Source: an uncultured Oscillospiraceae bacterium (GTDB taxonomy: Bacteria; Bacillota; Clostridia; Christensenellales; CAG-314). From it: a stretch of DNA of 64,000 bases. Positions 1 to 64,000 of this stretch are shown here, one piece after another. A program made the position numbers and the translations under genes. Position 1 is the first letter of the stretch. Every line of letters begins with the position of its first letter. A model generated the notes under the pieces. That model worked only from the letters and a program-made list of their open reading frames with translations. It did not search any database and was not told the DNA's origin. The DNA lies in NCBI GenBank assembly GCA_964533825.1, contig CAZHMU010000001.1, positions 185,970 to 249,969 on the forward strand. Direction: 5' to 3'.

Positions 1-1563
1 ACAACACATCCACCATACCACCATTTTTGATAAATGGTACGTATTCGCCAAACTTGAAAAAGCTTTTTAGCGGAAGTCCACTTTTGAGAGTGGCAGACAT
101 ATGAGAGCCATCCTTGCCAAAGGTGTTGGCAAAGCAAACAGCATCGCGCACACGACAAACAATTTTGTCCTGTGGCAATAGTGGCTGTAATTTTTCGGAA
201 ATCTCATAGACATCGGCTACTTTTAGGTCGCTGGTGAGCTCGACATCGTAGAGAAAGATTTTTTCAAAATAGCTTTGTGGTAACTGTGAGAAGATTTGCG
301 ACAATGCTTGCTTGAGAGCCATCAAATTGTCCTTGTGCACACTAAAACCAACTGATGCTTTGTGTCCACCAAACTTGACAAGCAAATGCTTGCATTGGTT
401 GAAAGAATCAAACAAATGGATGTTGTCTACACTGCGAGCAGAACCAACGTAATTGTCACCATCCAATGTCATCACTACTGCCGGAACGTTGTAACGCTCT
501 TTGTAACGAGCGGCAGCAATACCCAACAAGCCATGTTGCCAGTTATCACTGTACAAAAACACAAGCTTGTCCTTTGCAATCTGCTCGCCATCACACATTT
601 GGTCAGCTTGGGCAACAATTTCGTCCAAAATTTCTTTGCGCCTTTCGTTGAGAGCAAGCAGTTGCTCGGCAATGCCCTTATCTACTCTGTCACGTGCAAG
701 AAGCAATTTTAGCGCCACTTCTGGTGAGCCAACACGACCCGCAGCGTTAATTTTGGGGGCAATTCGCATTGCAACGTCGTTGCAAGTCAACGCACTGCAG
801 CACTTTGATAACTCAGCCAAATATTTCAAACTCTTGTGATTGAAATTGGCAAGTCCAGCTTTAACAATGGAGCGGTTTTCATCCTCCATTGGCATCAAAT
901 CGGCAATGGTACCAATAAAGGCAACGTCCACGTACTTGAGTGCGACTTCACGCCCTGCAAGAGCTTCCACCAACTTCCAAGCTACCCCTGAACCGGAAAG
1001 GTTGGGGAAAGGATAGCCCATCTTTGGGTTGATACACAAGCAATCTGGCAAAATATCTGGCAGTTCGTGGTGGTCGGTCACAATTACTTCCACGCCCAGT
1101 TCGTCTACGATTTTTGCAACTTCGTCATGATTGGAAATACCACAGTCAACGGTGATGACCAAATCGTAAAACTTATTTTTGAAAGCATCAATTACCTTTT
1201 CGGCATGCAAGCCATACCCTTCGTCACGAGTGGGGATGATTACGTCATTGTCAACACCATTGTCAGTAAAGAACAAGGACAAGACTGCACTGGCCGTAAG
1301 ACCATCGGCATCGTAGTCACCACAAATAAGCACACTGCCGCCATCTTCCAAAATGTAGGAGATGGTCTCTGCCGCCTCTTCCATATTGGGCATTTCAAAT
1401 GGCGAGTGAAAACTTAGCTTGTCTGTGAAAAACTGCTGATAGTTGTCCGCAGTAACACCACGCGCATTGAGCATTTCCGCAAGGGGCATAGGTATACCTT
1501 GTGCCGTCAAAAACTCAACAGACTGTATGTCATTGTATGGGCGTTTTGTGTATTTTTGTTTCA
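1..1563 (-). CDS. recJ: Single-stranded-DNA-specific exonuclease RecJ (C-terminus cut by window start)
   Basis: Missing from the ORF track because it has no stop inside the window. My translation from ATG 1563 downward gives MKQKYTKRPYNDIQ...CGDYDADGLTAS...VDCGISNHDE...VTDHHEL...GSGVAWKL...IAPKINAAGR, which are DHH/DHHA1 RecJ motifs. The + strand ORFs at 362-1417 are antisense noise. Confidence 0.9.
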
Positions 1564-1568
1564 TAGTT

Positions 1569-1612
1569 CAAAAAAAAGCATAACAGCCTTCTAAAGTGGT
1601 TAGAAGGCTGTT
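1569..1612 (-). terminator. Intrinsic terminator after the SecD/F-like gene
   Basis: A 14-bp perfect inverted repeat (taacagccttctaa / ttagaaggctgtta, 1580-1612) with a 5-nt loop. On the minus strand it is followed by a U8 run (A-run 1569-1576). Confidence 0.65.
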
Positions 1613-1629
1613 AAATGTGTATTAGTTAA

Positions 1630-2859
1630 TTATTTTCTTTTGGAATTTGCGCCTTCGATGAAAGGTTCAACGATGCTTGCAAACAATCTGTTAAGACCCA
1701 TTGTAGCAATAAAGGAAAGAACAACCAAGTAAACCAAAACGTTTCCAAGAGGAGCAGTAACGACTGTAGGAATTGCCCACAAAACGATACCAACTACCAA
1801 AGCAATTGCGTGAACAATCAAGTTACGCTTGCTGGAGTTTGCAAATCCCTTGTGCTTTGCACTTGCAAATGTGCTGCCTTCGTAAGCGTTGATATTTTCA
1901 AATGCATACACTGTGAAATATGTTTGCAAAGCAATACCAGCAAGAATACCAATAACCGCAAAGATGTTGAGAATTTCCAAATGAATCAAACCTGCTACGA
2001 TTGTGCCAACTACAATTGTGAAGAGTTGAGAAAGTACACCAACCCAGCCCAATTTCTTGTAGCGAACAACGTAGAATACAGCAAGTGCCAAAACTACAAC
2101 TGCAAGACCAACAAAAAGGAACAAACCACCGTTGGACTCTGTTGTTTGGCTATCTACAAACTTGAGTTCTGCGCCCAAAACACCACTGTTGATGTAGCCA
2201 GCAAGTTCCTTTGCGCCAGTCATTGTGTAACTGTAAAGGTAAAGTGTGTTTTCATTGTAAAGTTGAACGCCACCACTCAATGTGATTGTTCCGTCGATTG
2301 CGTAGGAACCATTGGAGTAGGAGAGAGAAGATGCGGCTTTAGCGCCTTCTGTTGTCAAGTTTACAATGGTAACAAAGTACTCGTACTCACCACTTACAAG
2401 TTTGCGTGTTGTTGCCCCCTTAAAGTGTTCACCGGAGAGAATTACATTTTCTTCGGAGTAGGTGCTTTCTGCCAAGATTTCCAAAACGCCAGGAACGGAA
2501 ACAACTTCCATAACAGAGTCAACTGTAAGATTGTCGTTACCTTTTACAATTTCTGGTATGGTAACTGTCAAAGTGTTGCCTGTAGTGGAAATCTTTGCGC
2601 CGTAAAGACCATAGATTGCGCCAAGTCTTTTGCTGATAACTTTTTGAGCTTGTACACTTGTTACGCCTTCTTCAAACTCTACAGTGTAGGTTGTTGTAAC
2701 TGTGTCGGAGAACAAGTTGCCTTTTTGTATAAGCGTTGCAGGGGAATAGAACTCACCATAGGCACCATATCCAAATTCAGGGATGAAAGTGAATACACCT
2801 ACAAACGCCAAAACCGCAATAAAAATGATAAGCATTACGGTTGAAGTTGTTTTTGTCAT
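1630..2859 (-). CDS. Divergent SecD/SecF-family-like protein-export membrane protein
   Basis: 409 aa with an N-terminal TM (VMLIIFIAVLAFVGVF), a roughly 230-aa extracytoplasmic domain and a C-terminal bundle of about 5 TMs. It contains IGILAGIALQTYFTVYAFENI, which resembles the SecD/F GIAGiiLtiGmaVDaNVlifERi segment. The position next to recJ matches Bacillus secDF-recJ synteny. RBS AAGGAGG. Confidence 0.45.
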   Translation of the reverse strand: MTKTTSTVMLIIFIAVLAFVGVFTFIPEFGYGAYGEFYSPATLIQKGNLFSDTVTTTYTVEFEEGVTSVQAQKVISKRLGAIYGLYGAKISTTGNTLTVTIPEIVKGNDNLTVDSVMEVVSVPGVLEILAESTYSEENVILSGEHFKGATTRKLVSGEYEYFVTIVNLTTEGAKAASSLSYSNGSYAIDGTITLSGGVQLYNENTLYLYSYTMTGAKELAGYINSGVLGAELKFVDSQTTESNGGLFLFVGLAVVVLALAVFYVVRYKKLGWVGVLSQLFTIVVGTIVAGLIHLEILNIFAVIGILAGIALQTYFTVYAFENINAYEGSTFASAKHKGFANSSKRNLIVHAIALVVGIVLWAIPTVVTAPLGNVLVYLVVLSFIATMGLNRLFASIVEPFIEGANSKRK

Positions 2860-2895
2860 AAGTAGCCTCCTTGACTAACTGAACATAACTCTTAA

Positions 2896-2924
2896 ATTAT
2901 AATATTTTATAGTAAAATAGTCAA
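2896..2924 (-). promoter_or_regulatory. Sigma-A-type promoter (TTGACT-17-TATAAT) for the SecD/F-like gene
   Basis: On the minus strand, TTGACT (2924-2919), a 17-nt spacer, then TATAAT (2901-2896). It lies about 35 nt upstream of the RBS and ATG at 2859. Confidence 0.5.
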
Positions 2925-2974
2925 ATATTTTTGAGTGATTGTGCAACGGATTAGCGTTGCTTGGGACGAGAATA

Positions 2975-3715
2975 CTACTCTTCGTCCTCATCGGGAAGTT
3001 GGACGTTGTGATAAACGTTTTGAACGTCGTCGTTATCTTCCAACATATCCAACATTTTTTGGAAGCGAGCAAGGTTGTCTCCTTCCAAGGTTACCATGTT
3101 TTGTGGGAACCAGATCATTTCTGCAGAAACAAGATTCAAACCATTTGAAACAACAGCATCACGAACAATGGACAAGCTGGTTGTTTCGCAGGTAAACTCT
3201 AGCATACCATCTTCCAAAGCTACGTCGTCTGCGCCTGCTTCAATTGCAAGCTCAAATGCTTGGTCATCGTCGAGATTGGTTGTGTTTTCTGCAACCACAA
3301 CGCCTTTGTGATCGAACATAAATGCAACGCTGTTAGTTTGACCGAGGTTTCCGCCGTATTTTACAAAAGCGCTTCTAACGTCGCCTGCAGTACGGTTTTT
3401 GTTATCTGTAAGGCACTCAACGATAACGGAACTTCCACCGATGCCGTATCCTTCGTAAACGATTGTTACGTAGTCAACTGTGGAAAGTTCGCCACTCGCT
3501 TTTTTGATACTACGAGTGATGTTGTCGTTTGGCATATTGTTTGCCTTTGCCTTTTGAATAACATCGTACAATTTGCTGTTAGAGTTAGGGTCTGCACCAC
3601 CAAGCTTTACCGCTACGGCAATTTCACGACCGATTTTGGTAAAGATACGTGAACGAGCAGCATCTCCCTTTGCTTTTTTGTTTTTGATATTATTCCATTT
3701 GCTATGACCGGACAT
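2975..3715 (-). CDS. yebC: YebC/PmpR-family DNA-binding transcriptional regulator
   Basis: MSGHSKWNNIKNKKAKGDAARSRIFTKIGREIAVAVK... is the canonical YebC N-terminus. 246 aa. Confidence 0.93.
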   Translation of the reverse strand: MSGHSKWNNIKNKKAKGDAARSRIFTKIGREIAVAVKLGGADPNSNSKLYDVIQKAKANNMPNDNITRSIKKASGELSTVDYVTIVYEGYGIGGSSVIVECLTDNKNRTAGDVRSAFVKYGGNLGQTNSVAFMFDHKGVVVAENTTNLDDDQAFELAIEAGADDVALEDGMLEFTCETTSLSIVRDAVVSNGLNLVSAEMIWFPQNMVTLEGDNLARFQKMLDMLEDNDDVQNVYHNVQLPDEDEE

Positions 3716-3725
3716 AAATATACCT

Positions 3726-4463
3726 CTAAATTATGTTTGCGTAAATTTGGTACATAATTACACTACCAGCAACTGCAACGTTAAGTGACTCAAAGTTGTT
3801 TGCCATGGGCAAACAAATCGCGTCATTGGCGTTTGCGCGTGAATAAGCGGAAAGTCCATTGCCTTCGTTACCAAGCACAAGAGCTACATTACCATCAAAC
3901 TTGCAGTCAAAAATGTTACGTCCACCCATATCGCAGGCAAGGATTACATTTTTGGATGCAACATCAAATACTTTGGCAATATCATCCGTTTGGTGCAAGT
4001 TCAAACAAAAATGTGCAGACATTGCGCTACGTACAACCTTTGGTGAGTACAAATCAGCACAATTCACCGCGTAAATATCGGTAAATCCGCAAGCAACTGC
4101 CGTGCGAATCAATGTGCCGATGTTGCCGGGATCTTGCAAGTTGTCCAAAATAAGACAATTACCTTGTGGTTCTACAAGCTCAGCTTGGGGAATTTTGGCT
4201 ACCGCCAACACTCCTTGGCTATTGACTGTGCCAGACATCTTGGCAAACACTCTGTCACTTACGACAATAGCATTTGGAAAATCCAACTCTCCCACAACGC
4301 TTTCTGACACAAAGATGTTTTGCACTTGCGCACCATGAAAAATAGCATCACGCACAAGGCGCTCACCTTCAATTACATAGGATTGATAGAATTTGCGATA
4401 TTTTTTGTCGGCAAGCTTTGCTACTTCCTGCACTTTTGCGTTGTCTGTTGATGTTATGACCAT
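3726..4463 (-). CDS. TrmH/SpoU-family RNA 2'-O-methyltransferase
   Basis: 245 aa. C-terminal SPOUT motifs LVLGNEGNGLS ... IPM..NFESLNVAVAGSVIMY. Confidence 0.85.
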   Translation of the reverse strand: MVITSTDNAKVQEVAKLADKKYRKFYQSYVIEGERLVRDAIFHGAQVQNIFVSESVVGELDFPNAIVVSDRVFAKMSGTVNSQGVLAVAKIPQAELVEPQGNCLILDNLQDPGNIGTLIRTAVACGFTDIYAVNCADLYSPKVVRSAMSAHFCLNLHQTDDIAKVFDVASKNVILACDMGGRNIFDCKFDGNVALVLGNEGNGLSAYSRANANDAICLPMANNFESLNVAVAGSVIMYQIYANII

Positions 4464-4473
4464 GATTTACTAA

Positions 4474-4505
4474 ATAACAACAAAGGGCTTTTGTAGGAAA
4501 AGCCC
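4474..4505 (-). terminator. Intrinsic terminator after rplT
   Basis: Stem gggctttt/aaaagccc (4485-4505) with loop gtagg. On the minus strand it is followed by the T-rich tract tttgttgttattt. Confidence 0.55.
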
Positions 4506-4517
4506 CTAAAGTTGCGA

Positions 4518-4871
4518 CTATTTCAAGTTTGCTTTTGCAGTTTCAGCAAGAGATGCAAATGTAGCTGCATCACTTACAGCGATTTCTGCAAGAGATTTAC
4601 GGTTGAGTTCAATACCAGCAACCTTCAAACCGTGCATAAATTTGGAGTAGGAAAGTCCGTTTGCGCGTGCTGCAGCGTTGATACGAGCAATCCAAAGGCT
4701 ACGCATATCACGTTTGCGAAGACGACGACCAACATATGCATAGTTGCCACTCTTCATAACCGCTTGACGAGCAATGCGGTAGTTTGTGGATTTAAGACCA
4801 AAGTAACCTTTGGCAGCTTTCAAAATCTTTCTGCGTTTTTTAACGGCTGTAACGCCTCTCTTGATTCTCAT
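4518..4871 (-). CDS. rplT: 50S ribosomal protein L20
   Basis: [25 protein letters not shown]... is a typical L20. 117 aa. Confidence 0.97.
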
Positions 4872-4886
4872 TGATTAGCCCTCCTC

Positions 4887-5081
4887 TTAGTATGGCAACA
4901 TGCTCTTAACAGTTGCCGCTTTTGTATCGTGAACGTAAGCTGTACTGCGAAGATTGCGTGTTCTCTTGGTTGTCTTTTTGCCAAGCTTGTGGTTTTTGTT
5001 GCATTGTGCGCGCTTAACTTTGCCGGATTTCAAAACGACAAATCTTTTTTTGGATGCGCTATGTGATTTTTGTTTAGGCAT
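4887..5081 (-). CDS. rpmI: 50S ribosomal protein L35
   Basis: MPKQKSHSASKKRFVVLKSGKVKR...; 64 aa; lies between infC and rplT. Confidence 0.95.
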   Translation of the reverse strand: MPKQKSHSASKKRFVVLKSGKVKRAQCNKNHKLGKKTTKRTRNLRSTAYVHDTKAATVKSMLPY

Positions 5082-5109
5082 TTGTTTACCCTCCTATAGT
5101 GTACAATGA

Positions 5110-5616
5110 TTAATTTAACGGAACAAGGAACATCGAAATGTTTCTGCCTTCCGTAGTTGGCTGTTTGTCAATTTTTGCAACGTCTTTCAAGATTTCTGCA
5201 AAGCGTTTCATAACTTCCACACCTTGGCTTGCGTATGCTTGTTGGCGACCGCGCATACGAATTGTGGCTTTAACTTTGTTGCCATCTTTCAAGAACTTAC
5301 GTGCGATGTTGGCTTTGGTTTGCAAATCGCCAACGTCAATGGTCATAGAAAGCCAAACTTCCTTGACTTCGATAACCTTTTGGTTGCGTTTCATTTCCTT
5401 TTCACGCTTGGTTTGCTCGTACTTGTACTTGGAGTAATCCATAATTTTGCAAACTGGTGGAACGGAGTTTGGTGAAATCTTGACAAGGTCAAGTTCCAAT
5501 TCGTCCGCCATCTTTTGCGCTTCGTAAGCTGATACAATACCGAGTTGTTGTCCATCGCTACCGATAAGGCGTACTTCCTTATCACGAATTTGCGTGTTGA
5601 TTTGAAGCTCTTTGAT
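5110..5616 (-). CDS. infC: Translation initiation factor IF-3, with a non-canonical ATC start
   Basis: The ORF-track piece (MADELELDLV...PPVCKIMDYSKYKYEQ...) lacks the IF-3 N-domain. The frame stays open up to an in-frame TAA at 5634-5632. ATC at 5616-5614 sits 8 nt after AGGAGG (5630-5625). It adds IKELQINTQIRDKEVRLIGSDGQQLGIVSAYEAQK, the conserved IF-3 N-terminus. Confidence 0.9.
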   Translation of the reverse strand: MKELQINTQIRDKEVRLIGSDGQQLGIVSAYEAQKMADELELDLVKISPNSVPPVCKIMDYSKYKYEQTKREKEMKRNQKVIEVKEVWLSMTIDVGDLQTKANIARKFLKDGNKVKATIRMRGRQQAYASQGVEVMKRFAEILKDVAKIDKQPTTEGRNISMFLVPLN

Positions 5617-5770
5617 AGTCGTGTCCTCCTGTTAGACAAATAAAAAAGTGTGGCATCAAGAATATACCACACCAACAAAATTTGCGCCCAATTTGGCACA
5701 AAGTAATTGCGTATTAGTTAACTGACGAAGGTAATCCGGCAGTGAGAAATGGTATTTCTTCTTGAATTGC
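5617..5770 (-). promoter_or_regulatory. infC-operon 5' leader with an intrinsic attenuator (L20-leader-like)
   Basis: About 150-nt leader between the predicted -10 box and the infC SD. In the minus-strand RNA, a 9-bp hairpin (5672-5648, one G.U pair) is followed by U6 (5647-5642) just upstream of the SD. This layout matches L20-mediated attenuation in Firmicutes. The L20-binding fold itself was not verified. Confidence 0.4.
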
Positions 5771-5776
5771 AATGGT

Positions 5777-5805
5777 ATTATAGCAAAAAGTGGCGACAAA
5801 GTCAA
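5777..5805 (-). promoter_or_regulatory. Sigma-A-type promoter (TTGACT-17-TATAAT) for infC-rpmI-rplT
   Basis: Minus strand: TTGACT (5805-5800), 17-nt spacer, TATAAT (5782-5777). Confidence 0.45.
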
Positions 5806-5917
5806 ACGATTTATCACCACTTTTTTGTGTCATTTTTGTAAATCTGCAAATTGTTTGACACTTTGTATACCGCATTGTGATTGTCCACAAAATGCCAAAA
5901 TAGACAATTACAAAACA

Positions 5918-6790
5918 CTACCTATGCTTTGCGTAGAAACAAACGCCCGCGCCGTTTGGTCCGCAGTGACTACCTGCTGTTGGGTTGACTACGACAATTT
6001 CGATGTTGAGGCCATCACCAAAACGCTCAACAAGCATATCCTTGAGTTGATTGGCAGTTGCTATATCATCCGTATGACCGATGATTACACGGTGATTGTA
6101 GATATCTTCCTGTAAATCTTCCACATACTGCAAAATGCACTTAAGAGTTTTGCGCTTGCCAGTTGCTTTGTCCACGTTAGACATCATGCCATCTGCACTC
6201 ATGTTCAAGATGGGACGAATACCAATTAGATTACCCATCAAAGCCGTAATACCAGTTACACGGCCACTCTTGCAGAAAAAGTTGAGATCGTTTGCAAAAA
6301 AGTACGCGGCAAATTTGTTGACATTTTCCTTTGCCCAGGCAACCATCTCCTCAGCAGTTGCTCCAGCCTTGTACATATCGCCCACTTCACAAACAATATT
6401 ATAACTGCAAAGGGTGATGGCGTTGGTATCTATGGTATAAAACTTGCGCTCGGGATACTTTGCAAGAAGTTCATTGACTGCCAAGTCCATAGCATTGAAC
6501 GTTCCGCTCATTGCACGAGAAAAGTGAACATACAAAATGTCGTCGCCATTGCGAAAATGTGGCTCAAAGTAGGAAATGTATTTTTCTGGACTGATGGCAA
6601 AAGTTTTAGGAACAACACCAGTGCGCAGGGTATCGTAGAAAGATTTACTGTCAAATTGAGTGTAGTCTTCGTATGGGTAGACTGTCTCTTGTCCGTCAAT
6701 TTGGTAAGGCATACTTATCATATGATAGCCATACTCGTTGCATTTTTCCAACGAAAGATCGCAATCGCTATCGGTAAAAAGCACTAACAT
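5918..6790 (-). CDS. DegV-family fatty-acid-binding protein
   Basis: MLVLFTDSDCDLSLE... (DegV TDS motif); 290 aa counted from ATG 6790, which follows AAAGGAG. The ORF-track start at 6814 has no RBS. Confidence 0.88.
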   Translation of the reverse strand: MLVLFTDSDCDLSLEKCNEYGYHMISMPYQIDGQETVYPYEDYTQFDSKSFYDTLRTGVVPKTFAISPEKYISYFEPHFRNGDDILYVHFSRAMSGTFNAMDLAVNELLAKYPERKFYTIDTNAITLCSYNIVCEVGDMYKAGATAEEMVAWAKENVNKFAAYFFANDLNFFCKSGRVTGITALMGNLIGIRPILNMSADGMMSNVDKATGKRKTLKCILQYVEDLQEDIYNHRVIIGHTDDIATANQLKDMLVERFGDGLNIEIVVVNPTAGSHCGPNGAGVCFYAKHR

Positions 6791-6953
6791 ATTTTTTCTC
6801 CTTTGTGATGACACAAATTAAGCAGTAAACCGAACTGCTGTTGCGCCAGTTTGTGCTAATATTATAGAACGTGAAAATAAACTGTCGGTCAATATTACGT
6901 AAACTTTAGGTCAACAAAGGCTTCACTCGGAATTGAATTACAAAGCATTGCTA

Positions 6954-6984
6954 ACAAAAAAATGCACGGACAAAAGCCCGTGCA
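6954..6984 (-). terminator. Intrinsic terminator after the 494-aa orphan gene
   Basis: Stem tgcacgg/ccgtgca (6963-6984). On the minus strand it is followed by a U-run (A-run 6954-6962). It starts 6 nt after the stop at 6990. Confidence 0.6.
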
Positions 6985-6989
6985 AAGTT

Positions 6990-8474
6990 TTAGTTGATTT
7001 TCTGTAAAGTATCGCCACAAAGGTAGGTGTCCAACTTGCAAGTCTCGTCCACGACGCTAACTTGAGCATTATACTTTTTGAGTACAGGCAAAATACCACG
7101 GAAACGATCTAACGCCTTGTTTTTGCTTGGAAGTAGTAAGTCAAAAAACATACCACCATCAGCACAAACACCTTGACCGCACAAAAGAGTTAGATTACTT
7201 TTGTCCTGTTGAACAGAGGTGTTATTGCGGTAGTCAAGATGCCAAAACAAGTCGTTTTGTACAGAGATGACATCTTCCACCTTTGGAATGTATATGTAGC
7301 CAAAGGTGTAGTGAGTTAGCCACAAGGTTGGCGGTCCATCATTTTTGAGATCTTCCTGTGTCATCGTGGAAAGATTTGGCGCATTGGATGCAAGGTGTAC
7401 AATCTTGTCACGATTGTAGAGTGACATGCCAGACATATTTTGACCATCAGTTAGGTCGATGTTGAACATTTGGGGGAAGGGGACTGGGGGTTGCTTGTTG
7501 TAGTAGCGAGTGATGGACTCTACTACGTCTCCGAGAGTGGTAAGAGCAATGTCGCTTTCTATTGCGCGTATGTTGTACCAGGCGTGATACATTTCTTCGC
7601 CAAGAGTACAAGTGAGATAGTTTTCGATATCTTCCAGATACCTGTGCACTTTACGCTCACACTTGCGCATTTTTTCAGGAATAAAAACTCTCAACTCGCC
7701 TTGACTATCTTCCCCACACTCGGTAAAGTAGGCGACCTTGCTCATTTTGTTGAGCTTTGTTTTACCTTTATACTTGTCAACTCCGCCCTTCAAGCAGGGA
7801 ACCATCTTCCAACCATTCTTGACAAACACCGATGGCATATCATTGAAAACTTGCGCTAAAAATTTTATATCAAGGGCGTACTCGGGTACGCTTGCGCACG
7901 CGCGCGCGTACAATACATATTGACCATCCACTACACGACCAAACAGGTCAACGGGAAACATCACATTTGAAAGCTCCTTGTTGAAAATCTTGGACAGCTT
8001 TTTGTCGTTGCGCTTGTCTACGCATTTCTTGATAAGCGCAAATTGTTTTTCTAACTTTGCGCCGATGATGTAGTACAGAATATCATAAAAAATAATTCTA
8101 TCGCCTGGTTGACGACGAAGACAGCACATACCGTCCAAGTCCATTTCGATGTAGTGACCGGCAAGATCCGATGGGTCGTTGCTGTAGGAACTGCAACCAA
8201 CGCACTTTTCAGAAACGTGCTTGCGAAGGATTGTGTCGTACTCGTCCTTGGTGCAGACAAATACATTGCAAGGCGCAAGGTGACTTGGCTCATCAATTTG
8301 TACTTCTGCAGTTGCAATTAAGCTGTCAATAAAGTATGGCGGAATACTGCCAAGTTGCTCGTCACCAACACCAAGCTTTTGCAAAGTAACTGTGCCTTGC
8401 AGTTGCTCGATGGCCTTGTCATTTGGCAAAATATAGTAGTTGAAGTGGTAAAAAACCGCTTTGATTTGTTGCAT
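6990..8474 (-). CDS. Hypothetical Cys-rich protein (494 aa), no recognisable domain
   Basis: Long uninterrupted ORF. ATG 8474 follows CAGGAG at 6-nt spacing (MQQIKAVFYHFNYYILP...). It has its own terminator. Many Cys residues (CVGCSS, MCCLRR, CGQGVCADGG), no TM helix and no motif I can name. Confidence 0.6.
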   Translation of the reverse strand: MQQIKAVFYHFNYYILPNDKAIEQLQGTVTLQKLGVGDEQLGSIPPYFIDSLIATAEVQIDEPSHLAPCNVFVCTKDEYDTILRKHVSEKCVGCSSYSNDPSDLAGHYIEMDLDGMCCLRRQPGDRIIFYDILYYIIGAKLEKQFALIKKCVDKRNDKKLSKIFNKELSNVMFPVDLFGRVVDGQYVLYARACASVPEYALDIKFLAQVFNDMPSVFVKNGWKMVPCLKGGVDKYKGKTKLNKMSKVAYFTECGEDSQGELRVFIPEKMRKCERKVHRYLEDIENYLTCTLGEEMYHAWYNIRAIESDIALTTLGDVVESITRYYNKQPPVPFPQMFNIDLTDGQNMSGMSLYNRDKIVHLASNAPNLSTMTQEDLKNDGPPTLWLTHYTFGYIYIPKVEDVISVQNDLFWHLDYRNNTSVQQDKSNLTLLCGQGVCADGGMFFDLLLPSKNKALDRFRGILPVLKKYNAQVSVVDETCKLDTYLCGDTLQKIN

Positions 8475-8681
8475 TGTTTTGCTCCTGAAGAAATAGTCAA
8501 AGATGCACACCTTGAGCAAAATTGTGCCCAAAACGTGCATTTTTGAGTTGTTTTTAGTAATTTTGATATACTATGTCTGTCAAAGTATGCTACAAAACTA
8601 TACATTTGACAAATTGTAAAGTGCGATGGACTATTTTTAGTATTACAACCTTTTTGGATATGTTTGATACAACTTCATCCA

Positions 8682-11141
8682 CTATATTGCACTGTCGCCA
8701 GATCTATGTGTAGAGTTGATAGGCTGCAAAACTTTGCCCACTTGTACGTTTACCAAATCGTATGCTTGAGTCCACTTGTCCAACATATCGTATGGGCAAA
8801 TGCAAGTGTGCTCTTTGTTGTGACGACGGAAGGATTTTTCCGCCTTGCCATAATCGGCATAAATCCAACCATTTGCCATATGAAAACGGTTCCAGCGAAG
8901 GTGCTCTACTCTTTCGCAATACTCGCGCTCGGCAACTTCGTCAACATGGCGGTAGTTAATGGCAAAGCTGTATGCACTGCGATTAGACTCGCGGGTAAAT
9001 GGTGTCACATCCAACCAAATGTCTTTGCGATACACGTCATCTTGCGCAATAAGGATCCAGTTGCCATCCCCATTAGCAAGACTATCGATAATGGATTGTT
9101 CTTTGACGGAAAGTTGACCTTGTGCACTACGCTCAACTTCCATTGCGTGAGAATTGATATTGTACATATAGTTGTACATACTTGCACTTTCGTCATCAAC
9201 AATGTTGTCGTATGACCAAATACTCTCACGGCAACCAAAGGAAACTACATTGAAGTGATCAGCAAAATACTGTTCGTCTTCCGTTGACCAGTTAAGACGA
9301 TAGATGTTCTTTTCATCGCGGATATGTACAAAGATTGTGATAATTTCCTTGTCTAATGTACCACGAGATTTGCCAGTCAAAAGCACCTCGTGCTTGAAAT
9401 CGTCAATCAAGATGTTTGCCATAACAAGGTTATCTTCGTCGTTGCCCATAGATACAACAAAGGAATTGTAGTGAACACTGTCCTTGTCGAAAAGTCCCAG
9501 AGATTTGTCAATACTGTTCATAAAGTCTTGACGCAAGCAGGATACGCGATGGTAGTCGATAATAGGAAATGCCATATCGTCCCAAACTTGGTCACGAGTC
9601 ATTTTGAGCGAAGAAGCTTGTGCCCTATCATAGATGTATTGCAATGCGTCGTTTGATGCACCCTTACCCCATTTGATGAGATCATCGTTAGCAACAGGCA
9701 TATGGTCGACATTATCGGACCTACACAAGAATAATGGGTGAGCATAGGCAAATTCGCCAGAGCGTTTGTCGGCGCCTATATCGTAAACATCGGCAATAAA
9801 TTGCGCTGAAACGTATCTATCATCCACTTTTGTGACATTGGATGTTGCAACAAATATACTCTTTAGTGCATATTGACCAGTTTTGCCAAAGCCAAATATT
9901 GCTGTGCGGTAAACGTTGCCTACACCTGGCATTGTGCTTTGACGGAAACGGTTGTAATCTTGTTTTGTATCGCAAAAATCAAATTTTTCTTGCCAACGGC
10001 TAACAAGGTCATCGCCTGTCAATTTTGCTTCACTCAAAATGTGCAGTTGGATACTGCGCAAAATCATTTGCTTTTTGCTGATTGTTTTGCCGTATTGGTC
10101 AACTACACTATCATTTTCGATGCTGTTTGCCTTGAAAAACTCATCCACAATAGCAGAAATGCGAGTGTTGTAGAACTCGTAGTTGATGTCACCGTGCGTC
10201 AACAAATAATAGTTGACAACCGTAGGGATAGGGCTTGTGTCTACAGTTTTTTTGCTAAATTTACTCAAACATTTTGCGTAGTCGTTGAGCAATGCGTAGA
10301 CATCGTCAAAAATAAAGTTACTGTTGTGGTTTTCCGCTGCGTACAAATTTTCGTCATTACGCAAAGAGAAGATGTGAACCATCTTGTTGTGATTGTATCC
10401 CTTGTCACGTTTTTGACAGCCCGTTTTAGTGTAATTTAGCTTTTTGAGTAAAGAAAGTTCTCTGTCCCTATCGGCAACTTTGCCATAGGACCAATAGATA
10501 TAGCCACGGTCCATAATTTGTCGATGCAGTTCGTTTTTGTGGTCGAAGGCTTCCAACTCGTTGCCCATAAACAAAATTGCATAGCTACCGCGCGCGCCAT
10601 TTTTCTCGGCACTTTCAATGTCAGCAGCCATGACAAGAGCTTCTTCGGTAACGTCAGGAAAGATGTACACTGTATCAAACTTGCGCAAAAATCCACCGAT
10701 TTTGAAAAAGGAATACACTTCGTAGCTGACACAAGTGGACAAAATGAGCAATGTGGAAACACCTGCATAGGCAACAGCACCATAGTACAAAATTTGTGCG
10801 CCAACGTCAATCATGCCCAAAAAATCGTTGGGTGCATAGGTTCCTTCGAAGGTAAGACCACCAATCAAAGCGTATAGTGCAAACAAACCACTGGATATAC
10901 CATCCCAAACGGAATCAAATCCACCGGCATCTTGTTTCACGTACAGTATTGCAACAATAAAACGAGCAATAAAGCTTACGGCAACTGTACCGCCCATGAT
11001 GATAATTTCGTTCATAAATTTGCGCTCTGGATGCTTTTGACGCAGTTTGAAGTAGGCAAGCAAAGTTACCCCCTCCAAAAGTGCCAGTACCAGTACGGCA
11101 AGTATTCCGAAAAGTATGGAAACAAGAATATCTGTCCACAT
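8682..11141 (-). CDS. Membrane protein with about 5 N-terminal TM helices, two Rossmann/RCK(TrkA-N)-like modules and a C-terminal RyR-repeat-like motif
   Basis: 819 aa; RBS AAAGGAG. Residues 1-150 are hydrophobic helices. Residues 412-430 (YRTAIFGFGKTGQYALKSI) form a beta-GxGxxG-alpha unit. FVVSMGNDEDNLVMANILID is TrkA-N-like. Residues 736-800 (EHLRWNRFHMANGWIYADYG...HNKEHTCICPYDMLDKWTQAYDLVNV) follow the bacterial RyR-domain pattern (EHxxW...GWxYG...K.HPxLvPYdeL...YD). Confidence 0.7.
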   Translation of the reverse strand: MWTDILVSILFGILAVLVLALLEGVTLLAYFKLRQKHPERKFMNEIIIMGGTVAVSFIARFIVAILYVKQDAGGFDSVWDGISSGLFALYALIGGLTFEGTYAPNDFLGMIDVGAQILYYGAVAYAGVSTLLILSTCVSYEVYSFFKIGGFLRKFDTVYIFPDVTEEALVMAADIESAEKNGARGSYAILFMGNELEAFDHKNELHRQIMDRGYIYWSYGKVADRDRELSLLKKLNYTKTGCQKRDKGYNHNKMVHIFSLRNDENLYAAENHNSNFIFDDVYALLNDYAKCLSKFSKKTVDTSPIPTVVNYYLLTHGDINYEFYNTRISAIVDEFFKANSIENDSVVDQYGKTISKKQMILRSIQLHILSEAKLTGDDLVSRWQEKFDFCDTKQDYNRFRQSTMPGVGNVYRTAIFGFGKTGQYALKSIFVATSNVTKVDDRYVSAQFIADVYDIGADKRSGEFAYAHPLFLCRSDNVDHMPVANDDLIKWGKGASNDALQYIYDRAQASSLKMTRDQVWDDMAFPIIDYHRVSCLRQDFMNSIDKSLGLFDKDSVHYNSFVVSMGNDEDNLVMANILIDDFKHEVLLTGKSRGTLDKEIITIFVHIRDEKNIYRLNWSTEDEQYFADHFNVVSFGCRESIWSYDNIVDDESASMYNYMYNINSHAMEVERSAQGQLSVKEQSIIDSLANGDGNWILIAQDDVYRKDIWLDVTPFTRESNRSAYSFAINYRHVDEVAEREYCERVEHLRWNRFHMANGWIYADYGKAEKSFRRHNKEHTCICPYDMLDKWTQAYDLVNVQVGKVLQPINSTHRSGDSAI

Positions 11142-11294
11142 ATTGAAAACTCCTTTTGTATGACAAATTAACTATATGTAATTGCAAAACCAGCTTGTTT
11201 TGTAACCGAAAATATTTTTGCAACGTAAATAAAGCTTGCATTGCGCAGGTTTTGCGATAAGTCATTATTCTACGCAAAACTAATTCTATTTGCA

Positions 11295-11303
11295 TATTAT
11301 ACC
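11295..11303 (-). promoter_or_regulatory. Extended -10 element (TGGTATAAT) upstream of the RyR-motif gene
   Basis: The minus strand reads TGGTATAAT, 154 nt upstream of ATG 11141. This implies transcription independent of the TIR gene and a long 5' UTR containing an 8-bp hairpin (gttttgcg/cgcaaaac). Confidence 0.35.
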
Positions 11304-11331
11304 ACAAATACAACAAAAGTTGTATCATTTG

Positions 11332-14300
11332 TTAGTACTTTCTCATTGCTTCGTACACTCGTTGTAGTAAGTTGGAACTTTCGTTGTCGTTTGGATCTTT
11401 GTCCAAAAGCATTTGAAGAACCTGCTCAGCCTTTTGCAGCGGCTCTATGCCAGCAAATTCGCCAAGGTAATAACAATAGTTGGCGAGCGATTTCCAATCG
11501 AGTGTATCGTTGGTTATATCAACAAGTTGCAGAGCCATCTCTATTGCTGGGGCAAAGTTTTCAATTGCCTCATCCAGCTGGCCCCTAAAGTAGTAGAAAA
11601 GACCCAACTGACAGCAAGCCTCAGCATGGAAACGAGTGGCCTTGATGTAAGATTTATCTACACTACCAAATCCATCGTCTTTGGGAGCGATCATACTGCG
11701 ACCTTGCTCATACAGTTGTTTTGCAATGTTGATGTACTCAATAAAGTTTTTACTGTCGTCAAGGTGCATATAGCAACGTGCAAGGTTCTCGCAATCGCAA
11801 GCGCAGGCAATGAGATTGCAGGCAGTACCATCTTGTTGAGCAATGGCAAGGCTATTAGATACAACCTGCAAAGCTTGTTCAAGTTGCGTTTCGTAGTCTT
11901 GCTCATCTTGATGCATTTCCGCCATCTTGCGACAAACATCCGCAACGACACTTTGATCGCACTGGCCGCTTTCCACAAAATTGTTAGCAAATTGCAATGC
12001 TTTGTCAAAGTACAATTTTGCTTGGTCCTTTTCGCCAAGCGCAAGACAACTTTTGGCAATGTTGCAGTAGATTTCTGGTATAAACTCAACATCAGCATAG
12101 CCAATAGCGCAAAGTTCATCCATGTGAGCAACGAGAGTATCCGCTGCCTCAATTTGACATTGCTTGGCTTTGTTGTATTGTTGCAAGTCGGTATACAAAC
12201 CACCCAACATATAATTGACTGTGTACAAACCAAGAAGATCCGACATTTGAGCGTTTTGCGCCATAGACTTGTAAATGGTCAGCTCTTGTTGGTAGTAGTC
12301 TACAGCCTTATCCAACTCGTCTAAATCGTAGTAGAACTCAGCAATAGCGGTCAACAATCCTGTGTAGGAGTTGCGCACCTTCACTGAGTCGGCACGATCC
12401 AAAAGACCCTGTGCTATATCCAAACCGTTCGTAAAGCATTGCAAAGCCCTGTCATCATCTTGTTGGTATGTGTGATAGTGAACGCCCAACTGCTTGAGAT
12501 CCACAACACATTGACGCCAGCTATCGACAGAATCGTGTTTTTGGGCGTAATCAAGGTCAATCTCGAAAGCTTTTAGATAGTATTCTAACGCTTTGTCGTC
12601 AGCCTTGCCATCGCACAAACCTGCCAGAACATAGTAGAACGGAGACATTTGCATTTGAGTGTGCTCATCTTTGAGTTCATCGTAGACACCCAACAAAACT
12701 TGCAAGCCCTTTTCATAAGACTGTTTACACTCGGGCCTTTCGTCAGCATATACATTGCCCAAACGATAGTAGCAATCAGCCAGCAAAACACGGAACTTTG
12801 GCGCTGTATTACTTTCGACAAGACTCAACAACAATTTTTCCGCTTTGAGCAACATTTCGATTGCACGTTCGGTATTGCCAATCTCGTCGTACATAATGCC
12901 AGCGGAGATGTAGCAGGAGGAAAGTTGATATTTTGTTTCCCCAATGGGAACGTCCTCCACTATTGTTTCGCGCAAATACACCGCTTTTAGTATGTAGTCT
13001 TCAGCATCTTGATAGTTGTCCAAAATGCGAGCATTGTCCGAAAGACTTTGCAAAGTCCAGGCAAGTGTTTGACGAGCATCAAGGCTGTCATTTTGATCGG
13101 TAAGTTGGATGGAAATATCCAATGATTTTAGATGCCAATCGCGTTCGCCGACAAAGTCCTCTTGCATATGACACAAATCCGCCATGCGCGAATAGGCCAC
13201 GAGCAACCAGTCTTGCGACTCAGCATCATTTTGCTCTTGGTTGAGTTTTTCTGCAATGGCCAATGCTTGTGTTGCCACTTGTTGTGCCTTGGGTATGTCG
13301 CAGGTGCTTTTGCATACATCAAACATATCAGTGTAGCATTGCATGAAAGAGAACAAATACTCATCGTCTTTAGAGATATCCTTGATAAGATTTAGTATTG
13401 TCAAGCGCGCTTCGTAGTACTTCATTGCCTCTTCGAAGTTACGCAAATCTTCGTGACATCGTCCCAAATTGCAATAGCAGGTTACTAAATCGTTGTACGT
13501 TTCTACATTTTGAGATTTTTCCGCCAACTGTTCAGCATAGTGCAAGCCCCAACGATAGTTTTCCAAAGCATCTGCGTAGGCAAATGTCTTGCGATACATT
13601 TCGCCAATAAAGTTGTAAGCATTGCAAAGCATACTGGCAGGTAGGTATCTTTCTGGCTCGGCTTTAGACCAATCATTGCAAAAGGCTTTAAGTTGTTGAT
13701 AAATTTCGATAGATTTTTCATATCGAAGCAAGGCATTGTACAAATCTGCAAGAGAAATCAACTCTGTTACGTAATCGCATTTTGTATCATAGTCAGCATT
13801 GTCAATATCAACAGTGAGCGTATCTACCAAGCGTTGTTGCCACTCTATAGCTTTGTTTACGTCACGCTCCACACCCTTGCCCTGCTTGTACATATGCACA
13901 ATGGTTTTATAAGAGTCAACGTGGCTTTTTTCTGCACAATAAGTGAGCATATCAAGCGCACGTGCGTGGTCAACTTCTACATCGATACCATCCAAATACG
14001 CCAAAGCAAGCAAATGGTAGCGAGGTAAATCGTCCTTAAGCTTGTTGTTACGCGGGAAAAAGCAAGACAACAGCTGCATAAGCATTTGTTCATCCGCTTC
14101 TTTGATTATTTGGGGCAGATTTTCGTACTGGCTTGCAAGTAGCGAGTAGTCAGTCAAAGCCATTTCTACAGGCAAAACAAGTTTACCAGACTTGACGGCC
14201 ATTGGATACTCCACCGCTTGAACATAGTTATCCTCGCACACAAGGTTTGGTGTGACCGCAAGCAAAAAAAGTTGGCTTTTGTTCAATGCATCGCCAATTG

Positions 14301-14931
14301 CGTTGTTGAAGTCCTCGCCAGGCACAAGGTACTCGTCGTACCAAATTGCCACGTCACGACAAGCTTCACTTTTGTGGATGAGTCGCATCAGACGTTGCGC
14401 GTGAGCGCGGTCCTTTTTGCGATAGCTCAAAAAGATGTAGGAACGAAAAGCAGCACGGATGACATTAGCCTTTTCGTCGCCTACAAGCACACTACCCAAA
14501 AAGCTTTGCAGTTTTTCTTGATAGGAGATTGCCGTTTCGTCCTTTTGATGTTTTTCAAGATATTGCGAATTGCCACAAACACTGTTGAAAAGCTGATCAA
14601 GACCTTGTTCTTGCATCAAAGGCAAAACAGGGATATGGCGTTTGATGGCAATATGGTAGTCAGCAATGCCCTTGTTGTGACCGAAAAGCAGTTTGGATGT
14701 AACTGGCATAACAAATAGTTGCATATCCGACAGACGACTTTCCCACTCTGCCGTATCTCCAGAGCCATCTGGTTGCTCATCGTAGAAAACGGTGCAGTTT
14801 ACCAGATTCAAAATTTCCTTTGACACACTTTCAAAATAGGTAGCAAAGTCGTCAGGATGACAGCAAAAGTAAACTCTTGGCTTGCCTTGTGGAGAAACAT
14901 CTTGACCGCGTGTCTTGAAATTGAGTAGCAT
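11332..14931 (-). CDS. Tandem TIR-domain protein fused to Sel1 and a long TPR-like repeat array
   Basis: 1199 aa; RBS AAGGAG. Residues 164-257 (YIFLSYRKKDRAHAQ...VAIWYDEYLVPGEDFNNAIGDAL..SQLFLLAVTPNLV...NYVQAVEYPMA) fit TIR_2. Residues 18-108 (RVYFCCHPDDF...VFYDE...LFVMPVTSKLL...IADYHIA) form a degenerate TIR-like copy. Residues about 300-350 (YLDGIDVEVDHARAL...MYKQGKGVERDVNKAIEWQQRL) are Sel1 repeats. The rest is helical TPR-like repeats. No Walker A motif seen. Confidence 0.85.
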   Translation of the reverse strand: MLLNFKTRGQDVSPQGKPRVYFCCHPDDFATYFESVSKEILNLVNCTVFYDEQPDGSGDTAEWESRLSDMQLFVMPVTSKLLFGHNKGIADYHIAIKRHIPVLPLMQEQGLDQLFNSVCGNSQYLEKHQKDETAISYQEKLQSFLGSVLVGDEKANVIRAAFRSYIFLSYRKKDRAHAQRLMRLIHKSEACRDVAIWYDEYLVPGEDFNNAIGDALNKSQLFLLAVTPNLVCEDNYVQAVEYPMAVKSGKLVLPVEMALTDYSLLASQYENLPQIIKEADEQMLMQLLSCFFPRNNKLKDDLPRYHLLALAYLDGIDVEVDHARALDMLTYCAEKSHVDSYKTIVHMYKQGKGVERDVNKAIEWQQRLVDTLTVDIDNADYDTKCDYVTELISLADLYNALLRYEKSIEIYQQLKAFCNDWSKAEPERYLPASMLCNAYNFIGEMYRKTFAYADALENYRWGLHYAEQLAEKSQNVETYNDLVTCYCNLGRCHEDLRNFEEAMKYYEARLTILNLIKDISKDDEYLFSFMQCYTDMFDVCKSTCDIPKAQQVATQALAIAEKLNQEQNDAESQDWLLVAYSRMADLCHMQEDFVGERDWHLKSLDISIQLTDQNDSLDARQTLAWTLQSLSDNARILDNYQDAEDYILKAVYLRETIVEDVPIGETKYQLSSCYISAGIMYDEIGNTERAIEMLLKAEKLLLSLVESNTAPKFRVLLADCYYRLGNVYADERPECKQSYEKGLQVLLGVYDELKDEHTQMQMSPFYYVLAGLCDGKADDKALEYYLKAFEIDLDYAQKHDSVDSWRQCVVDLKQLGVHYHTYQQDDDRALQCFTNGLDIAQGLLDRADSVKVRNSYTGLLTAIAEFYYDLDELDKAVDYYQQELTIYKSMAQNAQMSDLLGLYTVNYMLGGLYTDLQQYNKAKQCQIEAADTLVAHMDELCAIGYADVEFIPEIYCNIAKSCLALGEKDQAKLYFDKALQFANNFVESGQCDQSVVADVCRKMAEMHQDEQDYETQLEQALQVVSNSLAIAQQDGTACNLIACACDCENLARCYMHLDDSKNFIEYINIAKQLYEQGRSMIAPKDDGFGSVDKSYIKATRFHAEACCQLGLFYYFRGQLDEAIENFAPAIEMALQLVDITNDTLDWKSLANYCYYLGEFAGIEPLQKAEQVLQMLLDKDPNDNESSNLLQRVYEAMRKY

Positions 14932-15106
14932 AGTAGCTCCTTTTGAGAAAAACTTAAAGTTTGTTGCTTAAAGTATAACACAATATAAACACAAATGCAC
15001 TACTTTTTGTAAAAATGTAAGAATAATATTTAATTAATTAAGTAACATAGTGATAATGGTATCAGTATTACTTGTCCGTTGATACTTCGTCTGCAATAGT
15101 GGCAAT

Positions 15107-15150
15107 TTACCATCACGTCACCAACTGCTTACCATCATGTCACCAACTGC
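15107..15150. repeat. Tandem 22-bp direct repeat (2 copies, 1 mismatch)
   Basis: ttaccatcacgtcaccaactgc / ttaccatcatgtcaccaactgc, read directly. It lies 176-219 bp upstream of the TIR gene start. Confidence 0.9.
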
Positions 15151-15304
15151 TTGGTAGGCAAAGGCACACTTTGCATCAACAATTCGTTGGCGAAAGAGAC
15201 TAATTAGGCTGTAAATAAGTTTGCACTACCTAACTAAAGGTCATCAATATTGTCTGCGTAAATAAAATATTTCGATATTACACAAAAAAGATGGTTAAAA
15301 ACTG

Positions 15305-15333
15305 TTGCAATTTTTAGCAAACTTTGGTAAACT
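15305..15333 (+). promoter_or_regulatory. Possible promoter (TTGCAA-17-TAAACT) for the tRNA-Cys/tRNA-Leu pair
   Basis: Hexamers with 17-nt spacing, 15 nt upstream of tRNA-Cys. Confidence 0.35.
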
Positions 15334-15348
15334 ATACAAGACTCGTGT

Positions 15349-15422
15349 GGCACCATAGCCAAGTGGTAAGGCAGAGCTCTGCAAAAGCTTCACCCCCAGT
15401 CCGAATCTGGGTGGTGCCTCCA
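15349..15422 (+). tRNA. tRNA-Cys (GCA)
   Basis: Cloverleaf by hand: acceptor ggcacca/tggtgcc, anticodon stem gagct/agctt, loop cTGCAaa, T arm cccag-tccgaat-ctggg, encoded CCA. Confidence 0.92.
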
Positions 15423-15463
15423 AAACAAGCGTAGAGTGAAAAGCACTTTACGCTTTTATTTTT

Positions 15464-15550
15464 GCTGGTATGGCGGAATAGGCAGACGCAAGGGACTTAA
15501 AATCCCTCGGTAGAAATATCGTATCGGTTCGACCCCGATTACCAGCACCA
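15464..15550 (+). tRNA. tRNA-Leu (TAA), type II with long variable arm
   Basis: Acceptor gctggta/taccagc, D arm gcg-gaataggcaga-cgc, anticodon stem aggga/tccct with loop cTTAAaa, 15-nt variable arm, T arm atcgg-ttcgacc-ccgat, A73, encoded CCA. Confidence 0.92.
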
Positions 15551-15551
15551 A

Positions 15552-15581
15552 AAAGACTTTGCAAATTGCAAGGTCTTTTTT
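15552..15581 (+). terminator. Intrinsic terminator after the tRNA pair
   Basis: 12-bp stem aaagactttgca/tgcaaggtcttt (one G.U pair) followed by T6. Confidence 0.65.
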
Positions 15582-15840
15582 GTTGGCGTAAATTACGTGA
15601 CACAGACTTTTTTATGCCGAACCTGCGCAATTCGCCGCTAAAAAACAACAGGACAAGAAAGTTGATGTAGCAAAAAGCAACATAATACAAATGAAAATTG
15701 CTATATTTTAGTGCCGAAAAAGTTAAAACAAGAAACTTGTTTGTCAGCTTACCCGTCTAAATCGCGTTACCTCACTCTATAACTTTTGGAACGTAGTATT
15801 TTGAGTATTTTATAAGTTATTGCAAAAACACAAAACAAAA

Positions 15841-15871
15841 AGCGAACGATTTATAATTTTTATCGCTCGCT
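15841..15871 (-). terminator. Intrinsic terminator after yloV
   Basis: Stem agcgaacgat/atcgctcgct (1 mismatch). The minus strand is followed by tttttgttttgtg. Confidence 0.5.
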
Positions 15872-15911
15872 TTTTATATGTTAATAATTTATTAGAAGTT
15901 GCAAAAATAGG

Positions 15912-17582
15912 TTATTCTACGCTCAAAACATAGTAGTACAAGGGTTGTCCGCCATAGTGAAGGATAACTTCTGCATCTGGGTGAGAGTCTTGCAATTTTT
16001 CAGCAAAAGCTTCAGCCTCGTCTGCTGTAACGTCAGCACCATAGTACAAAGTGATAACTTCCTTGTCATCTGTCAACATACTGTCAATAAGTTCAGTAGT
16101 AACAGCTTCAATGTCTTTACCAGTTTTGACAATTTGTCCCTTGTCCAAACCGATAACATCGCCTTTCTTGATTGTAAGATTGCCCACAACTGTATCACGA
16201 ACAGCGTAAGTAACTTGGCCGGCATCCAAATCTGTAAAGGCGTCGGTCATGTTTTGAAGGTTTTCGTTCAATGGAGCATCAGCGTTGTACGCAATTACCG
16301 CTGCAAGACCCTGTGGAATATCCTTAGTGGGAAGAACAAAGATGTGGCGGTTTTTGATCAATGTACGAGATTGCTCTGCGGACAAAATAATATTTTTGTT
16401 GTTTGGCAAAATGATAACGTTTTCCGCATTGATTTTGCGCACTGCTGCAGCAATGTCATCTGCAGATGGGTTCATTGTTTGACCACCTTCAACAACTTGG
16501 TCAACAAGCAAATCCTTGAAAATCGCAGAGAAACCATCGCCAGCGCAAACAGCAAGCAAACCAACGGGCTTGCGTTCTGCTTCGTACTTAGCGCGGAGTT
16601 GTCTGTTTTGCTCCATCATATTTTCAATTTTTACTTTGTCAAGTTCACCAAGTGTCAAGGCTTTTGTCAAAGCTTTACCTGGTGTGTTGGTGTGAACGTG
16701 CACCTTGATAAGGCTCAAGTCACCAATACAAATTACGGAGTTACCAATTTCGTTGAGGTAATCACGAAGTTTGTCGATATCAGTTACTGTTGTGCGCTTT
16801 TTGATGTTGGTTACAAAGAACTCTGTGCAGTAGCCAAAGTCAAGCTCTTCCAAAGAGTCGTAGTCAACGATCATTTCGTCATCTGGGAACTCGGAGCTGT
16901 TTTGATCGCCCTTGCTTTGAAGTTCGTATTGTTCGCCACCGGAAATTTCTTGATCAAGGTAACCCATGATGAGTCCCTTGAACAGTGTGATGAGTCCGTA
17001 TCCACCACTATCTACTACGCCTGCGCGCTTGAGAGGTTCGAGCATATCTGGAGTCTTTTCCAAAACTTCTTCGCCCTTTTCAAGAACGTAGTTCATCAAC
17101 TTTTCGATACTTGTTGTACGCTTTGCTTCGTCAACGGCAGCCTCCGCCATACCGCGGATAACTGTCAAAATTGTGCCTTCCTTAGGTTTGCTTACAGCGC
17201 GGTAAGCAAGTTCAGCGCCTTCCTTCAATCCATTTGCAAATTGACGTGTGTTGCAATCGTCACACTTTGCAATGACATTGGCAAAGCCTTTCAAAATTTG
17301 TGACAAAATAACACCGGAGTTACCTCTTGCACCACGCAATGCGCCCTTTGCAAGTTTGTCAGCAAATGTAGACATTGATGTGTCTGTCAAAGAGGAAATT
17401 TCCTTAACAGCGGACATCATTGTCAAAGACATATTTGTACCTGTATCTCCATCGGGTACAGGGAATACGTTCAAAGCGTCAACTTTCGCTTTGTTTATTT
17501 CCAAAAGTTTACCACCAGCGATAAACATACGTTTCATCACCGATGCTGTTACGTGAGTTTTTACTGTATGTGCAGAAGCCAT
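15912..17582 (-). CDS. yloV: DAK2-domain fusion protein YloV
   Basis: 556 aa. The N-terminus has LNVFPVPDGDTGTNMSLT (DhaL/Dak2 motif). It lies downstream of an Asp23 gene and opposite rpmB, the classic Firmicute arrangement. Confidence 0.9.
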   Translation of the reverse strand: MASAHTVKTHVTASVMKRMFIAGGKLLEINKAKVDALNVFPVPDGDTGTNMSLTMMSAVKEISSLTDTSMSTFADKLAKGALRGARGNSGVILSQILKGFANVIAKCDDCNTRQFANGLKEGAELAYRAVSKPKEGTILTVIRGMAEAAVDEAKRTTSIEKLMNYVLEKGEEVLEKTPDMLEPLKRAGVVDSGGYGLITLFKGLIMGYLDQEISGGEQYELQSKGDQNSSEFPDDEMIVDYDSLEELDFGYCTEFFVTNIKKRTTVTDIDKLRDYLNEIGNSVICIGDLSLIKVHVHTNTPGKALTKALTLGELDKVKIENMMEQNRQLRAKYEAERKPVGLLAVCAGDGFSAIFKDLLVDQVVEGGQTMNPSADDIAAAVRKINAENVIILPNNKNIILSAEQSRTLIKNRHIFVLPTKDIPQGLAAVIAYNADAPLNENLQNMTDAFTDLDAGQVTYAVRDTVVGNLTIKKGDVIGLDKGQIVKTGKDIEAVTTELIDSMLTDDKEVITLYYGADVTADEAEAFAEKLQDSHPDAEVILHYGGQPLYYYVLSVE

Positions 17583-17613
17583 TTTATGTTCCTCTCAAAT
17601 TTTCGTATAGTAA

Positions 17614-17964
17614 TTAAAGTTTGACACCCACCACATGTACGTCGATTGAGTCGACAATCATGCCAGTGAAGCGTTCCAGACTGTATTTTACTGAATTTTT
17701 CAAACTTGAGGATACTGCGGAAATGGGTAGACCATACTTGAACTTAACAAACAAATCCACATAGATGCGGTCTCCCTTGGTTGCAATACGAACTCCTCTG
17801 CCTTTGCCGTTGCGTTTGAACAAATCAGTAAAGGAATCGGAAAAACTAAATGGAACCATTTCTACCACACCATAGCACTCCGTAGCGAAATAACTTGCCA
17901 AGTTTGCAATAGCATCATCTGATACGGTGATGGTACCGTAGGCGTTACGTGTTCTCAATGCCAT
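17614..17964 (-). CDS. Asp23/Gls24-family envelope stress protein (YloU-like)
   Basis: 116 aa; GTITVSDDAIANLASYFATECYGVVEM is the Asp23 signature. Confidence 0.88.
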   Translation of the reverse strand: MALRTRNAYGTITVSDDAIANLASYFATECYGVVEMVPFSFSDSFTDLFKRNGKGRGVRIATKGDRIYVDLFVKFKYGLPISAVSSSLKNSVKYSLERFTGMIVDSIDVHVVGVKL

Positions 17965-18187
17965 TTAATTTTACCTCCTGAATAATTATCTCATATATTT
18001 TACATTAAATTGAAACATTTAACAAGTCTTTTTGAGTAAAATGCGAAAAAAATTTCTTCAAATTTTATTTTTTTGCGACATTTTAATTTTTTTATAACTT
18101 TTTGCTTGCCAAAATCGCAAAACAGTGGTATTATATTCAAGCATTAAGCAGAACAGCTAATTTTTTTTCCTATGCGGAGGTGTTAAT

Positions 18188-18373
18188 ATGTCCAAAGTAT
18201 GCGCTATTTGTGGTAAAGGCAAGATGTCCGGTAACAAGGTAAGTCACTCCAACAGAAAGACTCCTAAAACCTACAATGCCAATTTGCAAAAGGTAAAAGT
18301 GGAAATTGATGGTAAAACATCCACAGAATACGTTTGCACACGTTGCATCAGAACAGCTAATAAAGCTGACTAA
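18188..18373 (+). CDS. rpmB: 50S ribosomal protein L28
   Basis: MSKVCAICGKGKMSGNKVSHSNRKTPKTYNANLQKVKV...; 61 aa; RBS GGAGGTG. Confidence 0.95.
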   Translation: MSKVCAICGKGKMSGNKVSHSNRKTPKTYNANLQKVKVEIDGKTSTEYVCTRCIRTANKAD

Positions 18374-18386
18374 TCATTGCAAGCAC

Positions 18387-18417
18387 TAGCCTCGAGTTTT
18401 CTCGGGGCTATTTTTTT
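18387..18417 (+). terminator. Intrinsic terminator after rpmB
   Basis: 10-bp stem tagcctcgag/ctcggggcta followed by T7. Confidence 0.7.
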
Positions 18418-18743
18418 GTTTTAGGCAGATATTGTCGCAACTGCGCTCCTGTATTGAAATTGACAATGGAACCTACTATCAAATTCATTGCGATTGTTAG
18501 TTCATTGTAATACTTAGTATAAAAATACCCCGTAATACTTCGTTCGGTCGGTTGCACCGCCGGTAAAGGTTCAATTTGCAATAGATTTGCACCAATTTTG
18601 CCCTAAAATGTGCGCAAATTTACACAGTTTCGCTAAATTTGCCATTTACTATTTACAAACAGCTATAAAATGGTGTATAATGATATAACACTATTTACGA
18701 AAGCAGAATAGACTAACACAAGAGATAAACCATAGGAGGACTT

Positions 18744-19718
18744 ATGGAAGGTTACACTTGGGCTTTTGAATTTGAAAATCGACTGATACTTTGGCTACAA
18801 AGCTTGGGACAGGAAGGTAGTTTCATCTACTACTTTATGCAATTCTTTACACTGTTTGGCGAGGAATACATCCTTATTGCAGTGATTGGGCTTGTTTACT
18901 GGGGTTTTGACAAAAAGCGTGGCGAACAACTTGCACTCTCTGTTATGGCGGCAAACTTGACTTTCCCACTTATCAAAAACATAGTAAAGCGCACGCGTCC
19001 TTTCCACAGCCACCCAGACATCTTGAACTTGAAAGACGTTTCTGGGTACTCCTTCCCATCGGGCCACTCCACAGGAAGCGCATCCACATTTGTTGGCACT
19101 GCTTGGGTAATGAGAGATGCAAAACAAAATTGGTTGAGAAAAGCATTGCTCGCTTGCGGGATTGCAATCCCACTGCTTGTGGCGTTGACTCGTATGTACC
19201 TTGGCGCACACTACTTTACAGACGTTATTTGCGGTTTGGCAATCGGCACAGGGATGGTGTTCCTTGTGAACTGGCTACTTAACATTGTACCAAACAAGTT
19301 TTACGTTATGTTTGGAATTTTGATTGTTGGCCTTGCAGGTTTCTTCTACTGCACTACAAGCGACTTCTACACAAGCTACGGCATTATGTTTGGTCTTACC
19401 GCTGGTTTCCTTTTCGAGAACAAAGTTGTCAAGTTCGAAAACACCAAAACTTGGTGGAGAATCGGCTTGCGACTTCTCGGTGGCGGAATCATCTATGTCG
19501 GCTTGAACGCCGCATTGAAAGGAATTGTTGGCGCAATCTACCCAACATACAAGGACAACTTCCATTTTGAAAGATTTTTCCGCGTTATCCGCTATGCAAC
19601 GATTATGTTTGTTGCACTTGGTGTGTACCCGATGGTATTCAAACCAGCAGAAAAACTTTGGAAAAAACTTGGCTGGATAAAAGGTGCACCACAAGAAACA
19701 CAAGTTACAGCCGAATAA
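18744..19718 (+). CDS. PAP2-family membrane phosphatase
   Basis: 324 aa, multi-TM. Carries all three PAP2 motifs: KRTRPF, SFPSGHS, RMYLGAHYFTDV. RBS AGGAGG. Confidence 0.88.
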   Translation: MEGYTWAFEFENRLILWLQSLGQEGSFIYYFMQFFTLFGEEYILIAVIGLVYWGFDKKRGEQLALSVMAANLTFPLIKNIVKRTRPFHSHPDILNLKDVSGYSFPSGHSTGSASTFVGTAWVMRDAKQNWLRKALLACGIAIPLLVALTRMYLGAHYFTDVICGLAIGTGMVFLVNWLLNIVPNKFYVMFGILIVGLAGFFYCTTSDFYTSYGIMFGLTAGFLFENKVVKFENTKTWWRIGLRLLGGGIIYVGLNAALKGIVGAIYPTYKDNFHFERFFRVIRYATIMFVALGVYPMVFKPAEKLWKKLGWIKGAPQETQVTAE

Positions 19719-19734
19719 TTACAACAAAATAGCA

Positions 19735-19768
19735 AAACGAGCACCCCATCAAGGATGCTCGTTTTTTT
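19735..19768 (+). terminator. Intrinsic terminator after the PAP2 gene
   Basis: Stem aaacgagca/tgctcgttt followed by a T-run. Confidence 0.7.
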
Positions 19769-20072
19769 GTGCAATTTTTAGCTGTTTGATTACCTTTTTC
19801 CTATCACAAGTTTGCCTAATAAGAGACGCAAGATGCTACCCAAAAACTTGGGAACTTTGATACAAACGATTTTTGTCTTCACCACTTTCTCCATTACTGT
19901 AGTATATGAACAGACCAGTCAAAGTGTGACAAAAATTGGTGTCTTTCGGTAAAATTTGATTAATTTTTGCCAAAAACTTGGTAAAATCGAGCAACACAAG
20001 GCGACTTAAATTCAAACACACTGTTAGCGTTGAAGTACTTTACAACAAGGTTAATACCCACCAATAAAGAAA

Positions 20073-22391
20073 TTACTCGCTTGCTTTTGGAGAAATCAAA
20101 GCGTGCTCGAACACTGTCTTGATATCTTCCGCAAGGACAAATTGAATTTTGTCTTTGACTTCTTGTGGAATTTCCGCAAGGTCGTTTACGTTGTCTTTAG
20201 GGATGATTACCTTTGTGATGCCGAGGCGGTAAGCAGCAAGCGCTTTTTCGCGCAGGCCACCGATGGCAAGCACTTTGCCACGCAGGGTGATTTCACCGGT
20301 CATTGCCACTTGGTTTGATACTGGAATACCTGTAAAGGCGGACATGATTACCGTTGCCATTGTTACACCGGCACTTGGACCATCCTTTGGCACTGCACCT
20401 TCCGGTACGTGGATATGGATGTCTGTTTGCGCAAAACGAGTTTTGTAAATGCCGTAGTCGTCAGCAAGGCTCTTGACGAGGGAAATTGCTGTGCGCGCAG
20501 ACTCTTTCATCACGTCGCCAAGGTTACCTGTAAGTTGAACTTCCCCCTTACCTTGGAACAACGTTGCGTCTACATTCAAAGTTACACCGCCAACGCGCGT
20601 CCAAGCAAGACCGCGAGCTGTACCTACCATAGGTTCACCCATAGCCATATCGTCACGATGTTTTTCCAATCCCAAATATTCGTGTAGATTTTCTTCCGTT
20701 ACTACGATTTTTTCATCCGGATTGGCAACAAGTTTCAAAGCTACCTTACGGCAGATTGTTGCGATTTGACGCTCCAAACTACGCACACCAGATTCGCTTG
20801 TGTAGCGCTCAATAATCCTTGCGTAGGTGTTATCGGAAATTTCCACTGCGCCTTCGGGAATACCATGCAAAGCAAGGTTTTTGCGGAGCAAAAATTTGTT
20901 TGCAATTTCAATCTTTTCCAATTCGGTGTAGCCGCTGAGCTCGATTATTTCCATACGGTCCAAAAGGGGTTCTGGGATGTCGTCAGTTGCGTTTGCTGTG
21001 GATACAAACAATACTTTGGAAAGGTCGTAAGGTACTTCCAAGAAGTGGTCGGTAAAGCTGAAGTTCTGCTCTGGATCCAATACTTCCAACATTGCACTGG
21101 CCGGGTCGCCACGATTGTCTTTGCCCATTTTGTCAATTTCATCCAAAAGGAGTACTGGATTGATGCACTCTGCTTGCTTCATCATATAGATGATTTTGCC
21201 AGGGATTGCACCAACGTAGGTACGGCGGTGACCACGGATTTCCGCTTCGTCACGCACACCACCCAAAGATACGCGCAAGTATTTGCGATCGAGCGCTCTG
21301 GCAATGGAGCGAACAATGGATGTTTTGCCCACTCCTGGAGGTCCAACAAAGCACAAAATTGGTCCATTGAGCTTGCCTGTGAGTTGCATTACTGCCAAAA
21401 ACTCCACAATACGGTCTTTGATTTTTTCCAAGCCATAGTGGTCTTCGTCCAAGATTTGGCGCGCCAATGTCAAGTCCTTGTTGTCTTGTGACTCGTTTGT
21501 CCAGGGTACTTCACAAAGCCAATCGATGTAGTTGCGAATTACCGCAGCATCAGGGCTGGTTGGGGACATTTTGGAAAGGCGGCTGAGCTCACGCATAGCC
21601 TTTTTAGCCACTTCTTCCGGCATACCGCACTTTTTGATTTTGTCGAGATACTCTTGTTTTTCGTTAGCATCTTCGCCAAGTTCAGCGGAAATTGCCTTCA
21701 TTTGCTCACGAAGGTAGTATTCCTTTTGACCTTCTTCCACTTGCTTTTTAACGCGGTTGGCGATGCGCTTTTCCGCTTGGATAAACTCAATTTGACCCAC
21801 TGTGTAGGCGCAAATTTTTTCCATACGCACGTCAATGTTGGACTCTTCCAAAATATCTTGACGGCTTGGGAGCATTGTTACAACTTCGTTGGCTACAGCG
21901 TTGGTAAATGAAAGATAGTCGATGTGTTCGGCAGTCAAAGGTTTGATATCGATTTTCAAGCGCGGTTCTGTCTTGGCAAGTCGTTTTACGTGTGTAATTG
22001 TTTGCTCGTACAAAGCGCGAGTGGATGCGTCATTTGCGCAGATGTAGTCCATTGTTTCTACGTCGGCCAAAAACAAACTTTCGTTTGAAGAAAAACGAGC
22101 AATCTTTGCTCTTTCCAATGTGCGAGTGTTGACGGTCATTGACTTGTCGGTTGCACTGTCAATGGATACAATTTCTGCAATAACACCCACTGTGTACAGG
22201 TCTTGAGCTCCCCTTGGGGATGCGCTTGCAGGGTCAAGCTGGCTTACCATAAAGAATCTTCCGCCATTTTCGATGGCAAATCTGATGGCATTTACAGAGA
22301 TTGTGCGTGCCACTTCAATTTTTGCTCGAACATTTGGGAAGAAGAAATTTCCACGCATTGCAATTACGGGAAGATTTGAGTAGTTTGTCAA
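20073..22391 (-). CDS. lon: ATP-dependent Lon protease (LonA)
   Basis: LON N-domain (LPVIAMRGNFFFPNV), Walker A GPPGVGKTS, protease motif PKDGPSAGVTM. I place the start at TTG 22391 (MTNYSNLPVIAMRG), 8 nt after GAGG. The ORF-track start at 22454 is also TTG but has no RBS. Confidence 0.95.
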   Translation of the reverse strand: MTNYSNLPVIAMRGNFFFPNVRAKIEVARTISVNAIRFAIENGGRFFMVSQLDPASASPRGAQDLYTVGVIAEIVSIDSATDKSMTVNTRTLERAKIARFSSNESLFLADVETMDYICANDASTRALYEQTITHVKRLAKTEPRLKIDIKPLTAEHIDYLSFTNAVANEVVTMLPSRQDILEESNIDVRMEKICAYTVGQIEFIQAEKRIANRVKKQVEEGQKEYYLREQMKAISAELGEDANEKQEYLDKIKKCGMPEEVAKKAMRELSRLSKMSPTSPDAAVIRNYIDWLCEVPWTNESQDNKDLTLARQILDEDHYGLEKIKDRIVEFLAVMQLTGKLNGPILCFVGPPGVGKTSIVRSIARALDRKYLRVSLGGVRDEAEIRGHRRTYVGAIPGKIIYMMKQAECINPVLLLDEIDKMGKDNRGDPASAMLEVLDPEQNFSFTDHFLEVPYDLSKVLFVSTANATDDIPEPLLDRMEIIELSGYTELEKIEIANKFLLRKNLALHGIPEGAVEISDNTYARIIERYTSESGVRSLERQIATICRKVALKLVANPDEKIVVTEENLHEYLGLEKHRDDMAMGEPMVGTARGLAWTRVGGVTLNVDATLFQGKGEVQLTGNLGDVMKESARTAISLVKSLADDYGIYKTRFAQTDIHIHVPEGAVPKDGPSAGVTMATVIMSAFTGIPVSNQVAMTGEITLRGKVLAIGGLREKALAAYRLGITKVIIPKDNVNDLAEIPQEVKDKIQFVLAEDIKTVFEHALISPKASE

Positions 22392-22580
22392 AGTAGTTAC
22401 CTCTTTTGATGTATTATCTTTAGTTTGGTTGATTTTGCTGATATTATATAACAAAAGGTATTTTTTAGCAACAAAATTGACGACCTGAAAAACAAAAAGC
22501 GCCAGACAAAGGTTTGACGCGTTGTTCTATGTAAATTGCAACAACTACAAGACTAAGCTTACGACATTGAGGAAATTTCG

Positions 22581-23420
22581 CTAAATATGCTCAATGCCAC
22601 AAGGAACGGAATGCACTACGGTGGCATTAAATCCACGCTCTTGGAGCATACGCGTTACCCTTTCGGCATCCGTTTGACTCTGGCACCAAACGTAATATGC
22701 ACTGCCACTACCTGTCATGTTGGGAGTGTAGCCAAGGTCACGCACGCATTGGATGTAGCTTTGGGCATAGCTACTCAAGCTTTGACAAGCGGATTGCAAG
22801 TTATTGTTTTGTAGTTCGATTGCAAGGTTTCCGTTGCAAAGCAAGTTGAACAGTTTTTCGCTGTCTGTTTTGCGTTGTTCGGGCAAAGTATCGAAAGCAT
22901 TGTAGACATCAGCCGTGGACATACTTTGGCTAAAGCGTGTGAGTGCAAAGTACAAATTGAAAGGACACTCACCAAATGTTACGTCATCTCCTTTGCCTTG
23001 CATGCGTGCAATGCCACCCTTTAGCATAAAGGTGATGTCGCTACCCAAAGATGCGCACAACTTTGCAACTGGTTCGCTTTGCAAGTCAATGTCAAACAAT
23101 TTGCACATACAGTAGATTACACCTGCGGAGTCTGCAGATGAGCCACCCATACCTGCACCAATAGGAATACCCTTTTTGATGTCGATGTTGACACCAAAGG
23201 TATCAAATTGCTCAACAAAAGCCACTGCTGTTTTGTAAGCAATGTTGTCCACCGTGGGCATAAAACCTTTGAGCTTGACCTTCTTGTCCTTTCGTGGGGT
23301 GACTTCGATTTGGTCCCAAATGTTGACAGAGGTTACAATACTATCAATAGGATGGAAGTTGCCCACCTTGGGAAAAACGTTCAAAGTTAGATTAAGTTTT
23401 GCGTAAACTTTTACTTTCAT
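22581..23420 (-). CDS. ispE: 4-diphosphocytidyl-2-C-methyl-D-erythritol kinase
   Basis: MKVKVYAKLNLTLNV...; GHMP kinase motif PIGAGMGGSSADSAG; 279 aa. Confidence 0.9.
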   Translation of the reverse strand: MKVKVYAKLNLTLNVFPKVGNFHPIDSIVTSVNIWDQIEVTPRKDKKVKLKGFMPTVDNIAYKTAVAFVEQFDTFGVNIDIKKGIPIGAGMGGSSADSAGVIYCMCKLFDIDLQSEPVAKLCASLGSDITFMLKGGIARMQGKGDDVTFGECPFNLYFALTRFSQSMSTADVYNAFDTLPEQRKTDSEKLFNLLCNGNLAIELQNNNLQSACQSLSSYAQSYIQCVRDLGYTPNMTGSGSAYYVWCQSQTDAERVTRMLQERGFNATVVHSVPCGIEHI

Positions 23421-23739
23421 AATTACATTATATCACAAAAAATACGCATTGAAAAGGCTTTTGATTTGGTTGATAGTAGTTTACAACAACTTTTTGAGCC
23501 TAACTACGTTGTAAATCTCAACCCACGTCAATAAATGACAACATACAACCAATGAAGAATTACCTTTTTCTCAAAAGGGGTAAGCTCAAAGTAAATTTAT
23601 ATTTTGGTGGGAGCATGCACTAAATCTTGACAAGCAGAAAGCCCCTCGAAATGAGGGACTTGTTTTATACCTGGTTGTTATTTATGCAACGATGGATTAG
23701 TCAACTTTAAGATGTTTAGTCAGTTGAAAAATCATACCA

Positions 23740-25209
23740 CTAAATCTTGTTAAAAATTACAATACGTGCATCGGCGGTCAATGGGTCGGTGAGCTGTGGG
23801 TTTGTGGCAAGGATGTCTTCGGTGGACATATGCAAGTTTTTGGCAAGCTCCCAAAGTGTTTCCCCTTTGTGTGCAAGACAAATTTCCAAAGCTGGTAACT
23901 GTGTTTTGTCAAAGGGGATCATTTCTGCTGTTACGATTGCCGAATGCGTCACGTCGCGCGAACAATTTGCGCGTATGCACAGCGTTACATTTGCAGTCAA
24001 GGTGTCATTATCCTGTAGTGAGAAATTTGTCACCACAGCATTTGCGCAAACTACGCAATCAACACCCAGGGCTTGCGCATCAATTTTTTGCGAGAAAGGA
24101 ATTTCCAGCACTTCGCTCTCTGTGCGCTCGCCATTGTAGATGGCTGTCGCATACACAATGCCATCGGCAATCAAGCAATCAACACCAGCACTGCACTTAG
24201 TTACAACCGCACTCACGTTTACTGCAGTTTGCAAACGTCTGTCGTTATCTTTGGGGAGATTGACGGAAAATGTGCGTTCGGCACAAACAGCTGAAAGGGG
24301 CAATGTTGTAGTGATGGGTTGCTTTGTAAGAGCATAGTCACAATCAGTGCCATAGCAATCGGTTACAACTTGCAAACCGTTGATAGTTGTACTTTCCAGT
24401 TGCAGGTTGCAGGCGATATCCACCAAAAAGACTTTGTTGCCTTCTTGCGTGATATCCAAGCGCACTTTGGTTGTGCGCACTGATGCAAAAAGTTGCAAGT
24501 TGTTGCAAGAAATTTGTCCAACGTCCACCTCTCGCTCGAAGTCGAAGGGTAGACTGTCGGTGTAGATTGCGCCATCGCTTGTGTAAGTCAATCGTACAGT
24601 GGCAACACCCTTTAGGTGCAATGCGCCATCGGCAAAATGATAGTCGGAAAGGCACACACCACTTTCTGCAAGAAGTACCCCTTCGATTGGGTGAGTAGCG
24701 GTAAGTTCTTCGTCAACAACAAAAGGAATTTGCGCTGTTTCCACACCCTGCAACAACGAGATGTTTTGCTTGCAAACAAAAAGATTTTCCGTATCAACAA
24801 GACAGTTAGCAGATTGAGAAATATATCCATAAATGCCAATTTCCAACAAAATTGTCAGCATTGCTGTGTTGGCATTTGTATCCACCTGGGTATCCACTGT
24901 TACCACGTCGAATATAAGCTTTGAGTCGGTGGTGAGTAGCTCACTTTGCACGTCAGCAGTAAAGTCTGCGTTGTAGTTGGAGCTTACCAAACCCATGCCA
25001 TCATCATACAAAAACTTGATGTGCGTTTTGCCATAGAAGGATGCACTGCCGTTTGTCGACTCGTAAGAAATGATGGAGCTTTCGCTACCGACAGAAATCA
25101 CTTCGGTAATTTCATTTTTTACAGAAATGCGCACGTTTACAGTTGTTTGCATTTTGCCAAGAAACTGCTTGGTAAAATAGGTTACATTTTGGAATTGCAA
25201 ATTGGACAT
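23740..25209 (-). CDS. SPOCS/DUF3794-type protein with a C-terminal LysM domain (SipL-like sporulation protein)
   Basis: About 489 aa from ATG 25209 (RBS GGGGGA). The body is repetitive and beta-rich. The C-terminal LysM reads ICLAHKGETLWELAKNLHMSTEDILATNPQL. The architecture matches clostridial SipL; the call rests on architecture only. Confidence 0.6.
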   Translation of the reverse strand: MSNLQFQNVTYFTKQFLGKMQTTVNVRISVKNEITEVISVGSESSIISYESTNGSASFYGKTHIKFLYDDGMGLVSSNYNADFTADVQSELLTTDSKLIFDVVTVDTQVDTNANTAMLTILLEIGIYGYISQSANCLVDTENLFVCKQNISLLQGVETAQIPFVVDEELTATHPIEGVLLAESGVCLSDYHFADGALHLKGVATVRLTYTSDGAIYTDSLPFDFEREVDVGQISCNNLQLFASVRTTKVRLDITQEGNKVFLVDIACNLQLESTTINGLQVVTDCYGTDCDYALTKQPITTTLPLSAVCAERTFSVNLPKDNDRRLQTAVNVSAVVTKCSAGVDCLIADGIVYATAIYNGERTESEVLEIPFSQKIDAQALGVDCVVCANAVVTNFSLQDNDTLTANVTLCIRANCSRDVTHSAIVTAEMIPFDKTQLPALEICLAHKGETLWELAKNLHMSTEDILATNPQLTDPLTADARIVIFNKI

Positions 25210-25441
25210 ATTGTTCCCCCACACTTTGATTGTATCAATGTAATATACGAGTGAGCTTTGCTAAATATGCTCAAAAAAAGACAACGCGGATAGCGTTGCC
25301 AAGAAAAGTTTTTGTAGCCTTATTTTTCAATAAATATGGCCTTTTATGCCAATTTGAAGCAAAATATACAATACTATGTTTGTAATAGTATATCATTTTT
25401 GGCGGTCAAAGGTCAATTTTTAGCAAATTGCTGTAATTTTG

Positions 25442-25684
25442 CTAAGTTGCAGATTGGTCTATTAGAGATACTTCGCCACAAATTACGTCAACATAGGAAC
25501 AGGAAATTCTGTCAAAAATATCGCCCAAAAGTTGGATAACAAATACATTTGGGTGTACTTCCACTATTTGCCCTTTGCACTTTTTGATCCGATTACGTCC
25601 CTTGTTGAGTTTGACCAAAACTTTGCGACCTTTGAGAGCTTGCACCATTTGCTTTGCCTGTTCCACTGTGATATGCTGCTTCAT
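25442..25684 (-). CDS. veg: Veg protein
   Basis: 80 aa; KGRKVLVKLNKGRNRIKKCKGQIVEVHPNVFVIQL...RISCSYVDVICGEVSL parallels B. subtilis Veg. It lies near ispE, as in Bacillus. Confidence 0.85.
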   Translation of the reverse strand: MKQHITVEQAKQMVQALKGRKVLVKLNKGRNRIKKCKGQIVEVHPNVFVIQLLGDIFDRISCSYVDVICGEVSLIDQSAT

Positions 25685-25837
25685 AACTCAAAGTATTGCC
25701 AAGTTTATTAAAGAAAATACTTGCCATTAAGCCATTTGTAAAAACTGAAATTTTCCTTGTACTTTTTTTAATTTACGCGAGTTCTTGAAGCGCCGTAAAA
25801 CATACTACACTACCTTTAGACAAGCCCCTTTCTTTCG

Positions 25838-25868
25838 AAAAAAAATGCCTACGAGATTTCATAGGCAT
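25838..25868 (-). terminator. Intrinsic terminator after the acidic zinc-ribbon gene
   Basis: Stem atgccta/taggcat (25845-25868). The minus strand is followed by U8 (A-run 25838-25845). Confidence 0.6.
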
Positions 25869-25878
25869 CAGTTTTATA

Positions 25879-26367
25879 TTACTCGTCATCCTCATCGTTT
25901 TCGTCATCTTCGTCGTCGAAATCGTCAACAAAGTCATCAATGAATTCGTCGTCATAGTCATCAAGATCAATGTCGATATTTTCTTCATCTTCGAAGTCGT
26001 CATCATGGTCGAACTCTTCGTCTGCACGCAACTCATCAAGAGGAATTTCCGTTGCATCGTCAAGACCGTCTTCGGTGTCGTCATCATCCAAGAAAGTGCG
26101 CCAAGAATCGTCGTCTTCGGCATCTTCGCTAACCAACTGAGCTTGGTGAGCAAGACAGTTTTCGCACATTTCTTCGGTCATGCCGATGTATGCAGTTTTG
26201 CAGATTGGGCAGAGCTTTAGTGGTTCGTCATCATCGATAATATCGTCAAGCAAGACAATTTTTGTATCCAATCCCAACTCGGATTTGCAAACGTCACACA
26301 TTTCTTCCGCAACAGGGATGTAGTTAAGTTCGCAACGGGGACATTTTTTGTATTTTGCGTTGGCCAT
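25879..26367 (-). CDS. Double zinc-ribbon protein with an extremely acidic C-terminal tail
   Basis: 162 aa; RBS AAGGAG. It has two internally repeated CPxC...EEMCxxC modules (CPRCELNYIPVAEEMCDVC; CPICKTAYIGMTEEMCENC). The last ~85 residues are dominated by D/E. Confidence 0.7.
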   Translation of the reverse strand: MANAKYKKCPRCELNYIPVAEEMCDVCKSELGLDTKIVLLDDIIDDDEPLKLCPICKTAYIGMTEEMCENCLAHQAQLVSEDAEDDDSWRTFLDDDDTEDGLDDATEIPLDELRADEEFDHDDDFEDEENIDIDLDDYDDEFIDDFVDDFDDEDDENDEDDE

Positions 26368-26594
26368 GATTTTTCTCCTTTTTAGTAAGAGCTTTTATGC
26401 GCAATAATTTATCATTATTGTTGCAAAAAGTAAACTGTTTTTTGCTATATTTTTTGAATAATTTTCAACTTTTTCAACAAATAGGCAATTTGTTGTTTCA
26501 TTTGGCAATTTATTTGAAACAATACCGCCCATAAATCTCAAAATTGTCGTCAAATCTTACGAAAAATTATGTTCAAAACAATGGATTATATGCA

Positions 26595-27326
26595 CTATTT
26601 TGCAAAGTCGATGGAAATGTAGTCCACATCGCAAACGTACTCAAGTTGATACTTCAATGCAAGATTTTCCGAAGGAACATTTCCCTTGATGATTGTTGCA
26701 TAGGGGATATCGCCCATTTCAATAACTTGGTTTGTGAGATGTGTCATAACTTCCAAAGCGTAGCCTTTTTTGCGATGTTCGGGCAATGTGTAGAGCATAC
26801 CCAAAGATTTTTCTAAATGCAACAAGCACCAACATACTGGTTTGTCATCCACGTACAAGGCAGATGAAGGATGCATTGTCAGCAATTCAACGACGTCCGC
26901 TACAGATGCGTAGTCGGTACCGTTTGCCACCAAGTGAGCGTAGTCAGTTGACATTGGACGCAAATCGCCTTGACACTGGTATGTCAATGGTTTGCCATTC
27001 CAGACAAAAAGACCACAAGTAGTACGATAACCAAACTTGTATTTGGTCTGTAAATAGTTGGCTACTTTAGGGGTTATCATACGAAACTCTGCATAGCAAT
27101 CTTTGAAACTACCAACAAATTGATCCACAAAAGATAGGTCGTCCGACGCTATCGTACACTCGTAAAACCTGCCGTTATGCACCGCTGTTGCGTAGCTGTT
27201 GCCGCTTTGGTACAAGTGGACATTTGGCATAGCCGTAAGATAGCCATACAAAATTAGCGTTTGCGGGTTGCTTTTGAATAGTTTTAGAAGTTGGGGTGTA
27301 ACTGTTATTTTTTCCATAGCGCGCAC
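26595..27326 (-). CDS. GNAT-family N-acetyltransferase
   Basis: 243 aa. C-terminal acetyl-CoA-binding-type segment LGMLYTLPEHRKKGYALEVMTHL. Confidence 0.65.
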   Translation of the reverse strand: MRAMEKITVTPQLLKLFKSNPQTLILYGYLTAMPNVHLYQSGNSYATAVHNGRFYECTIASDDLSFVDQFVGSFKDCYAEFRMITPKVANYLQTKYKFGYRTTCGLFVWNGKPLTYQCQGDLRPMSTDYAHLVANGTDYASVADVVELLTMHPSSALYVDDKPVCWCLLHLEKSLGMLYTLPEHRKKGYALEVMTHLTNQVIEMGDIPYATIIKGNVPSENLALKYQLEYVCDVDYISIDFAK

Positions 27327-27467
27327 ATTATATCAAATGAAAGCAATCTGGGCAACCCTTTTTGTAAAAAATTGTTGGAAATTTTGCGCTTTCGTGCAAT
27401 TTTATTGACCGCAAATCAAAGTGATGGTAAAATAATAGACAAGCACATTAGCCAAAAGGAGATAGAC

Positions 27468-28088
27468 ATGAAACGATTTGTCATCGGTATTGCCGGAGGT
27501 ACTGGCTCTGGTAAAACTACTGTAGCTCGCAAAATTCACCAAGCATTTCACAATGACTCGGTGATACTTTCTCACGACTACTACTACAAGGATATTGCTC
27601 ACCTTTCCTTTGAAGAAAGATGCAAAGTAAACTTTGACCATCCTGATTCGCTGGATACAGAGCTGCTTGTAGATCACATCGGTAAACTCAAACAAGGCGA
27701 GTCCATTTTGCACCCTACCTACGACTTTGCAAAGCATATGCGAAATACCGAGTGGAAAAAGGTGGACAGCGCAAAAATCATCATTGTAGAAGGTATCTTG
27801 ATTTTTACCAACAAACAACTGTGCGACCTGTGCGACATCAAACTGTTTGTAGATACCGATGCCGATGTTAGATTCATACGCCGTTTGCGCCGTGACACCA
27901 ACAAACGCGGACGCAGTATGGAGTCGGTAGTAAATCAATATCTGTCCACAGTAAAACCAATGCACGAACAGTTCGTTGAGCCATCTAAGTCAAAAGCAGA
28001 CTTGATCATCCCAGAAGGCGGTCACAACACCATTGCCATCTCTATGATTACCGATGCAATCAACAAAATGATTTCCCAAAAAGGATAA
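27468..28088 (+). CDS. udk: Uridine kinase
   Basis: ATG 27468 follows AAAGGAG. MKRFVIGIAGGTGSGKTTVARKI (P-loop) ... IIVEGILIF. The ORF-track extension back to 27291 has no support. Confidence 0.92.
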   Translation: MKRFVIGIAGGTGSGKTTVARKIHQAFHNDSVILSHDYYYKDIAHLSFEERCKVNFDHPDSLDTELLVDHIGKLKQGESILHPTYDFAKHMRNTEWKKVDSAKIIIVEGILIFTNKQLCDLCDIKLFVDTDADVRFIRRLRRDTNKRGRSMESVVNQYLSTVKPMHEQFVEPSKSKADLIIPEGGHNTIAISMITDAINKMISQKG

Positions 28089-28092
28089 ACAA

Positions 28093-28890
28093 ATGAAAAT
28101 TACATTGAAAGGTGCAAGCAATGCGCGCGACCTTGGCGACATAGTTACACCATTGGGCAAAGTGCAACCAAAGCGTTTGATTCGTTGTGGGCACTTGGGT
28201 AAACTGGACCAAAACGACGCGCAACTTTTGTTGCAAAACAGGCTTGAGCGAGTTATTGACTTGCGTTCTCCATCGGAACAAGCAAACGTGCCAGATGTCA
28301 AAATTGAAGGGGTTAGCTACGTTACAATTCCCATCATTAGCGCGGCAACCTTTGGCATTACATACGAAAAGTCCACCGGCGAAGAAATTGGACAAATGTT
28401 GCAAGCAGGAATTGCTCGCATGATCGCTCGTGGCGAAAGCCCCAAACACCACTTGGAAATTTTGTACCGCAAGTTTGTCAACGACCAAGTCAGTCAAGAT
28501 GGCTACGGAGCATTTTTGAAACTACTGGCAAACAATCCAGTGGATGGAGCAACACTTTGGCACTGCTCGGCAGGTAAGGACCGCGTTGGCACCTGCACTG
28601 CACTGTTGTTGCACTGCCTTGGTGCATCCAAGGAGCAAATCATGACCGACTATCTTTTGACAAATGAGCAAAGCAAACCCTTCCTTGATATGGTTATGAG
28701 CAAAATCTGCGGAACACTTGATGAGGAGCAAATATCTTTGATCAAAAGAATGCTCTCCGTCAATGAAGGCTACCTAAATGCATTTTGGGAAGAAATTGAC
28801 ATCAAATACGGAGATGTTGACAAATTTATTTCCGCCTGTGGTGTTACACAAAGCGACATAGAAAAATTGCGCAAGAACTATTTGGAATAA
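28093..28890 (+). CDS. Protein-tyrosine phosphatase (Y_phosphatase3-like)
   Basis: 265 aa; CX5R active-site motif HCSAGKDRVGT. Confidence 0.8.
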   Translation: MKITLKGASNARDLGDIVTPLGKVQPKRLIRCGHLGKLDQNDAQLLLQNRLERVIDLRSPSEQANVPDVKIEGVSYVTIPIISAATFGITYEKSTGEEIGQMLQAGIARMIARGESPKHHLEILYRKFVNDQVSQDGYGAFLKLLANNPVDGATLWHCSAGKDRVGTCTALLLHCLGASKEQIMTDYLLTNEQSKPFLDMVMSKICGTLDEEQISLIKRMLSVNEGYLNAFWEEIDIKYGDVDKFISACGVTQSDIEKLRKNYLE

Positions 28891-28928
28891 ACAGAACAGC
28901 CAGTCAAGTAAAGATTTTTACGACATAA

Positions 28929-28962
28929 AAAGAGTAGCAGTTTTTTGCTACTCTTTATTTTT
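28929..28962 (+). terminator. Intrinsic terminator after the phosphatase gene
   Basis: 11-bp stem aaagagtagca/tgctactcttt followed by a T-run. Confidence 0.7.
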
Positions 28963-29061
28963 TACTGATATAAACACCCTACTTTGTTTGCAACGCGCGT
29001 TGGCTATATTTTGAAAGTCGCATTGCAAAATTAAACAGCTCGTCAAATTGGAATTTGTTGA

Positions 29062-29424
29062 TTACATAGGCGTTCCTACTTCGACTAAGTTACCATCCAA
29101 ATCGTAGAATCGGATTACTCGCTGCCCCCAACTGTGTGTCATAAGACGGTTTACATATTCAATCGTGGGATATAGTTTTTCTAATTTTTCAACAAATGCT
29201 TCGACATCCTGCTCCTCAAAATACAATTCGCAAGAGTTGCTTTTTGGAATAATATCTCTATCTAAAAATCTTTTCCATATTTTCTCATCTTGAAGGACAA
29301 GACCTTCAGTTAAGATCATATTGCCGTCGTTGTCAAGCACTAAATCTATTCCAAATAAGTCGTGATAGAATTTTCTCGATTTTTCTATATCTTTAACAAC
29401 GATCAAAATGTTCTTCAGTTTCAT
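29062..29424 (-). CDS. VOC/glyoxalase-family protein
   Basis: 120 aa; the N-terminus ILIVVKDIEKSRKFYHDLFG is typical of the VOC fold. Confidence 0.75.
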   Translation of the reverse strand: MKLKNILIVVKDIEKSRKFYHDLFGIDLVLDNDGNMILTEGLVLQDEKIWKRFLDRDIIPKSNSCELYFEEQDVEAFVEKLEKLYPTIEYVNRLMTHSWGQRVIRFYDLDGNLVEVGTPM

Positions 29425-29545
29425 ATTGTATCTCCGTCAAATTCTTATTTATCGGTAGGTTTATTATACCTAAAAATTAAATTCAACTCAAGTGGTTTTT
29501 GATGGGTAAAAGAAAATTTTGTTTTAACAATTCTATGTTTGAATA

Positions 29546-30769
29546 TTAGCGTTTGAAGGGCAACAAGTCCTCTTCGGAGAACATCTTGTCTGTTACCAAA
29601 TCGCAAGCAAGCAAACTTGCCTTTTTGATAGCACCATAACCAAACTTTTTGCGAATTTGGTCAACAGAAAGCTCCAGTTGCAAAGCGCGTTGGTCGTTGT
29701 CATCAAAGATTCCCAGTTGCACCCTGCCACCAACATCGCACAAACCGCCCACACCAACAGATAAGGAACGCAACGGCATGTCCGTTTGTGCCTTCCACAT
29801 ATCTTTGAGTAGAGTGCAAGCTGTGCGGTAGATATCGGCAGAATTGTTAGTTTGGGGGACGTGACATTGCCTACTTTCGTGCGTGAGATTGTTTCGACGT
29901 ATGTCCAAATGGACAATGTTGCCAAAAAATCCGTACCTACGCAAGCGTGTTGCTACCATATCGGACAAAAACTCGATGACTTGGTGCGCATCTTGGAAAG
30001 TTTCCATATCGCGCAGTGTCGTTATGCCGTGAGAAACGCTTTTGATTTCCCTTTGTACGTCGCAGTTACGAACAGGTTCTTCGTCTTCGCCCTTGGCACT
30101 ACGTTGCATACGCTCGCCGATGATACCAAAGGCCTTGACAAGAGCTTCTGTGCTGGCATTTGCAAGCTGTCCCAAGTTGAAAATACCCATTCGGTTGAGC
30201 TTTGTTTTGGTGTGACGGCCGATGTATAGCATCTCCTCTACTGGCAAATTCCAAACAATATCCTTGTAGTTTTGTCGGCTAATTTCCGTTGTAGCATCAG
30301 GCTTTTTGAGGTCGCTACCCAGTTTGGCAAATGTTTTAGTAAAGGACACGCCTACCGATATAGTAAGTCCGGTTTCTGCGCGTACTTGGTTGCGGATTTT
30401 TTCCGCAATCTCAAATGGAGTGCCAAAAATTTTGCAGTCGGTAACATCCAGCCAGCATTCGTCCAGTCCAAACCCCTCTACCTTGTCGGTGTACTGCTCG
30501 TAGATTTTGCGTACAGCCTTGGAGTAATGCACATAGTACTCAAAATGCGGTGGCACACAAACAAGATTGGGGCACTTCTTTTTGGCTTGCCAAATAGCCT
30601 CACCTGTTTGCACACCCATACTTTTGGCAAGGGTGTTTTTGGCAAGGATGATTCCAGTGCGCGTCTCTGGATTGCCAGATACAGCAATAGCTTTACCAAC
30701 AAGCGTTGGGTCGATGGTTTGCTCTACCGAGGCATAGAAGTTGTTCAAGTCGCAATGCAGTACGTCCAT
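29546..30769 (-). CDS. dinB: DNA polymerase IV (Y-family)
   Basis: MDVLHCDLNNFYASVEQ...AVSG....GIILAKN; 407 aa. Confidence 0.92.
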   Translation of the reverse strand: MDVLHCDLNNFYASVEQTIDPTLVGKAIAVSGNPETRTGIILAKNTLAKSMGVQTGEAIWQAKKKCPNLVCVPPHFEYYVHYSKAVRKIYEQYTDKVEGFGLDECWLDVTDCKIFGTPFEIAEKIRNQVRAETGLTISVGVSFTKTFAKLGSDLKKPDATTEISRQNYKDIVWNLPVEEMLYIGRHTKTKLNRMGIFNLGQLANASTEALVKAFGIIGERMQRSAKGEDEEPVRNCDVQREIKSVSHGITTLRDMETFQDAHQVIEFLSDMVATRLRRYGFFGNIVHLDIRRNNLTHESRQCHVPQTNNSADIYRTACTLLKDMWKAQTDMPLRSLSVGVGGLCDVGGRVQLGIFDDNDQRALQLELSVDQIRKKFGYGAIKKASLLACDLVTDKMFSEEDLLPFKR

Positions 30770-30839
30770 GTTTGTCCTTTTATAAAAATACGCAAGTTGT
30801 CACCATTAGCATTGGTATTTCCAACCGTTTGTCACTCAT

Positions 30840-30868
30840 ATTTTAGAACATTTGTTCGTATTTGTCAA
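30840..30868 (-). promoter_or_regulatory. dinB promoter TTGACA-17-TAAAAT
   Basis: Minus strand: TTGACA (30868-30863), 17-nt spacer, TAAAAT (30845-30840). Confidence 0.55.
30846..30857. promoter_or_regulatory. LexA (Cheo/SOS) box GAACATTTGTTC
   Basis: Perfect GAAC-N4-GTTC palindrome lying entirely within the spacer of the predicted dinB promoter. dinB is a canonical SOS gene. Confidence 0.65.
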
Positions 30869-31026
30869 GGACTATTTGGTAATTTGTAAAATTTCGCATT
30901 GGGGTAAAACAGGCGATAAACATAGGTTTGTGCCGACAAAACTATTGGAACTTGCTAATCCATCTACACAGATGGGTAATTATTGCAGTTTTATTAAAAG
31001 CAAGCAAAAGGTCACAAATCATCAAG

Positions 31027-31059
31027 CAAAAAGACAATCTCCCTGCGAGATTGTCTTTT
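31027..31059 (-). terminator. Intrinsic terminator after the acyltransferase-like gene
   Basis: 12-bp stem aaagacaatctc/gagattgtcttt with T/A runs on both sides. Confidence 0.55.
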
Positions 31060-31093
31060 GAAATGAAACTATTTTACTGTTTTGCTTTGCGCA

Positions 31094-32248
31094 CTACTCA
31101 GCAGCTGTTGTGGTTGTTGTGTCATCATCAACAAATTGCTTGATGTAGCAACGATGGCGTTTGTGTTGTGGCGCGTGGAAATACTTGACCATGTTTTGAA
31201 TTGGATTGTTGTGCTCCAACATCAAGTTGCTTTCTGCGTGGTCGATTTCGCTGAGCAAATCCCACAAACGGCACAAAATAGCAGCGTTGATACCTTTGTT
31301 TTTGTATTCGTCAATTACGCCGATAAGGCAAACGTCTAGAACTTCTGGCTTGTTGATGGCTTTTAGCAAACGGAACAAGCATGGAATTGTCAAACGACCA
31401 CCAGAAGGTTGCACCGCTTTAGCAATGGATGGGAACACAATACCAAAGGATACAATGTTGTCGTTTTCATCCAAAATGAGTGGCACGTACTTTGGTTTTA
31501 CCATCAGTTTGAATTGGTCAAGAACGCCATCCATAACCTTTCTGCTAAATGGAACTGTGCCGTAAATTTTGGAGTAAGTATCTTCCCAAATGGCAAAGAT
31601 TTTGTCTACGTACTTTTTGAGGAACTTGTTTTTGTTTGTTTCTGTTGAGAAATGAAGATTGTACTTCTTCATCATTTTGTCGGAAATTTCCTTGACGCGA
31701 GGATCCATCCCCCCCCCTTTTGGAAGGTAGAGTTTGTTACCTGTCCAGTCGACGTCCTTTTGATAACCGTAGTTTTCGATGAGAGCTTGGTAGTATTCGA
31801 AGTTGTAGTTTTCTTCGAAGGTGGCAAGTTGGTCGAAGCCTTCAATCAAAAGACCTTCTCTTTCCATATCGGAGTAGCCCAAAGGTCCAACAATTTCCGT
31901 CATACCAAGAGACTTGCCCCAATCTTCCACTGCGGACAAAAGAGCGTTGGCAACTTCTTGATCGTTGATGCTTTCAAAACGAGTAAAGCGAACGCGAGAT
32001 TGCCCCCACTTTTCGTTAGCAGCAAATTGCCAAATACCATGGATGCGTCCCACTACTTGACCATCACGTACCGCCAAAAAGAAAGTGGACTTGGATTGAT
32101 CGTTGTAAGTAAAGTCATCCTTGAACATTGCCATTTCGTCGGCATAGAGAGGTGGAACGTAGTATGGGTTGCCTTTGTACAATTTGAGCGGGAGCTCCAC
32201 AAATTGTTTGCGTTGTTTTTTGGTGGTTACTGGTATGATTTGTACCAT
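31094..32248 (-). CDS. Uncharacterised GNAT-fold-like acyltransferase family protein
   Basis: 384 aa. The N-terminus (KKQRKQFVELPLKLYKGNPYYVPPL) and IGVIDEYKNKGINAAIL resemble a two-domain GNAT-like family. The assignment is from memory only. Confidence 0.45.
   Translation of the reverse strand: MVQIIPVTTKKQRKQFVELPLKLYKGNPYYVPPLYADEMAMFKDDFTYNDQSKSTFFLAVRDGQVVGRIHGIWQFAANEKWGQSRVRFTRFESINDQEVANALLSAVEDWGKSLGMTEIVGPLGYSDMEREGLLIEGFDQLATFEENYNFEYYQALIENYGYQKDVDWTGNKLYLPKGGGMDPRVKEISDKMMKKYNLHFSTETNKNKFLKKYVDKIFAIWEDTYSKIYGTVPFSRKVMDGVLDQFKLMVKPKYVPLILDENDNIVSFGIVFPSIAKAVQPSGGRLTIPCLFRLLKAINKPEVLDVCLIGVIDEYKNKGINAAILCRLWDLLSEIDHAESNLMLEHNNPIQNMVKYFHAPQHKRHRCYIKQFVDDDTTTTTAAE
31709..31717. repeat. 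C9/G9 homopolymer inside the coding sequence
   Basis: Nine consecutive C on the + strand, counted directly. On the coding strand this is AAA GGG GGG GGG ATG, encoding K-G-G-G-M of LPKGGGMDP. Confidence 0.95.
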
Positions 32249-32615
32249 AATATATCTCCTCTATGGTAAATTTTGTTGCGATTGCCCCATCGCATTTGCT
32301 ACATTTTAGCACTTTTTTTACTGTTTGTAAATGGATATTTAACATTTGTTTAATATTTTGTAAATAAATGTTAAAATTTGTAGTATTTTTGACCTTGTTT
32401 TGACATAAACTCGGTCTATAAATGGTTGTGATGTGAAGTTATTTTGGGCGTTATATGCCAGTCTATGCTGATGTAGCGGTAGGATTATCGCTAAATTTTA
32501 GTAAAATTTTGATAAACTTTGCCTTAAAGGAAATAAGAGTATTGACTAATTTTGCGTTTGCTGTTAAAATAGTTATCAATGGGTTATGCCCAAAATACTT
32601 TTAGGAGATAAAACA

Positions 32616-33626
32616 ATGATTAAAATCGTCGTTGATGCTTACGGTGGAGATAACAGTCCACTTGTCAACTTTGAAGGAACATTGAAAGCACTACAAAATT
32701 TGCCAGAAGTAGAAATCGTACTTGTTGGCAATCAAGAAGAAATTGAAAACTTTTTTGCAGACAAAGATTACGACAAAAGTCGTTTGACAATTTTGCACGC
32801 ACCCGAAGCTATTACCTGCCACGACAAACCAACAGATGCAATCAAACACAAAAAGGAAAGCTCTTTGTACAAGGCATTTGAATTGATGAAGCATGACGAA
32901 AGCGCACGCGCGCTTGTAAGTATTGGTTCTACTGGTGCAGTATTGGCTGGCGCGGTATTGCGTGTTGGTCGCATCAAGGGCGTAAAGCGTCCTGCATTTT
33001 GCCCTATTTTGCCAACAGTACAAAACGGATTGGTTGCCATTTGCGATAGCGGAGCAAACGTTGACTGCGATCCAGTGAACTTGCAACAATTTGCAATGAT
33101 GGCAAGCTTGTATATGCAAAAAGCATACGGAGTAGAAAATCCACGCGTTGCACTACTCAACATCGGCGCTGAAGCGGAAAAGGGCAATCAACTCGCTAAA
33201 GACACCTACCCACTTTTGCAAAATACAAAGGGTATCAACTTTGTTGGCAACATGGAAGGCAGAGAAGTGCTTGATGGCAACGTTGATGTTGTTGTATGTG
33301 ATGGCTTTGATGGCAACGTACTTTTGAAATCTACCGAAGGCGCTTGCTTGAATATGCTCAAGCTTGTTAAGCGTGCATTCATGGCAAACTTTGTATCCAA
33401 AATGGGTGCACTGCTTTTGAAGAAAGAAGTAGTAAAACTCAAAAGTTTGATGGACTACAACAACTACGGTGGAGCTGTTTTGTTGGGCGCAAACAAAACC
33501 ATTGTAAAAGGTCATGGAAGCAGCAAGGCAGAAGCAGTTTTCCAATGCATCAAGCAAGCATACAATATGGAAGTAAACAACCTTTGCCAAGCAATCGGTC
33601 AAGCAATCGCAGATCAAAACAAATAA
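32616..33626 (+). CDS. plsX: Phosphate acyltransferase PlsX
   Basis: ATG 32616 follows AGGAG. MIKIVVDAYGGDNSP...; 336 aa. Confidence 0.93.
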   Translation: MIKIVVDAYGGDNSPLVNFEGTLKALQNLPEVEIVLVGNQEEIENFFADKDYDKSRLTILHAPEAITCHDKPTDAIKHKKESSLYKAFELMKHDESARALVSIGSTGAVLAGAVLRVGRIKGVKRPAFCPILPTVQNGLVAICDSGANVDCDPVNLQQFAMMASLYMQKAYGVENPRVALLNIGAEAEKGNQLAKDTYPLLQNTKGINFVGNMEGREVLDGNVDVVVCDGFDGNVLLKSTEGACLNMLKLVKRAFMANFVSKMGALLLKKEVVKLKSLMDYNNYGGAVLLGANKTIVKGHGSSKAEAVFQCIKQAYNMEVNNLCQAIGQAIADQNK

Positions 33627-33645
33627 TATAATTTTGGGCTACATA

Positions 33646-33677
33646 AAAATCCGCAACACAAAAATTGCGGATTTTTT
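33646..33677 (+). terminator. Intrinsic terminator after plsX
   Basis: 11-bp stem aaaatccgcaa/ttgcggatttt followed by a T-run. Confidence 0.7.
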
Positions 33678-33857
33678 ATTGCTTGCTCTACTTGATTGAG
33701 TTTTGCTCAGTTAGCCATTTGAAAATTGCAATTCAGGCCCACCAAACTAAACTAACATTTGCGGAAAAATCTTTAATTATATGGACCAATGGCAAAATGC
33801 ATTACAGGACGCATATTAAAAATCAAATTGCATAGCAACAGTATTTACAGCAAACGC

Positions 33858-34289
33858 TTACAAATTCAAATAGGTAAACTGACTGCCTTTGTTGTCACGC
33901 AGACGGAGAAATCTTTTGATAAGAATTGCCATCGTGGCGATGAACTCTGCATTGGTTGGTGGAGTTTTACCTACAATGTCGTAACGAAAAATGCGATTTG
34001 CGTGTTTAAGCGTACCATCATTAAAACAAGTTATCAGTGAGTGGCGAATAGCTTTGCTAACACTCGCCTCCGAGCAGGAATATCTCTTGGCAATCACAGG
34101 ATATACCTCTTCCGTCAAATTGATGTTGTGTTTGTCTTCAATGCAGACTTGCACCAAACAATCGCGCAGATATATTCGTCCCACGAGACAATTTCTAAAT
34201 GCCAATGCCAACATTAAGTCTTCCACAAAGTAGTGGATGCTTTGTTCGTAATCTTGTAAGTTTTCAGCTAAAGTGTTTGTAGTTTCCAT
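33858..34289 (-). CDS. Stand-alone Spo0A_C-like DNA-binding protein (no receiver domain)
   Basis: 143 aa; RBS AGGAG. LTEEVYPVIAKRYSCSEASVSKAIRHSLITCFNDG...KTPPTNAEFIATMA parallels the Spo0A C-domain (ITKELYP.IAKKF.TT.S.VERAIRHAI...KPTNSEFIA). Confidence 0.65.
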   Translation of the reverse strand: METTNTLAENLQDYEQSIHYFVEDLMLALAFRNCLVGRIYLRDCLVQVCIEDKHNINLTEEVYPVIAKRYSCSEASVSKAIRHSLITCFNDGTLKHANRIFRYDIVGKTPPTNAEFIATMAILIKRFLRLRDNKGSQFTYLNL

Positions 34290-34730
34290 AAAATATCTCT
34301 CCTAAAATAACTTCACACTGATTATATCACATATCCTGACAAAATGCAACATTTTTGAACAAATTTTTACATTTGAACAAAACACTTTTTAACGGATATT
34401 TTGGCACAGTATGGGTTATTTTGTACATATGTGTAAAAATATGGACTTTTTGAGGGCTTTTGGAATACTTTTGAACTGTTTGCGGAATAGGCTTTCACTA
34501 TTGGAAAATCTGATGGAACCCGGATGACACGTCTACAACTGTGATATATTCCCCTTGTCAGAAACAGCAATACCAAGCATATATATAATTATTTTACTTT
34601 ACAAAATAAACTGAAAGTGCTAAACTAATTTGGTTGCTCAAAGGATAATTTTGAAAGAATAAGTGCGTGTCATTTATGATAAAAGTTGACTTTGTTTTTA
34701 AGGTCAACAGAACGAGTTTTCGGAGAAAAT

Positions 34731-36140
34731 ATGTCACAAATTGCAAAGAAAGAGGGGACTGTGGACTTAACACAGGGAAACCTGCTAAAACAAATAATCT
34801 TATTTACACTGCCCATCATTGCGACGGGCGTTTTGCAGTTACTTTTTAACACTGCCGATTTGATTGTCGTAAAGTCAGCAAGCGAAACAGCAAGTGGAGC
34901 TGTTAGTGCCACTCACGCACTAAACAACCTTACAGTAAACCTAATCATGGGTTTATCCATTGGTGCAGGTGTTCTGGTGGCCAAATATTTTGGCGCAAAT
35001 GATAAAGAAGGTATGTACGAAGTTGTTCACACATCCTTTCCCACTGCCTTCTTTGGCGGACTAATATTTGGCTTGATTGGCTTTATACTTGCGCGACCAC
35101 TTTTGGAGCTATTCAATACGCCAGCAAACATGATTGACCAATCGGTTGCTTACATCCGCATCATATTTTGTGGCGTACCTTTCAACGTTGTGTACAACTT
35201 TGGTGCATCAATTTTGCGTTCGGTAGGTAATGCTCGCAAACCACTACTCTTCCTTACCATTGCAGGCATAACTAACGTATTTTTGAATATGTTTTTTGTA
35301 TTTGTTTGCAAAATGGATGTAGAAGGTGTTGCTATTGCTACCATTGCATCTCAACTGCTTTCTGCGATTTTGGTTGTGCGCGAGTTGACAAGAGTTGACG
35401 GACCACACAAATTACATCTCAAAGAAATGAAAATTTATCCCAAACAACTGAGAAAAATGATTGTCATCGGCCTGCCAGCAGGCATTCAAGGGGCAATGTT
35501 TAGCATTTCCAACATTGTGATCCAATCAAGCGTAAACAGTTTTGGCGAATTGGTTGTCACAGCAAACGGTGCAGCGCACAACATTGAAGGATACGTGTAC
35601 ACCTGCATGAACAGCTTTCACCAAGCAGCCGTAGCATTTGTAGGCCAACATGTGGGAGCAAAAAAGCACAAGCGCATTTTGAACATTGCACTAACCTGCG
35701 TTGCCTGCGTTGTTACGGTTGGAATTGTATTGGGCTCTGGTGCATATCTACTTGGCGAACCACTACTAAAATTGCTCATCAACGAAAATATTGTTGGCGA
35801 TACTCTTGAGTTTGGCCTACTGCGACTGTCTATCATTGGCACGACCTACTGTTTATGCGGTTTTATGGACGTTATGTGCGGTATTTTGCGCGGTATGGGG
35901 AAATCTACCGAACCTATGATAATAACCATCCTGTCCGTCTGTGGAATCCGCATTTTGTGGATTTGCACTGTCTTTGCACAACATCGCACACTTCAAACGC
36001 TCTATCTATCCTACCCCATTTCCTGGGCAATTTGTGTTGTTGTCGAAATTGTTTTCTTTATCTTTACATACGCAAATATGATGAAGAAAATCAAGCAAGA
36101 AAATGCACTTTTGCAACAAAATCAAACAGCGCAGCAATAA
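34731..36140 (+). CDS. MATE-family efflux transporter
   Basis: MSQIAKKEGTVDLTQGNLLKQIILFTLPIIATGVLQLLFNTADLIVV is a typical MATE N-terminus. About 12 TMs; about 469 aa from ATG 34731. Confidence 0.9.
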   Translation: MSQIAKKEGTVDLTQGNLLKQIILFTLPIIATGVLQLLFNTADLIVVKSASETASGAVSATHALNNLTVNLIMGLSIGAGVLVAKYFGANDKEGMYEVVHTSFPTAFFGGLIFGLIGFILARPLLELFNTPANMIDQSVAYIRIIFCGVPFNVVYNFGASILRSVGNARKPLLFLTIAGITNVFLNMFFVFVCKMDVEGVAIATIASQLLSAILVVRELTRVDGPHKLHLKEMKIYPKQLRKMIVIGLPAGIQGAMFSISNIVIQSSVNSFGELVVTANGAAHNIEGYVYTCMNSFHQAAVAFVGQHVGAKKHKRILNIALTCVACVVTVGIVLGSGAYLLGEPLLKLLINENIVGDTLEFGLLRLSIIGTTYCLCGFMDVMCGILRGMGKSTEPMIITILSVCGIRILWICTVFAQHRTLQTLYLSYPISWAICVVVEIVFFIFTYANMMKKIKQENALLQQNQTAQQ

Positions 36141-36188
36141 TTTTTGTATTCCAAACGTTATTTACCAGAAAACATTTTCATCCCTTAA

Positions 36189-38756
<2,568 letters not shown>

Positions 38757-38760
38757 GTAA

Positions 38761-38798
38761 GCACAAAAAGAGTACCAAATTTGGTACTCTTTTTGTGC
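38761..38798 (+). terminator. Intrinsic terminator after the beta-galactosidase gene
   Basis: 17-bp perfect stem gcacaaaaagagtacca/tggtactctttttgtgc. Confidence 0.7.
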
Positions 38799-38828
38799 TT
38801 GAAAGGGCTATTATTTGCATTTTGACTA

Positions 38829-38857
38829 TTGAACTTTACCAATGATTGTGATATAAT
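38829..38857 (+). promoter_or_regulatory. Possible promoter TTGAAC-17-TATAAT for the permease gene
   Basis: Hexamers and spacing read directly, 27 nt upstream of ATG 38884. Confidence 0.4.
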
Positions 38858-38883
38858 AACTAAATACAAAAGTTGGAGAAAAT

Positions 38884-40266
38884 ATGAAAAAAATTCTACA
38901 AAAAATTGATAAATACTTTCACGTCAGCGAACGCGGAACCACAATAGGCCGTGAAATTTTGATGGGTGCGATTGTGTTTTTGGCTATGGTATACATACTG
39001 CCAGTAAATGCAGGTATTTTGGGGAGCGTTCCCGGCTCGAATATGACAGCGATATTCATTGGTACGGCGCTATGCTCGGCTATAGCCTGCCTTGTGATGG
39101 GATTTGTTGGCAAATACCCACTGGCGCTTTGCACAGGTATGAGCATGAACTCGTACATTACTTACACCATTTGTTCGCAATCAAAAATGGGCTTCACTTG
39201 GGGCGAAGCAATGACGCTGACATTTATTTCCGGCGCGATATTCTTTGTTATCACCCTTACACCACTACGACAATGGATCATCAATGCTATTCCTAAATCA
39301 ATCAAGAGCGCTATTTCCGCTGCGCTTGGCGCATTTATTGCTATGATAGGCCTAAAGGGATGCGGGGTGGTAAACTTTGACGCTGGCCTTCCCACTTTGG
39401 GCGCTTTGGATAACCCAACAATTCTTTTGGGGGTGGGCGCAATATTACTTTCCTTTGCGCTGTCCCAATCCAAAGGGCTTGTAGGTAAGCTTTCCATCGT
39501 TATCACGATGGGCATAACCGTTGTTGTTGGGCTGATTTTAGGAGCAGTTGGTGTACAAGGTATGCCAGAGTTTGACTCCAGTTTTTCCAACATTGGCGAA
39601 AACTTTGGGGCATTTGCCGACAATTTTGGCCAATGCTTTGACTTTGCTGGAGTGTTTGCAAACGTTTCTTCTGTTGCAGTGATATTTTCGATGGTATTTG
39701 TGTGCATGTTTGACGCAACAGGCACATTGATTGCTGTGGGCAAAGATTGTGGCATTTTGGACCAAAACGGACAGTTGGTTGGGGGCAAAAGAGTTTTGCT
39801 CGCCGATGCAACAGGCGCGCTTTTGTGCGGTTTGTTTGGAACATCCACCATTGCCCCACTTGCAGAGTCCTCTGTTGGTATTTCAAGCGGTGCAAAAACT
39901 GGCATCACGGCCATTGTGACAGGATTGCTGTTTGCTCTTTCTACACTACTTTACCCGGTGTTTACTGTGTTTGCACCCATCAATGGACTTACTCCTGTTA
40001 CATCCTTTGCACTTGTTAGCGTTGGAGCTAATATATTCCAAAACATAAAAGATATCGATTGGAAGGACCCAATCGTCGCATTGACGACATTTGTTATTGT
40101 TATAATGACAATTTTGTCCTACTCCATTTCCGACGGACTTGGTCTTGGGTTGATTGTTTATGCACTGTTGTCACTTGTGTGTGGAAAAGGCAAGCAAGTT
40201 AGCCCCGCAATCTACATCATTGCTGGATTTTTCCTTGTAAACTACATTGTTCAAGCAATAATATAG
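38884..40266 (+). CDS. NCS2/AzgA-family purine (guanine/hypoxanthine/adenine) permease
   Basis: 460 aa. The N-terminus FHVSERGTTIGREILMGAIVFLAMVYILPVNAGIL is characteristic of the AzgA/PbuG family. Confidence 0.88.
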   Translation: MKKILQKIDKYFHVSERGTTIGREILMGAIVFLAMVYILPVNAGILGSVPGSNMTAIFIGTALCSAIACLVMGFVGKYPLALCTGMSMNSYITYTICSQSKMGFTWGEAMTLTFISGAIFFVITLTPLRQWIINAIPKSIKSAISAALGAFIAMIGLKGCGVVNFDAGLPTLGALDNPTILLGVGAILLSFALSQSKGLVGKLSIVITMGITVVVGLILGAVGVQGMPEFDSSFSNIGENFGAFADNFGQCFDFAGVFANVSSVAVIFSMVFVCMFDATGTLIAVGKDCGILDQNGQLVGGKRVLLADATGALLCGLFGTSTIAPLAESSVGISSGAKTGITAIVTGLLFALSTLLYPVFTVFAPINGLTPVTSFALVSVGANIFQNIKDIDWKDPIVALTTFVIVIMTILSYSISDGLGLGLIVYALLSLVCGKGKQVSPAIYIIAGFFLVNYIVQAII

Positions 40267-40313
40267 ACAGAAAAACACACAACAATACTATCACAACAAT
40301 TAAAAGCACATGA

Positions 40314-40349
40314 AAAAGCAGATTGATCAAATTCAATCTGCTTTTTTTT
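40314..40349 (+). terminator. Intrinsic terminator (bidirectional) after the permease gene
   Basis: 13-bp stem aaaagcagattga/tcaatctgctttt followed by T8. Confidence 0.7.
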
Positions 40350-40414
40350 ACTGTCTATTTTTTGAAATTAAGTAACTGCCGAAAGGTAATTGTTTTGGGA
40401 ATAGCACCGCAAGA

Positions 40415-40612
40415 TTATCTTTCGTCTTCAAATGTGATGTCGTGCGCCTTGCAGAACTCTGCAAATGCCTTTTGTGCACGATAATTTGGATTACAACGAC
40501 CAGTCTCCCAACGGTTGACGGTAGCAAAAGCCACGCCCAATTCTTTAGCTAACATTTCTTGACTGAGATAAAGCTTTTTACGAACCAGTTTTACGCAATC
40601 TTTGAATTCCAC
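40415..40612 (-). CDS. XRE-family helix-turn-helix regulator
   Basis: LSQEMLAKELGVAFATVNRWETG is an HTH_3 motif. The GTG start at 40612 follows AAAGGAGGG. The ORF-track TTG start at 40660 is less likely. Confidence 0.75.
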   Translation of the reverse strand: MEFKDCVKLVRKKLYLSQEMLAKELGVAFATVNRWETGRCNPNYRAQKAFAEFCKAHDITFEDER

Positions 40613-40729
40613 AGTAAACCCTCCTTTAGCATATTGTTCATTGGTATGATTATACCACAATTCAAATCAATTTGCAATAGTATTTGATTCTTTTTGATAC
40701 GATTTTTTATTGTCGTAACAAACTGTACA

Positions 40730-41350
40730 TCAGCCAGGAATTTTGAGTACGCCGAACAGCAATACACCAAGACCGGCCGAAAGCACAATCATAAATATTG
40801 GGTGCAACTTTTTACCTTTGATTTTTAAGCGAGAAAGGGGTAAAAATGCGCACATCAATATGAGTGAAACCCAGTTGAAGGGGCTTATGCTTGACGATCC
40901 AATATCAGTCAAATCAACGCTTGGCAAAACAACGTTCAATGCAATACCTATCATGGCGGAAAGTATCAATCCCACAACCACTGGACGGATGCCATAAAGT
41001 GCGCCTTGCACATACTTTGATGTTTTGAATTGCTCCATTACTTTTGAAACTATGACAATAATTACAAGCGAAGGCAATACGACCGCAAAGGTCGCAATGC
41101 ACGCGCCAAGCACTCCGCCCCAAAATCCATATTGCTCGTTGCCAACGATAGTTCCCACAAATGTAGCAAGGTTGATGGCAAAAGGCCCAGGAGTAGACTC
41201 GGCAACACCAATAAAGTCGTAAAGTTGGTCAGCTGATAGCCAGTTGTACTTTTGCACTACCTGTATTACCATAGGTAACATTGCATATCCACCGCCGATG
41301 GTAAACAGACCTATCTTGAAGTACTCCCAAAACAGTTGAAGGTAGATCAT
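40730..41350 (-). CDS. chrA: Chromate transporter (CHR) family, short-chain half
   Basis: 206 aa; FKIGLFTIGGGYAMLPMV is the CHR signature. Confidence 0.85.
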   Translation of the reverse strand: MIYLQLFWEYFKIGLFTIGGGYAMLPMVIQVVQKYNWLSADQLYDFIGVAESTPGPFAINLATFVGTIVGNEQYGFWGGVLGACIATFAVVLPSLVIIVIVSKVMEQFKTSKYVQGALYGIRPVVVGLILSAMIGIALNVVLPSVDLTDIGSSSISPFNWVSLILMCAFLPLSRLKIKGKKLHPIFMIVLSAGLGVLLFGVLKIPG

Positions 41351-41967
41351 TGTTGCACCTCCTCTGTTGCGTTGTCTTGCGCCAAGTCCTGGCTTTCAGC
41401 AACAACAAGTGGCTTGTTTTTGTTTGCTTTGTCTTTGATTAGCGTGATGATAATTCCGCAAACAGCACCAAACAATATGAGAAAAATAACATTGAACTCT
41501 GTTAGGGTTGCAATGGCAAAAGCAACAACAAGGGCAAGATAGTTGTAGACATCATTTTCAATTTGCTTAGCCATTTTGGTGAAGGCATTTACAACAAGTA
41601 CAGTAACGCAAGCTTGGATACCCTTGAATGCACTTTGATACCAAACGTTAGCTTGAAATGCAGAAATGACGTAGGAAAGGGCGGAAATAATCAAAAACGA
41701 TGGCAAAACTACACCAAAAGTTGCAATGATTGCACCCAAGATTCCACGCATCTTGTAGCCAACGGATGATGCCGTGTTGACAGCAATTACACCTGGGGTG
41801 GACTCGGCCACAACAATCATATCCAACATATCTTGTGTTGTTATCCATTTTTTGTTGTTGACAAGTTCCTCTTGCAAGATGGATATCATTGCATATCCAC
41901 CGCCAAAGGTAAACAAGCCGGTTTTGAAAAATGTGGCAAAAAGTTGCCAAAGTGAAGTTTTTTTCAT
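41347..41967 (-). CDS. chrA: Chromate transporter (CHR) family, short-chain half
   Basis: 206 aa; FKTGLFTFGGGYAMISIL. A 4-nt overlap with the downstream half suggests translational coupling. Confidence 0.85.
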   Translation of the reverse strand: MKKTSLWQLFATFFKTGLFTFGGGYAMISILQEELVNNKKWITTQDMLDMIVVAESTPGVIAVNTASSVGYKMRGILGAIIATFGVVLPSFLIISALSYVISAFQANVWYQSAFKGIQACVTVLVVNAFTKMAKQIENDVYNYLALVVAFAIATLTEFNVIFLILFGAVCGIIITLIKDKANKNKPLVVAESQDLAQDNATEEVQQ

Positions 41968-41976
41968 ATAAATCCT

Positions 41977-42886
41977 TTACTTGGAAAATATTTTTGGCAT
42001 AGTGCGCAAAACTGCTATAACATCATTGTCCACAAAGTCTGGCAGATAATTCCCAGTTGCCGACCGCACATCTTGAGTAAAGCCATTAGATAGCCCAACG
42101 TTGTGAAAATAGTCACAAACGCTTTGGTACTCGTGCTTGAACAGTTTTCGGTTTAGCTGAGTGAATTTGCCGTCAAAACGTGCAGGAAAGTATTGCGACA
42201 TCAAACTAACATGGATGTTGGCATCAAATGATGACAACCAATCCAAAATACGTTTGCTGTCTTCTACACAGCCAGGCAAAACAAGGTGGCGTACGATTAC
42301 ACCTTTCTTGATGTAACCATCACAAAACTCGTCAGTGGGTTGTTGCCTACGCATCTCACAAATAGCCTTTGTGGCAACATCAAAGTAGTCTGGTGCGCTC
42401 GCAAAGTCCTTGGCGATCAAGTTGGCTACAAAACTTCAAATCGGGCAAATAAACGTCTACAAGCCCTTCAAAAAGGCGAATTGTTTGCACCTTTTCGTAA
42501 CTGCTGGTGTTGTACACCACTGGGATTGTCAAATATGGCTTGGCAAGTTTGAGAGCTTGAGCAACCTTGTCGGCAAAGTGACTTGCAGTCACCAAGTTGA
42601 TATTTGCAACGCCCAAACTTTGCACATACAAGAAAATATCGGCAAGCTGTTCTATCGTTACTGCAACACCATGCGGCTCAACTGTTATATCGTAGTTTTG
42701 GCAAAAGCGACAGCGAAGGTTGCACCCAGCAAAAAACACAGTGCCACTGCTCGTTGTACCAGAAATACAAGGCTCTTCCCACGCGTGTGGCGCAACACGA
42801 GATATTGTCACGTCACTTGTGGCACAAAATCCATTTTGCAGTTGTCGGTCCACATTGCAGTTGCGCGGACAAAGGGTACAATTCAT
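41977..42886 (-). pseudogene. Radical-SAM (PflX/PFL-activase-like) gene split by a +1 frameshift
   Basis: The upstream ORF has a CxxxCxxC cluster (FFAGCNLRCRFCQN) and ends VYLPDLKF + 16 junk residues. The downstream ORF continues with IAKDFASAPDYF.... Deleting one T from the coding-strand TTTT (A4 at 42430-42433 on +) restores ...LPDLKFVANLIAKDFASAPDYF.... Confidence 0.75.
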
Positions 42887-43025
42887 TTGCGCCTCGCCAA
42901 GGTTGATATGCCAACATTATACACCACCTTGGGGAAATTATCAACTATTAAGCCGCCAAAAAGGGGCAAGCTGTAAGGGTTTTGTTGCAACAAATCGCAA
43001 TACAATATCACAATGGAGTTTGACA

Positions 43026-43703
43026 TTGTTTGCATTGTTTGACATTTTGAAGAAAATACTGTTTTTTACCGGCTATTTTGCAAATGGTAGCTACCCAAAG
43101 CCCCTTTCGGCAGAAGAGGAAGCATTGTGCCTCAAAAAGATGCAAAATGGAAGCAAATCTGCACGTGACAAGCTGATTTGCCACAATATGCGACTTGTAG
43201 CTCACGTCGCAAAAAAATACGGCAAAAATGACATGGATGACCTTATTTCCATTGGCTCTATTGGGCTAATCAAAGGGGTGGAAAGTTACTCGACATCCAA
43301 AGGCACTACACTTGCGACCTACCTTGCAAGGTGCATCGAAAACGAAATTTTGATGCATTTGCGCGCCAACAAAAAGTACCAAAACACAGTGTACTTGCAA
43401 AACACTTTGGGCGTGGACAATGACGGAAACGAATACACTTTGATGGACATTTTGGCTGTCAAAGAAGACAGCGTGTTTCATCAAGCGGAGATATCAATTT
43501 TGCGTGACAATTTGCTCAAGTTGATACGACAACATTTGACGGAGCAGGAACAAAAAATAATACTTTTGCGGTATGGCATTGAGCCCAACAGCACACCACT
43601 GACACAACTACAGACGGCAAAGATAATGGGTATCAGTCGCAGTTACATATCGCGCATTGAAACACGCGCGTTGGAAAAGTTGCGCAAGCATATGGAAGTA
43701 TGA
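43026..43703 (+). CDS. sigK: Sporulation sigma factor, pro-sigma-K type
   Basis: NMRLVAHVAKKY, DLISIGSIGLIKGVESY, KGTTLATYLARCIENEILMHLRA and GISRSYISRIE are closest to SigK. A hydrophobic pro-sequence (FALFDILKKILFFTGYFANGSYPKPLS) is present. In-frame TTG codons lie at 43020, 43026 and 43035. TTG 43026 is 7 nt after GGAG, so I chose it; the exact start is uncertain. Confidence 0.78.
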   Translation: MFALFDILKKILFFTGYFANGSYPKPLSAEEEALCLKKMQNGSKSARDKLICHNMRLVAHVAKKYGKNDMDDLISIGSIGLIKGVESYSTSKGTTLATYLARCIENEILMHLRANKKYQNTVYLQNTLGVDNDGNEYTLMDILAVKEDSVFHQAEISILRDNLLKLIRQHLTEQEQKIILLRYGIEPNSTPLTQLQTAKIMGISRSYISRIETRALEKLRKHMEV

Positions 43704-43724
43704 AGCGCATTTGTGGAACAAACA

Positions 43725-43754
43725 AAAACGCATCGAAACAATCGATGCGTTTTT
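43725..43754. terminator. Bidirectional intrinsic terminator between sigK and the NYN gene
   Basis: 12-bp stem aaaacgcatcga/tcgatgcgtttt flanked by A and T runs. Confidence 0.7.
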
Positions 43755-43770
43755 GTATTTTAGCTAATTT

Positions 43771-44772
43771 CTATTCAAGGGAATCCAAGAGCTTTTTGAT
43801 TTCGTCAATCAATTCGCCGTCGCTACCCGCGGACTTGCGCATTTCTTCAATCTTGCGAAGAAGGTCAGAGTCGTCTTGTGGAGCGTAGGCTGCGCGTGGA
43901 GCTGTTGGTTCTGCAGGAGTTTCAACAGGGGCTTCCACTGGAGCAGGAGTTGGCTCAACAGGAGCTTCTACTGGAGTTTCAACGGGTGTTTCTACTGGCT
44001 CTTCCACTACTGCTGGAGCAACAGGAGCTTCAGCCACTGGTTCGACAGGAGCAGCTGGAATCTCCACTTGAGGTTGGCTTGTTTTTTCTACTTCAGCGCG
44101 AAGGCGGTCTATTTCCTTCAAAAGTTGATCCATACGAGAAACTTCGGCGGAAACAGTTGGTTCAGCAGGTGCTGGTTCTGGTTCAACAGGTGCTGGTTCT
44201 GGTTCAACAGGTGTTGGTGCTGGTTCAACAGGAACTTGCACAGGAGCTGGTGCAACTGGTTCTTCAACTACTGGTTCTTCAACTACTGGATCAACGACTG
44301 GTGCTGCCTTTGGTTTTGCTGGAGTGCGTGGCAACTTGAGAGTTTCCACCTTGCCGCTGTCAACTGTTTCGTCAACAAGCGCCATTGTGTTTTCGTCACC
44401 ATTGTTCAAAGAGACAACCTTGATGCCTCTTTCGCGAAGGTATGCATACAGGTACACCATGTCAGCAGGCAATGCAACGATACAAACAGTATCAATACCG
44501 CGAGAGTGGTTTACCTTGTCTACAACGTCAACAATGATACGGTTGTCAAAAGTTTTACGACCGCGTTTGCGTGCGCCACGAACAACGGTATATCCGCGAG
44601 CATCAGCTTGCGCCAAAACGTCCTTGTGGGTACGCTCGGTTGCGCCGTAAACTGTACCGCTGATAACTTGACCCATTTCTTCAAGTTGGCTTACGATGTT
44701 ATTGTAGTGTTGAGCGGACAACTCTGTGTTGTACAAATCAATAAAAAATGCAATGTTTCTTTCTTTGAGCAT
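43771..44772 (-). CDS. NYN/LabA-like domain protein with a long P/E/V-rich repeat linker and a helical C-terminus
   Basis: 333 aa; RBS GGAGGTG. The N-terminal ~135 aa (IAFFIDLYNT...VCIVALPADMVYL..ERGIKVV) look NYN-like. Next come about 150 aa of PVEP/EPAP repeats interrupted by one coiled segment. The NYN call is from motif memory. Confidence 0.6.
   Translation of the reverse strand: MLKERNIAFFIDLYNTELSAQHYNNIVSQLEEMGQVISGTVYGATERTHKDVLAQADARGYTVVRGARKRGRKTFDNRIIVDVVDKVNHSRGIDTVCIVALPADMVYLYAYLRERGIKVVSLNNGDENTMALVDETVDSGKVETLKLPRTPAKPKAAPVVDPVVEEPVVEEPVAPAPVQVPVEPAPTPVEPEPAPVEPEPAPAEPTVSAEVSRMDQLLKEIDRLRAEVEKTSQPQVEIPAAPVEPVAEAPVAPAVVEEPVETPVETPVEAPVEPTPAPVEAPVETPAEPTAPRAAYAPQDDSDLLRKIEEMRKSAGSDGELIDEIKKLLDSLE
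44159..44233. repeat. Tandem 21-bp repeat (about 3.6 copies) within the NYN-gene linker
   Basis: ggttcagcaggtgctggttct / ggttcaacaggtgctggttct / ggttcaacaggtgttggtgct / ggttcaacagga, read directly. It encodes the EPAPVEP units. Confidence 0.9.
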
Positions 44773-44823
44773 AGTGCACCTCCATAAGATTGGTTATATT
44801 TTACAAGATATTTTGTAATTTGT

Positions 44824-45639
44824 CTATACTTTTCTTTGAAAATAAAATAAATATTGTTGACAAAGGCCTGCATCTGCGCCAAAAAGTTGACAGAAATAGT
44901 CGGAAATTTGGTGATCTGCATGACCTTGCTCAAAATATTGATGGTAAACCTTTTTGAGCCAAGTGTCCACAGGGAACACGTCGCCATGGCGCATACCGAA
45001 AAGAAGGATGCAATCGGCAACCTTTGGGCCCACTCCCATAAAAGTCAACAGCTCTTTTCGTGCAGTGAGTGTGTCCATTTTTGCGAGACTCTCAAGGTCG
45101 TAGTTTAGCAGTTTTTGCGCTGTGGCAAGCAGATACTTATCTCTATAGCCTGCGCCCAAGTTAGAGTAAAAATCTACTGTTTGCGATGCCATCTTTTCCA
45201 CAGTGGGAAAGGCGTAGCCGTACTCGGTTTGTTCGCCAAGTGCGTGGCAAAGTCGATCAACAATCAGTTGAATACGCTTGATATTGTTGTTTGCAGAAAT
45301 GATAAAGCAAAAAATCATCTCTGTAAGGTCTTGATTCAAAATACGAATACCCTTGCCGTAGTTTACAGCCTCTGCCATCAGTGGAGAAATAGCGGAAATG
45401 CGCGTAGTCTTTTCGTCATAGTCGGTATCGCAATCGAAAAAGTTCCAAAAGTAGTCCTTGTCTGCCGTGTACACAAAGACTTCACTTTCCCCTTGCACCA
45501 CTTGGCAATACTTGTCTTGCGAAAAAACTTCGTATGTGGCATCAGACAATTTTTTGTACCTAAAAATCTGTCCACACTCTAAAGTGTCCTTGACGTTGAA
45601 AGTGTTTGTTGGGTATGTAAAAGCAAGTGGTAAGTTCAT
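44824..45639 (-). CDS. ogg: 8-oxoguanine DNA glycosylase (Ogg-type, HhH-GPD)
   Basis: TLECGQIFRY at the N-terminus; HhH-GPD motif FMGVGPKVADCILLFG....FPVDTW. I use the ATG at 45639; a TTG at 45669 is an alternative start. Confidence 0.8.
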   Translation of the reverse strand: MNLPLAFTYPTNTFNVKDTLECGQIFRYKKLSDATYEVFSQDKYCQVVQGESEVFVYTADKDYFWNFFDCDTDYDEKTTRISAISPLMAEAVNYGKGIRILNQDLTEMIFCFIISANNNIKRIQLIVDRLCHALGEQTEYGYAFPTVEKMASQTVDFYSNLGAGYRDKYLLATAQKLLNYDLESLAKMDTLTARKELLTFMGVGPKVADCILLFGMRHGDVFPVDTWLKKVYHQYFEQGHADHQISDYFCQLFGADAGLCQQYLFYFQRKV

Positions 45640-45751
45640 TTGTGTGTGTCCTTGTTGGATGTTGCTCAAAATTTTACTTGAGCCTGTTGATATGATTATA
45701 TTCTACAATACTTTGATGAACAAAATCAAGAGATATTGCACAATATTTGAA

Positions 45752-45785
45752 AATAAAAAACCCAAGGAATGTTCTCCTTGGGTTT
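45752..45785 (-). terminator. Intrinsic terminator after rpmA
   Basis: 11-bp stem aaacccaagga/tccttgggttt. The minus strand is followed by a U-run. Confidence 0.65.
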
Positions 45786-45800
45786 GTGTTTACTGTTTGA

Positions 45801-46082
45801 TTACTCTGCGATTGGGTAAACGGAAACTTGTCTTTTTGTTTTGATTGTTTCGAACTTTACAACGCCGTCAATCAAAGCGAACAATGTGTCATCCTTACCG
45901 ATACCTACGTTGTTACCAGGATGGAAATGTGTACCACGTTGTCTAACAAGAATGTTACCAGCTTTTGCAAATTGACCGTCAGCACGTTTAGCGCCAAGAC
46001 GTTTGCTTTCGCTGTCACGACCGTTCTTTGTGGAGCCCACACCTTTTTTGTGAGCAAACAACTGCAACTTAATAAATGTCAT
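45801..46082 (-). CDS. rpmA: 50S ribosomal protein L27 with an N-terminal propeptide
   Basis: MTFIKLQLF|[21 protein letters not shown].... The 9-residue extension before AHKKG is the Firmicute Prp-cleaved propeptide. Confidence 0.95.
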
Positions 46083-46083
46083 A

Positions 46084-46413
46084 TCAAATTACCTCCAAAT
46101 TGATGTAGTCGGAGTACTGTTCGTACAAATCCATAAGACCACAAAGCATCGTGTTCAATACGATATCGGCATCGTGCCTTTCTGCTGTGCTTATGTTTTG
46201 TGGAACGGTAAACCGTAGTGAGCCTGTGTTTTCGTCGACGGTGTACTTTACGTTGATTGCTACAACTTGCAACAATCCAAGGAGCGCTGTTTGGATGAGT
46301 GTGGAAACACCCGCGCAAACAATGTCTTCGCCCTGCTCGCCATAGCCTGTGTGGCCGTTGGCATCCACCTCGACAATCGAATTGTTAATTCGTGTGATTT
46401 TGATGTCTGTCAT
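46084..46413 (-). CDS. prp: Ribosomal-processing cysteine protease Prp
   Basis: 109 aa between rplU and rpm[21 protein letters not shown] is the DUF464/Prp His/Cys motif. Confidence 0.85.
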
Positions 46414-46721
46414 TAGGCAACTGTGATTGAAGTAACCTTCAACTTTGTATATGGTTGTCTGTGACCTTGACGTTTGCGAATGTTCTTTTTAGCTTTGTAA
46501 GTAAAGATGTTGATTTTCTTACCTTTGCCATGCTCTACTACTGTTGCTTGAACCTTTACGCTTGCTGCATCATTGCCTACAAAAACTTTGTTTTCATCAG
46601 CAGCCAAAACAACTTCAAGTTCTACTGTGGAATCAACTTCAGCGTTCAAAAGTTCTGTTTCAAAAATAAGACCTTCTGTAACTTTGTATTGCTTTCCACC
46701 TGTCTTTACGATTGCATACAT
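46413..46721 (-). CDS. rplU: 50S ribosomal protein L21
   Basis: MYAIVKTGGKQYKVTEG...; 102 aa. Confidence 0.95.
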   Translation of the reverse strand: MYAIVKTGGKQYKVTEGLIFETELLNAEVDSTVELEVVLAADENKVFVGNDAASVKVQATVVEHGKGKKINIFTYKAKKNIRKRQGHRQPYTKLKVTSITVA

Positions 46722-46873
46722 TGTGTTTTACCTCCCATTAAAATAGAGACTCGCTAAACTAAGGTGCTTGTAAACAAGACTTGACAAAAAACCCCATTTA
46801 TGCGGCCGAGATATATGTTACACCATTTGCGTGCGTTTGTCAAACAATTTGCGGTAATTTTATACCAAAAAGC

Positions 46874-46903
46874 AACAAAAAAGCCTCTGCAAGGAGCAAA
46901 GGC
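46874..46903 (-). terminator. Intrinsic terminator after the pullulanase gene
   Basis: In the minus-strand RNA, stem gcctttgc/gcagaggc (one G.U pair) is followed by ttttttgttgcttttt. Confidence 0.5.
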
Positions 46904-46967
46904 AATTTTGTAAAGTGTTGTGTTTGCGGAAATAGAACCACGCTATTTGCCCTGCAACAATATCGCT

Positions 46968-49610
46968 TTATTTGTATGCGATGATTGTTTGGTATGCAGC
47001 AACTGGTGTTGCGCTTGTAAGCTCAAGTTCTGCAAGGTTCAAAGTGTCAAGGTACAATGTGTAGCCGGCAAAGTTTACAGTTGAGCCAGTAGCTACAGCA
47101 CCATTTGCGTGAACAACTTTGATGTCGCGCTCTACACCATCGATCACACCCTTGAATGTCAATGTGAATACTGACTTATCTGTGGATGTGACAACGGCAA
47201 AGTTGCCATCAATCTCGCTTTGAGCCAAACTCAAACCGCTTGCATTTTGTTTAAGCCAAATGAGTTTTTGGTAGTTTTTGAACATATCCAAATGCTTAAC
47301 TTTCAAGGAGTAATCCAGCTCGTTGACCTTGTAGCTTGATTGATAGGAGTTGTGGTCGCCACCTTTTGTGCGCAAGAATTCTTCGCCAGCCAACATAAAT
47401 GCAGTACCATTGGAGGTGAACACTACGGAGTTGGCGAGCATTGCCATTTGTTTGATGGTCGTTTCATCTTTGATTCCTGCAGCCTTTATGCGGTCGTACA
47501 AGGTGTAGTTGTCGTGACAGGTTACGTAGTTAACTGTCTTGTCTGGGTCGTTGATTGGGTAAGCGCTCTTTGTGTAACCCTTGAACGCAGCCTCAATCTT
47601 GGCAACATCTTCGGAATTGATAGTTGTACCAGTTACCCAACCTTTTGCTGTGGCAGCGTTGAGACCACCCTTGATCAATGCATCACGACCTTGGTCGTTG
47701 AATTGACCATAGCCTTCGTACTGGGAACCATTGTTTTGTGTTGCAAGCTTAGCGGATGTTGCTGTGGACAATTGCCATGGCTCACCATAAACAACGATGT
47801 TAGCATTGATTTTCTCCAAAGCGTAAACAAGTTGATCCATTGTTTCGAGGTCGTGGAGGCCCATCAAGTCGAAACGGAAACCTGCAAGATTGTACTCTTC
47901 TGCCCAGAAGCATACGGAGTCAATCATAAACTTGCGGAACATATAGTTTTCACTTGCTGTATCGTTACCGCAACCAGAACCGCTGGAAGAGGTGCCATCG
48001 TTGTTGTAACGATAGTAGTAACCAGGCATCAATACGTCAAAGTTGCTACCAACGTTGGAGCTTGTGTGATTGTAAACAACGTCCATAATGATACCGATGC
48101 CGGCATCCTTGTATGCTTGAACAAGTTGTTTGAACTCGCGAATACGAACGTAGCCGTCGGTTGGATCGGAGCTGTAAGCACCTTCCACAACGTTGTAGTT
48201 CAAAGGATTGTAGCCCCAATTGAATTGGATATTAGACTCGTTATTGTCTTGGTCAAAAATAGGCAAAAGTTGTACGGCATTTACACCCAACTCTTTGATG
48301 TGATCGAAACCTGTTGTTACAGTTACGCCACCTTCGGAGTAGGTTGTGCCACTTTCCCACATGCCAGCAAACTTTTTACGGTTAGCTTCGGTGCCTGTCC
48401 ATGTTGCAGAAGATGTAACGTCAGCAACGTGAGTTTCGTACACTACCATAGACTTGCGATCAAGTTCGAGATACTCTTCTGTCCAACCATCTGGAGTCAA
48501 TGTCACATCGTCAAAATCGACAATTTGACCACGCTTACCACTCAAGCCAGCGCTCTTTGCATATGGGTCAACGATTTCGCGGCCTTGGGGGTAGCTTGTA
48601 TTTGTTACTGTGTATGTGTAATACTTGCCAGCCAAGTTGTCGTTTTCTGTATGGTACCAAACACCCTTTTCGCCACGTTGCATATCTACAGACTTGATAA
48701 GTGTAGATGCGCTACCTACAGTTTCGTTACCTGCACTGTAAATGTTGAGCTTGATACTTTGTGAAACAGGCGACCAAACTTTGAAGGTTGTTTGAGTCTT
48801 GTCTGCATTGAGATTAGCACCAAGATCATCGCCATCGTAAGCATACTTTGAGTTGAAATCTTCAGATGAATACAATGCGGTTACGGATACAGAGCTACTG
48901 CCGGTTCGGCCATCTGCAAAAGTTGCATTGACTGTGTAAGCCTTGCCGATATCTGCTTCCACACCAGCTGGAAGGTCCAATTCGATAGTGTTGGATCCTT
49001 CGTTTGTAGTACTTGCAATAACTACGCCATCTTCCAGCAGGTCCAACTTGGTAATTGTTTCTGAAGCAACAACCTTGATACTTGTCATTGTTTCAAACTT
49101 TGATGTACTGATAAATACTGGCATATCTTTATCGCTCTTGTATAGTTCTACATCTCCTTCTCTAATATAAATGTGGTAGCAGTTGTCTTTGTCCATTTCG
49201 TAGTCGGCAAAGTCAAGCATACGGTCTGCATCAACGTCTTTTGTCCAACCGGAAAGCAAACGTGGAATGATACCGATACCTTTTGTGTACGCATCTTTGC
49301 CAATGTCACTAAGTGGGTATTTAGCAACTCCGCCATAAGAGTCTGATCCATTGTGCTCAAAGAGTTTGCCTTCGCCACCAGTTACCCAAAGCCAGTAGCC
49401 CCAGTTAGCGTAGTCGCCATCGTTACGCTTGTAGTGAATTGCGATGTATGCATCACTGCCGTCGAATTCTTGTTTACAGTATTTGCAAACACCATCAACA
49501 AATTCGTGGCCGTCGGTTTCGCAATCGTGCTTTTCGCAAGCGATAAGCAAGCAGGTCGAAGCAACCAGCAATGCAATCAATATGCAAAGCAGTTTGATTT
49601 TATTCTTCAT
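46968..49610 (-). CDS. pulA: Type I pullulanase (GH13), lipoprotein
   Basis: 880 aa. Signal peptide with lipobox LLIAC. GH13/pullulanase regions FNWGYNPLNYNVVEGAYS, GFRFDLMG, YGEPW, VNYVTCHDN. Confidence 0.9.
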   Translation of the reverse strand: MKNKIKLLCILIALLVASTCLLIACEKHDCETDGHEFVDGVCKYCKQEFDGSDAYIAIHYKRNDGDYANWGYWLWVTGGEGKLFEHNGSDSYGGVAKYPLSDIGKDAYTKGIGIIPRLLSGWTKDVDADRMLDFADYEMDKDNCYHIYIREGDVELYKSDKDMPVFISTSKFETMTSIKVVASETITKLDLLEDGVVIASTTNEGSNTIELDLPAGVEADIGKAYTVNATFADGRTGSSSVSVTALYSSEDFNSKYAYDGDDLGANLNADKTQTTFKVWSPVSQSIKLNIYSAGNETVGSASTLIKSVDMQRGEKGVWYHTENDNLAGKYYTYTVTNTSYPQGREIVDPYAKSAGLSGKRGQIVDFDDVTLTPDGWTEEYLELDRKSMVVYETHVADVTSSATWTGTEANRKKFAGMWESGTTYSEGGVTVTTGFDHIKELGVNAVQLLPIFDQDNNESNIQFNWGYNPLNYNVVEGAYSSDPTDGYVRIREFKQLVQAYKDAGIGIIMDVVYNHTSSNVGSNFDVLMPGYYYRYNNDGTSSSGSGCGNDTASENYMFRKFMIDSVCFWAEEYNLAGFRFDLMGLHDLETMDQLVYALEKINANIVVYGEPWQLSTATSAKLATQNNGSQYEGYGQFNDQGRDALIKGGLNAATAKGWVTGTTINSEDVAKIEAAFKGYTKSAYPINDPDKTVNYVTCHDNYTLYDRIKAAGIKDETTIKQMAMLANSVVFTSNGTAFMLAGEEFLRTKGGDHNSYQSSYKVNELDYSLKVKHLDMFKNYQKLIWLKQNASGLSLAQSEIDGNFAVVTSTDKSVFTLTFKGVIDGVERDIKVVHANGAVATGSTVNFAGYTLYLDTLNLAELELTSATPVAAYQTIIAYK

Positions 49611-49779
49611 ATTATTCTCCTTTAATTTTTAGGGTGCAAATGTCACACCCATTTTTTTGTCGCCACAACATTTTAACACGAACACAGATATATTTCAAGA
49701 CTAAACAAAAAAAATATTTATAAATTTTGCAATAAATTTTATTACTATCATAAATACGACACGCATATAAATTGAGAAT

Positions 49780-49805
49780 AAAAAAGGACAGAGTAATCTC
49801 TGTCC
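49780..49805 (-). terminator. Intrinsic terminator after the HAD gene
   Basis: Stem ggacagag/ctctgtcc. The minus strand is followed by U6. Confidence 0.6.
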
Positions 49806-49861
49806 ATATAAAACCTTATAATAATGGCGATTTTAACGAATTAAATAAAGCTTGTTACATT

Positions 49862-50509
49862 TTACAGCAAAATGTCGGCAATTTCCTTGGTGGAGTGCAC
49901 CGCCGCAATGGGGTTTGCTTTCAAAAGGTCGTTGAGTTTACCAAAACCATAGGTAACAGCCATACCATCAATTCCGTTGTCCAGCGCACCTTGCATATCG
50001 TGGAAAGTGTCGCCAATCATCAAGCACTCCGACTTGTCCCAGCCGTTGTCTGCAATAAGCTGACGCAATACTTCCGCCTTGAAACCACGTTTTTCCGTTT
50101 GGCCGTAGACATGGTCAAAAAAGTGGGTAATGTTGTGGTAGTCCAAAGACTCGATGGCGTGTGGTTGGTACTTGCTTGATGCAATAGCCAAAACATAACC
50201 TGCATTTTTAAGCTTTGTGAGAGTTTCCACAATACCATCATACAAAAAGCTATTTTGTGCAGCGTTTGTGTCGGCAAAAACCTTTACGTGCTTGGCAATG
50301 GCTTCTTGGCAACGTTCTGCACCGACAAGCTCTGTGTAAGAAAAGTCCAATGGAGGACCAATGTGGTCGTCAAAGTCCACGTTGGAGTAGTCCACGCCAT
50401 AAGTATCCAAGACAGTCTTGAAAGTTGCGTAGATACCAGGAGCTGTGTTGTTGATTGTGCCATCAAAGTCAAAAATTAGGTATTTATACTTGTTTTTCAG
50501 TGATTGCAT
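49862..50509 (-). CDS. HAD-superfamily hydrolase (phosphatase)
   Basis: 215 aa; motif I YLIFDFDGTINNT and a late GDTFHD motif. Confidence 0.8.
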   Translation of the reverse strand: MQSLKNKYKYLIFDFDGTINNTAPGIYATFKTVLDTYGVDYSNVDFDDHIGPPLDFSYTELVGAERCQEAIAKHVKVFADTNAAQNSFLYDGIVETLTKLKNAGYVLAIASSKYQPHAIESLDYHNITHFFDHVYGQTEKRGFKAEVLRQLIADNGWDKSECLMIGDTFHDMQGALDNGIDGMAVTYGFGKLNDLLKANPIAAVHSTKEIADILL

Positions 50510-50576
50510 GATTATTTTCTCTTTTAGTTAGTTTAGTTTACGTATAAAAATTGGGTGAAATTTACACCAAAGCGGA

Positions 50577-51140
50577 TTACTTTTTGCCAAGCGCGGACAA
50601 AAAACGTTCAAACTTGGTAACCGATGGGCGAACTACGATACCGTAGGTGTAGGTTAGATAGCTTTTGAGTTTTTCTAACGACTCGATTTGTGGACTTTCG
50701 CACTCAAGCTCGTAGTCGGTAATGTCAAAATAGATGTTCTTGTCCAATTCAAGTATCCACTCGCCCAATGTGAACTTGGTGCGATAGGTTGTGAGCTTTC
50801 CAAGATGGGCAAAATCTTCGACAATGTCCACCCTAAAGAATCTTTGCACTTCTTCGGCTGTTATGCCACGACAAATCAGCGTTTGGGCGTAACTGCTATC
50901 AATTTCGCACTCTTTTTCGTCACTGACCATAACGCCATTGTTGTGAGTAATTCGTTGCTTGAAGCAAGCAATAAAAGTATCGCCTTTTTTACGCAAACGC
51001 AACATCACATTAAGATTTTGATGCAGTGGCGCAAAATAATAATTGATTTGTTCAACTGGCTCAGCCTTTGATACACTTTGCAAAATGTTGTACTCACGCT
51101 CGGTGAGTTGCAATTTTAGTTCTTGTTCGAGATTGCGCAT
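50577..51140 (-). CDS. CYTH-domain (triphosphate tunnel metalloenzyme) protein
   Basis: 187 aa. N-terminal ExxxK-like EQELKLQL and C-terminal YELECE acidic strand, as in CYTH proteins. Motif-level evidence only. Confidence 0.55.
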   Translation of the reverse strand: MRNLEQELKLQLTEREYNILQSVSKAEPVEQINYYFAPLHQNLNVMLRLRKKGDTFIACFKQRITHNNGVMVSDEKECEIDSSYAQTLICRGITAEEVQRFFRVDIVEDFAHLGKLTTYRTKFTLGEWILELDKNIYFDITDYELECESPQIESLEKLKSYLTYTYGIVVRPSVTKFERFLSALGKK

Positions 51141-51142
51141 TG

Positions 51143-51616
51143 TTATTTCTTCCGTTTGTTGGTTGTTGGAGCAAAGATTTTTTGCATTTCTTCAAAGAAA
51201 GTTGCACTATCTTTGAATTGACGATATACCGCAGCAAAACGAATATAGGCAACTTCGTCCAAATTTTTGAGTTCTTCCATAACCAGGTCGCCAATCTTTT
51301 GTGAGGTAACCTCTTGCTCCAAACTGTTGAATAAGTTCTTTTCGATACTATCCACTACTGCATCAATTTGCGCCATAGAGATAGGACGTTTTTCGCAGGA
51401 ACGCAAAATGCCGTTTTTGAGTTTAGTGCGGTCGTACAACTGACGAGTGCCGTCACGCTTGATTACCAAAAATGGGATAACTTCTACCGTTTCGAAAGTG
51501 GTAAAGCGTTTGCCACATTGGATACACTCGCGACGGCGACGGATACTTTTGCCGTCGTCAGTAGAACGCGAATCAATTACTTTGCTGTCTTCACAGCCAC
51601 AATACATACATTTCAT
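51143..51616 (-). CDS. nrdR: Transcriptional repressor NrdR
   Basis: MKCMYCGCEDSKVIDSRSTDDGKSIRRRRECIQCGKRFTTFE (zinc ribbon) plus an ATP-cone. Confidence 0.93.
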   Translation of the reverse strand: MKCMYCGCEDSKVIDSRSTDDGKSIRRRRECIQCGKRFTTFETVEVIPFLVIKRDGTRQLYDRTKLKNGILRSCEKRPISMAQIDAVVDSIEKNLFNSLEQEVTSQKIGDLVMEELKNLDEVAYIRFAAVYRQFKDSATFFEEMQKIFAPTTNKRKK

Positions 51617-51796
51617 AGTAACTCCTATCTTTTACAAGTTGCCAATACTACTTGCACAATCAAGTGCAAATTTTGCAGTTGGACAAAGGTGAAAGGGATA
51701 ATCTGTTAGTAATTTTTTTGAGATAAAAATTGGTGGCTCATCAGGGGATATCGCAATATAGTGTTTTATCAAGCAATATCAAAATACTGGTTAGCT

Positions 51797-52501
51797 TTAT
51801 TTAACCAACTGTTCCAATTTTTCCAAAATGATTTGGTACTCAAGCTCGGGACTTGCGCCATTGTTATCCATGCGCTTGAGAGTGTTTTTGTCCCAGAAAC
51901 GTGCAACGTTTGGGGTAATTTCGTCAGCAATTACCAGCCAGTTACGAATACGACCAAACTCCAACTTGAAGTCGGCAACAACAAATCCAGCTGCATCCAT
52001 CACGTCGCAAAGCAGCTTGTTGATGCGCGTTGCTTGGTAGCACATTACGTTCATTTCCTCTTGAGTGCAAAGTTGCATTGCGTAGGCGTGGTACTCGTTG
52101 ATGACTGGGTCGCCAAGTTGGTCGTTTTTGTAACAAAACTCCAAAACAGGACTCTTGAGCTTGGTCTTTACAGGGATGCCCAAACGGCGATACATACTAC
52201 CTGCAGAGTAGTTGCGTACAACCACTTCGACAGGAATCATATCTGCCTTGCGCACCACCATGGAGTTGTCAGAAAATGTTTCAACAAAGTGGGTGTTGAT
52301 GCCGTTTTGCTCCAACAATTTCATAAACAAAGCATTAATTTTGTTGCACAGGATACTCTTACCTTCAAAATATTGCTTGGTTTTTGCGTGGTACATTGTT
52401 GGGTCGTCGTAAAACTCTGCGATGACGTGACGATCGCTCGTCGTGGACCAAATACGCTTGGTTTTACCTTCGGAAATAAGTTGTTCTTTTTTGTATGCCA
52501 T
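51797..52501 (-). CDS. purC: SAICAR synthase
   Basis: LISEGKTKRIW...FYDDPTMYH...GKSILCNKINALFMKLLEQNGINTHFV; 234 aa. Confidence 0.92.
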   Translation of the reverse strand: MAYKKEQLISEGKTKRIWSTTSDRHVIAEFYDDPTMYHAKTKQYFEGKSILCNKINALFMKLLEQNGINTHFVETFSDNSMVVRKADMIPVEVVVRNYSAGSMYRRLGIPVKTKLKSPVLEFCYKNDQLGDPVINEYHAYAMQLCTQEEMNVMCYQATRINKLLCDVMDAAGFVVADFKLEFGRIRNWLVIADEITPNVARFWDKNTLKRMDNNGASPELEYQIILEKLEQLVK

Positions 52502-52512
52502 AAGTCACCTCG

Positions 52513-54867
52513 TTAGCATTTGTAGATTAGTTCTATCTTTCTGTTTGCTTGTAGTTGAATTTCGATCACTTTGCCCTTGGGTTTTGTATCCAAATTACAA
52601 CTAACAAGGCGTTTTACGTTGTCTGGCAGGTGCAATATCAGTGGACGTTCGCGCTTGGTTTCCAGTGTTATTTTCAAACTTCCCTTCGCACCATTGTAGT
52701 CACAGGCCACCAAAACACCATTTTGTGTGACAAAGTTGGTAAATTTTACAGTTTTCCACTCCTTGGGCAGTGCTGGGAAAATTTTGACAACATCACCACT
52801 GGAGTACAACAGCATTTGTTGCAAATCGTGAGCAAACACCATGTTGGTGTGCAGTTGTACCGGAGTCCAAACACCACTACCGCAAATACCCATACCGCGC
52901 CAGTCTTTGTCAACAAACACAAGGTTGTTCATAGCACAACCGCGTACGATATTGGCAAGACAGGTTTTTGCCTTGTCGCTTTGACCAAGACGCGCGTATA
53001 CCGCACCTAAAATTGCCATATAGTAGCTATTTTGCGATGCAGGCAGACTGCGTTTTTTGTCAGCAGTAGCCAAGTAGTGGTCGATTACAGCTTGCTCGCT
53101 GCGGAAACTAACTTCGTCACCAAAGTAAGCAGGATACAACGTACCAACGGAAATACCCGTGTAGTCCACAGAAACAAGACTATCCACAAACTCACGGAAA
53201 GTCCCATCGCCAGCAATTTGTGGTTGAGGGATGCTGTCGAGAATTTTGTTCCATCTGACAAAGTCTCCCTTGACACCCTGCTTACGGCACAATTCAATCA
53301 AGTTTGTAAAAAACTCTCGAGCCAAAGCACAATCAAGAGCACTGGTTTTGGAAACAACAGGACGATCGGTAATTTTGTAACCATCGGCAATACGCATTGG
53401 CATTGCTGATGGGCAGAATACAGCGCGATCCTTTTCGAATTGAATAAAGTCACAGTAGAACTTTGCAACTTCTTTCATAAATGGCAAAATGCGTTTTTCA
53501 AACTTGGCATTTTGACTCATTTTTGCATATTTGTAGTAAAAATTGGACAGCCACGCTCCGCAACCAGTAAAGTGCAAAGCAAACAAGTCTTTGGTGCCCA
53601 GTCGACCTGTGTTAGGTGCACATACTGTTGGAACAAAAATACCACGACAGTTGAACAAACGTTGCGCGTTATTGCGGAAGTCGTCCATATTTTGTTCGTA
53701 GAAATCAAAGGTCTTTTCTACATTGGCAAACATATTGCCCTGCAATGCGTGCAAATAGGTCATTTGCAAAATGCCGTCATTGTAGCGAAAGGCACGATAA
53801 GACTTGTAACCGCCATTCCAAAGCCCTGTTGGCGAAAGTGTTACACCATCATCCGTTGTGCCTGCAACAAGCAAATAGCGTGAGAATTTGTAAATTTTTT
53901 CCGCAAGCAAAGGGGGCAGATGGTTGCCGTCAAAATTGAGCAAGTCCTCCACGTAGCCATCGTCCATTGAAAGCGCAAGGTCACTTGTGGAGTACAATTT
54001 GTTATGTAAGTTAGAGTGAGCTTTGAAAAGTTTATCATAGCCATCGCGTATGCCATCCAAAAACAGTTTCAAGTCGGCAAAAGCGCGCTCACGCTTGATG
54101 TTTACAAAAGGCTTTAGGATAATTGTTACCATTTGTGCATTGGACACAACCATTTTGCTGTCTTCAACTCGCAAACTACCACCCAAGGTGGACACTTTTG
54201 CCACCACGCCATAGTCAGTGACCTTTTCGTCGTGATGCGCTGCAAAATACATAAAGGGCTTTTCGCAGACAAATTGGCTTTCCATCGGCATTGGGCAAAC
54301 ACCTTCGTATGTGCGTGCGTTTACTCTGTGCGGCAAATCAATGGTAATTTTTGCATTGATTGCAAGGTCGCCCTTTTTGGAAAAACGCATAACAACGATG
54401 TTGTCCGCACGAGAAACAAAAGTTTGACGAGTGTACACTGTGTCGCCAACGTTGTACCTTACAACCGCCTCACCGTGAGCCATATCCAAAGTTCGATAGT
54501 AGTTGCTGGTGATTTCCGTTTGAGAGAACTGTATCGACATCTCGCACAGTGGCAATGGGTACTCCGCCTGTGGGCGGAAGTCACGTTCTGTGAGCATTGT
54601 GGGGATGACTTGTTGCGCGTGCATAAATTGCCCCTCGTCAATAAGTTGACGCACAGTTTGCAAGCCTTGTGAAATATCAGGCACTACCGTTGTGCGCCCC
54701 ATCCAGTCCAGTTTGGCATCGTTGATGAGGATTTTTTCTTCCGATGCACCACCAAAAACGTTGGCACCGATTTGTCCGTTGCCAAGGTACAGTCCTTCAC
54801 GCCATTTTTCTCCCCACCATCCGGCAGGAGTACTAAATTTTAAGATGTCCGCGTTTTTGTTAGCCAT
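52513..54867 (-). CDS. GH95-like glycoside hydrolase (alpha-L-fucosidase family)
   Basis: About 784 aa from ATG 54867. The N-terminus PAGWWGEKWREGLYLGNGQIGANVFGG..EEKILINDAKLDWMG matches the GH95 N-domain pattern W..ALPiGNGrlGamvfG...E.i.lNe..lW.G. Confidence 0.65.
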   Translation of the reverse strand: MANKNADILKFSTPAGWWGEKWREGLYLGNGQIGANVFGGASEEKILINDAKLDWMGRTTVVPDISQGLQTVRQLIDEGQFMHAQQVIPTMLTERDFRPQAEYPLPLCEMSIQFSQTEITSNYYRTLDMAHGEAVVRYNVGDTVYTRQTFVSRADNIVVMRFSKKGDLAINAKITIDLPHRVNARTYEGVCPMPMESQFVCEKPFMYFAAHHDEKVTDYGVVAKVSTLGGSLRVEDSKMVVSNAQMVTIILKPFVNIKRERAFADLKLFLDGIRDGYDKLFKAHSNLHNKLYSTSDLALSMDDGYVEDLLNFDGNHLPPLLAEKIYKFSRYLLVAGTTDDGVTLSPTGLWNGGYKSYRAFRYNDGILQMTYLHALQGNMFANVEKTFDFYEQNMDDFRNNAQRLFNCRGIFVPTVCAPNTGRLGTKDLFALHFTGCGAWLSNFYYKYAKMSQNAKFEKRILPFMKEVAKFYCDFIQFEKDRAVFCPSAMPMRIADGYKITDRPVVSKTSALDCALAREFFTNLIELCRKQGVKGDFVRWNKILDSIPQPQIAGDGTFREFVDSLVSVDYTGISVGTLYPAYFGDEVSFRSEQAVIDHYLATADKKRSLPASQNSYYMAILGAVYARLGQSDKAKTCLANIVRGCAMNNLVFVDKDWRGMGICGSGVWTPVQLHTNMVFAHDLQQMLLYSSGDVVKIFPALPKEWKTVKFTNFVTQNGVLVACDYNGAKGSLKITLETKRERPLILHLPDNVKRLVSCNLDTKPKGKVIEIQLQANRKIELIYKC

Positions 54868-55015
54868 AGTTCCCCCAAAACACAATATATTGTGGAGTAT
54901 ATGTTATTATATCACTAAATTTTGACTATGTAAATACAATTTGCATAATGCTAAACATATATTTTGCCCCTTGCAAACCAAGTTGCAAAGGGCAGATGTA
55001 AAAAATTGTTGGAAA

Positions 55016-55768
55016 TTATCTAAAAATGTAGTTGATGGATTGGTTGATGTTTGCCAAATATTCATCAAATTGAGAGTACTTTTGTACAGTGCGTTTGAAA
55101 GCGATCCAAACTATCCACAAAATTTTGGGGTTTTTGAGGTAAAGTGCATTGGAAAAGTATTCGCACAGCACTGACATTTCTTCCACCACTGCAGGTGGGA
55201 AGTCTTCGCAGTGTACTTTGACATTGATTTGCTCAATTTGGCGGAAAATTTCCTTGAGCATTTTGGACTCAATATATATTTTTTCTGCAGCAAAAAACTT
55301 TTCTGCGCGGGTCGTTTGTTCGCCGTCCAAGCTTTCGGGATCAACGTTGGCAAGCAAACTTACGCCAGCTTGTTTAAAAGGTTTCAGCACTTCCTTTGCA
55401 AACTTTTCGTAGCCAAGGTTGGAGTCAGTTGGGTGGTAGTACTCTTTCAAAAAGTCCAAAAAATTACGACGGCCACTGTCCACTTCGGTAAGCAAGCACA
55501 CAACAAAGGCAAACAATCTGTTGCGATCCACTGGAAGCTTGAGTTGGTTTACAACTCGGCCTTCGGTGGTAGTCCAAGATACCTTTGCGCGAGAAAACTC
55601 GGTGGCATAGGATGTGTTTTGTACTGTGTCCGCCAGGCACTTACACAAAGCTGGTGTTGTTGCAACACACTTCAAAACTGTGGCAATGTTTTTGTCCACC
55701 AATATCAACTTGCTTTCGATGAGATTGTTCACACCATTGGTAAACTCGGCCAACTGATTTGCACTCAT
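55016..55768 (-). CDS. Hypothetical protein (250 aa)
   Basis: ATG 55768 lies 6 nt after GAGGTG. Soluble, helical-looking, no motif recognised. Confidence 0.55.
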   Translation of the reverse strand: MSANQLAEFTNGVNNLIESKLILVDKNIATVLKCVATTPALCKCLADTVQNTSYATEFSRAKVSWTTTEGRVVNQLKLPVDRNRLFAFVVCLLTEVDSGRRNFLDFLKEYYHPTDSNLGYEKFAKEVLKPFKQAGVSLLANVDPESLDGEQTTRAEKFFAAEKIYIESKMLKEIFRQIEQINVKVHCEDFPPAVVEEMSVLCEYFSNALYLKNPKILWIVWIAFKRTVQKYSQFDEYLANINQSINYIFR

Positions 55769-55858
55769 ACTTTGCACCTCGCACTTTTGTTACTTTGGTT
55801 CATTATACCACATAAGTGGACGTTTTGAAAGTATTTTTTGCAAAAAGAGCAAAAACTC

Positions 55859-55887
55859 TTGTTAATAATGAGATTTTGTTGTATAAT
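55859..55887 (+). promoter_or_regulatory. Possible promoter TTGTTA-17-TATAAT
   Basis: Hexamers read directly, 29 nt upstream of ATG 55916. Confidence 0.45.
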
Positions 55888-55915
55888 ATTGTCACTTTGG
55901 GCGGAGGTAAAGGCT

Positions 55916-56452
55916 ATGCAAGCAGGAATCACACAAGATAGCACACTAAACAAGCTGATTTTGTTGTTTGTGCTGGACAAAATGGAAACAGCTTTGACAG
56001 AAGCGACAATTTTGGACTTGTGCAGTTACAAAAATAACTGGATAGACTTTACCAACTGCAAGCAAACTTTGTATGATGTTGTTCAAAACAACTTTGTGTA
56101 CAAAAGCGTTCCCATGGGTGGCGGAGAAGAATTGTACGACCTGACAGCGGAAGGCAGATGGTGCTTGAAAAACTTTTACGCGCGAATTCCATCCAGTGTA
56201 CGTCAACTGATTGCTGACGACATCAAAAAGAAACGCATCGAGTACCGTCGCCGTCAAGACTACGTTGCAACTTATGAAAAGTGTCCAGACGGCAGTTACG
56301 ATGTAATTTTGAAGATTGTTGAGCCGACTAAAACTACTTTGGAGGTAAAACTCAACGTGATGACGCGAAACATTGCAAAGTACATCGAGCGGACCTGGCA
56401 AGAAAAAGCCCCCACTGTTTACGGAAAAATCAGCGATACGTTGATTGACTGA
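55916..56452 (+). CDS. DUF4364-like small winged-helix protein
   Basis: 178 aa from ATG 55916 (RBS GGAGG). LNKLILLFVLDKMETALTEATILDLC...Y resembles the DUF4364 N-terminus common in Clostridia. Recalled from memory, not verified. Confidence 0.5.
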   Translation: MQAGITQDSTLNKLILLFVLDKMETALTEATILDLCSYKNNWIDFTNCKQTLYDVVQNNFVYKSVPMGGGEELYDLTAEGRWCLKNFYARIPSSVRQLIADDIKKKRIEYRRRQDYVATYEKCPDGSYDVILKIVEPTKTTLEVKLNVMTRNIAKYIERTWQEKAPTVYGKISDTLID

Positions 56453-56574
56453 CAATTTGTCGGCAATATGGGCAAACCAAAAATTGATTTGAAAAAAGTT
56501 TGTAAATTTTGCAAAAAAAGTTATGCAAAAATAATTGACAAATTTTTGGATATGCACTATCATAGATAGGCAAT

Positions 56575-56657
56575 GCGAGATTGGCGGAATCGGCAGACGC
56601 GCACGTTTAAGGGGCGTGTGGGAGACCGTGTGAGTTCAAGTCTCACATCTCGCACCA
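56575..56657 (+). tRNA. tRNA-Leu, type II; canonical folding gives anticodon AAG
   Basis: Acceptor gcgagat/atctcgc, D arm gcg-gaatcggcaga-cgc (same as the Leu-TAA gene), anticodon stem cacgt/gcgtg, loop ttAAGgg, 11-nt variable region, T arm gtgag-ttcaagt-ctcac, A73, encoded CCA. Confidence 0.8.
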
Positions 56658-56662
56658 TACTA

Positions 56663-56706
56663 CCCCAAAATGTCGGCTTCACATGGCATTTTGGGGATTT
56701 TTTTTG
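56663..56706 (+). terminator. Intrinsic terminator after tRNA-Leu
   Basis: 10-bp stem ccccaaaatg/cattttgggg followed by T8. A second hairpin (gtcgtcc/ggacggc, 56711-56730) followed by T7 lies just downstream. Confidence 0.65.
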
Positions 56707-56752
56707 CAAAGTCGTCCATTTTTGGACGGCTTTTTTTCGTGTTTGAAAAAAT

Positions 56753-57889
56753 TTAGAAATTTTGAGTGTCAAAATAAGTGTCAAATTTAACTGCTTCTTT
56801 GCGCTCAAATTCCGCGGAAACGTGCGTGTAGACGTTCAGCGTCATTTCCAGCGTTTTGTGACCCAACCATTGTTGTACCGTTTTTGCGGTTACACCACGT
56901 TCTGCGCAACGTGTCGCAAAGGTGTGTCGTAACGAGTGCGTAGATATTCCTGTGATGTTTAACGTCTTGCAAAGCTCGATAATCTTGCGCTGGTATACTG
57001 GCCTTGAGTAAATGCACACATTGCCGCTACCTGCTCGGTCCAGCAGTTGCGCCGTCTGGCTAAACAACGGCATTGTACGTTTTTCACCAGTCTTTGTGCA
57101 TTTCAGCTGGTTACGATCGGTCAGCGACTTGCTGATGGTTATAGTCCTGTTTGAAAAGTCTATGTCGTCATACGTCAGCGCCAGCGCCTCGCCAAGGCGC
57201 AAACCCTGATACAAGCACAGCAAGAACAGCAAGCCCTCCTTGCACGACTTGCAAGCTTCTACAAGTCTATGTTCCTCATCCACCGTCAACGCACGTTTCT
57301 CCGCGCGTTTCTCGCGCTTGATCTCAACTGCATCAAACGGATTTTCGGTAATCAACTTGTTTTTGACAGCTTTTGTCATAGCATCTTTCAAGTTGATGTA
57401 GATTAGCTCACGTTTGCGGCTACCGTCTACACTATTCAAAAAGTCTTGTATAGCAATAGACGTTAGCTTTTTCAGCGGAACATTTAGCAACGGCTGCATA
57501 TTCTTGACTGTGTACCGTATTTTGACAAGCGTAGTTGGTTGCACTTTCGGTTTCTTGTACAACTCCAGCCATTTCTCCAGCCATTCGGCAAGTGTCATTT
57601 GCTTGGGTGGCTCTTTTTGTTTCTTCGGCTTGCCAGATAATGCCTGCTTCAAGGCAGTTACGCACTCGTCCACCGTCTTGCCGTAAACGCTGCACTGCTT
57701 TCCATCTTGGTAATATCTCGCCCAGTAACGTCCGTCTGGGCGCTTTTTTATTGTTTTGTTTTTGTATCTTCTCACTTCCTCCCCCTGTGGCAAGACGGCT
57801 GACACCTGTTTTGACGTAGAGGGCGTGTCACTCATGTAGCCCCAAAGCGATGCCAGCACAAGACTGATCTCCCTTTGACGTTCGCTCAT
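56753..57889 (-). CDS. Tyrosine-type site-specific integrase
   Basis: C-terminal catalytic motifs HSLRHTFATRCAERG...LGHKTLEMTLNVYTHV. N-terminal arm-binding-type KKRPDGRYWARYYQDGKQCSVYGKT. The start is uncertain: ATG 57889 or 57835. The ORF-track start at 58045 is unlikely. Confidence 0.9.
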   Translation of the reverse strand: MSERQREISLVLASLWGYMSDTPSTSKQVSAVLPQGEEVRRYKNKTIKKRPDGRYWARYYQDGKQCSVYGKTVDECVTALKQALSGKPKKQKEPPKQMTLAEWLEKWLELYKKPKVQPTTLVKIRYTVKNMQPLLNVPLKKLTSIAIQDFLNSVDGSRKRELIYINLKDAMTKAVKNKLITENPFDAVEIKREKRAEKRALTVDEEHRLVEACKSCKEGLLFLLCLYQGLRLGEALALTYDDIDFSNRTITISKSLTDRNQLKCTKTGEKRTMPLFSQTAQLLDRAGSGNVCIYSRPVYQRKIIELCKTLNITGISTHSLRHTFATRCAERGVTAKTVQQWLGHKTLEMTLNVYTHVSAEFERKEAVKFDTYFDTQNF

Positions 57890-58103
57890 AAAGTTGAGTT
57901 CGACAGCGATTTCTTTAATCTTTTTTTTACGTCCATTTGAAAATCTCCTTTTTGCAAAGAGTGTACTCCTCAAACAAACGCATTGCAATAGCTGTGTGAT
58001 TTCTAAAAATTCGATTCCCGGCAATTTTGCGATATTTTCACACACGCAAGTGAAATTGCACTATCAACGTATCGAAGATCCACACGGTAGTATCACGTGG
58101 CAA

Positions 58104-58472
58104 TCACTTACGTTGATACTGTGGAAGTACAAAGTCTGGGTGTTCCTCAATGAGACGTGCAACGTAGCCGATCACTGCAGCAATACCCAGGTCGTTGAGC
58201 TTTGTTGTTGCATCCACCAGCTTTAGTGTGCTGGGGCGCAGTTCTGGGCGCTTGTCTACCGCTGTGCCTGCGTGAGGTTCACGTCCTAACAGTTCGTCTG
58301 TTGTACAGCCGAAGAAGTCTGCCAACTTAATAAGTTGACGACAGTTTGGCTCCGTTAACCCATTGTACCATTTATTTATCGTTGCGGCAGGCATACCAAT
58401 TCCATCACTCAGGACTTTCTGACTTCCACCACACTGCTCATCTATAAAGTCTTTCAAAACATCCTTAAACAT
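58104..58472 (-). CDS. XRE/cI-like repressor of the element
   Basis: 122 aa; strong RBS AAAGGAG; HTH motif SQKVLSDGIGMPAATINKWYNG...LADFFGCTTDELLG. Confidence 0.85.
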   Translation of the reverse strand: MFKDVLKDFIDEQCGGSQKVLSDGIGMPAATINKWYNGLTEPNCRQLIKLADFFGCTTDELLGREPHAGTAVDKRPELRPSTLKLVDATTKLNDLGIAAVIGYVARLIEEHPDFVLPQYQRK

Positions 58473-58510
58473 AACATTTTCTCCTTTTTGTTTTTATTAT
58501 AACCCACAAA

Positions 58511-58587
58511 ATAACTTTTTGTTGAAAAAATTAACAAAAAGTTATTGCAATTTACAAAAAGTTATGTTAAAATAACGAAAAGTTAAT
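58511..58587. promoter_or_regulatory. Operator-like repeats (core ACAAAAAGTTAT) overlapping the repressor promoter
   Basis: A perfect 13-bp inverted repeat (ataactttttgtt at 58511-58523, aacaaaaagttat at 58533-58545). There is a third direct copy acaaaaagttat (58554-58565) and a degenerate fourth, acgaaaagttaat (58575-58587). A minus-strand TATAAT lies at about 58495-58500. Confidence 0.55.
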
Positions 58588-58612
58588 TTTTCGGAGGCAA
58601 TTACGAAAACAA

Positions 58613-58729
58613 CTAAAAAAGACAACCAGTTGATCGGTTGTCGTTGAGTGAGTGTTGTATTTGATGATTAGCAATACTATCGTTTGCTATTCTGGCAATC
58701 AATTTTGCCCCAGCTTTGATAATTCCCAT
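58613..58729 (-). CDS. Possible 38-aa small protein
   Basis: ATG 58729 lies 7 nt after AAAGGAGG. MGIIKAGAKLIARIANDSIANHQIQHSLNDNRSTGCLF. Its last codons form a hairpin (gacaaccg/cggttgtc, 58621-58642) followed by U6. Confidence 0.3.
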   Translation of the reverse strand: MGIIKAGAKLIARIANDSIANHQIQHSLNDNRSTGCLF

Positions 58730-58809
58730 AGACTTATCCTCCTTTGGGTTATTGTTTTTTCCAGCTATTATTATACCACAATGGGAGCAATAAGTCAATG
58801 GGAGTTGTC

Positions 58810-58841
58810 GTGTTGCCTGCCCCAACGCGGGCAGGCAACAC
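58810..58841. other. GC-rich perfect 13-bp inverted repeat (hairpin) with no U-tract
   Basis: gtgttgcctgccc-caacgc-gggcaggcaacac, read directly, 24 nt upstream of the first + strand small gene. Confidence 0.9.
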
Positions 58842-58864
58842 AAACAAAATACAAGGAGGTAATT

Positions 58865-58993
58865 ATGAAAGATTACCAAAAACCACTTCCCAAGTCTGCG
58901 CTTGGGCTGCGCAACTGGGGCAAGTACGAAAAGCCCATGCCATTCAACATCTACGTAAACGTGTTGAACAAAGACGATGGAAAAGCAGTATAG
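58865..58993 (+). CDS. Small early protein (42 aa)
   Basis: ATG 58865 lies 5 nt after AAGGAGG. MKDYQKPLPKSALGLRNWGKYEKPMPFNIYVNVLNKDDGKAV. Confidence 0.45.
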   Translation: MKDYQKPLPKSALGLRNWGKYEKPMPFNIYVNVLNKDDGKAV

Positions 58994-59147
58994 CCAGGGC
59001 GTATGCGAGAGATTTCTTTCGCAACTTAAAGCTATCAAAAGACGTAAAGAGCTGTTGCTCTTGGGTTACGATGCCAAAATTGTTGTGAAATACCACTGGC
59101 AAGGGTATGAACTCGTGACCTATTATGCAGTCGTCTGGGTTATGTAA
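58977..59147 (+). CDS. Possible small protein (56 aa)
   Basis: The ATG overlaps the end of the previous gene. MEKQYSQGVCERFLSQLKAIKRRKELLLLGYDAKIVVKYHWQGYELVTYYAVVWVM. Weak RBS. Too short for the ORF track. Confidence 0.3.
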   Translation: MEKQYSQGVCERFLSQLKAIKRRKELLLLGYDAKIVVKYHWQGYELVTYYAVVWVM

Positions 59148-59173
59148 CTAAAAAAACAAAGGAGAGTAAACAC

Positions 59174-59452
59174 ATGAACACACCACAACAAACAGTCAAA
59201 GCAAGTATGTTTTTTGAGCTGGACAAGATCTACGCACAATGCTGTAGTTACGCGATCCTGAACAGTTGCAGTCTGGATGAAGCCCAGCTGGATGTCCTTG
59301 GCGAAATTGTGTTTGCCGAGAACGGCAACGTTTGCAAGCTCAAAGCGGAAAATGAGCTCAACATCACTATTGTGAGTGACGAGAAGACCGCAGCTTCGCG
59401 CGACGTCGAGAAAAATATCACAAAGAGGAAGAACGAGAATGTTAATATCTGA
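59174..59452 (+). CDS. Hypothetical early protein (92 aa)
   Basis: RBS AAAGGAGAG, then ATG 59174. No motif recognised. Confidence 0.55.
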   Translation: MNTPQQTVKASMFFELDKIYAQCCSYAILNSCSLDEAQLDVLGEIVFAENGNVCKLKAENELNITIVSDEKTAASRDVEKNITKRKNENVNI

Positions 59453-59798
59453 ACGAAGCCTCGACAGGTACAAACTAACCATCATCCACTACGGAGTTGA
59501 TGGCATTTTTGCTGTCAAGTATGACGAACCACTAAAGCCAGCGAAGCCGAAGCTCTACGAAGACTGCTACAACTGGAAACACCATAGTGAGGGCGACTGC
59601 TACACTTTGGTTCTTCCAAAGCCAACTCCACGTAACGTGATCTACTCGTTAGTTCTACGTCGCACATCAATCAATCGTTACGAAGTAACCTTTGCCAGCG
59701 TGGACTGTTGTGAGTCTGTCGTTTGCAAGAGTATGTCTGCCGTCCACGAGGTATTGGCGCCACTTGTCATTTCTGCTGGAGGTACAGTAGCATGCTGA
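59439..59798 (+). CDS. Hypothetical early protein (119 aa)
   Basis: ATG 59439 overlaps the end of the previous gene and is preceded by a purine-rich stretch (aggaagaacgaga). MLISERSLDRYKLTIIHYGVDG.... Confidence 0.5.
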   Translation: MLISERSLDRYKLTIIHYGVDGIFAVKYDEPLKPAKPKLYEDCYNWKHHSEGDCYTLVLPKPTPRNVIYSLVLRRTSINRYEVTFASVDCCESVVCKSMSAVHEVLAPLVISAGGTVAC

Positions 59799-60034
59799 TT
59801 AGCTGTCAATTTTGTCCACATCGCGATGATCGCAACTTTGATTGTGCCGAACTCTGCGAACTTTCCACTCCATTTGCCGAACGTAACGCGCGTGGCGAGA
59901 TTTTGTTTTTTACATACGAACAGGACGAAAACGGCCAATACGTCAAGCATTATAGCTCGTTGCCAGAGCTTGTAAACCGACTACGTGAGCAAGCCATTGA
60001 GAGGTTGAACTATGTCACTGCCAAAAAGCCTTGA
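59792..60034 (+). CDS. Hypothetical Cys-containing small protein (80 aa)
   Basis: ATG 59792 follows GGAGG. MLISCQFCPHRDDRNFDCAELCEL.... It overlaps both neighbouring genes. Confidence 0.5.
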   Translation: MLISCQFCPHRDDRNFDCAELCELSTPFAERNARGEILFFTYEQDENGQYVKHYSSLPELVNRLREQAIERLNYVTAKKP

Positions 60035-60563
60035 AGAACATCCAAACTATTATGCCATTATTCCAGCAGACATACGGTATTGCAAAGAGCTGCCAAACGG
60101 CGCAAAGCTGCTTTATGGCGAGATAACGGCCCTATCCAACGCCAAGCGACGTTGTAACGCGCGCAACAAGTATTTTGCAGAGCTTTACGGCGTGGACGTG
60201 AGGACCATCCAGAACTGGATCCACTTGTTAGAGGAGCACGGCTTTATTGAAAAGTGGGAACAAAGCGAAACATCCAGCGGATGCAGAGAGTTGCGTATCG
60301 CAGGTTGCACCACGCAACAAGTGTACGCACAAGACAGCTACGAGCAGGTAATGGACCGCTGCAGAATTACAAACCGCTTATTGCGGAAAGCCCTGTTTGA
60401 GTTCATAAAACACTGCCAGCTAAACGGCAGAACCGTAACCAACGACAAACTGTACAGCATTATCGTACGCCTTGATTTAGAACATTTACATGACGACGAG
60501 GCAAAGATCCAAAGTCTGTACACCGCACGTGATAAAGGTTGGTTTGATATACCAGAGAGATAA
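60012..60563 (+). CDS. Replisome-organizer/DnaD-like HTH protein (putative replication initiator of the element)
   Basis: 183 aa. The N-terminus YAIIPADIRYCKELPNGAKLLYGEITALSN...FAELYGVDVRTIQNWIHLLEEHGFI is an HTH_36-type winged helix. The C-terminus LRKALFEFIKHCQLNGRTVTNDKL...ARDKGW is DnaD/phage-replication-like. Confidence 0.6.
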   Translation: MSLPKSLEEHPNYYAIIPADIRYCKELPNGAKLLYGEITALSNAKRRCNARNKYFAELYGVDVRTIQNWIHLLEEHGFIEKWEQSETSSGCRELRIAGCTTQQVYAQDSYEQVMDRCRITNRLLRKALFEFIKHCQLNGRTVTNDKLYSIIVRLDLEHLHDDEAKIQSLYTARDKGWFDIPER

Positions 60564-60586
60564 AACGCTCTTTATTTTTTTGCATA

Positions 60587-60653
60587 GGGGTGAAAAAATT
60601 TTCATCCCCCCATGAAAAAATTTTCACCCCTCCCCATGAAAAAATTTTCACCC
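60587..60653. repeat. Three iteron-like direct repeats (core TGAAAAAATTTTCA flanked by G/C4 runs), putative origin
   Basis: Cores start at 60591, 60613 and 60637 (22- and 24-bp spacing), immediately downstream of the replication-like gene. A roughly 100-bp very AT-rich tract follows (60654-60760). Confidence 0.8.
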
Positions 60654-60915
60654 AAGGAATATTACAAGATTAAATATTACAGTAAGTACTGTAAGTAAGA
60701 AAGTAATACTAATATTTATTTCTCAATATTTAGTTTATTATTATATAAATCTTTAAGAAAACGGTGGTTTGGGGCAAATCAAAAAGCGTAAGGCCCACTC
60801 CAGTCAATGCGACGTAACGAGCAACGCTTTCCATCGACTATTCGCTTTTACACGTCGAAAGACGTTTGAAAGGCATTGAGACAAAGTCCAATGCGTTTAG
60901 ACAGGAGGTAATCCT

Positions 60916-62100
60916 ATGAAACTAAAAGAAAAAGCAAATTTGGCACTGGGCCTTGCGATCGTAATGCTCATTGTAATGATCGGCTGCGCAGTTTGTGCCA
61001 TTGGTGCTGCCAGATGTTGGTTTGGCCATGCCTATGGCGAAGACGGCATCTGCACTAAATGTGGCGCACAAGCTCCAGCAAGCGAAGAACTGGAAGATGA
61101 TGGCGGTTTGGACGTTGGCCCAGAAGTTCAAGCACGTGGTATGCGTCTTGCGAGCGTTAAAATTCCACGTCCACAATTCTCTGAAGAAGGCATCGAGCCT
61201 CTTGCAGAAAGCGCACAGCAACTCACTGCAACTATCACACCAGCTGACGCTATCAACCAAGAGGTTGATTGGAAGATTGAGTGGGTAAACGCAAGCAGCT
61301 CTTGGGCAAAAGGCAAGACTGTTACTGACTATGTTACAATCGCCCCAACATCTGACGGCGCATTGACAGCCAACTTGACTTGTTTGCAAGCTTTTGCTGA
61401 ACAAATCATCGTTACAGTAACGGTACGCAGTGACGCTGGCTTTTACGCAACAGCTCTTGTTGACTACGAAAAGCGCATCCTTGGTTTCGACTTTGCAATT
61501 GGTCAAACTTGGGAAGGCAATGAATATGTATCTCCTGTTCAATGGAATATGACAACAGCTAATCTTACCGCAACAGTAGACTTGCCATTTATGTCCAGCG
61601 TATTTGACGGCACCAATGTTTTCCAACAAAACTGGATTATGGCCTATGACTACACTGATAGCGATTACGTCTTTGTTACGGTTACTCCCCACTACTCCAT
61701 CTATACAAAAGACCGTGATTTGAGTTCTGTTAAGATTCAAGTTGCACCAACATCTTCATATCTTGCAGCGCTCCAAGCAGCAGGCTTGAATGGTGGCACC
61801 CCTGGTTTTTATGTTACTGTATATGAAGGCGATCTCAGCGAAATCGAATTTTCTGTTGTTGATTTGATGATGGATTGCATGGTTAGCAATGAGAATGAAT
61901 TTGCTTACTACGAAGATTATGCTGCACTGCGTACGGCATTGCGTGAGAAGATTGACTCTACTATGATGCAAATCAAGATTGAGTGTCCAGGCGGCGACAG
62001 CCGCGATGCTATCACTATTTATAACGTCAAATTCTCTGAAGACTCCGTATCTCCAGTTGTTGAAGGTATCACAGTAACTCCTGATAACATCGAGTTCTAA
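60916..62100 (+). CDS. Membrane-anchored protein with a Cys motif and a Big_2-like Ig domain
   Basis: 394 aa; RBS AGGAGG. N-terminal TM LALGLAIVMLIVMIGCAVCAIGAA, then CWFGHAYGEDGICTKCG. LTATITPADAINQEVDWKIEWVN...VTVTVRSDAGFYATALV resembles a Big_2 domain. Confidence 0.6.
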   Translation: MKLKEKANLALGLAIVMLIVMIGCAVCAIGAARCWFGHAYGEDGICTKCGAQAPASEELEDDGGLDVGPEVQARGMRLASVKIPRPQFSEEGIEPLAESAQQLTATITPADAINQEVDWKIEWVNASSSWAKGKTVTDYVTIAPTSDGALTANLTCLQAFAEQIIVTVTVRSDAGFYATALVDYEKRILGFDFAIGQTWEGNEYVSPVQWNMTTANLTATVDLPFMSSVFDGTNVFQQNWIMAYDYTDSDYVFVTVTPHYSIYTKDRDLSSVKIQVAPTSSYLAALQAAGLNGGTPGFYVTVYEGDLSEIEFSVVDLMMDCMVSNENEFAYYEDYAALRTALREKIDSTMMQIKIECPGGDSRDAITIYNVKFSEDSVSPVVEGITVTPDNIEF

Positions 62101-62118
62101 TCAAGGAGATGACGGCCA

Positions 62119-62667
62119 ATGAAAAAAGCTACATCAATACTTGCAGTAATCATTGCCATTATGCTCATTGCCGTACTCCTACTCTTTGCATACCGTTACA
62201 CTAACGGATTTACAGGTTCACCTCAATGGTTCTACGTGCAATGCGGCAAGCAAAGATTGTTTGACCAAAGCACAAATAACAAATTCTCGAAAATATTAAC
62301 GTTGAAGGTCCATAGCCTCAATCTGCTTATAGAGCCATTTACATACGACATTGTTCCGTACAACGACTTTACGTATCAGATTGACGGCGCCACGTACCAC
62401 TTTGCAGATATTGACAGTTTCCGCGGCTGCTTCGGCGAAACGGCTACCAAAAACACACTTGCGATCGACTTCCGTGGCCTATCCATATCTGAAGTGATTG
62501 CACGTGCGCACAATGTTGACGTCAAGGCAGTTACACTGGATGAATTGCCACGAGGCGATTTGTTCAAACTTGTTATCTCATCTGGTGACAACAGCGTATG
62601 CATCTGTTTTCGCATTGGATCTAACGTTACAAACATCGAACTTGACCCAACGGAGGTGATACTATGA
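62119..62667 (+). CDS. Single-pass membrane protein (182 aa), unknown function
   Basis: RBS AAGGAG. N-terminal TM SILAVIIAIMLIAVLLLFAY. Confidence 0.55.
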   Translation: MKKATSILAVIIAIMLIAVLLLFAYRYTNGFTGSPQWFYVQCGKQRLFDQSTNNKFSKILTLKVHSLNLLIEPFTYDIVPYNDFTYQIDGATYHFADIDSFRGCFGETATKNTLAIDFRGLSISEVIARAHNVDVKAVTLDELPRGDLFKLVISSGDNSVCICFRIGSNVTNIELDPTEVIL

Positions 62668-63926
62668 AACCACAACTTCGACGCCTCATCGTATCGCTGC
62701 TAATTGTGCTACTTGTGGGCTGTGGTGGAAACGCCACAGCCCTGGCACAAACTGATACCTCCAATGTGTTGGATGACTTGCAAAAAGATAGCACTTTTGC
62801 CTTGTCTGACTACCCACAAATTGACGGTGACTACAGCTTGGATGTTATACAGCTTGCAGAAAGCACTGATTGCGAGCTACTGCTGTATGTGTACCAACCC
62901 AGCGGCACGTTGAAAGCTACGAGCGTAAACATTTCTCAATCAGTTGCAGATGACGTAGATCCACACAACTACAAATTGACCTTGCTCTCCAATGTTGGAA
63001 CACTGTCAAAGTATCTCGTTGAAGGTATCAAATTATCAACCGAGCGCACGCACTACTACTCGATCACATCCATTTTCCGCAAGTGGACTGCTGAGATTGA
63101 TGAGAGTTCTGGCGCCGATAACACGATTGACGAAGTGAGTTATGACGTGGGCCAAAAGTGGACTGTCACAAGCGTAAACGGCAACGTGACCTACCATTGC
63201 ACCGACATTGAGACAATCAAGATACTCAATCCGTACACAAACCACATTTTGTACATTGAGGGTTTGAAATACTTTCATCTTAGTTCGTGTCACGCTCACT
63301 ATGTTGCATTCTCAACAGACCTACCTATAGACGACTTGTTGGAAGCAAGTGTGTCTTTTGAAAGCCGTACTGTTGAGACGAAGCTTTACGTAACAACGTA
63401 TGGCGGCTGGCAACCGCAAGAGGTTTCTTTCTCAAAAGATGACGTTGTTGTAAGCGACAACGGCGAGACGTACTTGTATGCTGCGGAGGAATATGAGTTT
63501 TCACGTATTGTCAAGACGGAGGAGTTTATGGCAACAGAAGACTTGGATGACGCAGAGAAAGAGGCCATTGCAAACACAGAATGGGTATTGCGCTTTTATG
63601 AAACACCTTATGTAGTGCGTTCTCTTGTTCCTCTGGATCAAGACTTCACTGAAATAGCAAACGTAACAATACTCCGCTTGAAGTTTGAAACGGACGGCAA
63701 AGTGTACGATATGGGCGCGGTAATGAACAAGATCACTAACCCAAGACCTACACTTTCTGGAATAAACATACCAAACTGGGTTTGGATTGCTGTTGCTGTT
63801 ATCATAGTTTGCATTGTATGTGCAATCTCAAAACCTGCGGCTGCAGTAATCGTATGGGTTTTCAAGAACATCATCTTTGCGCCATTCAAACTTGTGATCT
63901 CACTATTTAGGAGGGACAAGAAATGA
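62664..63926 (+). CDS. Putative lipoprotein with a C-terminal membrane anchor (420 aa), unknown function
   Basis: The ATGA overlaps the upstream stop; RBS GGAGGTG. Signal/lipobox LLIVLLVGCGG; C-terminal TM WVWIAVAVIIVCIVCAI. Confidence 0.6.
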   Translation: MKPQLRRLIVSLLIVLLVGCGGNATALAQTDTSNVLDDLQKDSTFALSDYPQIDGDYSLDVIQLAESTDCELLLYVYQPSGTLKATSVNISQSVADDVDPHNYKLTLLSNVGTLSKYLVEGIKLSTERTHYYSITSIFRKWTAEIDESSGADNTIDEVSYDVGQKWTVTSVNGNVTYHCTDIETIKILNPYTNHILYIEGLKYFHLSSCHAHYVAFSTDLPIDDLLEASVSFESRTVETKLYVTTYGGWQPQEVSFSKDDVVVSDNGETYLYAAEEYEFSRIVKTEEFMATEDLDDAEKEAIANTEWVLRFYETPYVVRSLVPLDQDFTEIANVTILRLKFETDGKVYDMGAVMNKITNPRPTLSGINIPNWVWIAVAVIIVCIVCAISKPAAAVIVWVFKNIIFAPFKLVISLFRRDKK

Positions 63927-64000
63927 AGAAAGTAATAGTAGTTTGTTTGGCCCTCCTGATGATGTTTATGTTGTCCGTACCCAGCATCGAGGCTGATGCA
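63923..64000 (+). CDS. Secreted protein, N-terminal fragment (continues beyond the window)
   Basis: ATGA overlap with the previous stop; RBS AGGAGGG. MKKVIVVCLALLMMFMLSVPSIEADA looks like a signal peptide. Confidence 0.45.
   Translation, partial: MKKVIVVCLALLMMFMLSVPSIEADA

Follow-up and report, generated by a model that had tools for sequence, protein, structure and literature searches.

Three minus-strand genes, here called A, B and C, lie between degV and the tRNA-Cys/tRNA-Leu/fakA genes in the window (the whole stretch of DNA analysed, 64,000 nucleotides of a gut Clostridia genome). An earlier note, made from the letters alone, had described three large genes with spacers of about 190–210 bp between housekeeping genes, a terminator after C, an extended −10 box upstream of B and the absence of the usual partners of TIR domains, and this layout was borne out. 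The left flank encodes DegV, IF3, L20 and SpoU, and FakA/YloV and Asp23 follow the two tRNA genes on the right; the spacers measure 190 bp (A–B) and 207 bp (B–C, with C counted from its second methionine). An intrinsic-terminator-like hairpin directly past C closes the block, extended −10-like boxes are present in the A–B spacer and upstream of A, and searches of the block with Pfam and PADLOC found no SIR2/SLOG, STAND NTPase, cyclase or Argonaute (Table 1).

Table 1 Features of the three-gene block and its right flank, with positions in the window.
Feature	Positions	Strand	Details
Gene A, ORF	11332..14931	−	1199 aa
A, TIR-like domain 1 (aa ~14–150)	14482..14892	−	hhalign against domain 2: prob 97.1%, E 6e-11
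A, TIR domain 2 (aa ~158–295)	14047..14460	−	Pfam TIR_2
A, putative catalytic Glu E241, codon	14209–14211	−	TIR domain 2
A, Sel1/TPR repeat array (aa ~300–1199)	11335..14031	−	Pfam TPR_12, TPR_8, TPR_1, Sel1; PDB Sel1/TPR matches
Gene B, ORF	8682..11141	−	819 aa
B, membrane domain (aa 1–147)	10701..11141	−	Model helices; hydropathy and charge distribution
B, conserved loop G94-G-L-T-F-E-G100	10842..10862	−	Family conservation
B, first RCK/Rossmann-like domain (aa ~155–370)	10032..10679	−	Alternating strands/helices in model; Foldseek matches to RCK channels and Rossmann enzymes
B, second Rossmann/RCK-like domain (aa ~408–640)	9222..9920	−	G417-F-G-K-T-G422, acidic D451/D454
B, helical ESNR region and RyR/R12 domain (aa ~700–805)	8727..9044	−	H747, W750, H778, D795
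Gene C, longest ORF	6990..8540	−	516 aa
Gene C, second-Met start	6990..8474	−	494 aa
Intrinsic-terminator-like hairpin	6963..6984	−	9-bp stem, 6 GC pairs, then T-run; TTTTTTTGTT
Extended −10-like box TGgTATAAT, A–B spacer	11296..11304	−	Direct sequence reading
Extended −10-like box TGtTATACT, upstream of A	14972..14980	−	Direct sequence reading
tRNA-Cys	15349–15422		Right flank
tRNA-Leu	15464–15550		Right flank

Domain content of the three proteins

Gene A, the proposed sensor and signal-making enzyme, encodes a tandem TIR plus Sel1/TPR protein, an identity already read from the letters and confirmed here by Pfam TIR_2 (aa 166–258, 35.7 bits against a cut-off of 28), by many TPR/Sel1 matches and, for the other TIR, by profile–profile comparison. 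In the alignment, domain 1 carries an Asp at the position where the family consensus is the catalytic Glu; E241 of domain 2 is invariant across 26 homologues and aligns with the Glu of ThsB TIRs validated in Thoeris types VI, X and XI. PADLOC returned a weak ThsB match (2.4e-6), omega is ~0.15 against the orthologue at locus L013, and the repeat array is presumed to be the part that recognises a ligand or trigger.

Gene B is proposed to receive the signal and act as the effector. Its family, which is sizeable and uncharacterised, has 206 representatives at E<1e-30; no relative of B was found in IMG/VR, and omega of B is 0.06–0.08. The AF2 model of B (pLDDT 82.9, pTM 0.82) comprises three transmembrane helices, a conserved GGLxFEG loop, two RCK/Rossmann-like domains and an RyR domain. 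Three hydrophobic segments in the hydropathy profile (aa 1–34, 45–70 and 117–140) agree with the multi-TM protein of the earlier note, and the order TM1, K/R-rich loop, TM2, amphipathic helix (78–97), conserved loop, TM3 gives a predicted topology that fits TM0 plus M1-P-M2 with a cytoplasmic C-terminus. The loop, GGLTFEG rather than TVGYG, lies where a channel would have its selectivity filter and is conserved at F98 (44/47), E/D99 (44/47) and G100 (41/47) among 47 diverse family members; family alignment A1 shows no variation at G94, F98 and G100 and almost none at E99. Several GxGxxG modules had been suggested, but the motif scan identified one canonical copy (GFGKTG, aa 417–422): the first RCK/Rossmann-like domain has no glycine-rich loop, and in the second G417, G422, D451 and D454 are invariant in A1.

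The best Foldseek matches of the model are GsuK (including 'GsuK bound to NAD'), Slo1 and Slo2.2, with modest support (E-values 2.5e-4; low TM-scores of 0.23–0.41) that counts against a channel reading. The membrane domain has no significant sequence similarity to a K+ pore by hhalign (prob 0.2%), and no B-family member matches Pfam Ion_trans or TrkA_N; a split protein related to B at locus L056 matches TrkA_N at 5e-9.

The RyR motif is confirmed by the family profile and not by the single-sequence match alone, as B itself scores 15.5 bits in Pfam, below threshold, while the A1 profile matches RyR domains in the PDB (6uhi, E 1.8e-11; 3nrt, E 1.1e-5). W750 and H778 are invariant in the 47 members and H747 and D795 at least 90% conserved. 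Across the whole family, conservation peaks in the RyR pocket and not in the Rossmann loop. Phage RyR-domain proteins described in 2026 preprints, RyDEP (PMC13232231) and RyR Tad (10.64898/2026.06.04.730250), bind or cleave 2'cADPR, 3'cADPR and cADPR through ligand residues H, W, H and D. The H-x2-W ... H-x16-D spacing of these proteins is conserved over the B family, and judged by this spacing their four cADPR-isomer-binding positions map onto invariant or nearly invariant residues of B. Proteins that do no more than sequester or hydrolyse the signal keep these residues too, which counts against an effector role.

Gene C is taken as 494 aa because all 14 of its homologues begin at the second methionine. 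These homologues form 14 clusters, all at least 53% identical. C is found at loci L001, L002, L012, L013 and L014, always directly downstream of B in this clade, and has an omega of 0.07. Neither Pfam, NCBIfam, PADLOC and PHROG nor a fold search returned a match, so the description of C as a Cys-rich orphan stands as regards the orphan; its 16 cysteines (3.2%) equal the fraction in A, and C is therefore only mildly Cys-rich. Confined to a narrow clade and lacking a recognisable fold, C is a lineage-specific accessory, tightly linked to B and outside the conserved TIR/RyR logic, and the idea of a single three-gene system is not upheld.

TIR genes beside B homologues and divergence of the block

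Of 479 ORFs in the flanks of B homologues at 38 loci, a local TIR HMM picked out 13 as TIR ORFs, all co-oriented with B and at most four ORFs away. Dereplicating at 60% identity left 23 lineages, 7 of them TIR-positive, and at the representative loci TIRs occurred in 8/156 near ORFs vs 0/194 far ORFs (Fisher p=0.0014). Co-occurrence of TIR and RyR genes in other genomes, on which the earlier note had staked its proposal, is thus found with differing TIR architectures in part of the family, but 16/23 lineages have no TIR in the fetched flanks. The partners are TIR-TIR-Sel1/TPR (the window, L002, L012 and L013), TIR-NACHT-LRR (L006-8), TIR-AAA_16 STAND (L023), TIR-HD_3 (L027), short TIRs (L028 and L030) and TIR-TPR (L040), and the catalytic-Glu column is kept in all of them in the alignment. 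At the distant locus L040 the TIR-TPR gene precedes the genes for a B-like 625-aa protein (hhalign prob 94.9) and then a 509-aa protein matching Pfam Ion_trans_2 (4e-14, filter TTVGYGD) and RyR (6.8e-6); by these matches the latter joins a bona fide K+-channel pore to RyR inside a TIR operon.

In all close relatives the block keeps its syntenic place between fakA/tRNAs and infC, with nucleotide identities of 74–78% for the block vs 85–94% for the flanks and dS of 1.5–2.5 vs 0.55–0.85, and with strong purifying selection on B and C. Variation between related genomes, as anticipated, also extends to gene content: L001, where A has been deleted, and L014, which lacks A, both retain B and C intact and under purifying selection. 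A is therefore not an indispensable part of the block and B is not strictly dependent on A, which argues against a pair.

A possible TIR–channel signalling pair and its alternatives

The recurrence of TIR/RyR pairing in unrelated bacteria points to what is probably a new Thoeris-like signalling system. Drawing on the domain identities, pocket-residue conservation, channel-like fold and topology and recurrent co-oriented TIR linkage established by the analysis, we tentatively propose, with confidence a little short of even, that A and B form a two-component pair of a kind not yet described, in which the TIR product gates an RyR-domain channel. A trigger, presumably a phage component, would be detected by A through its Sel1/TPR array, and from NAD+ the second TIR (E241) would make a signal derived from ADP-ribose, for example 2'cADPR, 3'cADPR or cADPR, as known TIR activities suggest. 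By analogy with the nanomolar affinity of phage RyR proteins, this signal would bind the H747/W750/H778/D795 pocket of B. The RyR domain of B is predicted to be carried by a gating apparatus of tandem RCK/Rossmann type, with a three-helix, P-loop-like membrane domain above it. Once the ligand is bound, a cation-conducting pore would open, probably not K+-selective because its loop is GGLTFEG and not the K+ signature, and the ion flux would depolarise the cell and halt growth or phage replication. The proposal that B senses a TIR-made ADP-ribose-type nucleotide and acts on the membrane, raised in the earlier note, gains from the TIR linkage, the conserved ligand residues and the RCK-channel-like model, and loses from the dispensability of A and the 16 lineages without a TIR.

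It is rather unlikely that A and B are independent neighbours, A being a self-contained TIR-TPR NADase that, once triggered, depletes NAD+ by itself and B (with C) a nucleotide-regulated housekeeping cation channel, placed side by side because the tRNA-proximal spot tolerates insertions. TIR-TPR NADases are abundant in gut Clostridia, and the TIR-TIR-Sel1 module of A has at least 667 homologues, mostly of 370–650 aa and mostly in contexts without B, which fits self-sufficient NADase proteins. Independence would also account for the persistence of B in L001 and L014 and for the many lineages with B in housekeeping surroundings (as do several of those without a TIR, for example after clpP-clpP or beside rplS or mscS), and B may have a promoter of its own, given TGgTATAAT, which counts against pairing. 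Chance, however, fails to explain at least four unrelated co-oriented TIR architectures beside B homologues, seen in seven lineages and absent from distant ORFs, or the TIR-TPR/K+-channel-RyR operon of L040.

We consider it improbable that A and B are coupled through NAD+ depletion or linear ADPR read at the Rossmann/RCK site (GFGKTG...D454) of B and not through a cyclic signal at the RyR domain, such that a fall in NAD+ caused by the TIR NADase would strip the RCK ring of its ligand and switch the state of the pore. The conserved dinucleotide-binding motif, the deposition of GsuK, the best structural match, with NAD bound, and the usual view of STAND-TIR and TPR-TIR proteins as NAD+ depleters all favour this mode; the better conservation of the RyR pocket and the short ThsB-like TIRs that partner B relatives in L028 and L030 speak against it.

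A physiological, non-immune second-messenger pathway (e.g. stress or ion homeostasis) in the core genome of the clade appears quite improbable. The syntenic position, a GC content that is flat along the block without a compositional island, and housekeeping flanks without defence genes fit such a role and count against defence. Conversely, A is variably present, the divergence of the block far exceeds that of its flanks, partner TIRs bear NACHT-LRR, STAND and TPR modules of the sensor type usual in immune receptors, and an Arcobacter plasmid carries a related split module (TrkA_N + RyR + DUF4062-TPR) beside a type I R-M system and recombinases.

Very improbable, finally, is a sink or hydrolase like RyDEP or RyR Tad, acting as a host buffer that sets the threshold of TIR signalling or ends it rather than as a killing effector: B keeps the RyDEP catalytic dyad positions (H747 and D795) and a stand-alone 96-aa RyR gene adjoins the B homologue of L003, but a sponge needs neither a conserved three-TM domain with an invariant loop nor two RCK-like domains, and the L040 fusion of RyR with a canonical K+ pore speaks for gating.

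Comparison with known systems

The proposed signalling from A to a channel formed by B has a precedent in Thoeris type X, a validated anti-phage system of a ThsB TIR and the ion-channel effector ThsK whose signal molecule is not yet known (10.64898/2025.12.03.692087), in that a TIR gene adjoins a membrane protein annotated as an ion channel. Type X TIRs are ~140-aa TIR segments from Vibrio and Bacillus (Table S1 of that paper), whereas those described here are 1000–1290-aa TPR, NACHT-LRR, STAND or HD fusions in Clostridia. ThsK and B, compared by description only, differ in that B matches no Pfam ion-channel model, and neither the type X paper nor the supplements consulted mention RyR (10.64898/2025.12.03.692087). 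RyDEP (PMC13232231) and RyR Tad (10.64898/2026.06.04.730250) share with B the family PF02026/R12 and the H-x2-W, H and D 17 residues later, but they are phage proteins, small and soluble, which defeat immunity by destroying or sequestering the signal, whereas in B, a cellular membrane protein of 819 aa, the domain is joined to a channel-like body.

GsuK, which binds NAD and is among the best Foldseek matches, MthK and Slo1/Slo2 have, like B, a membrane pore domain followed by two RCK/Rossmann domains, and the topology of B would fit their M1-P-M2 arrangement. B differs from these RCK-gated K+ channels in having GGLTFEG in place of TVGYG, no detected sequence similarity in the membrane part, and two additions, a TM helix at the N-terminus and the RyR domain at the C-terminus.

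Plant TNL immune receptors signal to helper-NLR Ca2+ channels, and in L006-8 a TIR-NB-LRR-type sensor (TIR-NACHT-LRR) likewise stands beside a separately encoded putative cation channel, an arrangement that by analogy suggests a path from small molecule to channel, here without an EDS1-family intermediary and with an RCK/RyR-type channel in place of a CC-NLR resistosome. Animal ryanodine receptors, although entirely different in pore architecture and size, also combine an RyR Repeat12-type nucleotide pocket on a cation channel with cyclic ADPR from a TIR/cyclase enzyme, a link drawn here from the genome alone; direct binding of cADPR to RyR in animals is, to our knowledge, unproven. If true, A–B signalling would be the bacterial equivalent of the cADPR-to-RyR pathway debated in animals.

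Organisation and variability of the A-B-C locus

Three minus-strand genes, encoding a TIR-TIR-Sel1/TPR protein (A), a membrane protein with a RyR domain (B) and an orphan (C), form a block of flat GC content in which B follows A on the same strand. Its left-hand neighbours are degV/infC-rpmI-rplT and its right-hand ones tRNA-Cys, tRNA-Leu, fakA (yloV) and asp23; the internal spacers measure 190 bp (A-B) and 207 bp (B-C). The layout read from the sequence in the earlier note (three minus-strand ORFs, their spacers, a terminator and an extended -10 box upstream of B) was confirmed; inspection placed a strong terminator-like hairpin 3' of C and extended -10-like boxes upstream of both A and B. 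An Rfam search for regulatory RNAs in the spacers returned the two tRNAs only, and no defence genes were found beside the block, the window flanks consisting of housekeeping genes. The gap between tRNA-Cys and A also contains a tandem repeat that could be a regulator-binding site.

Coordinates of the genes and other features discussed (window positions for the window; otherwise positions in the compared locus or record)
Feature	Record	Coordinates	Strand	Description
Gene A	window	11332..14931	-	ORF, 1199 aa
Gene B	window	8682..11141	-	ORF, 819 aa
Gene C	window	6990..8474	-	494 aa from second Met; longest ORF 6990..8540
Tandem direct repeat	window	15107-15150		22 nt, TTACCATCA[C/T]GTCACCAACTGC x2, inside 417-bp tRNA-Cys/gene A gap
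B homologue and neighbouring genes	L003	5618-12777		AAA/FtsH-like and stand-alone RyR genes
Trio downstream of B homologue	L019	12550-21159		includes Tubulin_2-like gene
Trio downstream of B homologue	L027	12523-21289		includes Tubulin_2-like gene
B-upstream paralogue	L028	7647-9938		710-763-aa family
B-upstream paralogue	L029	7751-9985		710-763-aa family
B-upstream paralogue	L048	991-3198		710-763-aa family
B-upstream paralogue	L050	1238-3370		710-763-aa family
A-like gene and TIR genes	L042	463-7395		TIR-TIR-Sel1, second TIR, CAP12-PCTIR_TIR + prok_STING
Split module	L056, Arcobacter plasmid CP146529.1	4961-8684		TrkA_N, RyR and DUF4062-TPR proteins
AAA/MoxR-like-RyR gene	L057, Methylobacterium plasmid NZ_CP107533.1	3754-6486		910 aa, C-terminal RyR

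Pfam assigns aa 166-258 of gene A to TIR_2 (35.7 bits; cut-off 28) and finds Sel1/TPR repeats from there up to the C-terminus, and the first 150 residues form a second TIR-like domain in profile-profile comparison (probability 97.1%, E 6e-11). Residue E241, within the motif VEYPMA, is invariant in 26 homologues and aligns with the Glu column of validated ThsB types VI, X and XI; in the first TIR, Asp takes the place of the catalytic Glu. The TIR call rests on Pfam because structural matches to TIR domains were absent for the single sequence and weak for the profile (AbTIR, E 0.03). Searches for known systems (PADLOC, NCBIfam and PHROGs) gave a weak ThsB match for A and a weak phrog_5154 match for B; PADLOC returned nothing for B or C and Pfam no more than a weak RyR match, which places neither among the Thoeris effector families described so far (ThsA SIR2-SLOG, Macro-TM etc.), and the expectation that PADLOC would find no complete known system was borne out. 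Homologues of the TIR-TIR-Sel1 module number at least 667 (about 50% identity); most are 370-650 aa long, the module is common in gut Clostridia, and B was absent from 3/3 of the inspected contexts. In one compared locus (L042), some 3 kb separate the gene of an A-like protein from a second TIR gene and one for CAP12-PCTIR_TIR + prok_STING, and the region has the appearance of a small TIR immune-gene cluster.

Gene C is a genuine gene, with an omega of 0.07 and homologues in 14 clusters (at least 53% identical), all within this clade, always directly downstream of B and all starting at the second Met, which sets its length. No family match was found in Pfam, PADLOC, NCBIfam or PHROGs, and Foldseek searches of its AF2 model (pLDDT 74.8) against PDB and BFVD gave nothing beyond generic ferredoxin-like fragments, with best E-values of 0.07 and 0.016, respectively. 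The earlier description of C as Cys-rich holds in a mild form, its 3.2% Cys being the same fraction as in A. No similarity to C was seen in the genes that follow B in other lineages, and C is treated here as a lineage-specific accessory; its confinement to this clade and lack of a recognisable fold speak against the single three-gene system that had been proposed.

The locus varies between strains, a point that the earlier note had asked to have checked. Among six close relatives, A is missing from L001 and L014, and in L001 it has been deleted, because a remnant of about 70 aa of its 3' end persists beside the tRNAs; B and C are intact there despite its loss. Purifying selection is strong on B and on C (omega 0.06-0.08), and A is evolving faster (about 0.15). 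Across window positions 3000-20000, nucleotide identity to L001, L012 and L013 is 74-78% in the block versus 85-94% in the housekeeping flanks, with dS about threefold higher (1.5-2.5 versus 0.55-0.85). This divergence fits old, exchanged alleles as at conflict loci, and weaker codon bias could contribute to the higher dS.

The B family, its RyR domain and its TIR neighbours

Exhaustive profile searching identified 206 cluster representatives of the B family at E<1e-30, where a word-indexed search had found 22 relatives only. Most are full-length (750-1100 aa), and their hosts are uncultured Clostridia (Christensenellaceae, Oscillospiraceae and 'Fimimonas'). The closest named relative, 'Candidatus Fimimonas' (NCBI taxid 2840648), is filed under Myxococcaceae in the NCBI taxonomy; unlike that filing, the window gene content and the other relatives (Clostridia, Christensenellaceae and Oscillospiraceae MAGs) look like Bacillota. 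In 47 diverse members, PF02026 (RyR) was matched by 19 at E<=0.01 and no other Pfam domain was found, Ion_trans included; the family is effectively undescribed. While B as a single sequence scores 15.5 bits against PF02026, below the gathering score of 27.4, the family profile matches the RyR domains of PDB entries 6uhi (E 1.8e-11) and 3nrt (E 1.1e-5).

Residues H747, W750, H778 and D795 of B are invariant in a 17-sequence alignment of its homologues (A1); across the 47 diverse members, W750 and H778 remain invariant and conservation of H747 and D795 is 90% or higher. They reproduce the H-x2-W ... H-x16-D pattern of phage RyR-domain proteins and correspond, by motif spacing and not by superposition, to the RyDEP ligand contacts H75/W78/H100/D117 (PMC13232231). 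According to two 2026 preprints, phages overcome Thoeris with RyR-domain proteins: RyDEP hydrolyses 2'cADPR and 3'cADPR (PMC13232231), and RyR Tad, with ligand contacts H129/W132, K147/H154 and K170/D171 (10.64898/2026.06.04.730250), and other RyR-domain homologues bind 3'cADPR, 2'cADPR and cADPR with nanomolar affinity; neither preprint describes a cellular RyR-domain effector (PMC13232231; 10.64898/2026.06.04.730250). The RyR region of B also matches phrog_5154 weakly (function unassigned). A mobile or phage origin of B was rejected, no relative having been found in IMG/VR and GC content being flat, as was a Rosetta-stone fusion, none of the seven long family members examined having a TIR domain. 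In long members such as P0118 and P0124, a peptidase M20/M28 domain stands C-terminal to RyR.

To follow up the suggestion that TIR and RyR genes co-occur across genomes, ORFs were called at 38 genomic and metagenomic loci containing B relatives (at least nine from the metagenome scan) and searched with a TIR HMM. All 13 TIR ORFs found among 479 flanking ORFs lie within four ORFs of B and on its strand; they occur in 7/23 B lineages (60% identity cut), and at representative loci TIR genes account for 8/156 near ORFs versus 0/194 far ORFs (p=0.0014), in agreement with the suggestion. By Pfam, the partners are TIR-NACHT-LRR (L006-8), TIR-AAA_16 (L023), TIR-HD_3 (L027), a 350-aa TIR (L028), two short TIRs (L030) and TIR-TPR (L040). 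The central NTPase of STAND-type proteins is thus present at L006-8 and L023; Pfam finds no NACHT, NB-ARC or AAA_16 domain in A, which lacks this mark of the STAND/Avs-type TIR immune receptors. The arrangement at L040 is especially telling: downstream of TIR-TPR come a B-like protein and, after it, a protein in which RyR is fused to a canonical K+-channel pore (Ion_trans_2, TTVGYGD). The B architecture is split in two at L030, into a TM piece and a TrkA_N-like/RyR piece.

We tentatively favour, at slightly less than an even chance, the reading that A and B form a Thoeris-like pair, a sensor/TIR synthase with an RyR receptor on an RCK-channel-like effector. That they are independent neighbours we consider unlikely: the recurrent and co-oriented TIR linkage argues against it. 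Counting against the favoured pair are the retention of B and C in L001 after the deletion of A, the 16/23 B lineages with no TIR gene within the flanks and the several B genes in housekeeping contexts (after clpP-clpP, or adjoining rplS or mscS).

Other genes also accompany B homologues and RyR domains. Three proteins make up the split module of L056: TrkA_N with a single TM segment, RyR (166 aa) and DUF4062-TPR (728 aa). The N-terminal DUF4062 part of the last shows a weak but in-register alignment to the TIR profile, Glu included. Genes for a type I R-M subunit, integrase, recombinase and transposase adjoin this distantly related module, the only one of the B-type or related modules met in a defence-gene neighbourhood. 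The RyR domain of the L057 protein is a Pfam match (1.1e-14), with a very large SIR2-family gene nearby. At L003, which has no TIR gene, three genes come before the B homologue (39% identity), encoding a 1179-aa AAA/FtsH-like protein (Peptidase_M41), a 156-aa ORF product and a 96-aa stand-alone RyR domain, and a 155-aa ORF comes after it. A conserved trio lies downstream of the B homologues at L019/L027, consisting of 828/842-aa proteins with no Pfam match, 1222/1242-aa Tubulin_2-like proteins (E about 2e-59) and 797/771-aa proteins; the TIR-HD_3 gene of L027 is immediately upstream of B. In one clade, a paralogous family directly upstream of B is matched by the B profile in its C-terminal half only, which suggests heteromeric pairs.

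Predicted channel-like architecture of B

The AlphaFold model of B (pLDDT 82.9, pTM 0.82) comprises a membrane domain, two Rossmann/RCK-like strand-helix domains, a helical region with the conserved motif ESNR, and the RyR domain. As the earlier note had advised, the model was searched with Foldseek; the best matches were GsuK (one entry NAD-bound), Slo1/BK and Slo2.2, followed by NAD-binding Rossmann enzymes and TrkA; scores were modest (E 2.5e-4 to 6e-3 and TM-scores 0.2-0.4 for the top matches). The second Rossmann/RCK-like domain carries the conserved G417-F-G-K-T-G422 and D451/D454; a motif scan found only one canonical GxGxxG in B, fewer than the several modules formerly claimed. It is improbable that B senses NAD+ or ADPR through this Rossmann site, the NAD-bound GsuK entry and the conserved glycine motif notwithstanding.

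Hydropathy analysis identified three strongly hydrophobic helices (1-34, 45-70 and 117-140), the first two joined by a K/R-rich loop. The stretch that separates the second helix from the third holds one of lower hydrophobicity (78-97) and, after it, GGLxFEG, the most conserved motif of the membrane region. Given a cytoplasmic C-terminus, we infer that this topology fits the M1-P-M2 arrangement of P-loop channels with an extra N-terminal helix. Comparison of the membrane region with the canonical pore of L040 was non-significant (hhalign probability 0.2%), and sequence proof of a pore was discarded.

Candidate function and relation to known systems

In the favoured Thoeris-like pair, A would act as sensor and TIR signal synthase, and B would couple an RyR-domain receptor to a fused, RCK-channel-like effector dissipating the membrane potential. 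The candidate signal is a cADPR isomer that would bind in the RyR pocket of B, ion conduction would be the response and protection against phage the putative role. A non-immune messenger pathway built on the same TIR/RyR pair appears slightly less probable than NAD+ or ADPR sensing by B, and B acting as a signal sink, as RyDEP does for phages, is the least probable reading.

More broadly, the B family may comprise prokaryotic RyR-gated cation channels opened by TIR-made cADPR isomers, a possibility we regard as doubtful; in that case NLR-like TIR receptors (TIR-NACHT-LRR, TIR-STAND and TIR-TPR) would act on a channel encoded by another gene, with a diffusible nucleotide as messenger. Direct cADPR action on ryanodine receptors has been debated for decades, and to our knowledge no cellular RyR-domain receptor for TIR-made cADPR isomers has been described; B, at 819 aa compared with about 5000 aa for the animal ryanodine receptor, would supply it, as well as a tractable system for the gating of ion flow by nucleotide binding in the R12 pocket. 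Such channels would be a bacterial counterpart, possibly an antecedent, of cADPR-evoked Ca2+ release through ryanodine receptors and likewise of plant TNL signalling to Ca2+ channels. They would represent a new effector class for Thoeris-type immunity and give a function to several hundred unannotated membrane proteins of gut Clostridia. Large STAND/TPR-TIR proteins are usually set aside as NAD+ depleters, and this reading would suggest that they can also generate signals. For these questions, A and B would offer a minimal, testable link from TIR through cADPR to an RyR-domain channel.

Among known channels, GsuK, MthK and Slo have a membrane domain followed by tandem RCK/Rossmann domains, an order that the predicted model of B may share, with modest Foldseek scores and a compatible topology; they possess the TVGYG filter signature, whereas it is absent from B, the loop of which reads GGLTFEG. 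The systematic Thoeris survey, as far as its accessible text goes, lists types I-XI and 18 putative types, with no mention of RyR in that text or the searched supplements; in type X, a TIR protein is paired with an ion channel and the signal is not known (10.64898/2025.12.03.692087). Next to relatives of the type X TIR on plasmids and in IMG/VR lie Macro-type (type II) genes or small unidentified ones. Type X is the nearest named system to A and B in the accessible survey, likened by description and not by ThsK sequence. As in Thoeris, A has a TIR domain with the catalytic Glu (TIR_2, E241). The adjoining, co-oriented B is a candidate signal-binding partner, with an RyR domain that, judged from sequence, appears to retain the cADPR-isomer-binding residues of its phage homologues.

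Follow-up and report, generated by a model that had tools for sequence, protein, structure and literature searches.

What does a bacterial protein respond to, and what does it do in response, if it combines a membrane segment, two Rossmann-type domains and a copy of the repeat known from animal ryanodine receptors (RyR)? This question is raised by a gene that encodes a protein of 819 amino acids and is located in a stretch of 64,000 nucleotides (hereafter, the window) from an uncultured Oscillospiraceae bacterium of the Christensenellales (contig CAZHMU010000001.1, positions 185,970 to 249,969). A preliminary, sequence-only reading had taken the product for a ligand-gated membrane or channel-regulatory protein and had named NAD+, ADPR and cADPR isomers as the substances to try as ligands.

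The gene and its family

The open reading frame, by far the longest at the locus in the ORF list (Table 1), is a real gene: it starts with the ATG at position 11141, behind the ribosome-binding site AAAGGAG (11150-11156), and shows a dN/dS of 0.06-0.09 against orthologues. Its product has 22 close relatives and more than 200 remote ones (cluster representatives); the family comprises more than 200 clusters at 50% identity, every one of them annotated 'hypothetical'. Conservation was judged from two alignments, A1 with 17 relatives and A2 with 50 diverse members, 67 full-length proteins in all. A second, word-indexed search with a wider alignment brought zero further members, and the viral contigs scanned contain no relatives. 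Searches of the protein against Pfam, NCBIfam, PADLOC and PHROGs returned only a sub-threshold RyR match and one PHROG without known function; neither PADLOC nor NCBIfam gave a match to the presumed effector. The three strings on which the preliminary reading had relied could all be placed in the protein, namely EHLRWNRFH...YDLVNV at residues 746-799, GFGKTG at 417-422 and NDEDNLVMANILID at 567-580.

Table 1. Features of the locus (positions in the window; residues are those of the 819-aa protein unless stated otherwise)
Feature	Position	Strand	Basis
Intrinsic-terminator-like hairpin, 9-bp stem with 6 GC pairs, then T-run	6963..6984	-	terminator scan
Downstream gene, 494-aa protein, clade-restricted; ORF reaches 8540 from an upstream ATG	6990..8474	-	homologue search, AF2
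Gene for the 819-aa TM / double-Rossmann (RCK-like) / RyR protein	8682..11141	-	ORF list, relatives, dN/dS, AF2
Single C-terminal RyR (R12-type) repeat, residues ~736-808; H747, W750, H778, D795	8718..8936	-	Pfam, family profile, conserved columns
Rossmann domain B, residues ~408-650; G417-F-G-K-T-G422, D451/D454, G566-x-D568-x-x-N571 (KTN-like)	9192..9920	-	conserved columns
Rossmann-like domain A, residues ~155-405, no glycine-rich loop	9927..10679	-	AF2 beta-alpha-beta order, Foldseek
Membrane domain, residues 1-147; helices 2-36, 38-72, 78-97, 113-138 and amphipathic helix 140-147	10701..11141	-	hydropathy, AF2 secondary structure
IGGLTFEGT motif, residues 91-101, between helices 3 and 4; candidate pore/re-entrant loop	10839..10871	-	conserved columns
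Extended -10-like motif TGG-TATAAT, within the 190-nt spacer 3' of the TIR-TPR stop codon	11296..11304	-	read directly from sequence
Upstream gene, 1199-aa TIR-TPR protein; TIR_2 residues 166-258, catalytic-type Glu E241, TPR array from ~320	11332..14931	-	Pfam

The C-terminal RyR domain

The RyR motif that had been noticed at the C-terminus proves significant at the level of the family, whereas a Pfam search with the single sequence does not confirm it: the score against PF02026 (E=0.021, 15.5 bits) stays under the gathering cut-off of 27.4 bits. RyR matches are found in 13 of the 17 relatives of A1 (best E=1.7e-7) and in 22 of the 50 diverse relatives of A2, and the family profile matches solved RyR domains, namely 6uhi (1.8e-11), 3nrt from B. 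thetaiotaomicron (1.1e-5) and 6uag (1.6e-4). By these comparisons, the C-terminus is a genuine yet divergent RyR domain of the R12 type; it carries, in particular, HTCICPYD where canonical domains have HPCLVPYD.

To our knowledge, the RyR repeat had no assigned function up to 2026. The view of the preliminary reading that the function of this domain is unknown has been overtaken by two preprints of that year, according to which RyR-domain proteins of phages use H/W/H/D residues to bind or hydrolyse 2'cADPR, 3'cADPR and cADPR (PMC13232231; doi 10.64898/2026.06.04.730250). In one of these proteins, RyDEP, the ligand residues are H75/W78/H100/D117 (PMC13232231); for RyR3, both preprints cite binding of adenine nucleotides to the R12 domain (PMC13232231; doi 10.64898/2026.06.04.730250). 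The respective residues of the 819-aa protein, H747, W750, H778 and D795, are invariant across A1; among the members of A2, W750 is again invariant, while H747, H778 and D795 reach a conservation of 90% or more. The spacing matches that of RyDEP both within HxxW (+3) and from H778 to D795 (+17), whereas the distance from W to H is 28 instead of 22 because of a 6-residue insertion in the 819-aa protein. With these residues kept, the predicted nucleotide pocket is intact, and NAD+, ADPR and the cADPR isomers were well chosen as candidate ligands.

The Rossmann region

The claim of a double Rossmann fold is borne out by the AF2 model (pLDDT 82.9, pTM 0.82), by Foldseek matches to tandem-RCK proteins and by conserved motifs. 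The best Foldseek matches are the tandem-RCK channels GsuK (E=1.9e-5), Slo1 and Slo2.2, with probabilities of 0.97-1.0 but TM-scores of only 0.21-0.42; the matches of domain A are tandem-RCK and two-Rossmann proteins. A search of the BFVD folds gave nothing at E<=0.001, its weak matches including a phage K+-channel protein and phage RyR proteins. The two domains appear to be cytoplasmic and arranged like a tandem RCK gating unit.

The KTN signature consists of GxGxxG, an acidic residue after beta-2 and GxDxxN after beta-4. At the motif level, all three elements can be recognized in domain B, where G417/G419/G422, D451/D454 and G566/D568/N571 are invariant or near-invariant in A1 and A2, and AF2 shows the beta-alpha-beta order; this domain keeps a putative dinucleotide-binding GxGxxG...D site. 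The description of these modules as TrkA-N-like is thus justified by motif and fold, but not by the Pfam TrkA_N profile (PF02254), which matches neither the 819-aa protein (at E<=1) nor any of the 17 members of A1 (E<=0.1) or the 50 of A2 (E<=0.01). The sole match, weak and sub-threshold (E=0.0026; 18.5 bits vs a cut-off of 23.8), is to a split homologue in the locus L029 (loci of relatives are numbered with L). It had also been considered that AIFGFGKT might be a relaxed Walker A pattern. This ambiguity is settled in favor of the Rossmann site: a P-loop NTPase would call for a conserved lysine, but at K420 the relatives have K, D, E, R, A, S or N, while keeping G417, G419 and G422, and the Walker A reading was therefore rejected. 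In the AF2 model, GFGKTG occupies the beta1-loop-alphaA of a Rossmann fold.

The membrane domain and the question of a pore

The N-terminal membrane segment is confirmed; as to the number of helices, hydropathy and AF2 yield four hydrophobic ones rather than the approximately five TM helices counted earlier. The charges of the loops (+3.1, -1.6, -3.0, +1.7) suggest that helix 3 is re-entrant, so that the domain might consist of three TM helices and one re-entrant loop with the conserved GGLTFEG. Across the family, the consensus of this region is Y..IGGLtFEG, with G94, F98 and G100 invariant in A1 and F98 conserved in at least 90% of the 50 members of A2, and the IGGLTFEGT motif could have a role in a pore.

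Such a topology would resemble the M1-P-M2 arrangement of tandem-RCK K+ channels, with one extra helix. In GsuK, MthK, Slo1/BK and Slo2.2, as in the 819-aa protein, the TM domain is directly followed by two Rossmann-type regulatory domains. Unlike these channels, the 819-aa protein contains no canonical, TVGYG-like K+ selectivity filter, neither it nor its 67 full-length relatives match Ion_trans-type or Ion_trans_2 families of Pfam, and both its Rossmann domains carry large insertions, in addition to the extra RyR domain. When the family profile was aligned with MthK (sequence verified against 1lnq) by hhalign, the probability was 0.1%, that is, no similarity was found. Of the proposal of a ligand-gated membrane or channel-regulatory protein, the architecture (TM segment, two RCK-like Rossmann domains, RyR) stands and supports it, whereas the canonical filter and the similarity to MthK are missing; the protein may have channel activity.

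Neighboring genes and the recurrent linkage to TIR

In the window, the locus is flanked by the housekeeping genes infC-rpmI-rplT, DegV and FakA, with no classical defence island. The next gene upstream, separated by 190 nt on the same strand, encodes a protein that matches Pfam TIR_2 (E=1.4e-8) and several TPR families; PADLOC adds a weak ThsB-like match, and a phmmer search of the N-terminus against PDB gave no matches. The homologues of the 494-aa product of the downstream gene are confined to one clade, where they occupy the same position and share at least 53% identity; the protein has no family matches, and its AF2 model (pLDDT 74.8) has no Foldseek match. The hairpin just past this gene is the sole strong terminator of the three-gene block, the terminator scan having found no canonical terminators between the three genes. 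As to the extended -10 promoter ascribed to the 819-aa gene, TGG-TATAAT is present as a motif only and was missed by the consensus promoter scan because there is no -35 element. The hairpins reported for the 154-nt leader did not hold up, since it folds no better than shuffled sequences (z=-0.06), and it matches no Rfam family.

Search of the relatives' loci with Pfam and phmmer revealed same-strand TIR_2 genes upstream of the family gene in 6 of about 26 lineages; they come in five distinct architectures. Specifically, TIR-TPR genes precede it in the window, L002, L011 and L012, TIR-STAND genes in L022 and L041 (at a distance of 13 nt in the latter) and TIR-HD genes in L018 and L026 (30 nt in the latter); in L027, a TIR of 350 aa is found 2.9 kb upstream, and in L029, a ThsB-like TIR of 336 aa precedes the split homologue by 3 nt. 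Elsewhere in several hundred kb of flanks, no TIR genes were found. A catalytic Glu is an established feature of TIR NADases, and the column of this type (E241 in the window) is invariant across 7 family-linked TIRs, which give only weak ThsB-like matches in PADLOC. This recurrent linkage is the strongest functional clue for the family; the sequence-only reading remarked neither on it nor on the TIR-TPR gene next to the RyR gene.

The linkage is not universal. In about 20 of the 26 lineages, the flanks examined (some of them on short contigs) contain no TIR, and in L001 the TIR-TPR gene has been lost except for a 40-aa remnant, the RyR gene still being under strong purifying selection (dN/dS 0.057). 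In L003, L018, L037 and L045, a small RyR ORF of about 95 aa directly precedes the family gene, and in L022 and L041 such an ORF precedes the TIR gene; the gene in the window has none beside it. Tandem paralogues of the family gene also occur in relatives' loci. Among the Christensenellales relatives, synteny with ClpP and TraG-like genes is conserved, which looks like vertical inheritance.

A possible TIR-dependent membrane effector

The TIR linkage, combined with the ability of RyR domains to bind or cleave TIR-made cADPR isomers, makes a Thoeris-like reading the best one: the 819-aa protein would act in the membrane as the effector of a TIR-based signalling module akin to Thoeris, and we put the chances of this at about even. 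Also in its favor are the RyR homology of the family, the ligand residues with their RyDEP-like spacing, the small RyR ORFs, the resemblance of the fold to GsuK and Slo, and the position of the only strong terminator behind the third gene. The following sequence of events can be envisaged. The TPR array of the TIR-TPR protein would sense a trigger, upon which this protein would make from NAD+ a signal derived from ADP-ribose, either a cADPR isomer or a related compound. The signal would bind to the pocket formed by H747, W750, H778 and D795, the single RyR repeats probably pairing between subunits, by analogy with RyDEP and RyR Tad, which act as dimers (PMC13232231; doi 10.64898/2026.06.04.730250). 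Binding would rearrange the RCK-like ring, so that a pore, involving the GGLTFEG re-entrant loop and helix 4, would open or the membrane would be otherwise perturbed, and the cell would be depolarized or its growth arrested. The Rossmann site may respond in addition to another ligand, for instance NAD(H) or ADP, and the small standalone RyR protein of other lineages may buffer or degrade the signal, or else pair with the RyR repeat of the large protein.

The likeness to Thoeris consists in a TIR gene beside a gene for a membrane protein with a cytoplasmic nucleotide-binding module, with the expected logic of a TIR-made ADPR-type signal acting on a membrane-damaging effector (doi 10.64898/2025.12.03.692087). 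Known membrane effectors of this kind are ThsC of type II (TM-Macro), ThsF of type V (DUF2270), ThsG of type VI (TM-bearing DUF6650 forms), ThsH of type VII (SLATT) and ThsK of type X ('ion channel') (doi 10.64898/2025.12.03.692087); with the last, the 819-aa protein was compared by description only. It differs in that its presumed sensor is of the RyR/R12 kind, which the Thoeris survey does not mention (doi 10.64898/2025.12.03.692087), in its two RCK-like Rossmann domains, in the TIR partners, which are mostly large fusions with TPR, STAND or HD instead of short ThsB proteins, and in the restriction of the TIR linkage to a part of the family. Large TIR-STAND and TIR-TPR proteins can act alone as NAD+-depleting effectors and were left out of that survey (doi 10.64898/2025.12.03.692087).

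Several observations speak against a Thoeris-like module: the many lineages devoid of TIR and the persistence of the gene in L001, the ability of large TIR-STAND and TIR-TPR proteins to act alone, the housekeeping neighborhood with its vertical-looking synteny and no PADLOC or NCBIfam effector match, and, at the level of the protein, the missing K+ filter, the dissimilarity to MthK and the low TM-scores (0.23 and 0.41). Alternatively, the protein might be a housekeeping, lineage-specific ion channel or transport regulator of Christensenellales-type Clostridia, gated by common adenine or pyridine nucleotides (ATP/ADP, NAD(H), ADPR) via its Rossmann and RyR pockets; the adjacent TIR would then have a secondary part, for instance in a coupling to NAD+ status, or be there by coincidence. 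The lack of an adjacent TIR in most lineages, conserved synteny with ClpP, TraG-like and ribosomal genes and the purifying selection after the loss of TIR-TPR in L001 are in line with such a role, as are the binding of adenine nucleotides by the R12 domain of RyR3 and that of NAD+ and ADP by GsuK-type RCK rings (title of PDB 4gx2). We nevertheless regard it as unlikely, given that genomes encode TIR in very few genes, so that five TIR architectures, upstream and on the same strand in six lineages, go far beyond chance, and that a fast-evolving module of the conflict type is suggested both by the small RyR partners and by the tandem paralogues.

It is considerably less probable that the protein terminates the signal or salvages NAD, its RyR domain serving as a RyDEP-like glycosidase that would convert cADPR isomers to ADPR and limit self-intoxication by the TIR, with the Rossmann domains handling the products. 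The catalytic dyad of RyDEP, H75 and D117, is indeed conserved as H747 and D795 (PMC13232231), and the gene is linked to TIR genes; still, most of the RyDEP homologues tested, although they have these residues, bind the signal without cleaving it (PMC13232231), and a hydrolase needs neither a conserved multi-helix membrane domain nor an RCK-like tandem. Least of all do we expect a poreless enzyme, anchored in the membrane and regulated through its RyR domain, that would act as an NAD(P)-dependent oxidoreductase or like a transhydrogenase, since the GxGxxG...D site and the second-tier Foldseek matches (transhydrogenase dI, alanine dehydrogenase and D-2-hydroxyacid dehydrogenases; E=0.015-0.1) are outweighed by best matches to tandem-RCK channels (probability 1.0), by the lack of any dehydrogenase Pfam family in the 67 members and by invariant columns without a conserved catalytic His/Arg/Lys set.

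Relation to other RyR proteins and significance

The animal ryanodine receptor is a cation channel reportedly modulated by cADPR, and the link between the two has long been debated. With its Repeat12, the 819-aa protein shares a RyR repeat with the same ligand residues, placed on a candidate channel-like protein; the one repeat is all they have in common, the rest being unrelated to the channel body of RyR/IP3R. The parallel extends to the locus, where the RyR repeat, the channel-like protein and a putative cADPR-type synthase (TIR) are encoded together. RyDEP and RyR Tad share with the 819-aa protein the helical domain of the R12 type and its ligand residues H...W, H and D, but are small soluble anti-Thoeris proteins of phages, in contrast to a host chromosomal membrane protein encoded beside TIR. 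The 'putative ryanodine receptor' of B. thetaiotaomicron (PDB 3nrt, 4n05), another chain of this name (6uag) and further small RyR proteins of bacteria represent the canonical, standalone form of the domain, and near-identical motifs occur in the approximately 95-aa ORFs of L003, L018, L022, L037, L041 and L045; by comparison, the repeat of the 819-aa protein, with its 6-residue insertion, is more divergent. In the literature searched, no host-side receptor with a RyR domain is described, the versions shown in the preprints being those of phages.

Taken together, the channel-type regulatory domains, the RyR-type pocket and the recurrent upstream TIR suggest that gut Clostridia probably possess a membrane effector of a new kind, activated by a signal. 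A more far-reaching interpretation, which we advance tentatively and with some doubt, is that the locus encodes a complete bacterial pathway, in which a TIR would make a cADPR-type signal and the RyR/R12 repeat, as the host's own dedicated receptor for ADPR signals from TIR, would open an RCK-type channel; this would be a new Thoeris type and the prokaryotic counterpart, possibly even the evolutionary source, of the animal cADPR-RyR link. If true, TIR signalling would gain a new sensor domain and a new class of effectors with an RCK-channel-like body, and the phage RyR-domain sponges would be explained as mimicry of the host receptor. Furthermore, the direct action of a cADPR-type signal on a channel-attached RyR repeat, a question of long standing, would become accessible in a small, tractable bacterial model.

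The gene and its neighbourhood

The start codon of the 819-residue membrane/Rossmann/RyR protein is ATG 11141, separated by eight bases from the ribosome-binding site AAAGGAG upstream; comparison with five orthologues shows strong purifying selection on the gene (dN/dS 0.06-0.09). The sequence-only reading had described a RyR-repeat motif on a membrane and Rossmann protein, and this observation holds as a whole: the quoted EHLRWNRFH...YDLVNV lies at residues 746-799, GFGKTG at 417-422 and NDEDNLVMANILID at 567-580. The accompanying interpretation finds partial support and lends itself to considerable sharpening. The proposed extended -10 motif is present; the hairpins claimed for the 154-nt 5' UTR were not borne out, as this leader shows no more structure than its shuffles (z=-0.06), and it matches no Rfam family. 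No canonical terminator was found between the three co-oriented genes (TIR-TPR, 819-aa, 494-aa) which, together with the -10 motif, makes putative read-through from the TIR-TPR gene plus an internal promoter plausible.

The three-gene block is bordered by tRNA-Cys/tRNA-Leu and FakA on one side and by DegV and infC-rpmI-rplT on the other. Close relatives differ in gene content between FakA and infC, which suggests a variable hotspot; a PI-PLC gene lies there in relatives L001, L011 and L012 and is absent from the window. The 494-aa protein has conserved Cys pairs and gave no family or fold match; it is restricted to the window's clade and always directly follows the RyR gene, L001 included. The TIR-TPR protein matches Pfam TIR_2 (E=1.4e-8), many TPR models and, weakly, a ThsB-like PADLOC model. 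Its extra N-terminal domain of ~150 aa, kept in L002, L011 and L012, has no Pfam match; it may represent a degenerate second domain of TIR-like or flavodoxin-like type.

Features of the window and of loci of relatives (L numbers)
Feature	Locus	Position	Strand	Remark
tRNA-Cys/tRNA-Leu	window	15349-15550	+	flank TIR-TPR gene
TIR-TPR gene	window	11332..14931	-	1199 aa; immediately upstream of 819-aa gene
Extra TIR-TPR domain	window	14482-14931	-	residues 1-150, before TIR_2 (…RVYFCCHPDD…)
Extended -10, TGG TATAAT	window	11304-11296	-	within 190-nt spacer upstream of 819-aa gene
819-aa ORF	window	8682..11141	-	longest by far over all other frames
494-aa gene	window	6990..8474	-	downstream of 819-aa gene; to 8540 with upstream ATG (516 aa)
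Terminator	window	6984-6963	-	only strong one of the block, after 494-aa gene
TIR-TPR	window, L002, L011, L012			160-190 nt upstream
TIR-STAND (AAA_16/NACHT)	L022, L041			gap 13 nt in L041
TIR-HD	L018, L026			gap 30 nt in L026
350-aa TIR	L027			2.9 kb upstream
336-aa ThsB-like TIR	L029			3 nt upstream of split homologue
Split homologue	L029 (Anaeroplasmataceae MAG)	7872-10726		203-aa membrane and 345-aa Rossmann+RyR parts
TIR-TPR remnant	L001	9607-9726		just upstream of orthologue
Small-RyR cassette	L003; L041	5618-9987; 1-3871		upstream of distant family members
Family gene plus two genes	L018; L026	12550-18745; 12523-18822		overlapping or short gaps
Tandem paralogues	L027; L028	7647-13120; 7751-12307		upstream copy 744-763 aa

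Linkage to TIR genes in part of the family

In an exhaustive profile search 206 cluster representatives reached E<=1e-30 and 611 reached E<=1e-10, the majority covering the full architecture; members that carry a name are without exception annotated 'hypothetical protein' and come from gut MAGs of Clostridia or Christensenellales. The 46 loci examined represent ~26 lineages at 55% identity, and six of these lineages have a same-strand TIR_2 gene upstream of the family gene, in five architectures, a genomic linkage that we regard as established. All linked TIRs share a glutamate column in alignment; this glutamate is catalytic in TIR NADases. In the flanks of the examined loci no further TIR genes were detected; L044 has a DUF4062-NPHP3-like protein 2.3 kb upstream.

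The protein might instead be a housekeeping nucleotide-gated channel, and three observations count against the TIR link. In most lineages no TIR is seen nearby; synteny with ClpP and TraG-like genes is stable in Christensenellales loci; and of the TIR-TPR gene L001 retains no more than a C-terminal remnant (40 aa, 45% identity), yet its RyR gene is still constrained. Judging from this remnant, the L001 lineage lost its TIR gene by a recent deletion. The Christensenellales synteny might reflect vertically inherited gene order or an additional functional connection.

Loci L003, L018, L037 and L045 encode a small canonical RyR protein (~95 aa; one has Pfam E=2.6e-36) directly upstream of the family gene; in L022 and L041 such a protein is encoded upstream of the TIR gene.

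Several loci vary in other ways. The L029 arrangement, with the split homologue right behind its TIR, is a compact three-gene version. One cassette is common to L003 and L041: a ~1,170-aa AAA+/peptidase M41 (FtsH-like) protein of unusual length, a ~157-aa YbjN-like protein and a small RyR. L003 also has a separate M20 peptidase nearby, and in the remote members P0104 and P0110 peptidase M20/M28 domains are fused to the C-terminus. Behind the family gene of L018/L026 come genes for an 828/842-aa protein without matches and for one of 1,222/1,242 aa that begins with a Tubulin_2 domain (E=1.9e-59). The upstream paralogue of L027/L028 lacks the GGLTFEG motif and differs in its N-terminal membrane region. 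A TraG/VirD4-like coupling protein and a ~302-aa protein are common to the Christensenellales relatives L016, L017, L024, L025, L040, L045 and L046, with two ClpP paralogues in all of these except L046. Candidatus Fimimonas (L012; NCBI taxid 2840648) is filed under Myxococcaceae in NCBI taxonomy; its related records, like the genes present (DegV, FakA), have a clostridial look.

A divergent RyR domain

On its own the protein stays below the Pfam RyR threshold (E=0.021; 15.5 bits, cut-off 27.4) and matches the PDB RyR domains weakly, but the RyR assignment becomes significant with its family: of 22 relatives gathered, 17 were aligned and 13 of the 17 match Pfam RyR (best E=1.7e-7), and the family profile matches 6uhi (1.8e-11), 3nrt of B. 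thetaiotaomicron (1.1e-5) and 6uag (1.6e-4). A wider set of 50 diverse members (identity 21-44%) shows no variation at E746, W750 and G758, and conservation of at least 90% at H747, R749, R752, H778 and D795. According to two independent 2026 preprints, the RyR fold binds or hydrolyses the cADPR isomers that Thoeris TIRs produce, the ligand residues being H75, W78, H100 and D117 in phage RyDEP and H129/W132, H154 and D171 in RyR Tad (PMC13232231; doi 10.64898/2026.06.04.730250). Their counterparts in the 819-residue protein are H747, W750, H778 and D795, with identical H-to-W (+3) and H-to-D (+17) spacing; a 6-residue insertion lengthens the W-to-H distance. Taken together, the family-level matches and the conserved ligand residues establish a real, divergent RyR domain in which the predicted nucleotide pocket is conserved and intact. 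A RyDEP-like signal hydrolase is the second alternative.

Membrane and Rossmann domains

Instead of the ~5 TM helices claimed, hydropathy and the AF2 model (pLDDT 82.9, pTM 0.82) give four hydrophobic helices (residues 2-36, 38-72, 78-97 and 113-138) and, behind the last of them, a short amphipathic one. In 43 relatives the net charge is +3.1 in the first membrane loop, -1.6 in the second, -3.0 in the third, where K or R is nearly absent, and +1.7 beyond helix 4. The positive-inside rule puts the segments on either side of helix 3 on the outside, which suggests three TM helices and a re-entrant helix-loop bearing Y..IGGLtFEG, the best-conserved membrane motif of the family. The putative layout would resemble M1-pore loop-M2 with regulatory domains directly after it.

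Two alpha/beta domains follow. Foldseek against PDB ranks tandem-RCK channels first (GsuK, E=1.9e-5, probability 1.0; next Slo1 and Slo2.2), with low TM-scores of 0.2-0.4. Two-Rossmann dehydrogenases and transhydrogenase dI form the second tier. A membrane-bound dehydrogenase is the third and least probable alternative. Domain B conserves G417-x-G-x-x-G422, D451/D454 and G566-x-D568-x-x-N571; GxGxxG, an acidic residue and GxDxxN are KTN/TrkA_N hallmarks. The suggested TrkA-N-like modules are thus retained as motifs, but no TrkA_N or channel Pfam model matches any of 67 members. In hhalign the family profile has no similarity to MthK (sequence checked against 1lnq), and the sole profile-level link to TrkA_N is a weak match (E=0.0026) of the L029 split homologue. 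The relaxed Walker A reading of AIFGFGKT, and with it the ambiguous nucleotide specificity, was dropped because K420 varies among relatives.

A proposed Thoeris-like module

According to a 2025 survey, the TIRs of Thoeris systems have partners of many effector types, among them TM proteins and, in type X, an 'ion channel'; RyR is not mentioned there (doi 10.64898/2025.12.03.692087), and the literature searched yielded no description of a host RyR-domain effector. Read with the RyR and Thoeris papers, the recurrent order of TIR, optional small RyR and TM-RCK-RyR, in which the domain identities are established, most economically indicates a putative Thoeris-like module. The RyR repeat would be its signal receptor and the TM/RCK body its output; the ligand, the oligomeric gating and the pore are inferred. 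TIR-based signalling with a membrane effector is a kind of system already known, of which we rate this family a variant. The RyR repeat would thereby gain a function on the host side, and the cADPR-RyR axis a parallel in bacteria.
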